Positions 1 through 32,000 of a stretch of DNA of 32,000 bases are shown here, piece after piece (position 1 is the first letter of the stretch; every line of letters starts with the position of its first letter). Source of the stretch: Thermodesulfobacteriota bacterium (lineage in GTDB: Bacteria; Desulfobacterota; WTBG01; JAGOGO01). The DNA lies in contig CP113000.1 in NCBI GenBank assembly GCA_026625185.1, positions 705,622 through 737,621 of the forward strand. The letters are read 5' to 3'. The position numbers and the translations under genes were made by a program. The notes beneath the pieces are model-generated. The model made no database searches and was not told the DNA's origin. It worked only from the letters and a program-made list of their open reading frames with translations.

Positions 1-2
1 CG

Positions 3-476
3 GAAGATGCCCAAAGAACTGCCCGCCTGCTTACGTTATCCGAAGCTAGGACGGAACAACAGGAAGGCACTTTAAAGATAGAAGGGAGCTTGGGCAAGAT
101 CATGGCCACGGGAATAAGGGATTCTAATTTTATGTATTACAACGACGGTGAAAAACTGAAAAATGCTTACGGCTACGATGAAAAGCAGGTGATGAAAGAC
201 TGGTGGCAGGCTTTTGATAAAATGAGCAAGGAATATAAGAAAAACAAGGCTTTTGATAATGCGAAAATATTATCAGATGTGAACAAAAAGGTGGTCGAAG
301 CTGCCTACAATTTTTACCGGATCGAGCCGGTGAAGGTTTCCGAGCGAGCCGGCACCATGACCGGGCTGCTCGTATTCTATGTGCTCTATAGTGTTTGGTG
401 GGGATTTGCCCTCATGTTTTTAGTTGAGGGGATGGGACTCACCATGACGAAAAAAGGAGCCAAAAAGGAAGATTAA
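3..476 (+). CDS. hypothetical protein with C-terminal membrane anchor; 5' end uncertain, possibly truncated by the window edge
   Basis: The ORF track gives 90..476 (TTG). Reading the same frame back to nt 3, I find no stop, so the gene may start left of the window. An alternative ATG at 102 lies about 13 nt after GGGAG. The C-terminal hydrophobic stretch GLLVFYVLYSVWWGFALMFLVEGMGL looks like a TM segment. No family recognised. Confidence 0.45.
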   Translation, partial: EDAQRTARLLTLSEARTEQQEGTLKIEGSLGKIMATGIRDSNFMYYNDGEKLKNAYGYDEKQVMKDWWQAFDKMSKEYKKNKAFDNAKILSDVNKKVVEAAYNFYRIEPVKVSERAGTMTGLLVFYVLYSVWWGFALMFLVEGMGLTMTKKGAKKED

Positions 477-1255
477 TGGCCGCCTTTCCCCTTAAAAATA
501 AAACCGGCAAGCAACCCTACCACAATTGCAATGACCACGGCAATGATTCCGTAAACGGCGCTATGGTGCTGTGCCATGTAAGTAAACCAGCGAGATAGAC
601 CAACCTTTTCAATGGTAATCGTTTGTTGAGTTTCCCCTAAGATCACTCCGTCCCTTATTGCCCAGCAGGTTATGGCATAATTCCCTTCCACTGCGCGGTC
701 GGAGAAATGGAGATCAAACATAAAAGAGCTATTCTCCTTGTTGATCTCAATGACGTTTTCCCTCACCCCATAAAGCCCGGCCTTTTCCTTCATTTTCAAA
801 AAACCCTCAAAAACCACGTTTCGATCATCGTCACCGGGTTTCCCGCTTAAAAGTTTGATCCTCAGGTTTTGTTTTAGAGCATCGTAACCAATCTTAAGTT
901 CTTTTTTTAAGTTTTCATTTAAAACGTCAGGGAGATTCCCCGATGAAAGAACCTTATAAAGAAAAGGAACATGAGAAACTTCAAATTGTTTGACGCTCAT
1001 CCAGAAAAAAACTACCCTCCCCTTGCGTACCAGCTTTAAGGAAGGATTGTTTTCTGACTTTACCTGCATAATTATTGTGGCCTCAGGTTGGGGAAGGGTA
1101 CCCTTAAATCTTATGGTGTCACCTCCAAAGCCTATTCCCATAGCAACCTTTTTTTCCGGCAACAAGGTAAAGCACGTTTCTCCTTTTACCGGCGGAACAA
1201 AAAAAATGAGCGAGACGACCACGAACACCAAAGTTTTAATAAAGGTTTCTTTCAT
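473..1255 (-). CDS. secreted/membrane-anchored protein, TIGR02186 (Alph_Pro_TM)-like, partner of the TauE permease
   Basis: 260 aa. It has an N-terminal signal-like segment (LVFVVVSLIFFVPPVKG) and a single C-terminal TM helix (VYGIIAVVIAIVVGLLAGFIF). It starts 2 nt after the TauE/SafE gene stop. I recall this pairing and topology for the TIGR02186 family, but the family call is from memory, not a search. Confidence 0.5.
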   Translation of the reverse strand: MKETFIKTLVFVVVSLIFFVPPVKGETCFTLLPEKKVAMGIGFGGDTIRFKGTLPQPEATIIMQVKSENNPSLKLVRKGRVVFFWMSVKQFEVSHVPFLYKVLSSGNLPDVLNENLKKELKIGYDALKQNLRIKLLSGKPGDDDRNVVFEGFLKMKEKAGLYGVRENVIEINKENSSFMFDLHFSDRAVEGNYAITCWAIRDGVILGETQQTITIEKVGLSRWFTYMAQHHSAVYGIIAVVIAIVVGLLAGFIFKGKGGH

Positions 1256-1257
1256 GA

Positions 1258-2190
1258 TTAATGCCCTCCTGCAGCTTTGGCAAGTCCAATGACGTTATCT
1301 GGGGTCACTAAGAGATCAAATAGCATCTTCACCATTACCAACAGGACGATGATGGAAAGAAGAATGCGGATCTGTTCTCCCCGAAGGAAGCGACTTGCAC
1401 GAACACCAAACTGGGCGCCGATAACCGATCCCGTAAAAAGAAATACTACCAGCACTAAATCAACCGTATGGTTCGTAATTGCCTGCTGTAAAGTAACATT
1501 TGCGGTAGTAATAACGATCTGAAAAAGATCGGTTCCCACCGCGACGATGGTGGGCATGCCGATAATATAGATCATGGTAGGCACCATAATAAACCCCCCG
1601 CCAACACCCATGAGGGCAGCCAGAAAACCCACTAAGAAACCAGCGCTAAAAGGAAAAATCGCGGAAGTCTCCAGCCCGGATCGCTTAAAATGCATCTTAA
1701 AGGGTAAGCGGGCAAAGAACAACGAAAGTTTATTGGGACCAATCTCGCCCTCTTGTACTGAAGAAGCTTTAGATTTTCTCAGGGCATTAAGGCTCTCAAC
1801 AAACATAGCGCTTCCCACTCCCCCTAGGATCAAGACATATACTGCCCGGATAACAAAGTCGAAGTTCCCCATCTCCCGGAGATACTTTACTACCTGGACC
1901 CCGACGGTTCCACCGGCAATACCGCCGATGAGAATAACCACGCCCATTTTTAGGTCCACGTTTCCCAACCTCCAGTGACTAAAAGCACCGGAGGTCGCTG
2001 CTGCACAAATTTGATTGGAATCACTGGCGGCTGCTACCGAGGGTGGAACCCCAATCATGATCAGCAATGGCGTTAAAAGGAAACCGCCACCAACGCCAAA
2101 AAGCCCGGACAAAAATCCAACCAATCCTCCAACACCAACAATAACCAGGAAGTTAAAACTCATGCCGGCAATAGGAAGAAAAATATCCAT
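1258..2190 (-). CDS. TauE/SafE (DUF81) family anion exporter/permease
   Basis: 310 aa, polytopic and hydrophobic throughout. It carries the duplicated glycine-rich motif typical of the family (LFGVGGGFLLTPLL and LMGVGGGFIMVPTM). Confidence 0.85.
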   Translation of the reverse strand: MDIFLPIAGMSFNFLVIVGVGGLVGFLSGLFGVGGGFLLTPLLIMIGVPPSVAAASDSNQICAAATSGAFSHWRLGNVDLKMGVVILIGGIAGGTVGVQVVKYLREMGNFDFVIRAVYVLILGGVGSAMFVESLNALRKSKASSVQEGEIGPNKLSLFFARLPFKMHFKRSGLETSAIFPFSAGFLVGFLAALMGVGGGFIMVPTMIYIIGMPTIVAVGTDLFQIVITTANVTLQQAITNHTVDLVLVVFLFTGSVIGAQFGVRASRFLRGEQIRILLSIIVLLVMVKMLFDLLVTPDNVIGLAKAAGGH

Positions 2191-2208
2191 AAAAGGGTCT
2201 CCTTTGTT

Positions 2209-2643
2209 TTATAGTTGTTCGGCTTCCTGGCTCTTTAGGAATTTTTCCCTTAACTCTAAGTACTCTTTTTTTAACGCGTACCACTCTAAAGCTCTTTTGA
2301 GGGAAATCAAGAGCTGTTCTTGTCGAAACGGTTTGGTGATATAATCAAAGGCTCCTTTTCTTACCGCTTCTTCGGCTGATTCGACTGATCCATAGGCAGT
2401 TATAATGATAATCGGAACCAACGCATCTTGCTTACGAATGGCATCCACCACATCCATACCATCCATGATCGGCATCTTAAGATCAGTGACAATTACGTCA
2501 AATTTTTTTTCTTTAATCAGATTCGAAACCTCAAGCGGGTTATTGGTTGTGGTGATCTCATAGTCCGTCTTTTCCGTGAGGATAAGCCGGATGAGGGATA
2601 ACATATCAACTTCATCATCAATGGCTAAAATTCGCGCACTCAT
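2209..2643 (-). CDS. single-domain response regulator (CheY-like receiver)
   Basis: 144 aa. Receiver signature residues are readable: D9-D10 (AIDDE), D54 (VIVTDLKMP), T82 (IITAYG), K104 (ITKP). AGGAGG lies upstream of the ATG. It is 23 nt downstream of the histidine kinase gene. Confidence 0.9.
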   Translation of the reverse strand: MSARILAIDDEVDMLSLIRLILTEKTDYEITTTNNPLEVSNLIKEKKFDVIVTDLKMPIMDGMDVVDAIRKQDALVPIIIITAYGSVESAEEAVRKGAFDYITKPFRQEQLLISLKRALEWYALKKEYLELREKFLKSQEAEQL

Positions 2644-2666
2644 TTACATCCTCCTTTGTTGAATGT

Positions 2667-4949
2667 TCAGGTCTTCCCCCGTTTTATCGGAAGCTTAACG
2701 GTAAAAACAGTGCCACTTGTTAAGGTGGGATTTTCCTCTGCGCTTACTGACTCTACTTGAATTTCCCCCCCAAATTTTTTAATAATCCCATAACTCACAG
2801 CAAGACCAAGCCCGGTTCCTTCTCCAACATCTTTCGTAGTAAAGAAAGGGTCAAATATTTTAGTTAAATTTTTTTTCATTATCCCAACTCCGGTATCGCG
2901 AAATTCAATCTCAATGTGGTCTTTTTGTTGATTAAGACGGGTCGTTATAGTGAGCTGACCTCCGTTTTTCATCGCGTCAACCCCATTGGTTATGAAGTTG
3001 AGAAAAACTTGCTGGATTTGGGAGCTATCGGCCATAACATGGGGTAAATCCGTTGCCACGTTTAACACCAGGTCAATTTTTTTGGTGAGGAGAGTGTTTT
3101 GCGAAACTTCGATTACTTTTTTTAAGTCATCATTTACGTTCATTAAATTTGTGACTTTGGCTGGGACTCGGGCAAATGTCAACAGGTTTTCGACAATTTT
3201 CTGGCAGTTAGAAGCCTGGCGCTTGATGGTCTCCAGAATTTCGAATTCTTTGCTGAGCGGGTCGGTCTTATTTAATAGATATTCAGCAAAACCTAAAATG
3301 ATACAAATGGGGTTGTTGATTTCATGAGCTACCCCTGCTGCCAGGGTACCAATGGCGGCGAGCTTTTCCGTGCGCACAATTTCTTCTTCACGAATTTGGT
3401 GTCGGCTGGTCACATCCCGGGAAAAAACTAAAACTAGTGAACCCTTTTCTCCTTCCTGAGTAAGGGGAATAAGGTGAGACAAAAACCAAAACAGTTTGCC
3501 TCCGATAATAATGTCATGCTCAAGCTGAATATCCTTACCACAGTCAATTACTTCGTGGACAAGCTTAAAAAGTTTCGCCGCCCCTTCAGGGGAAAACGCT
3601 TTATCTAATCCTTGCCCGATATACTCTTCTTTTGGTTTTCCGAAAAGTTCGGTTCCGTAGTGATTTAACGAAGTGAATCGACCGAAGTAATCAACGGTAA
3701 AGATCAAATCGCGAGACTTCTCCACCAAGGCACGATAACGTTTTTCCGACTGGGCCAACTCCTCATTGGACTGCCTGAGCTCTTCGGTTTTTATTCGAAC
3801 TTTTTCTTCTAAAGTACGGTTTAAGGTTCTTCCAAAATTGATTACGTAAAAGCCTACTAAAATTATGACCATGACCAGTACGCCGCTTCCAATAAACTGG
3901 GGGAGGTAGACGGTATGGACAACATTTTCCACCTCGGACGTGGGGGCAGCTACCGCCACGGACCATAAATAAGTAGGGTCTTCTTCGGAGAGGTGAATGG
4001 GGGTAAAGGCAACCAATTTTTTAACTTTTCCGATTATTCCCCGGTGCCAACCACTGTAGTACCATCCGGTTCCTTCTTTACCTTTAAGCATTGCTTCTTT
4101 CTGGATAGTATTGATAAGAACAAAATTTATGCTGGGGTCTCGAGCTTTACGAACTAAAAACGCATTCTCGCCTATAAAATTTTTTTCAACGTGGATAACA
4201 AAATCGCCGTTATTGTCGATAACCCAAGCATAGCCGGTTTTCCCACTTTCGACCTCTTTGGTGAACGTTTCCAGAAATTGAGTAGAATCAATAAGGAAAG
4301 CGACTAACCCGATAGGTCTTGAGTGAGAAGAATCTCGCGCTGATCTATCCGAGTATTGGTAAACCGGCGTTGCCATAATCATATAGAGATGATTGTCAGC
4401 AGGATTTTTATGGGGTTCGAATTGCCGGATAAAAACATGGTTGCGGTGTTCGGGAAGTAAGCACCATTGAAAGAAGGGAAGGGTTTTAAAATTAAAAGAC
4501 GGGCTGATAAGATATGCTTCCCTTTCGCCCACTATTTTTATGAGTTGGCCCGATGAGTCAAATAAGGCAATGGCCACGACGTGAGAATTTCTAACCGTTT
4601 TCAGAGCGATATCCATGCGATCTTCCATCCGGTTTTCCATACGCTTTTCCCCCTCTTTGCGGAATGCAGCAATGGAAGGTGAAAGACTTAAGGAAAAGAG
4701 TTCTCCTTTGAGAAATTGAATATTCTGGTCAACCATCCGAGCAATATGGCGAGCTAAAATCAGTTGTTGCTGGTTGAAATCTTCGCTGATAATGGAGCGT
4801 AGTATCCGAGCAGTAAGCAACCCTAAGAAGAGTCCTGATATGAGGAGAAAAATAATGATACTGCCTAATAATCGCAGGCGTAATCTATAGGGGGTTTTAC
4901 CTAAAGCTGAGGTTAATTCGGCTTTGTTGTTATTTTTGCTCGACATCAT
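2667..4949 (-). CDS. sensor histidine kinase with large extracytoplasmic (Cache-like) domain and PAS domain
   Basis: 760 aa. Two TM segments (LLGSIIIFLLISGLFLGLLTA and GVLVMVIILVGFYVINF) flank an extracytoplasmic region of about 300 aa. Then come a coiled coil, a PAS-like segment, the H-box AAGVAHEINNPI, and N/G boxes (FLNFITNGVDAM, RDTGVGI, GTGLGLAV). Confidence 0.9.
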   Translation of the reverse strand: MMSSKNNNKAELTSALGKTPYRLRLRLLGSIIIFLLISGLFLGLLTARILRSIISEDFNQQQLILARHIARMVDQNIQFLKGELFSLSLSPSIAAFRKEGEKRMENRMEDRMDIALKTVRNSHVVAIALFDSSGQLIKIVGEREAYLISPSFNFKTLPFFQWCLLPEHRNHVFIRQFEPHKNPADNHLYMIMATPVYQYSDRSARDSSHSRPIGLVAFLIDSTQFLETFTKEVESGKTGYAWVIDNNGDFVIHVEKNFIGENAFLVRKARDPSINFVLINTIQKEAMLKGKEGTGWYYSGWHRGIIGKVKKLVAFTPIHLSEEDPTYLWSVAVAAPTSEVENVVHTVYLPQFIGSGVLVMVIILVGFYVINFGRTLNRTLEEKVRIKTEELRQSNEELAQSEKRYRALVEKSRDLIFTVDYFGRFTSLNHYGTELFGKPKEEYIGQGLDKAFSPEGAAKLFKLVHEVIDCGKDIQLEHDIIIGGKLFWFLSHLIPLTQEGEKGSLVLVFSRDVTSRHQIREEEIVRTEKLAAIGTLAAGVAHEINNPICIILGFAEYLLNKTDPLSKEFEILETIKRQASNCQKIVENLLTFARVPAKVTNLMNVNDDLKKVIEVSQNTLLTKKIDLVLNVATDLPHVMADSSQIQQVFLNFITNGVDAMKNGGQLTITTRLNQQKDHIEIEFRDTGVGIMKKNLTKIFDPFFTTKDVGEGTGLGLAVSYGIIKKFGGEIQVESVSAEENPTLTSGTVFTVKLPIKRGKT

Positions 4950-5082
4950 GTTAGTCCTATCGGGTTTGAGATAGGTAACCTCTATTTAGTTTTGCAGTCT
5001 ATTAATTTTTTTATTAAAAAAGAAGAGAAGAGACCAGTAAAAGAAAAGAAAAAAATCATTTGGACTACTGATTTTTATCACT

Positions 5083-5123
5083 TTACCCCGTTAGGAAAAG
5101 CCCCATGCGCAAGTACGGGGTAA
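5083..5123 (-). other. hairpin (9-bp stem TTACCCCGT/ACGGGGTAA, about 23-nt loop) between the PEP-synthase-like gene and the kinase gene; possible weak terminator or processing site
   Basis: I read an inverted repeat at 5083-5091 and 5115-5123. No U-tract follows on the minus strand, so it is not a canonical intrinsic terminator. Confidence 0.25.
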
Positions 5124-5240
5124 GATTAAAAATTCTTATACTTTTTCACACCGTGTAAATGCAGAGGTAAAAGCCTTCTACCGAGGTTTAATTGTGGTAC
5201 GATAAAAAGGATAGGTATCAAAAACTGAAGAAGGACATAG

Positions 5241-7817
5241 CTACTTTTGGCTGGTAGCGCCAAAAAAATAATTTCCTTTTATGAATTCTTGGAAATACCA
5301 GTCTACGATCTTATCATTGTACATCGCCATGTCCATCTGTCGCGTGGTAACTACCACGATTCCTAAGACGGTGAGCATTTTCTCAATTGTTGCTGCTTCA
5401 AGATTTTCACCGCGGGCATAGAGATTATCTTCTTTTAAAATGGTATTAAGACCATGGTGGTTGAGGATCATGCTGATGAGCCGGGTACGCCGCATTCGGC
5501 GGGTGAGATCGGCGCCACCTCCATTAAAAATAAACTGGACATAATTATCTTGAGTATTTTCTCCGATAAAAGCATCAATGCTGGAAAAATGGTATCCCAG
5601 GCGGGTGCTAAAGTTCATATAGGTATCAGTGATGATCACATAGTTTTTATAGGTAAGTTTTTCCATCACCGTGGGGTCAGAAGCAGAACGGGCTACTACC
5701 GACATAAATCCTCGGAGGCTCACGGGACGTGGACCTGCCCAGGTTACTTGGCTCATCCCTTTCCAAAGTGCTAAAAACGGACGGCTTTTAACATCATCCG
5801 GCGTAACCCCGGAGGAAAGGGATTTAGCCTCATTTAAACCCTTGCCGAGATCGATTAAATAAACATCCAGTGGTTGGGGAATATTTAGTTTTTTCGTTGT
5901 TCCCTCAGGGAAAGAGCTTCTTTCCCCTAAGGTAAACATCTCTTGCATGGCCATCTCATGAGAAAACCGGGTAATATCATGAAGAGTCTTGCAACATTCA
6001 GGTTTGAAGTCTTGTGCTCTCGGATCAGTCAGGTTCAAAGGGGTAACATACTGGTTGATCTTCTTGAGCAACTGGTAGATGGCCGTATCTTTAAATGGTG
6101 AACTTGTTTCTTGATAAGAGTCAAGCAGTTCTTGGGCGATGCCTTGGTAAATAAAGCCATTTATTGCATCCACGGTAATTGTTTCCCCGGGGGTCACGAC
6201 CTCGGTGATCCCTGAAACATTGAAAAGCGCTGGCACCATAAATTCGCGCGCCACCGTAGCGATGTGGCTTGCCGCACTTCCAACCTCGGTAACAATGGCG
6301 CTGGCACGATCAACCACCAGTGTATAATCAGGCGGTGCATGGTGGGAGACTAAAACAGCGCCTGTGGGGAAGTGCTGCAGGTCCTCGAATGATTTCACGA
6401 GATAAACGGGGCCGCTGCCGATGCCCATGCTGGCAATGGTGCCACTCTCAGCAAGTACCGGTGAATTTGTTTTGACCATTGTCGGTATTGATGTCTTGGG
6501 AGAATGATCATGCTGACGCAATTTTAATGGTCGTGCCTGCAGAATAAAGATATTTCTTGCTTGGTCGATTGCCCATTCAATATCCTGGGGACAGCCAAAC
6601 TTTTTTTCCAGTTCCAGTGACAAGGTTGAAAGTTCAGTGATTTGAGAAGCAGTGAGAACCTGCTGGGTTTTTTTCTCAGGGGGTACGATAACATGTGCAA
6701 CGGTACCAGCTGAGGCACTTATCACCATGTTTTCCTGCTTTCCGCGTTCTTGGGAGAGGATATTTTTAGGGTCTTTTCGAGACACCCGATAGAGGTCGGG
6801 GGTTGTTTCTCCACCCACGGCACTTATTCCTAAACCGAATACCGCATTAATAATAAGGAAGTCCTCCTGAGGAAACTCGGGGTGCCGGGTATAGACAATC
6901 CCTGCGCTTTCAACCGAGACCATGGCCATCACCCCAACCGCCATAGGGATTTCGCTATAATCAAAGCCCCGGCTTTTAAAATAGTAGATAGAATGGGGGG
7001 AAAATTGACTGGTAAGGACTAACTTATAACATTTTTCGATCATGTCGCCAGGGACATTAAGAAAGGATTTATATTGACCGGCAAAACTCGCTAAGGGACT
7101 GTCCTCTTTGGCTCCGCTGCTTCGCACTGCTACGGGAAGCCGTGCTCCTTGTTGCGACACTAATCCTTCATATGCTTCCGCAATTGACTTTGCAATTTCT
7201 TCGGGAAGCGGTGTTTCTTTAATGAGGGTCTGGATGTGGTTACTTGCCTCTTCGAGGTCATGCATGGTTTTAACATCCAGTTTCTCGAGCATTTCGTTAA
7301 TACGTTCTTGAAGGCTATTTTTTTGCATAAATGTCTGGAACGCATACGTGCTGATGGCAAAACCCGGAGGTACAGGAAGACCAACGACATTTTGAATTTC
7401 TCCCAAGTTAGCACATTTTTCACCAACTGCCGCAACAGTATTCCTTTTTATTTCGCGGAAAGGAATCGTAAAAGGGTACGGTTGGATCACCTGAGGTTTT
7501 TGCAGCTCTTTTTTGATTAATGCCATGATTTTTTTCAGAGCTTCGTTTAACCCTTTGTAGGGCTGATCGGCGAGAAGATTGAGTTGTTCAACAATTTTCT
7601 GAACGCTGCTTTCCAGAAGAGAAGTGGTAGTGAAAAGGTAATTCCGGTCAAAAAGGTAATTACCGCTTAGTTTCTGTTGGGTATCGGCCATGAGTTCGAG
7701 GGCATCTCGGTTGGCTTTTAAAATTTCTTGATAATTTTCAAACCGTTGACGAAAAATTTCCCGGTCAATGGGTTTTGATCTTTTGCGCGGCTTAAAAATA
7801 TTGAATAACGAAATCAT
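5241..7817 (-). CDS. PEP synthase/PPDK-family phosphotransferase: N-terminal helical region, ATP-grasp (PPDK_N) domain, phosphohistidine swivel domain, and a non-canonical C-terminal domain
   Basis: 858 aa. The PPDK_N-like region includes VGEKCANLGEI and VAVRSSGAKEDSPLASFAGQ. The mobile-domain His motif is TEVGSAASHIATVAREFMVPA. The last 270 aa or so lack the NDL/Cys motifs I expect in the PEP/pyruvate TIM barrel. They instead match the C-terminus of the 393-aa neighbour (RLGYHFSS, GGGA..RRMRR.RLI, QMDMAMYND). Confidence 0.85.
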   Translation of the reverse strand: MISLFNIFKPRKRSKPIDREIFRQRFENYQEILKANRDALELMADTQQKLSGNYLFDRNYLFTTTSLLESSVQKIVEQLNLLADQPYKGLNEALKKIMALIKKELQKPQVIQPYPFTIPFREIKRNTVAAVGEKCANLGEIQNVVGLPVPPGFAISTYAFQTFMQKNSLQERINEMLEKLDVKTMHDLEEASNHIQTLIKETPLPEEIAKSIAEAYEGLVSQQGARLPVAVRSSGAKEDSPLASFAGQYKSFLNVPGDMIEKCYKLVLTSQFSPHSIYYFKSRGFDYSEIPMAVGVMAMVSVESAGIVYTRHPEFPQEDFLIINAVFGLGISAVGGETTPDLYRVSRKDPKNILSQERGKQENMVISASAGTVAHVIVPPEKKTQQVLTASQITELSTLSLELEKKFGCPQDIEWAIDQARNIFILQARPLKLRQHDHSPKTSIPTMVKTNSPVLAESGTIASMGIGSGPVYLVKSFEDLQHFPTGAVLVSHHAPPDYTLVVDRASAIVTEVGSAASHIATVAREFMVPALFNVSGITEVVTPGETITVDAINGFIYQGIAQELLDSYQETSSPFKDTAIYQLLKKINQYVTPLNLTDPRAQDFKPECCKTLHDITRFSHEMAMQEMFTLGERSSFPEGTTKKLNIPQPLDVYLIDLGKGLNEAKSLSSGVTPDDVKSRPFLALWKGMSQVTWAGPRPVSLRGFMSVVARSASDPTVMEKLTYKNYVIITDTYMNFSTRLGYHFSSIDAFIGENTQDNYVQFIFNGGGADLTRRMRRTRLISMILNHHGLNTILKEDNLYARGENLEAATIEKMLTVLGIVVVTTRQMDMAMYNDKIVDWYFQEFIKGNYFFGATSQK

Positions 7818-7874
7818 GTTTATCGTTTAGCAACCAAACCATTTGAAGTTCGGATGGAAAAATTTTTATTATGT

Positions 7875-7908
7875 TTTTATTCTTATTAAAAAGATGAGAT
7901 TTTGTCAA
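7875..7908 (-). promoter_or_regulatory. candidate sigma70-type promoter for the PEP-synthase-like gene
   Basis: The minus strand reads TTGACA, then 17-18 nt, then TAAGAAT, about 60 nt upstream of the ATG at 7817. The -10 element is imperfect. Hand scan only. Confidence 0.3.
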
Positions 7909-7916
7909 GGGGATGG

Positions 7917-8300
7917 TTACCTGATCCTTTGAAAAGACAAGAGAACGGAAGAATAATAACTTAAAAATATGTCGGCAGGAATTTGCGCAGTCGGTAAATG
8001 ATCATGATGTGTTTCTAATGCTCTACTTGGCCAACGAGGTTTTTTGCCATTTCTTAATCTTGCTTTATCGTAAAGGTCTTTATATAAGAGCATGTTTGCA
8101 GTCAACATGATGGTATTGATCGGATTGTTTAGTTCGTGAGTGACACCTGCGGTGAGGGTGCCAACTGCCTGAAGCTTACGGGATTGAATTAAAACCTTCT
8201 GCCGATCTTGAAGATCATGGATTATTCGATTCAGCGCCAAAACAAAATTGGTAAACTCGTCCCGATATTGGCGGTTTGATCGAAAGGGGTGAAATTTCCT
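7917..8300 (-). pseudogene. internal fragment of a sensor histidine kinase (distal HAMP helix plus HisKA) lacking sensor and ATPase domains
   Basis: The open frame is bounded by TAA at 8301-8303 and TAA at 7917-7919. It encodes ..RDEFTNFVLALNRIIHDL.. (end of HAMP), the H-box LTAGVTHELNNPIN, and ..LLSFQRIR, then stops. There is no N/G1/G2 ATPase region and no TM or sensor region. The only start is a TTG inside the frame. Confidence 0.7.
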
Positions 8301-8372
8301 TTATCAATCTGTTGCACCTTGTGGGTATTATCAAATGCATTGTTAAGGAGATTCCGATAGAAAAAAATTTTT

Positions 8373-8849
8373 TTATTTTTTGTTGAGAAGTAGGCCCACT
8401 ATTTCCCGGAAAACATCATCTAATTTTAAAACGCCGATAATCCTTCCCTGCTCTTGAATGGCTAAAAGTGGTTGGTTTTCGGAAACCATAATATGTAAGG
8501 CCTTAAAAAGACTATCTTCTGCATCTATTGCAGTTCTGGCCGGACCCATAAGGGTCTTTACGGTTTCCATCATCCGTTCGTTAGTAGCAGAGGAAAGAAG
8601 GTCTGACCAAAATTCAACTCGTTCCTTAAAGCGGTGGCCAAAGGTTGGCTCAATTCCCCTTAAGATGTCGCTTGGAGTAAGGATACCGATTAATTTATAG
8701 GCCTCATTAAACACTAAAACAGTGTTAATGCCATCTTCTAAAGCGCTTCCCAGTTGAATAAGGGCTTCTTTTAAGGTGGCCCAATAAGGAAGATGAGGAT
8801 AATTTCCCAAGGGCGTAACCAATTCTTTGATATTTTTTTTTTGTTGCAT
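8373..8849 (-). CDS. CBS domain pair protein
   Basis: 158 aa. Two CBS-like repeats are visible (..VLVFNEAYKLIGILTPSDILRGI.. and ..LLAIQEQGRIIGVLKLDDVFREIV). AGGAGG lies upstream of the ATG. Confidence 0.8.
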   Translation of the reverse strand: MQQKKNIKELVTPLGNYPHLPYWATLKEALIQLGSALEDGINTVLVFNEAYKLIGILTPSDILRGIEPTFGHRFKERVEFWSDLLSSATNERMMETVKTLMGPARTAIDAEDSLFKALHIMVSENQPLLAIQEQGRIIGVLKLDDVFREIVGLLLNKK

Positions 8850-8954
8850 GGAAATTCTTCTCCTCCTAAATGCTTGAATGAAAGATTAACTTAACTAAAA
8901 AAACACTGTACTAAAAAAAATTCTTTAGCCATGTTCAGAAAAAATCAAAACCTC

Positions 8955-10136
8955 CTAAACGTCATCAGCGGGCAGATGCTGGTTTAAAAATTCCTTAATA
9001 TAAAAGTCGGCAATTGCATCATTATACATAGCCATATCTTGTTGTTTGGTATAAGCAGTAAGTTTCCCCAATACCTCTAATTTTTTTTCTATGGCGGGCT
9101 TATCTTGCTGAAAAATTGTGGCATCGATGACATCTTCATTTATTTTGATCATTTCGAACCCGATACTTTTTAGTATTTCAGTTATTAACCTGACTCTCCG
9201 CATTCGCCTTTCTATTACCGCCCCCCCACCTTTAAAAAAAATTCTTATGTGGTTATCATCAGGGTTATTCCCCGCATAGGCCTCTACACTTGAAAAGTGA
9301 TATCCAAGCCTGATGGAAGAATTCATATATTCATCGGAAATAAAGGCAAAGCTGTTTTCACCGGTCTGTAAAATTTCTGCCTCTGAGATGGTTAACGTGT
9401 GCCCCATCATTCCAAAAAAACCACCCACATCAACCGGCGGCGGCTCGGGCCATTTCATCTTTATCAAACCTTGTAAAAAGGCACGCAAAGGGAAAGACGA
9501 GATGTGTTCCGGGTAAAGATATTTGGGATTGCCCTCTATGCCGCCCCCTAAGTCAATGAGATGGAATTGAAGCGGAATCCCGGCAACTAATTTTCGCGTG
9601 TTATTAAGTTCTTTAAAAGGTATCTCAGTAAGCTTAAACATCTCTTGCCGGGCCATTGCCTGACAAAAGGAGATAATATCGTACAGGGTTTCACAAGAAT
9701 CAACGGTTTTTTTTGGGGCTTCTTGATTCACTGAATGCGGATAGATAATCAGAGGCATAATGTTTTTCAAGGTCGGGAGCTGTTGGTGCTCTGCGGATGA
9801 ATCGTGAATGAAGCTTTCTATTTTAGCAGTGATAGCCTTAAAGGTTTCATGAAGGGCCTCATATTTATTGTTGGAGATGAAATTAAGGTTGCAGATGCTA
9901 TTTTTAACTTCATGCACCAGGCTCGCGATAGTTCGGTTAACATACTCCGGTTCGAAGGGGGAATTGCTTGTCGCCTTTTCCTTCACGTCACTAATGAGTC
10001 CTCGCAAAAGGGCATTACTGGCAAGCAAGTCTTTAAAGGATTGGTATTTTTTTTTAAAGACCACGTTTTCCCCTTGGTCTTCCCAATCAATCGCGGAATC
10101 TACTTTTTTCCCAAAAAGTTTTTGCCAGAGTTTCAT
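8955..10136 (-). CDS. paralog of the N-terminal helical region plus C-terminal domain of the 858-aa PEP-synthase-like protein; lacks ATP-grasp and phosphohistidine domains
   Basis: 393 aa. Aligning by hand to ORF 5241..7817, the N-termini match (FKKKYQSFKDLLASN vs FRQRFENYQEILKAN). The C-termini also match (CETLYDIISFCQAMARQEMF vs CKTLHDITRFSHEMAMQEMF; IRLGYHFSSVEAY vs TRLGYHFSSIDAF; FFKGGGAVIERRMRRVRLITEIL vs IFNGGGADLTRRMRRTRLISMIL; QQDMAMYNDAIADFY vs QMDMAMYNDKIVDWY). Confidence 0.8.
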   Translation of the reverse strand: MKLWQKLFGKKVDSAIDWEDQGENVVFKKKYQSFKDLLASNALLRGLISDVKEKATSNSPFEPEYVNRTIASLVHEVKNSICNLNFISNNKYEALHETFKAITAKIESFIHDSSAEHQQLPTLKNIMPLIIYPHSVNQEAPKKTVDSCETLYDIISFCQAMARQEMFKLTEIPFKELNNTRKLVAGIPLQFHLIDLGGGIEGNPKYLYPEHISSFPLRAFLQGLIKMKWPEPPPVDVGGFFGMMGHTLTISEAEILQTGENSFAFISDEYMNSSIRLGYHFSSVEAYAGNNPDDNHIRIFFKGGGAVIERRMRRVRLITEILKSIGFEMIKINEDVIDATIFQQDKPAIEKKLEVLGKLTAYTKQQDMAMYNDAIADFYIKEFLNQHLPADDV

Positions 10137-10154
10137 AAGCGGTTTTCTTTTTGC

Positions 10155-10376
10155 TTAATCCTTTTCAGGCCACTCGGCGTTGTCGCGTTCCTCCACAAAA
10201 TAGCAAAACTTATCCCACTCGAACTCGCGCAAGGAGATAGGGCAACGAAATTTTATCTTGCGATCAGTAACTCCGATAACTTCCCAGTCTCCCTTACGCG
10301 GTCCATCATAAATGTGAATTTTTTGTCCGACCTTAAAAGGGTAAAATCGGAAAAAAGCAACTTTATGGATAGTCAT
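10155..10376 (-). CDS. small hypothetical protein (73 aa)
   Basis: The ORF lies between rubrerythrin (28 nt upstream) and the 393-aa gene (18 nt downstream) on the same strand, with tight spacing consistent with co-transcription. It has a weak SD and I recognise no family. Confidence 0.5.
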   Translation of the reverse strand: MTIHKVAFFRFYPFKVGQKIHIYDGPRKGDWEVIGVTDRKIKFRCPISLREFEWDKFCYFVEERDNAEWPEKD

Positions 10377-10404
10377 TTCTTCGAAAAAATAATACCGGAC
10401 GATG

Positions 10405-10905
10405 TTAATCTATACGGCGAAAAACTTTTTTCGCTGACCCACACACGGGGCAGTTTTCGGGTACCTCACCCCAAACAGTATAACCGCAGACACCGCAAAT
10501 ATGAATATCACCGGCGGGGAGATCATTGCCGGTATTAAGTTTTGCGAGGGCCTCGGCATAAAGTTGGTGATGAATTTCCTCCACTGCATTAGCATACTTG
10601 AAAGTCGTTAACGCTTGTTTATCGCCTTCCTTTTCTGCTTCAGAAATAAATTTAGGATACATTTCTTTAAATTCAAATCCTTCGCCTTCAATTGCGGCGG
10701 CTAAGTTTTCTTTGGTGGTTTTTATGCCCCCCAGTACGCGTAAATGACTGTGGGCATGAACGGTCTCAGCCTCAGCCGCTGCCCGAAACAATTTTGCAAC
10801 CTGGGGATACCCATCAGCCTCCGCCTTCTTGGCAAATGCCAGATATTTTCGATTGGCCTGACTTTCTCCTGCAAAAGCTTCCTTAAGATTTTCTTTGGTT
10901 GCCAT
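10405..10905 (-). CDS. rbr: rubrerythrin
   Basis: The diiron four-helix motifs are present (AGESQANRKY, EAETVHAHSH, EGEGFEFKEMY, VEEIHHQLY), as is a C-terminal rubredoxin-like CGVCG..CPVCG. I moved the start from the track's 10929 to the ATG at 10905, because AAGGAGG sits 8 nt upstream of that ATG. Confidence 0.9.
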   Translation of the reverse strand: MATKENLKEAFAGESQANRKYLAFAKKAEADGYPQVAKLFRAAAEAETVHAHSHLRVLGGIKTTKENLAAAIEGEGFEFKEMYPKFISEAEKEGDKQALTTFKYANAVEEIHHQLYAEALAKLNTGNDLPAGDIHICGVCGYTVWGEVPENCPVCGSAKKVFRRID

Positions 10906-11059
10906 GAAAAAAACCTCCTTTCGCTCCAAAAAATTAATTGTATTGTGCCTTATTATGCAGCTTGATAATATAATAATGTAACAAAAAATTAAAATATTTT
11001 CTAACCAAAAGGGAATCAGCCGGTTAAGTTCTCAAGTTTATAAACAAAAAAGGAGATTC

Positions 11060-11830
11060 GTGGTGCGGATAATGACCTTTAATATTCGTTTTGAAAACGA
11101 GCACGACAAAAATAACGGATGGCAATACCGTCGTGAGTTGGTTGCCGAAATCATTCAACGTCATGCTCCTTCCCTGGTGGGCACCCAAGAGGGAAAGTGG
11201 CAGCAACTCCTCTACCTTAAAAAATACTTATCCAGCTACAATAGTTACATGCCGAATCGAGTGATTGATGATACTTCTCAATACCCGACGCTCTTTTACC
11301 GGGAGAGTGAAGTTACGATTGTTCAGGGTGGTGAATTTTGGCTGTCAAAAACCCCGGCAATTCATCTCAGCAAAAATTGGGACAGCGCCTTTCCCAGAAT
11401 GATGAGTTACGGATTATGTTTAGAGCGGGGAAGTAAAAGACATTTTTTGGCTGCGGTTACTCACCTTGACCATAAAGGCAATGAAGCGCGCTGGCAGCAG
11501 GCTAAAATTATCAATACATTTATCCAAAACCACATTGGCCCAACAATTCTGATGGGGGATTTTAATGATAGGCCCGGATCTCGCGTACACCAGCTTTTAA
11601 CCGGTACAGAATCCGAACTTCGTGACTCTTGGAAAATATTGGGTCGCGAGGAAGATGAGAAAAGCATGACCCACCACGGTTTCACCGGGATGCCCAAAAA
11701 AACCCGCATGGATTGGATCTTGGTAAGCAAGCATTTTCGGGTGATTGATGCGCAGATAATCCGGGACAATAGTGAAGGCTCTTATCCTTCTGATCATTAT
11801 CCCTATATGGTTGATTTAGATTGGGCTTAA
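11060..11830 (+). CDS. endonuclease/exonuclease/phosphatase (EEP) family protein
   Basis: 256 aa. It has an EEP-type N-terminus (IMTFNIRFEN), GTQEG, a THLDH-type motif (AVTHLDHKG), GDFND and a C-terminal SDHYP. The start is ambiguous among GTG 11060, GTG 11063 and ATG 11072. AGGAGA at 11051-11056 favours one of the GTGs. Confidence 0.85.
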   Translation: MVRIMTFNIRFENEHDKNNGWQYRRELVAEIIQRHAPSLVGTQEGKWQQLLYLKKYLSSYNSYMPNRVIDDTSQYPTLFYRESEVTIVQGGEFWLSKTPAIHLSKNWDSAFPRMMSYGLCLERGSKRHFLAAVTHLDHKGNEARWQQAKIINTFIQNHIGPTILMGDFNDRPGSRVHQLLTGTESELRDSWKILGREEDEKSMTHHGFTGMPKKTRMDWILVSKHFRVIDAQIIRDNSEGSYPSDHYPYMVDLDWA

Positions 11831-12211
11831 CTTTCAGCTCTGTTCACCTTCTTCAACCCGTCTTATAATATCCCGGAAAGCCCCGCACTCGCTTCATGAG
11901 TCACCCTTCCAGATTCCCGCTTTCGCGAAATGACGCGTTAAGGAAACTGTGCAAAATAAGAACACATCTTCTATGCAGCCCCGTTTGAAAGATTTTACCC
12001 GAGGTATATCATTTTGCGCTTGAGTTGCCGTATTGTTGATAATAAATGATTTAGAATCAAATGGCTAATTATAACGATAATGCCAAATCAAGAAGAAAAC
12101 GATAGTATTTACCCCATATGGAAAGGTGTAATAAATTTTAAGGTTACACTATGCTTCCGCATTGGGCATTTCTAACGGGGTCAAACTTATTTATGTCGCC
12201 CACAATAGTTT

Positions 12212-14077
12212 TTACGAAAACAAGGTGCGTTGTTTGACTTTTGGTTTTGATGGCTTTCTGCGAACGGATATGTTTTCGATCGTTTCGCGGGGAATTTCCG
12301 AGATAAAGGGTGAAGGCGGTTGCTTGCGGTTTTCACCAAAAAGAAACCTTTCTTTGGCACAGGAAAGGTAGAGCCTTTGTTTAGCTCTGGTCATGCCCAC
12401 GTAAAAGAGCCGTCTTTCCTCTTCTCTCTCAGATGGTTCTTCTCCAAATTCGGTGCAGGGGAAAACCCCAGATTCCAGCCCCACTATGAATACCGTCGGG
12501 AATTCCAAACCTTTGGCCGCGTGAACAGTCATAAGGGTGACTGCTTCCGCTCTGGGGTTATAGGTCTCTCCTTCTTTCAAGAGCGAAATGTATTCCAGGA
12601 AATGAGGAAGCTGCTGATCAGCCCTGCCATTCTGGAATGGGTCAACGAGGGTGAGCCATTCGAACCTCTCTTTTTCTTTTATCTTCATTTCCCTAACAAT
12701 ATTTTTAATCAACGTCCCCAGGCTTACGAAGCTGCTTTCCCTCTGATACCGGTCAATGAGCGAAAGGAACACAGTGCGAAAATCGGGCTGTTTATCTAGG
12801 TGAGGCGCGATAGCCCGAAAAGAAAGGTCATCATGAGGGTTAAGCACCATTTTCAGAATGGAGACTAAATACCCGGAGATTGAATCGACATTATTGGAAT
12901 GACCCCCCACAATCTGATAGGGGATACCTGATTCCTGAAGCGCTTCGGAAAAAGGAAAGGAAAGATGATGAAGGCGATAGAGAATAGCGATATCGCTGAA
13001 TCCGAACATTCCTGGTCCTTCACAGTGAGATTCCATCCGGGTTCCTCCGACCAGTTTTTCGATCTCTTTAACTATAAACCGGGCTTCAGCCTGGTGGTCG
13101 GAGGCGTGAAAAACATAGATGGGTGGACCGTCCGGATTTGAAGAAAAAAGATTGTGAGGGATACGATTGGTGTTGTTTTTTATCACTGATAAAGCGCCGG
13201 CAAGGATCGGTTCAGTAGAACGATAGTTTCTTTCTAAATGAATGCGTCGAGTTTGGGGATTTTCCTGTTGGAACCTCAAAAAACTCTTTACCTGAGATCC
13301 CCGAAAAGCATAAATAGCCTGATCGGCGTCACCGATAATCCATGCGCTGGTTTTCGGACCGCAGAGTTTTTCGAGAAGCAAGTACTGGGGGTTATTGAGA
13401 TCCTGGTATTCGTCTACGAGAATATACTTAAACCGGTTTTGGTAGTCTTCTCTTATCTCAGGAAACTCCTGCAACAATATAAGCGGCTTGAGGATTAAAT
13501 CATCAAGGTCTATCACATTACGTTCCAACAACTTTTTTTCGTAGGCAGACAATATCTTCTGAGCATGATCTAATTGAAGATCGAGACCCATGGGTGCATC
13601 GCCGCCAATGAGATTTTTCTGTTCGGAAATTTTTCGCACCCATTTTAAAGCCCGGTTAAGTGATTCTTGAGGCATACGCTGAGAGAGAATTTCTTTTACC
13701 AGCTGCACTTGTTCTGATTCGGAGAGGATTTGAAAATCCGGCAACAAGCCGACCTTCTCTTCGTGCTGTCGTAAGAAAGACAGACCGAGCGCGTGTAAAG
13801 TACTGACCGTAAGGTGCGTGAGGTACTGGGTACACGATGAATCAGCAGGCAGAATTTTAAAGAGTTTATCCTTCATCTCTTGGGCGGCTTTGGCGGTAAA
13901 GGTTACCGCCAAAATTTTTTCCGGATTGATTCCCAATTCGGAGATGAGATAAGCGATACGATAAGCAAGCGTCAGGGTTTTACCGGTTCCAGGACCGGCG
14001 ATGATCAATGAAGGACCATCTGGAGCTGTGACCGCCTCACGCTGCAAAGGGTTCAAGAGACTTAAATCAAGGGACAT
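12212..14077 (-). CDS. UvrD/PcrA/Rep-family superfamily 1 DNA helicase (short form)
   Basis: 621 aa. Walker A is AGPGTGKT, motif II is ILVDEYQDLN, and later motifs include DADQAIYAFRG, LERNYRST, VTLMTVHAAKGLEF and LFYVGMTRAKQRL. Confidence 0.9.
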   Translation of the reverse strand: MSLDLSLLNPLQREAVTAPDGPSLIIAGPGTGKTLTLAYRIAYLISELGINPEKILAVTFTAKAAQEMKDKLFKILPADSSCTQYLTHLTVSTLHALGLSFLRQHEEKVGLLPDFQILSESEQVQLVKEILSQRMPQESLNRALKWVRKISEQKNLIGGDAPMGLDLQLDHAQKILSAYEKKLLERNVIDLDDLILKPLILLQEFPEIREDYQNRFKYILVDEYQDLNNPQYLLLEKLCGPKTSAWIIGDADQAIYAFRGSQVKSFLRFQQENPQTRRIHLERNYRSTEPILAGALSVIKNNTNRIPHNLFSSNPDGPPIYVFHASDHQAEARFIVKEIEKLVGGTRMESHCEGPGMFGFSDIAILYRLHHLSFPFSEALQESGIPYQIVGGHSNNVDSISGYLVSILKMVLNPHDDLSFRAIAPHLDKQPDFRTVFLSLIDRYQRESSFVSLGTLIKNIVREMKIKEKERFEWLTLVDPFQNGRADQQLPHFLEYISLLKEGETYNPRAEAVTLMTVHAAKGLEFPTVFIVGLESGVFPCTEFGEEPSEREEERRLFYVGMTRAKQRLYLSCAKERFLFGENRKQPPSPFISEIPRETIENISVRRKPSKPKVKQRTLFS

Positions 14078-14078
14078 C

Positions 14079-15359
14079 TTAAAAAAGGCTCAACTGCTTT
14101 GCGTTTTTCTCTTTTTCATTAAAAATTTTGACCTTCCCGTATTCTCCGTCGTAGCCCGAAAGAATGTTCACCTTGCCTTTCCGCACTTTGTCTATGGCTT
14201 CGGGGAGTAAGTTGAGGCCGGAATTTTTTAGGGAGGCCAAGGGACATTTCCTGAGGATGTAAAGCTCATTTCCCAAAAGTCGAAGAAGTCGAAAATAATC
14301 TTGCTGGACTTTCTGACTCCTGACTCCTGATTCCTTAATTTCACTGATCACCCCCGTGAGTCCGATAAGGCTTTTAAAAGTCGGTTTTCCATCCGGCATA
14401 AAGCCTGAAGGACGATCCGCCAATTCGGTTACCCGGTGCATAACTCCCACCGTAACTTTTTTACCACACTTTGGACACATCCCTCCCTGTTTGATGGTTT
14501 CCGCCGGCGAGAGCCGTTCTCCACAAGCGCGGTGACCGTCAAAGTGGTACTTTCCTTCTTCCGGGAAGAATTCGATGGTTCCTAAAAACTCGCCTTTCTC
14601 TGGATTATTGAGCGCATCGAGAATAGAAAAATAAGAAAGTTCGGTGGAAAATATATTTGCTTCCCGGCCGATGCGATCAGGAGAATGGGCATCGGAGTTG
14701 GAGATGAGGGTTATTTTATCCAGAGCAGAAAGCCGCCAGTTCATGGGAGGATCAGAGGAGAGGCCGGTTTCAACCGTGTGGACCAACGGGGTTAACTCTT
14801 CAAAGCATTCTTCAAGAGAGTCAAAGCCGCTGTTTGCGCCCAAGACCGAGAAGTGGGGAGTCCAGACGTGCGCGGGAACAAAATATGTCTCGTGAGAGGC
14901 ATCAAGCGCCATTCTCAATAATTCTTTGCTGTCCAGCCCCAGGATGGGTCTTCCATCCGATGCGAGGTTGCCTACTTTTGTGAGCATGGCATTTAAACGG
15001 GAGACAGAACGAAGGTCAGGGAAGAAGATGAGGTTATGGACTTTACGGGTCTTTTCATGTTTTTTGTAAATGCTGCTGATTTCTACCGACAGAATAAATC
15101 TAACCAATGCCCGGCAGGATTCTGGAATCTCCTCGTCAATTTTTTGACGATATTGGGGCTTTAAAACAAATAGGCCCGGTTCAGCCGGCTCAAGCTTTTC
15201 GCTGAGTTCTTTAAACCATTTTGGATTGGTAAAATCTCCGGTCCCTACTACGGTTACTCCCTTGAGTTGAGCCCACTTATAGATATTATCGAGATTCATC
15301 TCCCGGCTGGTAGCCCGGGAAAGATGGGAATGAATGTGAAAATCAGCAATAAATTTCAT
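14079..15359 (-). CDS. endoQ: PHP-domain endonuclease Q-like protein (TIGR00375 family)
   Basis: 426 aa. Motifs include DFHIHSHLSRATS, VGTGDFTNPKWF, SNSDAHSP..IGREAN, the zinc finger KYHFDGHRACG...CPKCGKKVTVGVMHRVTELAD, and a C-terminal GYDGEYGKVKI. These match my recollection of Pyrococcus EndoQ. Its stop lies 1 nt before the helicase ATG. Confidence 0.8.
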   Translation of the reverse strand: MKFIADFHIHSHLSRATSREMNLDNIYKWAQLKGVTVVGTGDFTNPKWFKELSEKLEPAEPGLFVLKPQYRQKIDEEIPESCRALVRFILSVEISSIYKKHEKTRKVHNLIFFPDLRSVSRLNAMLTKVGNLASDGRPILGLDSKELLRMALDASHETYFVPAHVWTPHFSVLGANSGFDSLEECFEELTPLVHTVETGLSSDPPMNWRLSALDKITLISNSDAHSPDRIGREANIFSTELSYFSILDALNNPEKGEFLGTIEFFPEEGKYHFDGHRACGERLSPAETIKQGGMCPKCGKKVTVGVMHRVTELADRPSGFMPDGKPTFKSLIGLTGVISEIKESGVRSQKVQQDYFRLLRLLGNELYILRKCPLASLKNSGLNLLPEAIDKVRKGKVNILSGYDGEYGKVKIFNEKEKNAKQLSLF

Positions 15360-15370
15360 AAAACTTTTAA

Positions 15371-15408
15371 CTCAGAAATCAGGAGTCAGAAGTCAGGAGT
15401 CAGTCTCC
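15371..15408. repeat. heptamer array (TCAGRAG-type units), distal flank of the four-helix-bundle cassette
   Basis: The plus strand reads ctcagaaATCAGGAGTCAGAAGTCAGGAGTCAGtctcc. This is inverted relative to the array at 15741..15780. Confidence 0.7.
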
Positions 15409-15411
15409 CTT

Positions 15412-15732
15412 TCAGCGGGATTCCACCTGAGATATCAAATTACTTGTCTCACTATATCCAGGATCTCGGGTAAGAATCAAGTAGTAACGACATTACTCCA
15501 ATGAACCCTGAGCAATGTTCATAAATCGAAATTTGTCTGCCTTGCCAGTTTTTCTAAAGCCTTCTGCTATGTTGGCCGGGATTGAAACTGCAGCCCGTCG
15601 AAACTGAGTAGTCAAACCATATATCTCATTGTTAGGAAAATACTAAGTAGCTTGATAAATAGAAATTATAAACTCATGAGCTTTCTGCCAGCCTACCAAA
15701 TCTTGAAAAGTTTTTGCTTTCAGTCTTCCCAT
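15412..15732 (-). pseudogene. four-helix-bundle protein gene (23S rRNA intervening-sequence protein family, TIGR02436/PF05635-like) with two in-frame stops and a truncated 3' end
   Basis: The minus-strand frame reads MGRLKAKTFQDLVGWQKAHEFIISIYQAT*YFPNNEIYGLTTQFRRAAVSIPANIAEGFRKTGKADKFRFMNIAQGSLE*CRYYLILTRDLGYSETSNLISQVESR*. The motifs FQDL.VWQKA, RRAA.SIP.NIAEG and AQGS..E..Y are family hallmarks. There is a TAG at 15643-15645 and a TAA at 15493-15495. GGAG sits 7 nt before the ATG. Confidence 0.8.
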
Positions 15733-15740
15733 TTTGTCTC

Positions 15741-15780
15741 CAGTCTTATGACTCCTGAATTCTGTCTTCTGACTTCTACC
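15741..15780. repeat. heptamer array (GRAGWCA units in minus-strand sense), proximal flank of the four-helix-bundle cassette; starts at the stop codon of the radical SAM gene
   Basis: The minus strand reads TAG AAGTCA GAAGACA GAATTCA GGAGTCA TAAGACT GGAGACA AA ATG, about six tandem 7-nt units. Confidence 0.7.
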
Positions 15781-17068
15781 TATATTTTACCTCCTGTTTA
15801 ATGAAAGTCTCGAGGGTGGCATCAAGATAATTCTTGCGGCATTCTAAAGCATCTAAATTACCTTTTTGGATAAATGTCGTATACCGGCAGCCACCAAAGC
15901 ATAGCGGCAGGTAAACACATTCAGCGCACTCCTGATGGTCTTTCCAAAGGCCAAGCTTATAAGAGCGGGTATAATCGTCAATGCCGCTTCGAACATTTCC
16001 TACCGCAAACCCCTCCTTGCCGATAAAAGCCGGACACTTATAAATGACCCCGTCAAAATTGACCACAAAAGAACTATTGTTGTCAACCATACAAAAAATG
16101 GGCGTAATTTTGGGGGTATTATAACTTCGTTTGAGTATCTCTTCCCGCAAAAATTCCGAGGCCTTAATAAGCCAGGGCTCGTCCATGGACATACAGCCGT
16201 CGTTATAGTCAGCAGGCGACACATCTCCCTCCGGCCGTTTGGAAACCGGGTCAAACTTAATGCCGCCAATCTTATCCGGTTTAATCCCTTCCTTAATCAA
16301 AAAATCAAGAAGGGAAACGAATTGCCCACAGTTGTTTCTTTCAAAATTTCCTCCGATGCTGATTTTTACCAGGTCACAGGTTTCCTTGATATTTTTTATG
16401 AGAGTATCAAAACTGCCGGCTCCTGACTTAAAAGGCCGGTATCGGTTATGAACCTCAGCCGGTCCATCGAGGGTAATCTTAATCCTTTCCAGCCCTAAAG
16501 GAACCAGCTCTTCTGCCACTTGCCTTTTGAAGAGCGCGCCGTTGCTGACCAGAGTGAAGTTAAAGGATCCTCCTTTTTCCTGGGCAAACCCCTTCAGCTC
16601 AAGGGAAATTGATTTGATTAATCCTAAGCTCAGGAGAGGCTCCCCTCCGTAAAAGTCTATGAGCAGTTTTTTCTTTTCTCCGATGAAATCTTTTTTGATT
16701 AAATCTATCAGGGAGGCAGCAGTCTCATCCGACATATAGAGATTCCCCTTCATGTCTCCTTCATAACAGTATAGGCAGGCAAAGTTGCAGTCGAGATTGA
16801 GAACCACCATACTGTTCAAGACCGGATTCATTGCGTTCTTCCTGTCCACCAGGCTGCGAATATCCCGCTTTTCCTTCTCCTGGTCAGGTACTATCACTCC
16901 GTGCTTTGTTAACAAAGCCTCATCCTCAGGCGAAAGGGCGCCTTGTTCTATCGCCTGAAAGGTCTCTTCTTTAATGACAATAACGGAGCTTCTTTTGGTG
17001 GAAAAAAGCAAAAGATAGCCCGGTTTTTCCTTGTAAGGATATACTTTAAGGAAATGAGAAACCTGCAT
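15776..17068 (-). CDS. radical SAM/SPASM-domain peptide-modifying enzyme (candidate RiPP maturase)
   Basis: 430 aa. The cluster motif is C94-X3-C98-X2-C101 (LDCNFACLYCYEG), followed by GGEPLL. The N-terminal extension of about 85 aa resembles the peptide-recognition regions of SPASM maturases. The C-terminal auxiliary-cluster cysteines are IFCMV, VIYKCPAF, HQECAECVYLPLCFGGCRY and LECRK. AGGAGG sits 5 nt before the ATG. Confidence 0.85.
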   Translation of the reverse strand: MQVSHFLKVYPYKEKPGYLLLFSTKRSSVIVIKEETFQAIEQGALSPEDEALLTKHGVIVPDQEKEKRDIRSLVDRKNAMNPVLNSMVVLNLDCNFACLYCYEGDMKGNLYMSDETAASLIDLIKKDFIGEKKKLLIDFYGGEPLLSLGLIKSISLELKGFAQEKGGSFNFTLVSNGALFKRQVAEELVPLGLERIKITLDGPAEVHNRYRPFKSGAGSFDTLIKNIKETCDLVKISIGGNFERNNCGQFVSLLDFLIKEGIKPDKIGGIKFDPVSKRPEGDVSPADYNDGCMSMDEPWLIKASEFLREEILKRSYNTPKITPIFCMVDNNSSFVVNFDGVIYKCPAFIGKEGFAVGNVRSGIDDYTRSYKLGLWKDHQECAECVYLPLCFGGCRYTTFIQKGNLDALECRKNYLDATLETFIKQEVKYR

Positions 17069-17146
17069 TGCGCCTCCTGTTCACCCTGTTAGATGTTTGT
17101 ATCTAATGTAGTGAATCTACCACTTCTTTACATAAACTCCAGGACC

Positions 17147-17360
17147 GTCATTCCCGTCCCCGCCTTCGCGAGGATAAACTCCAGCGGGAATCCAGACCGA
17201 AAACACTGGATCCCGGGTCAAGCCCGGAATGAGAATTACAGTCTATCGGGCGAGGCAAGCCTTGCCCCTACATATTCGGGTGCAACACGGTTGCGCCACT
17301 ACGTCTTCTGGGCAAGGCACGCCGTGCCCCTTCATCTTCTGCCTTCTGTCTACTGACTCC
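17147..17360. repeat. composite repeat block filling the spacer between the small ORF and the radical SAM gene
   Basis: There is a GTCATTCCCG...CGGGAATCC hairpin element (17147-17196) and CCCGGG..CCCGG (about 17212-17228). Three GC-rich hairpins follow: GGCAAGCCTTGCC, GTGCAACACGGTTGCGCC and GGCACGCCGTGCC. A heptamer array ends the block (17331-17360, minus sense GGAGTCA GTAGACA GAAGGCA GAAGATG). Track ORF 17093..17356 is simply a translation of these repeats. Confidence 0.75.
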
Positions 17361-17409
17361 CTTACTTTTTAATAATCCTCATACCCTCCCCTTCTTCTTC
17401 TTCACTTCA

Positions 17410-17514
17410 TTAGCCTCTAAATGCAAACAGCGGTCCCCAGCAACATCCCCCCCATCCCTCAGGGGTAAGCTCATCAATACCTTCGTCAATGATAATGATT
17501 TTTTCTTCTTTCAT
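17410..17514 (-). CDS. 34-aa candidate RiPP precursor peptide MKEEKIIIIDEGIDELTPEGWGGCCWGPLFAFRG
   Basis: Hand translation of the minus strand gives an ATG at 17514-17512 and a TAA at 17412-17410. AGGAGG lies 7 nt upstream (aaaAGGAGGattaccATG). The ORF is on the same strand as, and immediately upstream of, the radical SAM/SPASM gene. The peptide has a bipartite acidic leader-like half and a Gly/Cys/aromatic core-like half. It falls below the ORF-track length cut-off. Confidence 0.65.
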   Translation of the reverse strand: MKEEKIIIIDEGIDELTPEGWGGCCWGPLFAFRG

Positions 17515-17553
17515 GGTAATCCTCCTTTTTAATAAAGATTAAAAAATTTACCT

Positions 17554-17570
17554 GTCAGAAACATTCTGAC
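17554..17570. promoter_or_regulatory. perfect 7-3-7 palindrome GTCAGAA-ACA-TTCTGAC about 40 nt upstream of the small ORF; candidate operator or member of the GTCAGAAG repeat family
   Basis: Read directly from the sequence. It is followed by a direct repeat TGGTTACT at 17571-17578 and 17590-17597, giving a 19-nt period. Confidence 0.3.
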
Positions 17571-17613
17571 TGGTTACTAAGCTTATGAATGGTTACTCTG
17601 AGATCCCTTCTTG

Positions 17614-17652
17614 TCACCTCACCTCAATCCTATCCCCGCCGGGGAGAGGAGG
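17614..17652. repeat. TCACCTCAATCC..CCCCG-CCGGGG-type hairpin repeat, copy 1
   Basis: The sequence is tcacctcacctcaatcctatCCCCGccGGGGAgaggagg. It shares the TCACCTCAATCCT head with the copies at 17901..17980 (inverted) and 25188..25255. Confidence 0.6.
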
Positions 17653-17659
17653 TTGGAGT

Positions 17660-17699
17660 AAAAAAAATAGCCGGTTACCTTTGTTGGCAACCCGGCTAT
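17660..17699 (-). terminator. intrinsic terminator (minus-strand sense: hairpin followed by eight U); weaker in the plus sense
   Basis: The stem ATAGCCGG (17667-17674) pairs with CCGGCTAT (17692-17699), with extra inner pairs. The A8 run at 17660-17667 becomes U8 after the hairpin on the minus strand. Confidence 0.65.
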
Positions 17700-17825
17700 C
17701 TTAAATTTTTAAGATCCGTGGCTTTCCGGCCCCGCCTCACGACGGGTATGGCTTTGTCACATTTATAACATTCTCTTAACCTCCTCCACTGCATTATTAA
17801 TGGGAGCATTAAATATGATTGTAAT

Positions 17826-17868
17826 CCTTCACCCTCACCCTGCCCTCTCCCTCAAGGGAGAGGGAAAC
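17826..17868. repeat. hairpin repeat CCCTCTCCC-tcaa-GGGAGAGGG with CACCCTCACCC head
   Basis: A 9-bp perfect stem (17843-17851 / 17856-17864) with a 4-nt loop. Confidence 0.6.
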
Positions 17869-17900
17869 TTTAGTTATTTTCTCTCTCGGGCAGGAATTGA

Positions 17901-17980
17901 TTCTACCATTCGACCTTTTGACCCTGCGACTTTTTACTTCCCCTTCCTCTCCCTTTGGGGAGAGGATTGAGGTGAGGGGA
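17901..17980. repeat. 80-nt dispersed repeat, inverted copy of 25188..25255
   Basis: The reverse complement reads tcccctcacctcaatcctctccccaaagggagaggaaggggaagtaaaaagtcgcagggtcaaaaggtcgaatggtagaa. Copy 25188 reads tcccctcacctcaatcctttctccaagggaagtaaaaagtcgcagggtcaaaaggtcgaatggtcgaa. The outer blocks are identical and the middle differs by an indel. Confidence 0.8.
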
Positions 17981-18283
17981 CATTATGTCATCAATTAATT
18001 TATGTTCTAATTATTAGAGCACTGCGTGGAGGAAAAGGCTAAGCGTATTCAGTTGTAGGAAAAAATCTTGGGGGATTTCGACCTTGCCCCGGCCATTTCG
18101 GGTGAAAACGATTTCGCGGAAAACAATTAACCATCATTCTGGTTAATCATCCTATTGGAATGTCTCAGGGTTAAATACGCAAGCTAAAACCTCCGGCTAC
18201 AACTGCCTTCACCACATCGTCTTTAAATTACAGCACGGTCTTTCTCTAAGAGTGACACCCTCCTTCAGAAGAGGGTATTTACA

Positions 18284-18316
18284 CCTAACCCCCTCTTTCG
18301 AAAAGAGGGGGTTAGG
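18284..18316. repeat. 15-bp perfect hairpin CCTAACCCCCTCTTT-cga-AAAGAGGGGGTTAGG
   Basis: Read directly. It resembles the CCCCCTCAATCCCCCCTTAAAAAGGG element at about 26380-26410. Confidence 0.6.
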
Positions 18317-18539
18317 GGGAGTTCCAGCCGGGGATTATGAAAGGTCTTTTTAACTCGTTTACAATTACTTATTTGTTTTATAGTAAATAATATTTTCTGA
18401 GTTCTGTCTATAGGTGAATCACCTCATTTTTATAGGAGAAATTCCCAAACAATAGGAATTTATCCCAAAAAAGAGGCAACCTTTAAACCAGCTTTACGGG
18501 ATCAGTATTTGATCAAGGTAAAAATAAAAGGAACCTTGT

Positions 18540-20501
18540 TTATTTAAATTTAATTCTTATTCCGGCCTCTACCCACCTTTGGGGGTTTTTAAATTCCGGT
18601 CGGGTATAATTAGCGCCGTTAAACAGGTTGTGGGCCGTAAAAAAAAGCTCGGGTGTGGTCTTTTCCTGGACAAAAATTTTCTTGGCGAGGTTCAGGTCCC
18701 AGAGAAAATTATCATATTTTGCCATGCTCCTGGAATCAAGGTTCCACCACACATAGTGGCCAAAAAGCTCCGCCCGGATTGATTTATTGTCATCATATCG
18801 GAAGCCAAGGGAGTAGGAATAGGAGTTTTTGGTGCCACTAGCTTCAGTGGGAGGAGAGAAATGGACGTAAGAGAAACCGCCGACAAAATAAAAATTATAA
18901 AACGAGACGGTTTGCAGTTCCATTTCTCCGCCCTGCCTCCTAACCTTTTTACCATTAACAAGGGTAAAATATGGTGATGGAAATGGTTCATACTGAGCCG
19001 TTAAGGTATCTTTAATCTCATGCCGGAAAAAGGTCGCCTTTAACCAGAAGTACTTGAGCGCCGCGGTTTCCCCGCCAAATTGGTAGGACATGATTTTTTC
19101 CGGGTTTAGGCTTGAATTGGGCTTTGCAAATAATGTTCCCCCTGAAAGCATTGAGAGCGGAGGAATGGTAAAACCTCGTGCCACTGAAGCCCGTAAGATT
19201 GAATCCCGCCAAATTCGATAGGTTACGCCAAGGCTCGGACTGACAAAAGAGCCGGTAATATTGTTACGGTCATACCTGATCCCCGGGGTGATGGACCACC
19301 TGTCAATGACAATGGTGTCATTGGCATACAGTGCCCATCGGTTAATGCCCGGGCTGGTAGTCGCCATTGCCGGCAAGCCATATATTAGTTGGAGTAAATT
19401 CCCGGCTTTGAGTGTCTGGTCGAGCGTGCCGCGGTCAAATTCTCCGCCAAAAACCGCGGTGTGCATCCCATGAGTCCAGGTAAATTTTGCGTCCCCTCCG
19501 GTGTTCTCCTCATCATAAATGCTGTCCTGCATTAGGGATCCAGGGGGATCCCAAGGAAGTCCGAACAGACCAAGGGAATCGCTCGTCAGTGAAAGTCTCT
19601 GCTTGAATTCGTGAAAGGACATGGCAAAACTTAATTCTTTGGTGAGGGAAGCATCGAGGGACGCAGTTGCGAAAAAAGTCCGGCTTGCTCCTTTTTGGGT
19701 GATATCTCCACTCGGAAAATCGCCAATCTTCACCTCCGGCTCACTGTACCCGAGGGTAAAGTCAGTATTTACCTTGCTGGAAACCGGGAGGTGAAACTTG
19801 GAGTAAAGGTTGTAGTCTTCAACAAACTCCCGGCCATCTCGCAAACCATCAGATTCCTGGTGCCCCGCATAAAGATAATACCCCATTGGACCGGCTAAGC
19901 CCGCGACCTGAGCTCGATAATCTTGGGTGTCTCTCTCGCCATACGAAGCGCTCAAAGAGCCTGAAGGCCGGGTGGTTTTTCCCGCGTCCTTGGTTATAAT
20001 GTTTACCACCCCCCCCAGGGATGACCCCCAGGATGAAGAGGCAGGGCCTTTGATAACTTCGATCCGCTCAATGATCCCCACGGGAATTGTATTAGTTTCC
20101 GCATGTCCGTCAGAGAGAAAATTCCAACGGATGCCGTCTACCACAACGAGGACATGCCGTTCCTCCGAGCCTTGGCTGAGCAATAATGAGGTTGCGCCAA
20201 AATCCTGATTAAAATTAATAAAGAGGCCCGGGATCCGGTTCAGGACATCAGCCACCGTATGAGCGTTCATATTTTCGATTTCTTGGGCGGTAATAACCGT
20301 GATATTTTCGGCAACCTGGGAGATCGGTTTGGCGTTTCGGGTAGCGGATACTACCAGGTCTTTTTCCTTATAAAACATCTGGAGAACTTGCATCTCCTCC
20401 TCGGACTGGGCCAAGGAGGAAGGGCAAAAAAGGAAGAGAGGGAGGTTTAAAAAGAACACAAAAAAACAAACGATTAGGATGCGTTGGTCCCTAAAATTCA
20501 T
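18540..20501 (-). CDS. TonB-dependent outer-membrane receptor
   Basis: 653 aa. It has a signal peptide (ILIVCFFVFFLNLPLFLFCPSSLAQ) and plug-domain motifs (DLVVSATR, ITVITAQEI, NRIPGLF, IERIEVIKGPASSSWGSSLGGVVNIITK). The C-terminal part is long, rich in beta-strand-like sequence and ends in an aromatic-rich segment. Confidence 0.9.
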   Translation of the reverse strand: MNFRDQRILIVCFFVFFLNLPLFLFCPSSLAQSEEEMQVLQMFYKEKDLVVSATRNAKPISQVAENITVITAQEIENMNAHTVADVLNRIPGLFINFNQDFGATSLLLSQGSEERHVLVVVDGIRWNFLSDGHAETNTIPVGIIERIEVIKGPASSSWGSSLGGVVNIITKDAGKTTRPSGSLSASYGERDTQDYRAQVAGLAGPMGYYLYAGHQESDGLRDGREFVEDYNLYSKFHLPVSSKVNTDFTLGYSEPEVKIGDFPSGDITQKGASRTFFATASLDASLTKELSFAMSFHEFKQRLSLTSDSLGLFGLPWDPPGSLMQDSIYDEENTGGDAKFTWTHGMHTAVFGGEFDRGTLDQTLKAGNLLQLIYGLPAMATTSPGINRWALYANDTIVIDRWSITPGIRYDRNNITGSFVSPSLGVTYRIWRDSILRASVARGFTIPPLSMLSGGTLFAKPNSSLNPEKIMSYQFGGETAALKYFWLKATFFRHEIKDTLTAQYEPFPSPYFTLVNGKKVRRQGGEMELQTVSFYNFYFVGGFSYVHFSPPTEASGTKNSYSYSLGFRYDDNKSIRAELFGHYVWWNLDSRSMAKYDNFLWDLNLAKKIFVQEKTTPELFFTAHNLFNGANYTRPEFKNPQRWVEAGIRIKFK

Positions 20502-20622
20502 TATAGAAAATAACAGGAAGAATAAATGTTTATTTTTTATTATATTCTATGATAAAATATATTCAATTCTATTTATGAGTTATGAACTTTTTTTAATCTT
20601 CTTTTGAATTTTTGTTTTTAAC

Positions 20623-20658
20623 ATGATAGATTTTAAAACTATTTCTATCATCATTATT
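20623..20658. promoter_or_regulatory. inverted repeat ATGATAGA-N13-TCTATCAT overlapping a Fur-box-like 19-mer in the AT-rich region upstream of the TonB-dependent receptor
   Basis: The inverted repeat lies at 20623-20630 / 20644-20651. The minus-strand 19-mer AATAATGATGATAGAAATA (20640-20658) matches 12 of 19 positions of GATAATGATAATCATTATC by my hand alignment. Confidence 0.3.
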
Positions 20659-20773
20659 TTTAAAATGCAAGTTTTTTTTGTATTTTTTTATAAAAAAATT
20701 ATTTTAAAAAAGGGCATTGCCGAATTATCAGGCGATTGAAAAGCTAATACAATAGGGATTATGGCAGGGGAAA

Positions 20774-20915
20774 AGACAGAAATTAGCAGTCAGAAGACAG
20801 AAGACATAGGGGCGCAACGTGTTGCGCCCGATAGGCAGGAAACAGAATGGGAAGAGGGAAGGCAAAAATTTTCAAGATTTGATAGTCTGGCAAAAAGCTC
20901 ATGAGTTTGTTATTT
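20774..20915 (+). pseudogene. 5' remnant of a second four-helix-bundle (IVS protein family) cassette: heptamer array, GC hairpin and the first 24 or so codons, frameshifted
   Basis: The elements are AGTCAGAAGACAGAAGACA, the hairpin GGGCGCAAC-gt-GTTGCGCCC (20810-20829), and ATG at 20847. ..KNFQDLIVWQKAHEFVI is readable in a shifted frame. The sequence parallels the start of the 15732 copy (ATGGGAAGA..TTTCAAGATTTG..TGGCA.AAAGCTCATGAGTTT). Confidence 0.7.
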
Positions 20916-20923
20916 TTAAATTC

Positions 20924-21820
20924 ATGATTACAAAAATTTTTACTTTCTTCTTAATATTCGTATCTTGCTACGGTTCGGCTGAAGCTGGCCAGCGGATTCT
21001 CGTTATTCAAAGCCTCAGAGTTGCACCCTATGAGGAAGCGCTTGCCGGTTTTAAAAGCGCCTGTGATGCTGAGATTATGCAAGTAGTGCTTTCCAACCAG
21101 GATAAAATCAATCCTTTCCAGATAATTCAAGCCGACAAACCGGAACTTATTCTTGCCATAGGGATGGATGCGCTTACCAAAATAAAAGAGATCGAAGATA
21201 TTCCGATTGTTTATATGATGGTTCTCAATCCTCAGGCAATTACTTTCGGAGAAAAGAATATAAGCGGTATCAGCATGACGCTCTCTCCCGAAAAACAGAT
21301 CACTACCCTCCTGGAGGTTTTACCGGCGGCAAAAAGGGTCGGGACCTTATACAATCCGGATAGAACCGGCAATTTTATAAAAGGGGCGGTGACTGCGGCT
21401 AATAACATGGGTATCTCTTTGTTAACCGAAAAGGTTCAGAACACAAAAGAGTTGCCTTCCGCATTAAAAAATATTCAGAAAAAGATAGATGCCTTCTGGA
21501 TGATCCCGGATATCACCGTGTATTCTCCTGAGACCATTGAGTTCCTGCTTCTTTTCTTTCTCGAAAATCAGAAACCGATCATCGCCTTTTCAGAAAAATA
21601 TGTTGAGCTCGGTGCAGTAATGTCAATCAGCGTAGACCCGCTTGATATAGGCAAGCAGGCCGGTGAGATGGCTAAAGCAATCCTTTCCAATGGGGGCAAG
21701 AGGGATATTCAACGGATTGATGCCCGCAAGGAAGTAATAGCCATTAACCGGAAGATAGCGAAAAAGTTGGGAATCACCATTGATGAGAAGGTCTTAGCAA
21801 AAGCTAAGCTTCTAAACTAA
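20924..21820 (+). CDS. periplasmic solute-binding protein of the ABC_sub_bind (PF04392-like) type, probable sensing partner of the downstream kinase
   Basis: I moved the start to the ATG at 20924, where a signal peptide begins (MITKIFTFFLIFVSCYGSAEA). The track's upstream extension (20819-20923) translates the IVS-cassette remnant. Family-like features are RILVIQSLRVAPYEEALAGFK and the C-terminal INRKIAKKLGITIDEKVLAKA. No obvious SD. Confidence 0.7.
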   Translation: MITKIFTFFLIFVSCYGSAEAGQRILVIQSLRVAPYEEALAGFKSACDAEIMQVVLSNQDKINPFQIIQADKPELILAIGMDALTKIKEIEDIPIVYMMVLNPQAITFGEKNISGISMTLSPEKQITTLLEVLPAAKRVGTLYNPDRTGNFIKGAVTAANNMGISLLTEKVQNTKELPSALKNIQKKIDAFWMIPDITVYSPETIEFLLLFFLENQKPIIAFSEKYVELGAVMSISVDPLDIGKQAGEMAKAILSNGGKRDIQRIDARKEVIAINRKIAKKLGITIDEKVLAKAKLLN

Positions 21821-21829
21821 AGACACAAG

Positions 21830-23800
21830 ATGAATTTAAATTTTCTTAAGCTCCTGAGTGAAAAATTCAGCGTTAAGGTATTCGTTACCTTTACAGTTTT
21901 TTTATTCATCATTTTCTCTTCTTTCACGGTCTTTTTTTACTATCAGCAAAGTAAAGCCCTCACCAATACCTTGATAAGAAACTCAGAATTACTTGTGGGG
22001 GTTCTTGCCTATAGTGTGAGGCTCGGCGTTATTTCGGAAAATCAAGACCTGCTCCAAGTTGCGGTTGAGGGAATTTTTCAACAGGAAAACGTCTTAGAAA
22101 TTTCTGTATTTAATCTGCAGAAAAATTTATTAAAAAGGCTAAAGAAATATAAAGTCACGGATCAGCAGACATCAGCACGCGAAGATGAAAAAGTTCCGGG
22201 TAACGTAATCGCAAACTTCAGGCAGGATCAGCCTCTGGTTTTGCTTAAAGGCAAGGACTCCATGGAATTATGGTCGCCGGTCATCACTACCCCCGGATAT
22301 TCTTCTGAAGAGGATCTGGTTCTGGGGGAGCGCAATTTGAAAAAAAGGGAGCTTATCATTGGTGCGGCAAAAATAACCATTGATAAAAGCGGCCTCAAAA
22401 AACGGCTCGATGGCCTGTTATTGAAAAGTGTTTTAATGGGTTTTGTTTTTTGGGGCATCGGTTCTTTACTTATATTTATCATGACCAGGCAGATAACAAC
22501 CCCCCTTAAACGACTGACAACAGGGGTGTACACCCTCGGTATCGGAGGCGTGGTCAGTGAGGTGGTGGTTGAGACCGGGGATGAAATCGGCAAACTCGCT
22601 GACGCATTTAACACTATGCTTGACGCCTTAAAAAAAAGGGAAGCAGAAAAAGAACAACTCCAGGAACAGCTCCGGCATTCCCAAAAAATGGAAGCAATCG
22701 GAACTCTGGCCGGCGGCATAGCCCATGACTTTAATAATATCCTCACGGCGATAATGGGTTTTGGGGGACTGATCCAAATGAAAATCCCAAAAGAGAGCCC
22801 GATCAGTTCTCATGTCGAACAGATACTCGAATCAGCGCAAAAGGCAGCAAGCCTGACCAAGAACCTTCTTGTGTTCAGCAGAAAACAGTTGAGCGCTCCC
22901 GCACCGTTAAATCTTAACGAAAGTATCAGCAACTTAAAAAAGCTTCTCGGGAGACTGATTAAAGAAGACATCGAGTTTAAGGTCGAACTGGGGAAAAATG
23001 ATTTGGTCGTCATGGCTGACCAAGGGCAGTTAGATCAGATCTTCATGAATCTCGTTACCAATGCCAGGGATGCCATGCCCAAAGGTGGTGTGTTAACTAT
23101 TTCTACCGGGGCAGCACAGTTGCCTCCCCATATTGTAGACCCGTCACAACCAAAAAAATTAGGTGGCTATGCCCTTATCTCGGTTAGCGATACCGGCATT
23201 GGGATAGATGAGAAGACTCAGGAAAAAATTTTCGACCCCTTTTTTACCACGAAAGAGGTGGGGAAAGGAACCGGTCTTGGTCTTTCCATGATCTATGGCA
23301 TTGTGAAAAAACATGACGGGTATATTGACGTTGCAAGTGAGGTTGGCAAAGGAACAACCTTTAACATCTATCTTCCCTTGATTGATTCTACATTTGAAAA
23401 ACAAAAAGAAAAAGCTTCGCGCCCGCTTAAAAGGGGCACTGAGACAATACTGGTCGCAGACGATGATCCGGCAGTTGCGAGCCTGGTGAAAAGGATCCTG
23501 GAAGAATTCGGGTACAAAGTCATCGAAGCGCGCGATGGAGAAGATGCGATCGAACAATTTCTAAAACACAAGGATGATATCCATCTCTTGCTTCTGGATG
23601 TCATCATGCCTAAAAAGAACGGGAAAGAGGCTTTCGATGGGATAAGAAAAATCAAGCCGGAGATAAAAGCAATTTTTATCAGCGGCTATTCCGCTGAGAT
23701 TATTGACGAGCAAGCAATTCTTCAGGGGTTGCATTTTATCGGCAAACCGGTTTCCCCGGAAGAACTTTTGTATAAGGTACGAGAAATTCTGGATAATTGA
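21830..23800 (+). CDS. hybrid sensor histidine kinase (TM-sensor-TM, HAMP, HisKA, HATPase, C-terminal receiver)
   Basis: 656 aa. TM2 is VLMGFVFWGIGSLLIFIM, the HAMP end is GDEIGKLADAFNTMLDAL, and the H-box is GGIAHDFNNIL. The ATPase boxes are NLVTNARDAM, DTGIGID and GKGTGLGLSM. The receiver region reads ILVADDD, LLLLDVIMPKKNG and FIGKP. Confidence 0.9.
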   Translation: MNLNFLKLLSEKFSVKVFVTFTVFLFIIFSSFTVFFYYQQSKALTNTLIRNSELLVGVLAYSVRLGVISENQDLLQVAVEGIFQQENVLEISVFNLQKNLLKRLKKYKVTDQQTSAREDEKVPGNVIANFRQDQPLVLLKGKDSMELWSPVITTPGYSSEEDLVLGERNLKKRELIIGAAKITIDKSGLKKRLDGLLLKSVLMGFVFWGIGSLLIFIMTRQITTPLKRLTTGVYTLGIGGVVSEVVVETGDEIGKLADAFNTMLDALKKREAEKEQLQEQLRHSQKMEAIGTLAGGIAHDFNNILTAIMGFGGLIQMKIPKESPISSHVEQILESAQKAASLTKNLLVFSRKQLSAPAPLNLNESISNLKKLLGRLIKEDIEFKVELGKNDLVVMADQGQLDQIFMNLVTNARDAMPKGGVLTISTGAAQLPPHIVDPSQPKKLGGYALISVSDTGIGIDEKTQEKIFDPFFTTKEVGKGTGLGLSMIYGIVKKHDGYIDVASEVGKGTTFNIYLPLIDSTFEKQKEKASRPLKRGTETILVADDDPAVASLVKRILEEFGYKVIEARDGEDAIEQFLKHKDDIHLLLLDVIMPKKNGKEAFDGIRKIKPEIKAIFISGYSAEIIDEQAILQGLHFIGKPVSPEELLYKVREILDN

Positions 23801-23820
23801 TAATCAGCAAATTTAATTGC

Positions 23821-24128
23821 TTAACCAAACAATTTCATTCCCCTATTTAATCGGGGGAATCCAGTTACTAAATTCTCATTCAAATCTTTCCAATTCGGAA
23901 TTACCTTTTCAATAAAAGCGATTTTTCATTTGCGATTATATTTTTTCAGTCTTTTCTCTGTTCTGATTGCATATTCTGCGTCTTGAAATTCCTCATAATA
24001 TACCGGTTTGTCACCCCATATTTTTCGGTAAATCTTTGGACTAATTTATTCTTATGCTCCCAAACTCGCTTTATTAAATCTGAAGTCACTCCTATATATA
24101 AAGTGCCATTCCGCTTGCTTGACAATAC
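23821..24128 (-). pseudogene. GIY-YIG nuclease family gene remnant (5' truncated, one frameshift, one TGA at a conserved Trp position)
   Basis: After a TAA, the minus strand reads VLSSKRNGTLYIGVTSDLIKRVWEHKNKLVQRFTEKYGVT. The frame then shifts to KPVYYEEFQDAEYAIRTEKRLKKYNRK*KIAFIEKVIPNWKDL. The family consensus as I recall it has W at the * position (NR.WK). The usual N-terminal YVYIL start is missing. Confidence 0.7.
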
Positions 24129-24206
24129 TTAGAGGTAAAAACTTTTTCCCCTATAGCTATGGATTCCCCGGCCAAGCAGGAGAATGACGAATATTCTTAA
24201 GCAGAA

Positions 24207-25100
24207 TTACCCACACTTTTTCAGGATGAGTTTATTCTTTATTTCGAGAAAAAGCTCATAGGCTTCTTGCGGTTTTAGGTTCTTATGAACAACTCCACGA
24301 ACCGCTTGAATCATAGCCTCCGGGGCATCTGATTGGAAAATATTTCTGCCCATATCCACCCCCGCAGCGCCTTCCTGGACGGCATTATAGGACATCTGAA
24401 GAGCTTCCAGCTCAGGGAGCTTTTTCCCTCCCGCCATTACCAACGGAACCGGGCACGAAGCGGCAACTGTGTCAAAACCATCGGGGATATAGTAGGTCTT
24501 AATGTAATGGGCGCCCAGCTCAGCGCAGATCCGACACGCGAGGCGGAAGTATCGAGCGTCCCGGGCCATATCCTTGCCCACGGCAGTAACTGCGAGAATA
24601 GGGATTCCATAGCGATTTCCCCTATCCACTAAACGGGTCATGTTATGGACGGATTGGGTTTCGAATTCTCCTCCGATAAATACCTGCACCGCTAAAGCCG
24701 ATACATTGAGCCGGACCGCATCTTCCATGTCCACCGCAATTTGTTCATTGGAAAGTTCCTTCAAAATACTCGGCCCGCCGGTGGCCCGAAGAACGATTCC
24801 CCCTCGATAGGTTGGCGGTATCGTTGTGCGCAAGATACCCCTGGTGAGCATAATGGTGTCGGCATAGGGAGCGAGGGGGACGATGTTTAAATCAATTCGC
24901 TCAAGCCCCGTTGTCGGTCCTTGAAAATATCCATGGTCAATTGCCAGCATCACGGTGCGACCGGTATCAGGGTTAAATATGCGGGCGAGGCGGTTTTTGA
25001 TCCCCCAATCGAGGGCGTGTGAGCCTTTTAAAAAAAATCCCTCAGTCTTTACGGGAATATCGAGACCATAATCTTTTCCTTCTTGATCTACTTCCGGCAT
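24207..25100 (-). CDS. LsrF-like class I aldolase-fold enzyme (DhnA/FbaB/LsrF family; possible 3-hydroxy-5-phosphonooxypentane-2,4-dione thiolase-like)
   Basis: 297 aa. The motifs [41 protein letters not shown], the catalytic-Lys region HYIKTYY, and [11 protein letters not shown] closely follow E. coli LsrF as I remember it. This is a memory-based comparison only. Confidence 0.75.
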
Positions 25101-25187
25101 TGTTTTCCTCCTTGATAAATTTTGGGGTTTGCTATTCGGTCCTGCACGGTTTTATTAATCAGGGCATAAATATTATGACACCTAATC

Positions 25188-25255
25188 TCCCCTCACCTCA
25201 ATCCTTTCTCCAAGGGAAGTAAAAAGTCGCAGGGTCAAAAGGTCGAATGGTCGAA
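25188..25255. repeat. dispersed repeat, direct-orientation copy of the 17901..17980 element
   Basis: See the 17901..17980 feature. It lies in the ADH/LsrF-like intergenic spacer and is followed by another small hairpin, CCCTC-gttcttga-GAGGG. Confidence 0.8.
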
Positions 25256-25322
25256 CACCCCTGGTGTAAATAATGTTCTCCCCTCGTTCTTGAGAGGGAT
25301 GGCAAGGGTGAGTTTCTTCTTC

Positions 25323-26354
25323 TTATTCCTGGGGCCGAATAATGATCTTAATTGACTCATCCCCTTTTTCTACTAACGCGAACCCCTTAACGGTTTCCTG
25401 AAGACCGAAACGATGGGTAATCATGTCGTGAACGGGCACGCGCCTGGCGCGAATAATTTGAAGAGCAGTCACGCAATCAGCAGGGCTGCCGGCATACGTT
25501 GTGGTCAAAGTAATGTCAGTGCGCCAAAAGACATCGTTGATGGAAAGCGGTATGGAGACATTTTCTCTGGTAGGAGCGAAGAAAAGGATAGTGCCGCCTC
25601 GTTCGACCGCCCGCAGCGCTTGTCCGAAAGCGCCCACAACACCAGCGGTCACAATGACTACATCCGCTCCACGTCCCTGGTTGCACTCGCGAAAAAGCAG
25701 GGATACATTTTGGCGTCCGTCTATGGTATCGTCAGCGCCAAACTGTTTGCCGGCCTTAAGCCGATAACTGCTCATATCGGTGGCCATGATGTGAGTTGCG
25801 CCCAAGGCTCGGGCAAGGCTGATAAAAAGCAATCCCGAAATGCCGCTTCCCAGCACTAAGAGATTCTTCCCGGGTTCAAAGTTAGCCGCGCGCAAACCGC
25901 GGAGAATACAGGCTAGCGGTTCAACAAAGGTTGCTTCATCATAGGTCATGGTATCGGGTATTTTCCACGTTCCCCGGTCAACATTAATCGCCGGAAGGCG
26001 GACATATTCACAAAAACCGCCGGGATCAAAATGCGTGCCGGAAAGCAATGTGTCGCAGACCGTTTCATGACCGCTCAAGCAGCAATGACAAGAAAAGCAG
26101 GGAACATGATGAGTCGCGGCGACGCGATCACCTTTAACAAAGGACTTTACTCCCTCGCCGACGTCAACCACTTCTCCCGCAATTTCATGGCCCAGCACCA
26201 ACGGCGCTTTATTGATCCGGTACCATTCCATCACATCGCTTCCGCAAATACCACTTGAATAAATTTTTACCAGCATTTCACCGGGTCCGATCAAGGGAGC
26301 CGGCATTTCCTCGAGTCGGATATCATGATTACGGTAATACATGGCGACGCGCAT
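25323..26354 (-). CDS. zinc-dependent medium-chain alcohol/polyol dehydrogenase
   Basis: I moved the start to the ATG at 26354 (MRVAMYYRNHDIRLEEMP). The track's 38 extra N-terminal codons translate repeat DNA. Motifs are CGSDV, GHEIAGEVV, the structural-zinc cluster CFSCHCCLSGHETVC, and the Rossmann motif VLGSGISGLL. Confidence 0.85.
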   Translation of the reverse strand: MRVAMYYRNHDIRLEEMPAPLIGPGEMLVKIYSSGICGSDVMEWYRINKAPLVLGHEIAGEVVDVGEGVKSFVKGDRVAATHHVPCFSCHCCLSGHETVCDTLLSGTHFDPGGFCEYVRLPAINVDRGTWKIPDTMTYDEATFVEPLACILRGLRAANFEPGKNLLVLGSGISGLLFISLARALGATHIMATDMSSYRLKAGKQFGADDTIDGRQNVSLLFRECNQGRGADVVIVTAGVVGAFGQALRAVERGGTILFFAPTRENVSIPLSINDVFWRTDITLTTTYAGSPADCVTALQIIRARRVPVHDMITHRFGLQETVKGFALVEKGDESIKIIIRPQE

Positions 26355-26810
26355 GTGAGATTCCTTTAGGTCTATCAACCCCCTCAATCCCCCCTTAAAA
26401 AGGGAAGTAAAGTGCCTTTTTCCCTTTGTCAAGGGTCTGCCTGTGCGGGTTGTCTGTCTGCTGTCCAAACAGGACAGGCATGAACGCGGACAGTGCGCCA
26501 GTGGGGTTGTATTTTTTGAACACCCTTAAGGTTTGAGTAAGGTCAGTTTAAGAAAAATATTCTTAGGTGTCAAGGAGAAAACCAGAGCAATAACGATTAT
26601 TTTTAAGGGCACGTCGAACTTGAATTTAATCCCTGATTATGTTAAATTTTTGAAAGTTGCCCCCTTAGACATTTGATTTCTAACCGGGCAAGAGGGATAA
26701 AACTAAAGATTTGCACCCTTTTTTCAAACGGGGTGAAAATTTTCTAACGGGATGAATGCTCCGTGTGAAAGCCTTCTAAGTGGGTTTACCTATAGTTGAG
26801 GCAGGCAACC

Positions 26811-28547
26811 ATGAAAAACCAGGAAGTGGCCAACTTTTTTAAAAGAATTGCGGATATGCTGGAGATTAAAGGGGAGAACCCTTTTCGTATCCGTGCTTAT
26901 CAAAAGGCTGCTCAGAATATTGAAAACTTAGCTGAAGATATTGTTTTGATTGCGGAGCGAAATGAACTTGATACCCTTCCCGGAATCGGGAAGGACCTAT
27001 CACAAAAAATTACTGAAATCATTACGACCGGAACTCTCCAGAAATATGAGGAATTGAAAAAAGAGATACCGGAAGGGTTGATGGAGATCATCACCATTCC
27101 GGGACTTGGCCCCAGAACAGCTAAGGCCCTTTTTGATGAACTCCGCGTTGAAAACATCGACCAGTTGGAAAAACTCGCTCAAGCGCACAGGCTGCAAGGA
27201 CTGCCGGGAATAAAGGCCAAGACCGAAGAAAATATTCTGAAAGGGATCGCGCTTTACCGTCAGAAGTTAGCGCGAATGATGCTGAGTACGATGCTTGCTC
27301 TTTCCCGGGAAATAACGGGCGAACTTAAAAAATTAAAAGAAGTAAAAAAGATGTGTGTGGCAGGAAGTGTCCGCCGTTACCGCGAAACCATTAAGGACAT
27401 CGACATACTGATCATTTCTCCTCAACCGGAAAAGGTAATGGACTTTTTTGCTCACCTTCCTTTTGTGGAAACAGTCCAGGCCAAGGGAAGAACAAAATCA
27501 AGCATTCGGGCACGGGGAGGTATTCAGGTAGATCTCCGCGTGGTTGAACCGGATTGTTTTGGGGCCGCGCTATGCTATTTTACCGGCTCCAAAGCCCATA
27601 ATATCCGGCTTCGGGAACTGGCAGTCACGAAGGGCCTGAAAATAAATGAATACGGAATATTTCGGGGCGAGAAAAAAATCGGCGGGAAGGATGAACAGGA
27701 GATTTACGCTTCGGCTGGGTTGCCTTTTATCCCTCCGGAGCTTAGGGAAGACCGGGGTGAAATTGAAGCAGCGCTGGAAGGGAAACTTCCGCATTTAGTG
27801 GAACGCAGGGATATCAGGGGAGACTTCCATGTCCATTCTCTCTATAGTGATGGAGCGGCAACTTTGGAGGAGATTGCCAGAAAGGCCGAGGCCATGGGAC
27901 TTGAATGGGTAGCGATTTGTGACCATTCCCAGTCACTTAAGATTGCCGGCGGCTTATCCATCGCTAAGCTGGAGGAAAAGATTGCAGAGATTAAAAAATT
28001 CAACCGGAAAAATAAAAAAGTTAAACTTGTTTGTGGAACCGAGGTTGATATTAGCAATGATGGGGGCTTAGATTATCCTGATGAGTTACTCGGAAAGCTT
28101 GATGTTGTTATTGCGGCTATCCATAGTGGCTTTAAACAGGACGAAAAAACCTTAACCAGCCGAATCATAAAAGCCATGCACAATCACCGGGTGCACTGTA
28201 TTGCGCATCCCACCGGACGCCTTATCGGAGAGCGGGATGCTTACGCTTTCAATCTGGACATGGTACTTGATGAAGCAGCGCGAACCAATACCGCCCTTGA
28301 AATTAACGCTTATCCACAGAGACTTGACCTTAACGATATTTATTCTCGGGCAGCTAAAGATAAGGGGGTAAAACTGACCATTGGAACCGATGCCCACAGC
28401 CTTGATCAGATGGAATACCTTGAACTTGGGCTTTCAGTGGCGCGGCGAGGATGGCTGGGGAAAACTGATATTTTAAATTGCCTGAGCTATAATGATTTAA
28501 TAACTGTTTTAAAAAGAAAAAGAAATGAACTTACAGAAAGGATGTAA
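26811..28547 (+). CDS. polX: family X DNA polymerase with C-terminal PHP (3'-5' exonuclease/phosphoesterase) domain
   Basis: The N-terminus MKNQEVANFFKRIADMLEIKGENPFRIRAYQKAA has a helix-hairpin-helix. The nucleotidyltransferase core is AGSVRRYRETIKDIDILI, and the PHP motifs are GDFHVHSLYSDG and IAHPTGR. I chose the ATG at 26811 rather than the track's TTG at 26796. Confidence 0.9.
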   Translation: MKNQEVANFFKRIADMLEIKGENPFRIRAYQKAAQNIENLAEDIVLIAERNELDTLPGIGKDLSQKITEIITTGTLQKYEELKKEIPEGLMEIITIPGLGPRTAKALFDELRVENIDQLEKLAQAHRLQGLPGIKAKTEENILKGIALYRQKLARMMLSTMLALSREITGELKKLKEVKKMCVAGSVRRYRETIKDIDILIISPQPEKVMDFFAHLPFVETVQAKGRTKSSIRARGGIQVDLRVVEPDCFGAALCYFTGSKAHNIRLRELAVTKGLKINEYGIFRGEKKIGGKDEQEIYASAGLPFIPPELREDRGEIEAALEGKLPHLVERRDIRGDFHVHSLYSDGAATLEEIARKAEAMGLEWVAICDHSQSLKIAGGLSIAKLEEKIAEIKKFNRKNKKVKLVCGTEVDISNDGGLDYPDELLGKLDVVIAAIHSGFKQDEKTLTSRIIKAMHNHRVHCIAHPTGRLIGERDAYAFNLDMVLDEAARTNTALEINAYPQRLDLNDIYSRAAKDKGVKLTIGTDAHSLDQMEYLELGLSVARRGWLGKTDILNCLSYNDLITVLKRKRNELTERM

Positions 28548-28549
28548 CC

Positions 28550-29419
28550 ATGTACTATGATATGCCCCTATATCGTCCACCGAGTGAAGCTTACTCGCTT
28601 ATTTTTCAGGTAACTTTAGGGTGTTCTCACAACCGTTGTGCTTTTTGTATCGCATATAGGACAAAAAAATTCTGCATCCGCTCTTGGGAAGACCTTAAGT
28701 CGGATATTCTTGAAGCAGCCCTTTCTTATCGCAGGATTGACAAGATTTTTCTTGCGGACGGTGACGCTCTGGTGATTGATACGGACTACATGCTTCAGAT
28801 TTTGAGTTTCCTTTACGAAAAGTTTCCTCATCTGGAGCGGGTGAGCGCTTATGCTGGTCCGGCTAATCTTCTGGAAAAATCCCCTGAAGACCTTCAAAGG
28901 ATCCGCAAGGCCGGTCTCCAGATGTTATACTTTGGCATTGAAACCGGCGATGATGAACTTCTCCTCAAAGTAAAAAAGGGAGCAACAGCCCAAGAACTGA
29001 TTGTTAGCGCCAGAAAAGCTATTGATGCCGGCTTTGTGTTTTCAGCAATCGTTATTCTTGGCCTCGGCGGGAAAAAGGCAAGTGTAACTCATGCGATTGA
29101 AACCGCACGAGTCTGTTCAGCGATCAATCCTCAGTATCTTTCCGCCTTAACACTTATGATTGAGGATGATAACCAGTACTTTTTCCGCTGTATGGGGAAG
29201 GAGTGGGAGTGGATGGACAAATTGGAAATGCTCAAGGAGCTTCGTCTTATGATCGAGAACTTTAACTTGGATAATTGCGTGTTTCGCACCAACCATGCTT
29301 CTAATTATCTTCCCATCAAGGCGACGCTCAATCACGATAAAGATAGGCTTTTAAAAGAGATCGATAATGCTTTAAAAAATCCTGAGCACCTACGACCGGA
29401 ATTTTTGAGGGCTTTATAG
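28550..29419 (+). CDS. radical SAM protein of unknown function with CX4CX2C cluster spacing
   Basis: 289 aa. The N-terminus is PLYRPPSEAYSLIFQVTLGCSHNRCAFCIAY, followed by ADGDAL and YFGIETGDDELL (a GGE-like / TIM-barrel pattern). The ATG lies 2 nt after the polX stop. Confidence 0.75.
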   Translation: MYYDMPLYRPPSEAYSLIFQVTLGCSHNRCAFCIAYRTKKFCIRSWEDLKSDILEAALSYRRIDKIFLADGDALVIDTDYMLQILSFLYEKFPHLERVSAYAGPANLLEKSPEDLQRIRKAGLQMLYFGIETGDDELLLKVKKGATAQELIVSARKAIDAGFVFSAIVILGLGGKKASVTHAIETARVCSAINPQYLSALTLMIEDDNQYFFRCMGKEWEWMDKLEMLKELRLMIENFNLDNCVFRTNHASNYLPIKATLNHDKDRLLKEIDNALKNPEHLRPEFLRAL

Positions 29420-29432
29420 AAAGGAAAAAACT

Positions 29433-30941
29433 TTGGCGATTAAATTCAAATCGACAGTCGGCAGTATAATCTCTGAAAAGGCTGAAGCGCTGGTTCTGCC
29501 TGTCTTTAAAGATACGAAGACATTGCGAGGATCGCTTGATGTTATAGACAAAGCCACGAGAGGACTGATTAAAAACCTTCTCTTGAGCGGAGATTTTCTT
29601 GGGGAACGATATAAAACTTTCATGCTTTATTCTCAAGGAACACTATCTGCCAAGAGAATAGTTTTGGTGGGATTGGGAAAGAAGGAAGAGTTTGACCTTG
29701 ATGTCATGCGCGGAGCCGGGGGTAAAGCTTTTCAGCATGTGCGGGATTTAGGAATAAAGACCATCCATCTCTCCGAAGATCTTCTTGACGCCAAAGAATT
29801 TTCAGTGTCTAACCTGCTGGAAGCATTTCTAACCGGAGGAGGTTTGGGGGTTTATCAGTTCCGGGACCTGATAACCACGGGAAGGGAAAAAATAAAAGAA
29901 GTTGATGAGTGCGTGATTGTCTCGCAAAAAAAAGACCGGACCAAGATAATAGAGATGGTCTTGCGTCAGGTGAGTATTCTCAGGGAAGCCGTATTTATTG
30001 CTCGTGATTTGGTGTCCTTACCGGCCAATAAAAAGACGCCCGCTATGTTAGCTCTTCGGGCGCAGACGATTGCCATGAACAACAACTTACAGTGCCAGAT
30101 CATTACCGAAAAACAGGCCCAGAAGATGGGAATGGGCGCCTTTCTGGCGGTTGCTCAGGGGAGCCGGGAACCAGCGAAGATTATTATTTTAGAATACATT
30201 GCCAGCCGAAAATTTGGACCTCCTCTGGTCATCATCGGAAAAGGGATTACCTTTGATAGCGGCGGCATTTCTCTTAAGCCTCCTGACAAAATGGAACAAA
30301 TGAAGGACGACATGGCGGGAGGGGCGGTGGTGATGGGAACCATGCAGGCAGCAGCCCAAATGAAACTTCCTTTAAATGTAGTGGGGATTATTCCGGCCAC
30401 GGAAAATCTGCCGGGAGGAAAAGCGTATAAACCCGGAGATGTTCTCACCTCTCTGTCGGGTCAGACCATTGAGGTAATCAGCACGGACGCGGAAGGCCGA
30501 TTAATCCTGGCTGACGCCTTGACGTATGCCAAAAGGTATAAACCGAAAGCTATTATTGACTTAGCCACGCTGACCGGGGCGTGCATAACCGCTTTAGGAG
30601 ATTATGTTGCCGGGATTATGGGAAACGATGATTCCTTGTTGAACTCCGTTAAATCAGCCGGCGAAAAGACCGGCGAAAAAGTATGGGAACTTCCTCTTTG
30701 GGAAGAATACTTTGATTACCTCAAAAGTGATATTGCGGATTTTAAGAATGTGGGCACCCGGGCGGCCGGAACTATTACCGGAGGAATGTTTCTGAAAAAA
30801 TTTGTGAACGATACCCCATGGGTCCATATGGATATCGCCGGGCCGACCTGGTATGAAAAAGGTAAACCCTATATACCAAAGGGCGCAAGCGGCTTTGGGG
30901 TGCGGCTCCTGGTACAGCTTTTAAAGGATTGGAGCAAATAG
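29433..30941 (+). CDS. pepA: leucyl aminopeptidase (M17 family)
   Basis: 502 aa. Motifs are GKGITFDSGGISLKP, MKDDMAGGA and ISTDAEGRLILADAL. The TTG start has AAAGGA about 7 nt upstream. The N-terminus (AEALVLPVFKD) is typical of PepA. Confidence 0.9.
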   Translation: MAIKFKSTVGSIISEKAEALVLPVFKDTKTLRGSLDVIDKATRGLIKNLLLSGDFLGERYKTFMLYSQGTLSAKRIVLVGLGKKEEFDLDVMRGAGGKAFQHVRDLGIKTIHLSEDLLDAKEFSVSNLLEAFLTGGGLGVYQFRDLITTGREKIKEVDECVIVSQKKDRTKIIEMVLRQVSILREAVFIARDLVSLPANKKTPAMLALRAQTIAMNNNLQCQIITEKQAQKMGMGAFLAVAQGSREPAKIIILEYIASRKFGPPLVIIGKGITFDSGGISLKPPDKMEQMKDDMAGGAVVMGTMQAAAQMKLPLNVVGIIPATENLPGGKAYKPGDVLTSLSGQTIEVISTDAEGRLILADALTYAKRYKPKAIIDLATLTGACITALGDYVAGIMGNDDSLLNSVKSAGEKTGEKVWELPLWEEYFDYLKSDIADFKNVGTRAAGTITGGMFLKKFVNDTPWVHMDIAGPTWYEKGKPYIPKGASGFGVRLLVQLLKDWSK

Positions 30942-30943
30942 GA

Positions 30944-31804
30944 ATGGCCGGTGACCTGATAACGAAATTGGCCCGTATGGAACAAATTAAACGCGCAAAA
31001 CCCGCATACAGAAACTTGCTCGATTTTTATGAAAAAATTTTTATCGCTAAAGAGGAGTTTTATCAGTCGCTTAAAAGTCTCCCCATAGTTTTTGATGAAC
31101 CGGGAGTGCAAACAAGGTTCAAAGCTGGCTTTCCAGTGCTGGATAAAGGCGCTATTGAGTTGGATAGTGGGACGTTAGAAAGATTTTTTCGCACGCTCCT
31201 TCAGATAAGCCTTGAAAAAAATCCCGATACCGCAGGAAAGTTACACGCCTTTATTAAAAAAGGCAACCTGGATGTTGGAAACACCATCAAAGCGATGTGG
31301 GAGGGGAAAATTCCCTCACCAAGGGGGGGGAAAGAAGAACTGGGTGACCCTACGCTTCTCTTTTTTCTTTTGAATGAGTCCCTGAAGCCTTTTTATGAAT
31401 ATTTAGCTGAAAAGTTACAAGCAGTGATTGATGTTACCCTCTGGGAAAAGGGGTATTGCCCGATTTGTGGAGAAACACCTTCCATCGCGGCGATCACTGA
31501 GGGAAAATGGTCACGGCATCTTTTTTGTGTTTACTGTGGCACCGAGTGGCCGTTTCCTTTTCTTATGTGTCCGTTTTGTGGAAACGAAGAGGAAAAGGGA
31601 GTCACGTATCTTTATGTTAAGAATGAAAAACAATACCGACTTGAAGTCTGCCAAGCCTGCCAAAAATATCTCAAAGCAGTGGACATTGAGTGCATTGGCT
31701 CCCCCGTCCCCTTAGAGGTAGAAAACCTCGCTACCCTTCACCTGGATATTCTCGCCCAAAGAGAAGGGTATGGTCGCGGGGCTCATTATCCGCTGCTCAT
31801 CTAA
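30944..31804 (+). CDS. fdhE: FdhE-like protein (formate dehydrogenase accessory protein family)
   Basis: The start is the ATG at 30944, 3 nt after the pepA stop. Four CxxC pairs lie in the C-terminal half (CPICG, CVYCG, CPFCG, CQACQ), embedded in the FdhE-like pattern ..R.L.C..C...W...R..CP.CG. Confidence 0.7.
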   Translation: MAGDLITKLARMEQIKRAKPAYRNLLDFYEKIFIAKEEFYQSLKSLPIVFDEPGVQTRFKAGFPVLDKGAIELDSGTLERFFRTLLQISLEKNPDTAGKLHAFIKKGNLDVGNTIKAMWEGKIPSPRGGKEELGDPTLLFFLLNESLKPFYEYLAEKLQAVIDVTLWEKGYCPICGETPSIAAITEGKWSRHLFCVYCGTEWPFPFLMCPFCGNEEEKGVTYLYVKNEKQYRLEVCQACQKYLKAVDIECIGSPVPLEVENLATLHLDILAQREGYGRGAHYPLLI

Positions 31805-31919
31805 TACCAAGTCGCCTTTATTTGCATATCTTTATTAAACCCTCGTCATTGTCCTCAACGTCGATTCCTCGTCGTCGCCTCGAGCTGCTTTTGAATGCAA
31901 CTTAGTATAAGGCAAATTT

Positions 31920-32000
31920 TTATTCCTTATGCACGGGTATTTCAATCTCCATCAAATCCTGTCCAATAACGGTCCTGGGAAAAACACTTCGAGCTTCGTA
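31920..32000 (-). CDS. 3' end of an unidentified gene running off the right edge
   Basis: The minus-strand frame ..YEARSVFPRTVIGQDLMEIEIPVHKE ends in TAA (31922-31920). Only 26 codons are visible and I recognise no family. Confidence 0.3.
   Translation of the reverse strand, partial: YEARSVFPRTVIGQDLMEIEIPVHKE

Follow-up and report, generated by a model that had tools for sequence, protein, structure and literature searches.

A PEP-synthase-like enzyme with a non-barrel module, its cassette-less paralog and a CBS partner in a gene run with signalling and permease genes

What would a PEP-synthase-like enzyme phosphorylate when its PEP/pyruvate barrel is missing, and why does it share a gene run with a paralog that lacks the catalytic domains? 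We addressed these questions at a Thermodesulfobacteriota locus, within a window of 32,000 nucleotides (the whole stretch of DNA that was analysed). Four ORFs lie within positions 5241-10136, all on the minus strand and at the positions given earlier. The enzyme, CBS and paralog genes are co-directional with those of a dCache-PAS histidine kinase, an output-less receiver and a TauE permease; the ORF map and Pfam agree with the first-pass annotation, which had placed the set in line with a histidine kinase/response regulator pair and a kinase fragment. The run contains the following features.

8955..10136, minus strand: 393-aa cassette-less paralog P0002 (AF2 model and BLASTP to P0001)
8373..8849, minus strand: 158-aa stand-alone CBS-pair protein (Pfam CBS, two stretches)
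7917..8240, minus strand: 107-aa HisKA (H-box) fragment, a kinase remnant (Pfam HisKA, profile positions 3-29 only)
7879..7908, minus strand: promoter-like site TTGACA-18-AAGAAT, 5' of the enzyme start (consensus match only)
5241..7817, minus strand: 858-aa PpsA-like dikinase P0001, with N-helices, ATP-grasp, swivel His and C-terminal module (Pfam and PpsA models)
2667..4949, minus strand: dCache-PAS-HisKA-HATPase sensor kinase, part of the gene run (Pfam)
2209..2643, minus strand: 144-aa receiver-only response regulator (Pfam Response_reg only)
1258..2190, minus strand: TauE/TSUP permease (Pfam TauE)
473..1255, minus strand: 260-aa partner of the TauE permease (adjoins TauE in the HK-RR-TauE-partner unit)

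The HisKA fragment shares 50% identity with residues 518-561 of the window's intact kinase. In L008, the closest syntenic relative, only about 40 nt separate the CBS gene from the enzyme that comes after it, which leaves no room for such a fragment. Promoter-like sites in the region were not more numerous than in shuffled controls.

P0001 carries the ATP-grasp and phosphohistidine swivel domains that had been recognised in it on first reading. Pfam placed PPDK_N (PF01326) at residues 129-439 (E 1.9e-90) and the PEP-utilizers mobile domain (PF00391) at residues 483-554 (E 1.9e-17), and H518 was found in the His motif GSAASHIATVAREF. The parts of the enzyme map as follows.

7473..7817, minus strand: residues 1-115, three N-terminal helices equivalent to helices 1-3 of the paralog's bundle
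6483..7472, minus strand: ATP-grasp nucleotide-binding domain, about residues 116-445 (PF01326)
6063..6482, minus strand: swivel phosphohistidine domain and linker, about residues 446-585, with H518 in GSAASH (PF00391)
5241..6062, minus strand: C-terminal part of the module, about residues 586-858, helix 4 and alpha/beta domain

Residue conservation was read from an alignment of 90 full-length relatives. The ATP-grasp residues K134, R232, E238, D239, E414, Q427 and R429 were at least 99% conserved, and H518, R524 and E525 were conserved in all. Invariant positions continue beyond the catalytic cassette, in bundle helix 4 (C609, H613, D614, R617 and H620) and in the alpha/beta domain (Y733, R739, H743, N758, GGG766-768, R773, R776, R777, D797, Q827 and D829).

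The similarity to PpsA covers the cassette and stops near residue 581, where both the PpsA models and the PDB chains cease to align. The NCBIfam PpsA models cover residues 117-581 only (model positions 7-485 of 798), and both score below their cutoffs (NF005057, 370.5 bits against 598; TIGR01418, 362.6 bits against 739.75). The N-terminal helices have no counterpart in the canonical PpsA models, which begin at residue 117 of P0001. PEP-utilizers_C (PF02896) was absent from P0001 in Pfam at E values up to 0.01, and the C-terminal part had no sequence match in Pfam, NCBIfam or PDB.

This C-terminal part recurs in the neighbouring paralog. Residues 607-846 of P0001 and 146-384 of P0002 are 40% identical over 242 residues (BLASTP, E 4e-52), and the blocks RLGYHFSS, GGGA..RRMRR.RLI and Q.DMAMYND, reported earlier as common to both proteins, all fall inside this stretch. 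The N-terminal match is weak (P0001 21-110 with P0002 26-115, inside a longer alignment; BLASTP, E 7e-4), and homology of this part is seen at the family level, residues 1-120 of P0001 matching cassette-less relatives with E values down to 1e-14. The AF2 model of P0002 (pLDDT 83.6, pTM 0.83) consists of a four-helix bundle (residues 24-171) and an alpha/beta domain (172-393); modelled alone, the C-domain (pLDDT 90.2) forms an antiparallel sheet with flanking helices. The first-pass annotation had described the first ~100 aa and the C-terminal domain as recurring in the neighbour. The recurrence stands, but according to the model the first ~115 and last ~270 residues are one folded module, not two separate domains. 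Since the N- and C-terminal parts fold as one unit in the paralog model, the ATP-grasp/His cassette seems to interrupt the bundle between helices 3 and 4. The model covers P0002, and the insertion topology is extended to P0001 by homology.

Fold searches with the paralog models gave no significant match to a solved structure for this module. Residues 20-174 of P0002 matched four-helix bundles in VIA-align at Z 10-11.8, inside the noise range of the tool for helical bundles, so this region can be called a four-helix bundle and nothing more. For the C-domain, the best VIA-align match had Z 6.8, under the noise level given for the tool, and the 50 matches listed included no TIM barrel. Foldseek, one of the searches that the first-pass annotation had proposed, found no significant PDB match for the models of the paralog module and C-domain (best E 0.09 and E 0.017) and did not list RPH among the matches to the module. 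A profile search of PDB sequences with the module gave nothing below E 0.5. The absence of PF02896 and the antiparallel alpha/beta model of the paralog domain bear out the earlier reading that the last ~270 aa lack PEP/pyruvate TIM-barrel motifs, and P0001 is, as had been suggested, an atypical PEP-synthase-like phosphotransferase, a PpsA-family enzyme with a non-TIM C-terminal domain.

Pfam detected no domain in the 393-aa P0002. With every catalytic domain missing and three invariant helix-4 residues gone (Y152, S156 and Q159 stand in place of H613, R617 and H620), P0002 could be a dying pseudogene created by internal deletion beside an ordinary PpsA with a diverged barrel, in a locus whose kinase fragment shows rearrangement. 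We consider this highly improbable. P0002 is under purifying selection: dN/dS against its orthologs is 0.18 overall, 0.11 in the C part and 0.34 in the N part. It retains the C-domain invariants, and relatives of 382-406 aa at 56-85% identity have kept the intact length. The cassette-less architecture recurs in at least eight distant clusters that align end to end with P0002, among them an Acidobacteriota MAG and genome G051. On the side of the enzyme, a diverged barrel is contradicted by the C-domain model, by the fold matches listed and by the Pfam and PpsA model results above.

The C-domain tree places P0002 in a different subfamily from P0001, as sister to a full-length 852-aa MAG enzyme (support 0.998). 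The neighbour had been described as the same protein with the ATP-grasp and His domains deleted, which holds for the type of protein but not for descent from the adjacent enzyme. Judged from its sequence, P0002 is a working gene and not a decayed copy of that enzyme. A third form, N-His-C, is represented by P0027 (539 aa), which lacks only the ATP-grasp domain. Taken as a series, the full-length, N-His-C and cassette-less proteins are an argument for function of the parts in trans.

P0001 belongs to a large branch of the PEP-utilising (His-swivel) dikinases that is biochemically uncharacterised. The enzyme family comprises 1,438 clusters at 50% identity and was found in 152 of the 401 genomes of the phylum; in one family the domain is present in 189 of 210 genomes, commonly with 3-7 matches each. 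Around the 48 full-length family enzymes with full flanks, a CBS homolog lies within 4 kb of 39, with a histidine kinase in 37 neighbourhoods, a response regulator in 33 and TauE in 21, counts that come mostly from related Nitrospirota genomes and are not independent. In four loci of one other Desulfobacterota family, the CBS gene is directly 5' of the enzyme on the same strand. The CBS-pair protein, whose position between enzyme and paralog was confirmed, is a conserved partner of the enzyme family, and the two-component genes belong to the system, as the first reading had it.

DASS and CitMHS anion transporters are also recurrent near family enzymes, and receiver homologs of ~50% identity flank them across phyla. 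The exact trio of enzyme, paralog and CBS protein, which had been treated as one set, is not conserved beyond a narrow clade, but the combination of enzyme, CBS protein, HK/RR and anion permeases is widely conserved. We conclude that the enzyme family is tied to sulfur-anion permeases and sensor kinases. The HK-RR-TauE-partner unit also occurs in L008, L124, L125 and L127; in the last three there is no enzyme within 8 kb, which makes the enzyme an optional part of the unit.

One member of the family is the enzyme gene in the nitrate cluster of Desulfovibrio, identified as DVU0246 from its position and from gene lengths. At locus L123, in a genome that we take to be D. vulgaris Hildenborough, an 859-aa ORF occupies the DVU0246 position, and gene lengths and order match DVU0245-DVU0251. 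We know of no curated model for this DVU0246-type dikinase-like family. P0001 aligns with the 859-aa ORF end to end (residues 21-846, 29% identity, E 7e-111). Both have PPDK_N and the mobile domain without a barrel (Pfam), the N-terminal helices, the helix-4 motif C-x-T-x-H-D-I-x-R-F-x-H, the RLGYH / GGG C-domain and the core residues. TauE with its small partner, a PAS kinase and a receiver-only regulator are common to the two loci, and the set of TauE/TSUP permease, sensor kinase and receiver-only regulator recurs in most related loci. The nitrate cluster differs in carrying a binding protein of the phosphonate type and a DSP phosphatase; neither a CBS gene nor a cassette-less paralog was found in the nitrate-cluster stretch examined. 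The cluster (DVU0246 / Dde_0604; Korte et al. 2014) is known from transposon phenotypes, and disruption of DVU0246, DVU0247 or DVU0251 confers nitrate resistance (PMC4001038). The enzyme family is in this way already on the genetic record (PMC4001038), although the nitrate phenotype may not transfer to P0001, because identity to DVU0246 is only 29% and R773, R776 and Q827 are missing there.

Our best explanation of the whole, to which we give an even chance, is a barrel-swapped dikinase with a cassette-less module and a CBS accessory, serving sulfur-oxyanion transport together with the HK, RR and TauE proteins. ATP would pyrophosphorylate H518, and the beta-phosphate would be released to give AMP and Pi as in PpsA. 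The swivel domain would then carry the phosphoryl group to an acceptor at a putative polar site of the module, formed by C609, H613, D614, R617 and H620 on helix 4 and by Y733, R739, H743, N758, the GGG loop, the Arg cluster, D797 and D829 in the alpha/beta domain. The acceptor is probably anionic, or else a protein of the same gene cluster. P0002, a module from the sister subfamily without the helix-4 residues that would face the phosphohistidine, is most likely non-catalytic and may serve as a subunit that binds a ligand or partner, or else regulate the full-length enzyme(s) or act as their decoy. As an accessory, the CBS-pair protein would probably sense adenine nucleotides, by analogy with the gamma subunit that stimulates phenylphosphate synthase. 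Together with the TauE/TSUP permease, the dCache kinase and the output-less receiver, the set may control or use sulfur-oxyanion transport, a role proposed as in the Desulfovibrio nitrate cluster.

The anion permeases near these enzymes (TauE, Na_sulph_symp and CitMHS) would also suit a metabolic role, in which "oxyanion or small-anion, water dikinases" phosphorylate a compound imported by TSUP/DASS permeases and paralogs within a genome differ in substrate. TSUP and DASS proteins are candidate sulfate carriers in sulfate reducers (PMC5840216), and a mildly sick phenotype on thiosulfate is reported for mutants of the G20 cluster (PMC4001038, quoting unpublished data). The frequent presence of several copies per genome points the same way, as does a module with an invariant Arg cluster, a Gly-rich loop and His/Asp/Asn residues, but the Arg cluster is not retained in DVU0246. 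The loci also hold no conserved downstream enzyme for a phosphorylated anion, and the close tie to two-component genes and to CBS and Usp proteins points to regulation. We consider this role unlikely.

The signalling genes could instead indicate a phosphorelay from ATP through H518 and the module (possibly H613/H620 or H743) to the Asp of the output-less receiver. Alternatively, the phosphorylated receiver would dock on the module and switch the enzyme; the paralog would be a receiver-binding sink or scaffold. The receiver lacks an output domain, and its ~50%-identity homologs are often close to enzymes across phyla. In L007, a receiver ortholog (89%) comes immediately after the ortholog of the paralog, and neither a kinase nor an enzyme lies between them. 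However, co-regulation accounts equally well for this adjacency, and receiver-bearing units without the enzyme exist. Although the cognate kinase of D. vulgaris is listed as a pseudogene, the phenotype of the receiver mutant is one of the strongest, and a mutant of the protein-type (DSP) phosphatase adjoining DVU0246 has the opposite fitness sign (PMC4001038). Two invariant histidines on one helix of a four-helix bundle would also fit, but the bundle matches are generic, with no structural match to HPt domains, and both histidines are gone from the window's paralog. Most module invariants lie in the alpha/beta domain and resemble a small-molecule site. A phosphorelay, or receiver docking of this kind, seems quite improbable to us.

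PpsA (pyruvate, water dikinase; TIGR01418 / NF005057) is homologous to P0001 in its ATP-grasp and swivel-His domains (E 1e-110 to the NCBIfam model; E 1e-67 to 1e-70 for the PDB chains 2ols and 8a8e), and the first half-reaction is presumably the same. P0001 differs in having no PEP/pyruvate TIM barrel and ~115 additional N-terminal residues. RPH (NF041857; PDB 5hv1, 5fbs) resembles P0001 in combining ATP-grasp and swivel His with a non-barrel substrate domain, and its PDB chains match the P0001 ATP-grasp at E 1e-55. Its order is ATP-grasp, rifamycin-binding domain and C-terminal His domain, whereas in P0001 the module flanks the cassette and a further 270 residues come after the His domain, which does not end the protein. 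This domain order and the NF041857 score (239 bits, in two separate stretches, against a cutoff of 999) set P0001 apart from RPH.

Phenylphosphate synthase is a PpsA-family enzyme re-aimed at a non-pyruvate acceptor, and its parts act in trans. It is split into alpha (His and phenol site), beta (ATP-grasp) and gamma subunits, encoded in an operon with phenylphosphate carboxylase. The gamma subunit is a CBS protein. In Thauera aromatica, the beta subunit loads the histidine of the alpha subunit, and a small accessory protein stimulates the reaction (PMC6114531). P0001 carries the catalytic parts on a single chain, and the duplicated element is here the acceptor module; permease and signalling genes take the place of the carboxylase operon. 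Neither the ORFs scanned in the first 16 kb of the window nor the recurrent neighbours include a carboxylase-type gene, and this, with the fused chain, speaks against the set being a phenylphosphate synthase. The likeness to phenylphosphate synthase and rifampicin phosphotransferase drawn in the first-pass annotation does not extend to context, which here is sulfur-anion permeases and signalling and not aromatic catabolism or an antibiotic, but it holds as an analogy of logic.

The enzyme P0001 (858 aa, PpsA-like) and its paralog P0002 (393 aa), which lacks the ATP-grasp and swivel-His cassette, belong to a run of genes that all point in one direction on the minus strand in the ORF map of the window.

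Co-directional gene run (window positions)
10136-8955, minus strand: cassette-less paralog P0002, 393 aa
8849-8373, minus strand: CBS-pair protein, 158 aa
8240-7917, minus strand: HisKA fragment, 107 aa
7817-5241, minus strand: enzyme P0001, 858 aa
4949-2667, minus strand: dCache-PAS histidine kinase
2643-2209, minus strand: receiver-only regulator, 144 aa
2190-1258, minus strand: TauE permease
1255-473, minus strand: permease partner, 260 aa

Pfam assigned a PPDK_N domain (residues 129-439) and a mobile phosphohistidine domain (483-554) to P0001. It did not detect PEP-utilizers_C (PF02896) there and returned zero matches in P0002. Within P0001, the alignment with PpsA models and crystal structures is confined to residues 116-581, and the NCBIfam scores of the protein fall under every curated cutoff. 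P0001 and P0002 are 40% identical across 242 C-terminal residues (E 4e-52), with a weak N-terminal match (E 7e-4). The first-pass annotation had described an enzyme with ATP-grasp and phosphohistidine domains whose two ends recur in the neighbor; these domain matches and alignments bear it out in every particular.

The AlphaFold2 model of P0002 (51 homologs; pLDDT 83.6, pTM 0.83) contains helices at residues 24-56, 63-87, 94-115, and 151-171, followed by an alpha/beta domain. Comparison of the whole model using VIA-align returned four-helix bundles over residues 20-174 (Z 10-11.8, 115-133 residues aligned), scores within the noise range of the tool for helical bundles that therefore show a four-helix bundle and nothing more specific. 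The C-terminal homology block opens with the fourth bundle helix (P0001 residues 607-630). By homology from the P0002 model, this would place the cassette of P0001 (~116-585) between bundle helices 3 and 4 of the full-length enzyme. As modeled, the shared N-terminal (~115 residues) and C-terminal (~270 residues) parts are one module.

Modeled alone, the alpha/beta part (pLDDT 90.2) forms an antiparallel sheet with flanking helices and not a (beta-alpha)8 barrel. It had been considered that the C-terminal domain might be a diverged TIM barrel, which would make P0001 an ordinary PpsA. This reading is contradicted by the missing PF02896 match, by the antiparallel sheet in the models, and by the absence of any barrel among the fold matches listed. 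The Foldseek search that had been suggested for the C-terminal domain and the 393-aa protein found no clear relative, with no PDB match below E 0.017 for either the whole of P0002 or the C-domain alone. VIA-align of the C-domain against 48,161 chains gave a best Z of 6.8, under the stated noise level of the tool; the matches at this score, coproporphyrinogen oxidase and ferredoxin-dependent bilin reductases, are a lead at most. A profile search of PDB sequences with the module found nothing below E 0.5, ESM Atlas returned the enzyme family itself or nothing usable and no outside relative of the module, and Pfam, run at E up to 1 on 51 sequences of the module, showed no family consistently. The defining module has no Pfam or NCBIfam model and no close solved structure.

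Alignment of 90 full-length relatives revealed at least 99% conservation of the ATP-grasp residues K134, R232, E238, D239, E414, Q427, and R429 and of H518, R524, and E525 in the swivel domain. The module carries its own invariant residues, located on helix 4 (C609, H613, D614, R617, and H620) and in the alpha/beta domain (Y733, R739, H743, N758, G766-768, R773, R776, R777, D797, Q827, and D829). Such a dense invariant polar set appears to resemble a catalytic or ligand site more than a mere scaffold. P0002 retains all the alpha/beta invariants and has Y152, S156, and Q159 where the enzymes have H613, R617, and H620. The equivalents of R617 and H620 are also gone in its closest orthologs.

We profiled the distribution of the C-domain by HMMER across 1.84 billion cluster representatives (clusters at 50% identity) and obtained 1,438 proteins with E no higher than 1e-3, 739 of them with E no higher than 1e-30. 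Among the best 150 of the 1,438, the domain is always at the C-terminal end, and at least eight clusters (387-441 aa) lack both the ATP-grasp and the mobile domain. They align with P0002 over the full length at identities of 27-65%. Two of them, one in an Acidobacteriota MAG and one in a different Desulfobacterota family, do not group with the clade of the window protein, in a tree whose deep nodes are weakly supported. Within the phylum, the domain was detected in 152 of 401 sampled genomes (38%). In the family to which the probable D. vulgaris Hildenborough genome belongs, 189 of 210 genomes (90%) have it, and several matches in one genome are common.

A third architecture is represented by P0027 (539 aa, from a 74-kb contig), in which alignment identified the N-terminal helices, the swivel His, and the module, with only the ATP-grasp missing. 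Five more proteins (P0211, P0214, P0218, P0234, and P0236) are candidates for this N-His-C form by length; P0027 alone was aligned. Among the genomes checked, cassette-less and full-length copies coexist in the genome of the window (G000), in G600, G601, and G602, and at both G051 loci. The series of full, N-His-C, and N-C forms suggests, from sequence comparison, that these parts are able to function in trans. The genome of the window encodes a third, full-length family member of 864 aa about 8.3 kb upstream (L006:8713-11307, equal to G000:C1:694712-697306). Its gene follows an adenosine deaminase gene at a distance of 70 nt, and the surroundings also encode a second TauE set, a dCache kinase, a Cytidylate_kin2 protein, and two receivers.

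The first-pass annotation took P0002 to be effectively P0001 with the ATP-grasp and His domains deleted. The shared N- and C-terminal blocks support the resemblance, but the C-domain tree rules out a recent duplication of the adjacent enzyme. Six cassette-less sequences of the window's clade group together (support 0.996), with a full-length 852-aa enzyme as sister (support 0.998). They are placed among enzymes of Nitrospirota loci, whose usual flanking genes are a receiver and a kinase. P0001 falls in a separate clade with Desulfobacterota enzymes that have a CBS gene before them. Relatives of P0002 are 382-406 aa long, down to 56% identity. Comparing P0002 with two orthologs yields a dN/dS of 0.18 for the whole gene (0.11 in the C part and 0.34 in the N part), compared with 0.14 for P0001 against its ortholog in L008, the closest syntenic relative. 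The dN/dS values and the recurrence of the cassette-less architecture rule out a pseudogene. P0002 is, on these sequence comparisons, a maintained gene of separate origin.

Scanning species-representative genomes identified 284 relatives, from which 80 loci were fetched, and neighbors were counted by tblastn and ORF clustering in 88 loci. For 48 full-length enzymes, the locus extended 4 kb or more on each side; within 4 kb of the enzyme, homologs of the CBS protein were present in 39 cases, of the histidine kinase in 37, of the receiver in 33, and of TauE in 21. Related Nitrospirota supplied most of these loci, and the counts therefore lack independence. In another Desulfobacterota family, four loci have the CBS gene immediately before the enzyme on the same strand. 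The first-pass annotation had suggested a survey of neighborhood conservation for the enzyme, the CBS protein, and the cassette-less paralog. The CBS pairing is conserved (39/48); all three genes were seen together only in the window and in L008.

The loci L010-L086, mostly from Nitrospirota, have further recurrent neighbors that the window lacks: GntR/UTRA regulators in 45 loci, Na+/sulfate-type DASS carriers (Na_sulph_symp) in 40, Usp in 32, CitMHS and an LCIB-type beta-carbonic anhydrase in 19 each, and Mnh antiporter subunits in 10. In L007, a MAG locus (9001-11007), the P0002 ortholog is followed directly by an 89% ortholog of the window receiver; no CBS gene, enzyme, kinase, or 310-aa TauE occurs between these two genes or after them. 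An ORF similar in size and position to the rubrerythrin gene of the window lies upstream of that ortholog. In the window, the rubrerythrin gene is directly upstream of P0002 on the same strand, with an Exo_endo_phos family gene on the opposite strand (10405-10929 and 11060-11830). The HisKA fragment matches the H-box of the intact kinase encoded 3 kb downstream (residues 518-561) at 50% identity; L008 has no room for the fragment, with a gap of ~40 nt from the CBS gene to the enzyme. A TTGACA-18-AAGAAT site lies just past the fragment, upstream of the P0001 start (within 7817-8373).

The best orthologs of the kinase-receiver-TauE-partner unit (L124, L125, and L127; TauE 67-68% and receiver 57-59% identical) have no dikinase within 8 kb, so the permease and signaling unit can stand alone. 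The receiver query at E 1e-28 also gathers NtrC-type receivers, and its phylogenetic profile is not specific. The enzyme may relay a phosphoryl group to the orphan receiver or be gated by it; alternatively, it may phosphorylate an imported anion.

Nitrate is used to suppress souring by sulfate reducers. The family is relevant here because loss of the enzyme, the linked permease, or the regulator gives Desulfovibrio nitrate resistance. In L123, a locus at ~278 kb on its chromosome, ORFs of 1110 and 588 bp are accompanied by genes for a receiver, a PAS kinase, a phosphonate-type binding protein, and TauE, and the order and lengths of these ORFs agree with DVU0245-DVU0251 of the Desulfovibrio nitrate cluster (Korte et al. 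2014, PMC4001038). The enzyme ORF of L123 (6348-8927, minus strand), at the position of DVU0246, is 29% identical to P0001 residues 21-846 (E 7e-111) and retains the core residues. The frame encodes 859 aa from the first ATG, including the N-terminal helices of the family, whereas DVU0246 is annotated as 2235 bp and 744 aa (PMC4001038); the published start is therefore probably too late. Mutants of the permease, receiver, and enzyme gain nitrate resistance, a mutant of the adjacent dual-specificity phosphatase has the opposite fitness sign, and the kinase of the cluster is a pseudogene in D. vulgaris (PMC4001038). Korte et al. 2014 is the only literature mention of these genes, which are absent from a 2023 D. 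vulgaris fitness paper and a G20 high-pressure paper; the family has been met genetically once in the literature.

Beyond the established anatomy, conservation, selection on P0002, gene context, and family membership, we propose that ATP would phosphorylate H518 of P0001 with release of AMP and Pi, as a first half-reaction, and that phosphotransfer would then take place at the module. P0002 would act as a non-catalytic partner or regulator. The CBS protein would sense a nucleotide, a role proposed by comparison with the gamma subunit that stimulates phenylphosphate synthase (PMC6114531). A bolder scheme, which we consider improbable, has the module as a new phosphoacceptor or receiver-docking unit, with the PpsA-type cassette feeding, or gated by, an orphan two-component receiver, and the cassette-less and ATP-grasp-less forms as trans-acting members of a relay that controls sulfur-oxyanion permeases in anaerobes. 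If true, it would be a previously unknown junction of a PEP-utilizing dikinase relay with His-Asp signaling.

The new elements are the topology of the module, the separate origin and purifying selection of P0002, the three-form architecture series, and the conserved CBS pairing. The window adds a predicted insertion topology for the catalytic cassette and a natural series of forms (full, N-His-C, and N-C) that points to trans action. As P0002 shows the module alone, it provides structural and ligand studies with a 393-aa construct. Identifying the acceptor would define either a new signaling link or a new dikinase reaction and would help explain the regulation of anion uptake in sulfate reducers. 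The system belongs with the His-swivel dikinases, its acceptor module being uncharacterized, and a protein of the P0027 type would depend on an ATP-grasp from a separate chain, an arrangement that phenylphosphate synthase has.

Follow-up and report, generated by a model that had tools for sequence, protein, structure and literature searches.

The window analysed here is a stretch of 32,000 nucleotides from a Thermodesulfobacteriota genome (GCA_026625185.1, contig CP113000.1, positions 705,622 to 737,621). It carries a 34-codon gene and a radical SAM enzyme gene on the minus strand, together with the following features, given in window coordinates:

15776..17068, minus strand: geopeptide radical SAM/SPASM maturase, 430 aa, assigned by its TIGR04280 match
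17069..17409, minus strand: precursor-maturase spacer, 341 nt, unusually long, with GC-rich hairpins
17410..17514, minus strand: precursor gene of a divergent geopeptide, 34 codons, from the sequence as read and a family HMM match
17521..17526, minus strand: Shine-Dalgarno sequence AGGAGG, separated by 6 nt from the precursor ATG
17541..17573, minus strand: conserved palindrome or hairpin, CCAGTCAGAATGTTTCTGACAGG then TAAATTTTTT, some 15 nt ahead of the Shine-Dalgarno sequence
17660..17699, minus strand: predicted intrinsic terminator (expression platform), from the MFE fold and a terminator-like site at 17692..17673
17682..17761, minus strand: riboswitch aptamer of the c-di-GMP-I clan, best Rfam model RF03167 (c-di-GMP-I-GGC)
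18540..20501, minus strand: TonB-dependent receptor, BtuB-sized, with Pfam Plug and TonB_dep_Rec_b-barrel domains
20819..21820, plus strand: PF04392 (ABC_sub_bind) periplasmic binding protein, 126 bits, divergent from the receptor gene
21830..23800, plus strand: hybrid sensor histidine kinase with HAMP, HisKA, HATPase and REC domains, starting 10 nt after the binding-protein gene

The minus strand from 17514 to 17410 translates to MKEEKIIIIDEGIDELTPEGWGGCCWGPLFAFRG, followed by a stop codon. Both the short ORF and the upstream AGGAGG of the preliminary description are present, the latter at 17526..17521 and separated from the ATG by 6 nt. The leader-like half of the peptide is MKEEKIIIIDEGID, and its core includes the invariant Cys24-Cys25 and the C-terminal tail WGPLFAFRG. 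For a family HMM, peptides encoded ahead of 53 homologous maturases were used and the two nearest relatives were left out; against it the window peptide scores 41.6 bits (E 4e-12), and it is the sole match among 952 six-frame segments of the window. Comparison with its closest orthologue gives 8 synonymous and 6 non-synonymous codon differences, the nucleotide differences falling 3/4/9 on the first, second and third codon positions. The exact 34-aa product has already been called by gene callers on 8 public contigs, where it is named "hypothetical protein."

Almost every maturase with 40% or more identity to the window enzyme is preceded by a small ORF containing CC, and no such ORF precedes the outgroup enzymes (27-29% identical). 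Without any pre-selection on CC, the longest same-strand ATG ORF in the gap between receptor and enzyme contains this motif at 43 of 52 loci, against a background of 3.4% in ORFs of similar length. The precursor is found next to the maturase at about 57 of the 62 loci having upstream sequence, and its position, strand and motif are conserved across two phyla. The conserved upstream ORFs and the family HMM support the earlier proposal that the ORF and the radical SAM enzyme form a RiPP locus of precursor plus SPASM maturase.

Across 56 collected peptides, Cys-Cys is the only invariant column, with I6 and G12 nearly invariant. The leader is β-strand-like and follows the pattern (E)I[IV][IV][LI]D.G[ILV]D, while the Cys-Cys pair sits about 10 residues from the C-terminus in a tail of the form CC-x-G-x-h-x-[PA]-[FILVY]-R, of which the final P-[FIL]-R is kept within clades. 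A Trp/Phe-rich core had been suggested as a substrate for aromatic cross-linking. The alignment argues against this idea, as Trp is unconserved even in the nearest relative (L001), whose core reads ...EARVCCAGPYFAFRG. Precursor copy number varies among relatives. Other assemblies of the same organism (L080 and L081) have 2 identical tandem precursor genes, with AGGAGGATTACC kept before the ATG of both copies; L001 has 3 intact copies among 5 repeat units; and L071 has 9, identical at the nucleotide level. Such multiplication would fit production of the peptide at high output.

The radical SAM enzyme matches the NCBIfam model TIGR04280 ("geopeptide radical SAM maturase") with 574.3 bits (cutoff 400), residues 1-430 aligning to positions 1-428 of 428, and the identical NCBI protein already bears this name. 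The radical SAM domain (PF04055) scores 47.5 bits vs. 29.5, and the C94-X3-C98-X2-C101 motif and Cys-rich SPASM C-terminus noted earlier are both borne out. Eighteen homologues all keep C94, C98, and C101, as well as every residue of the full 7-Cys SPASM motif (C326...G340-X4-C345, C381-X2-C384-X5-C390-X3-C394, C410), a region that scores 56.2 bits with TIGR04085 (SPASM; cutoff 27). Behind TIGR04280, the best-scoring NCBIfam models describe maturases that act on Cys-rich peptides, namely CefB, TIGR04463, Clo7bot, PapB, SCIFF, and QhpD. The enzyme is related to the characterised thioether-synthase families but lies outside them, scoring 144 bits with PapB (NF047865; cutoff 340), 110 with SCIFF (TIGR03974; cutoff 425), and 94 with QhpD (TIGR03906; cutoff 453). 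It also falls outside the sulfatase-maturating and cofactor clades, whose membership would have pointed to a different substrate: with TIGR03942, the model for anaerobic sulfatase maturases (anSME), it scores 70.3 bits vs. 349, and the top matches include neither the PQQ nor the mycofactocin models.

The structure model of the maturase is of modest confidence overall (mean pLDDT 66). Its best fold matches are to CteB (5WHY/5WGG), a thioether synthase that is also the closest solved structure, and its second structural neighbour is TigE (8VPO). Residues 1 to about 80 are predicted to form three strands followed by three helices (β3-α3), an RRE-like topology, with pLDDT of 78-91. At the sequence level this region gives no PqqD/RRE match (Pfam PqqD included) and does not align to the CteB N-terminus. 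Taken together, sequence matches and structure model give a radical SAM protein that has a complete SPASM domain and, by prediction, an RRE-like domain at the N-terminus. Such an RRE-like/radical SAM/SPASM plan would be shared with SCIFF/CteB and the ranthipeptide (PapB) thioether synthases, its best structural and sequence neighbours, which likewise act on Cys-containing substrates. On the other hand, the putative substrate in the window offers one vicinal Cys pair in place of multiple spaced cysteines, and the gene context, with its receptor, binding protein and kinase, is unlike that of SCIFF or PapB loci.

The peptide had not been recognised as a member of any named precursor family, but the family assignment of the enzyme indicates otherwise. 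Against TIGR04229 (geopeptide), the window peptide gives a weak match of 15.8 bits (E 0.009), residues 8-27 aligning to profile positions 3-20 of 22, which is below the curated cutoff of 30 bits. None of the 56 collected peptides reaches this cutoff, and 24 give weak matches; the curated model is therefore restricted to a narrow section of the family, and by missing most of it leaves the precursors unnamed or uncalled while the enzymes carry names. The window peptide has a hydrophobic leader strand, an x-G, a spacer of about 10-14 residues, CC, and a short tail, and it is encoded upstream of a TIGR04280 enzyme. The same leader, spacer and CC layout is seen in the Geobacteraceae geopeptide locus L036. 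Judged by its sequence, the window peptide is a divergent geopeptide. Likeness to the geopeptide system extends to the full-length enzyme, which exceeds the trusted cutoff, to the placement of the precursor immediately upstream on the same strand, and to the presence of the same receptor gene further upstream. The window lineage differs in its low score on the curated precursor model, in the addition of a riboswitch, repeat-filled spacers and tandem precursor copies, and in the absence of a half-size MFS gene. A literature search found neither mention of nor experimental work on "geopeptide" or TIGR04280; the family is named from genome comparison and is database-defined, with putative chemistry and function.

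About 57 of 72 homologous loci have a fixed order of TonB-dependent receptor, CC-peptide and maturase, often followed by a half-size MFS (24/72 loci). The receptor is the conserved first gene of the block; by clustering of neighbouring ORFs it is found upstream on the same strand in 57/72 loci, and its homologues co-occur with maturase homologues on the same contigs at parallel identities. In two outlier loci (L007 and L008), a C39-like peptidase gene takes the place of the receptor gene. A gene for a PF04392 binding protein is conserved in 44/72 loci, and a sensor gene follows it in 33/72; other loci have orthologous sensors as well as NtrC- or LuxR-type regulators. No ABC permease/ATPase cluster occurs among the conserved neighbours of the 72 loci. 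In the window, the first ~35 codons of the binding-protein ORF derive from a four-helix-bundle gene fragment, and translation probably starts at the ATG at 20924 (MITKIFTFFLIFVSCYGSAEA...). The N-terminal ~200 aa of the kinase are a periplasmic or transmembrane region. The ligands of solved PF04392 proteins are Trp, Tyr, or Phe (PMC10443332), which is consistent with a precursor tail ending in an aromatic residue and Arg. The half-size MFS resembles drug and siderophore exporters, including MxcK. The hosts of the cassette are all anaerobic Desulfobacterota, Nitrospirota, or Geobacteraceae. The preliminary description was literally correct that no exporter or protease gene is adjacent, and the window has neither, yet the locus is not the bare precursor-plus-maturase pair it envisaged, since the receptor, PF04392 protein and kinase are all conserved neighbours and only the half-size MFS of the cassette is missing. 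The receptor and peptide genes lie about 1 kb apart, with repeat-rich DNA and a terminator between them, so that their co-regulation is not evident in the window. Adjacency of a receptor to a gene is in itself no proof that the product of that gene is the receptor ligand.

Part of the gap upstream of the precursor is occupied by the c-di-GMP-I-clan aptamer, which matches RF03167 over the full model (positions 1-80 of 80) with 70.2 bits (gathering score 59; E 7e-15). The 3' strand of the aptamer, AUAGCCGGGUUGCC, doubles as the 5' arm of the predicted terminator and is followed by the loop AACAAA, the 3' arm GGUAACCGGCUAU and then eight U; this hairpin is formed in the MFE fold (z -3.1). In both respects, the full-model match and the intrinsic terminator overlapping the aptamer 3' strand, the element resembles c-di-GMP-I (GEMM-I) riboswitches of the RF03167 variant. 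In the cmscan alignment, the junction G of the RF03167 consensus (GACGCGAAG) is replaced by A in the window (GGCCGGAAAG). With the Vc2 structure as guide, the three ligand-contact positions would presumably then be G/A/C, the combination of canonical c-di-GMP binders. The aptamer is nearly identical in L001 and absent from L071 and the other 32 loci scanned; the riboswitch is lineage-specific. What sets it apart from other GEMM-I riboswitches is the gene downstream, a RiPP precursor; no published report of a RiPP precursor downstream of a c-di-GMP-I riboswitch was found. Between aptamer and precursor, the palindrome at 17541..17573 is identical in L001 despite diverged flanks and 91% identical over 45 nt in L071, and could be an operator or a second hairpin. 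Downstream of the precursor, the 341-nt spacer (fold z -1.8) holds a terminator-like hairpin at 17230..17210 and has no homology to the L071 spacer; in most relatives the spacer measures 40-75 nt.

The locus is best explained as a divergent "geopeptide" RiPP system (TIGR04229 precursor, TIGR04280 maturase) in the conserved cassette of its family, with leader-guided modification of Cys-Cys followed by export, recapture and sensing of the product (probability about 0.55). Binding of a cyclic dinucleotide would stabilise the aptamer and block the terminator, thereby turning on the precursor, and the downstream maturase would be reached past leaky hairpins. The predicted RRE-like domain could then dock the leader while the radical SAM/SPASM core takes a hydrogen atom from the core peptide. 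By analogy with sacti- and ranthipeptides, one or both Cys sulfurs may become linked to a tail residue through a thioether, an assignment that is tentative and given slightly less than an even chance. The thioether step is weakly based because SPASM relatives carry out quite different reactions; TigE, for instance, is described as a cyclopropylglycine synthase (PMC10878394). The product would leave by the half-size MFS where one exists, and by another route in the window organism. The cognate TonB-dependent receptor would pull it back across the outer membrane, and the PF04392 protein would bind it in the periplasm and signal through the kinase. Since the binding-protein gene invariably has a sensor gene as its partner, and ABC permease or ATPase genes never accompany it, we lean towards a self-made extracellular peptide that is recaptured and sensed, an autoinducer-like signal that possibly carries a metal, over a nutrient taken into the cytoplasm.

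Transport genes of this kind would also suit a peptide-derived metallophore operating by methanobactin logic. The Cys-Cys core would chelate a thiophilic metal in short supply in sulfidic anoxic habitats, the half-size MFS would export the peptide, the receptor would re-import the complex, and the binding protein and kinase would report metal status. Methanobactin operons encode MbnA, the TonB-dependent transporter MbnT, the binding protein MbnE, and an exporter, and the gene combination recalls them: a small Cys-containing RiPP is surrounded by a TonB-dependent importer, a periplasmic binding protein and an efflux-type MFS with likeness to siderophore exporters. The tandem amplification of precursors, suggestive of stoichiometric consumption, and the anaerobic habit of all hosts point the same way. 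The likeness is nevertheless in transport logic only, as the maturase is a radical SAM/SPASM enzyme rather than MbnBC (MbnB/MbnC, with their oxazolone-thioamide chemistry, are absent among conserved neighbours), and a histidine kinase is coupled to the binding protein, a PF04392 member, with no sigma/anti-sigma pair. Neither an inner-membrane importer nor a metal-responsive regulator is conserved in the cassette, the core varies greatly outside CC and offers no further conserved residue as a ligand, Cys sulfurs would be poorer ligands if held in thioethers, and the solved members of the binding-protein family bind aromatic amino acids. A metallophore therefore appears unlikely. Sactipeptide and ranthipeptide synthases are among the closest characterised relatives of the enzyme, and hypervariable cores and tandem precursors are common in bacteriocin loci, so that an antimicrobial, sactibiotic-like product has also to be considered, with the adjacent receptor and sensor genes serving regulation or immunity instead of recapture. 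The C39-like peptidase of the two outliers would fit such a role. However, the typical cassette has no C39-domain ABC exporter, immunity gene or double-glycine leader, and a dedicated uptake receptor for the producer's own toxin, kept in 57 of 72 loci, would be odd, which makes a bacteriocin improbable.

An intracellular redox cofactor or other small molecule, as with PQQ or mycofactocin, would account for a core in which CC alone is invariant and the remainder is free to vary, for only the Cys-Cys unit would survive processing. An RRE-like domain with radical SAM and SPASM domains is the PqqE/MftC architecture, and a small ligand would be in keeping both with the small efflux MFS and with a binding protein whose family binds amino acids. 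The receptor would scavenge the cofactor as PqqU does PQQ; a PqqU-type receptor family exists in NCBIfam, and the window receptor matches it weakly. Yet no protease, oxidase, or other tailoring gene is conserved in the cassette, conservation of the C-terminal tail within clades speaks for the importance of residues beyond CC, a catalytic cofactor should not call for as many as nine identical precursor copies, and the enzyme scores far below the PQQ and mycofactocin models. Taken together, a cofactor is highly improbable. A further objection, that the 34-codon ORF arose by chance and the enzyme acts on some other substrate, for example as a sulfatase maturase, could appeal to the subthreshold TIGR04229 score and the annotation of the product as a hypothetical protein only. 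It is effectively refuted by the family HMM match, conservation of position, strand and motif, a perfect Shine-Dalgarno sequence, the third-codon-position bias of substitutions, tandem identical copies in relatives and a riboswitch directly upstream, while the enzyme scores only 70 bits vs. 349 with the anSME model.

With the divergent geopeptide system as the preferred reading, an anonymous "RiPP-like pair" becomes part of a fixed cassette of outer-membrane receptor, periplasmic binding protein and sensor kinase, often with a half-size efflux pump, and in one lineage the precursor lies under a cyclic-dinucleotide riboswitch. If true, this would be, to our knowledge, the first riboswitch-controlled RiPP precursor. 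A wider proposal, more doubtful as a whole, is that the cassette constitutes a widespread RiPP circuit of anaerobic Desulfobacterota, Nitrospirota, and Geobacteraceae, in which new SPASM chemistry on vicinal Cys-Cys yields a product that is secreted, recaptured and read by a binding protein and kinase. The product would be either a signalling metallophore or a peptide autoinducer that depends on TonB-dependent transport for access to its sensor, with the precursor riboswitch-gated in the window lineage. This offers a testable hypothesis, namely that environmentally important anaerobes recapture and sense a secreted Cys-Cys peptide, and the two genes (34 aa and 430 aa) are a compact target for learning how SPASM enzymes act on vicinal cysteines. 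More than one such system can occur in a genome: contig CAWEQH010000010.1 carries two complete cassettes (L040 and L054) that encode different peptides and do not share a receptor, binding protein or sensor.

The trusted TIGR04280 score of its enzyme and the architecture that it shares with related loci place the locus in the geopeptide system. Its parts are arranged as follows.

Features at the precursor locus (window coordinates)
17761..17682, minus strand (that of the peptide): c-di-GMP-I-clan riboswitch aptamer (Rfam; best model RF03167, c-di-GMP-I-GGC)
17699..17660, minus: strong intrinsic terminator, 14-bp stem and eight-U run
17573..17541, minus: near-perfect palindrome CCAGTCAGAATGTTTCTGACAGG followed by a T-run, just upstream of the precursor ribosome-binding site
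17526..17521, minus: Shine-Dalgarno sequence AGGAGG, with a 6-nt spacer to the precursor ATG
17514..17410, minus: precursor ORF of 34 codons, product MKEEKIIIIDEGIDELTPEGWGGCCWGPLFAFRG
17230..17210: terminator-like hairpin between the peptide and enzyme genes
17068..15776, minus: maturase of 430 aa, the next gene after the peptide ORF on the same strand

The preliminary description had placed the ORF and the enzyme motifs correctly, as AGGAGG, CX3CX2C and SPASM are all present. The maturase carries the radical SAM motif C94-X3-C98-X2-C101 and the SPASM motif C326...G340-X4-C345, C381-X2-C384-X5-C390-X3-C394, C410; these residues are all invariant in an alignment of 18 homologues (60-86% identity), and TIGR04085, the SPASM model, gives 56 bits (cutoff 27). 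In the NCBIfam search, TIGR04280 ("geopeptide radical SAM maturase") matches at 574 bits (cutoff 400) and over the full length, with enzyme residues 1-430 on profile positions 1-428 of 428. Other families (CefB, TIGR04463, Clo7bot, PapB, the nif11-type maturase, the SCIFF maturase and QhpD) remain far under their cutoffs. An anaerobic sulfatase maturase was considered and rejected, since that model reaches 70 bits against a cutoff of 349. The identical NCBI entry, on a 3.3-Mb contig, is titled [quoted passage not shown], and homologues of the enzyme number in the thousands.

Both by sequence and by predicted fold, the nearest solved structure is CteB, the SCIFF thioether synthase, followed by TigE and anSME. 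The AlphaFold2 model of the enzyme has a mean pLDDT of 66 and is low near the Fe-S sites, as expected without cofactors. Its first ~80 residues form three strands and then three helices (pLDDT 78-91), a predicted topology like that of a RiPP recognition element (RRE); no PqqD/RRE match was found at the sequence level with Pfam or a PDB profile search.

The 34-residue peptide matches the curated precursor model TIGR04229 ("geopeptide") only weakly (15.8 bits, cutoff 30, E 0.009), with residues 8-27 aligned to profile positions 3-20 of 22. To place it, a set of 79 genomic loci that encode enzyme relatives was assembled, drawn from Desulfobacterota, Nitrospirota/Thermodesulfovibrionia, Geobacteraceae and one Deferribacteres bin. 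Where the enzyme is at least 40% identical, nearly every locus has a small same-strand ORF directly upstream, the conserved companion that the preliminary description had proposed to look for; an upstream CC small ORF is absent in all five outgroup loci, whose enzymes are 27-29% identical. The upstream peptides share a leader (M, a Lys/Glu-rich stretch and (E)I[IV][IV]LD.G[ILV]D), ~8-12 variable residues and a tail, C-C-x-G-x-h-x-[PA]-[FILVY]-R. A family HMM built from 53 of them, with the two nearest relatives excluded, detects the window peptide at 41.6 bits (E 4e-12) as the sole match among the 952 six-frame segments of the window. Upstream ORFs were initially chosen by the presence of CC, and the test was therefore rerun without this filter: when the longest same-strand ATG ORF was taken from the gap preceding the enzyme, it carried CC in 43 of 52 loci, against a background of 3.4% in ORFs of similar length.

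Across 56 peptides, the two cysteines are the only invariant residues; leader residues Ile6 and Gly12 come close. The tryptophans that the preliminary description singled out in the core are not conserved, and on this ground aromatic cross-linking of the streptide or darobactin type was rejected as the family chemistry. In the closest relatives, the sequence reads ...DGWQACCWGPLFAFRG (locus L071) and ...EARVCCAGPYFAFRG (locus L001). The TIGR04229 cutoff is missed by all 56 peptides, which is why the enzyme has been named and the peptide has not. Having missed that cutoff, the window peptide counts as a divergent geopeptide, and the curated model evidently spans only a narrow part of the family. 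In a Nitrospirota subgroup (loci L050, L053, L057, L064 and L065), the IVVLD.G leader is replaced by a long, Lys/Ala/Thr-rich, histone H1-like one, e.g., MATTKKTAAKKTTKVAAKKKPAKK...GCCSSIGNSSRR, and the CC pair is kept.

The number of precursor copies differs. Other assemblies of the organism, with flanks 100% identical, have two identical tandem peptide genes at a 152-nt period (L080 5849-6105; L081 6001-6257), and two further contigs (L082 and L083) end exactly at the precursor repeat, so the one copy of the window may reflect repeat collapse. L071 has nine nucleotide-identical copies at a 166-nt period (2277-3745); in L001, three of the five repeat units are intact (2820-3620).

The locus had been described as a bare precursor-plus-maturase pair, a view that does not survive comparison of the neighborhoods. 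At 72 loci, many of the receptor-less ones being truncated contigs, every ORF of 90 aa or more lying no farther than ~4 kb from the enzyme was entered into a clustering, which returned a conserved cassette.

Conserved neighbors of the maturase (72 loci), and their counterparts in the window
57 of 72: TonB-dependent receptor, ~640 aa, same strand, directly upstream of the peptide; in the window 20501..18540, minus
44 of 72: PF04392 (ABC_sub_bind) periplasmic binding protein, divergent from the receptor or downstream of the maturase; in the window 20819..21820, plus
33 of 72: sensor gene, immediately 3' of the binding-protein gene; in the window a hybrid kinase, 21830..23800, plus
24 of 72: half-size efflux-type MFS protein, ~190 aa, directly after the maturase stop and often overlapping it; none found in the window by tblastn

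The sensors are histidine kinases (sCache/HAMP/HisKA/HATPase, with REC in some), accompanied at several loci by NtrC-type or LuxR-type response regulators. Because of the NtrC-type regulators, sigma-54 promoters were sought in the 150 nt upstream of 58 precursor genes, and none scored at least 9/11. The promoter region between receptor and binding protein is strongly AT-rich, such that a chance match to a Fur-type box there would be uninformative. The half-size MFS protein (e.g., L032 5302-5865 and L002 5306-5911, both cassette loci) has six helices, is translationally coupled to the maturase in its 24 loci and matches the first half of MFS_1 only, with similarity to the Tet, MdtG, Bcr and MxcK exporters. 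Receptor homologues share contigs with maturase homologues at parallel identities, and the best 120 receptor matches are all close cassette members. One 1.18-Mb contig holds two complete cassettes (L040 and L054) with different peptides and a separate receptor, binding protein and sensor for each. Two outlier loci without a receptor, L007 and L008, encode peptides ending in ...CCWGPSGSVVFWW and ...CCCWGPTGPFFW; in L007, the cassette is adjoined by a protein of 593 aa that has a C39-like peptidase domain (1295-3076, minus strand). In the window, the first ~35 codons (20819-20923) of the binding-protein ORF (333 aa, GTG start) derive from a four-helix-bundle fragment. The called start is probably wrong, as a signal-peptide-like sequence begins at ATG 20924.

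The gene next downstream of the riboswitch is the 34-codon ORF. RF03167 covers the aptamer in full at 70.2 bits (gathering score 59, E 7e-15). The 3' strand of the aptamer, AUAGCCGGGUUGCC, doubles as the 5' arm of the terminator, which is formed in the MFE fold (z -3.1). Owing to this shared strand, the ligand-bound aptamer and the terminator are mutually exclusive, an arrangement that is, as read from the predicted pairing, of ON-switch design. In the cmscan alignment, a junction position that is G in the variant consensus is A in the window aptamer; with the three contact positions placed as in the Vc2 structure, they would be G/A/C, the combination of canonical c-di-GMP binders. The riboswitch is nearly identical in L001 and absent from L071 and the other 32 cassette loci scanned. 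With ~35 loci scanned in total, it was rejected as a family-wide feature, being present only in the organism of the window and in L001.

The peptide-to-maturase spacer is 341 nt in the window versus 40-75 nt in most loci, and the receptor-to-peptide spacer is ~1 kb; both are packed with GC-rich palindromic repeat elements. A decayed tandem precursor copy was rejected as the origin of the 341-nt spacer, which has no homology to the L071 repeats and shares one 34-nt hairpin, nothing more, with L001. The palindrome at 17573..17541 is kept in L001 and L071 despite diverged flanks, and may act as an operator or form another terminator-like hairpin. The GC-rich elements ("cccctcacctcaatcctctccccaaagggagagg") and hairpins that fill the intergenic DNA near the peptide gene also occur at other places in the window (17901-17988 versus 25180-25255; 17612-17637 versus 17957-17982; 17240-17340).

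Taken together, these parts suggest a pathway in which a cyclic dinucleotide would switch on precursor transcription, the maturase being reached by read-through of leaky hairpins. The RRE-like domain would bind the beta-prone leader (IIIID.G), and the SPASM enzyme would modify the CC core. To our knowledge, the nearest characterized relatives of the enzyme all have Cys-rich peptides as substrates, on which CteB, PapB and QhpD form thioethers; for these reasons, a thioether to a tail residue is the favored, if tentative, modification, at a little under even odds. This analogy is weakened by TigE, the second-best structural neighbor, which is reported to make cyclopropylglycine (PMC10878394). 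The modified product would then be exported, by the half-size MFS protein where present, and recaptured across the outer membrane by its cognate TonB-dependent receptor. The PF04392 protein would bind it in the periplasm and signal via the adjacent kinase; solved PF04392 members bind Trp, Tyr or Phe (PMC10443332).

We lean toward a secreted, recaptured and sensed factor, i.e., an autoinducer-like signal and possibly a signaling metallophore. The ground for this is that a sensor always partners the binding protein, and an ABC permease never does; among the conserved neighbors in the 72 loci, clusters of ABC permeases or ATPases are absent. The cassette is like methanobactin operons in its transport and sensing logic but has no enzymes in common with them, and a true metallophore is unlikely. 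A bacteriocin is distinctly improbable, and a cofactor precursor even more so. It is scarcely credible that the ORF arose by chance: its codons differ from those of L071 by 8 synonymous and 6 non-synonymous changes (nucleotide changes by codon position 3/4/9), and the exact 34-aa product has already been called on 8 public contigs, solely as "hypothetical protein".

The proposal of an unrecognized RiPP family dissolves into a named one, the enzyme passing TIGR04280 and the peptide sharing the geopeptide architecture. A literature search found no paper on the geopeptide system, so this kind is known from database curation only. The window enzyme probably works similarly to those of sacti- and ranthipeptide maturation, yet falls outside those enzyme families. 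The riboswitch, tandem precursors and MFS loss are lineage-specific extras of this member. This leaves concrete, testable leads in the conserved cassette of receptor and sensor, in the vicinal cysteines that never vary, and in the riboswitch-gated precursor.

Several minor observations concern the surroundings. A 60-nt inverted repeat of 85% identity (15660-15719 and 20859-20918) brackets exactly the receptor/peptide/maturase block, and inversion of this block distinguishes the two arrangements of the cassette seen across loci, one with binding protein and sensor upstream and divergent, the other with both downstream and co-directional. Each repeat arm corresponds to a 5' fragment of a four-helix-bundle (TIGR02436) gene, and the copy found at 15732..15493 is a pseudogene that has been split. 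Short inverted heptamer-type repeats, CTGACTC / GAGTCAG (14313-14340 and 15369-15403), flank a TIGR00375-family gene (14079..15359), and strings similar to them, AGTCAGAAGACAGAA, precede both four-helix-bundle fragments. About 11 kb away is another, unrelated radical SAM protein of 289 aa that lacks SPASM (28550-29419, plus strand); its neighbors are a PolX/PHP protein and an M17 aminopeptidase. Just past the cassette kinase, on the opposite strand, is a gene for an LsrF-type 3-hydroxy-5-phosphonooxypentane-2,4-dione thiolase of AI-2 processing (24207-25100, minus strand; 497 bits, cutoff 297).
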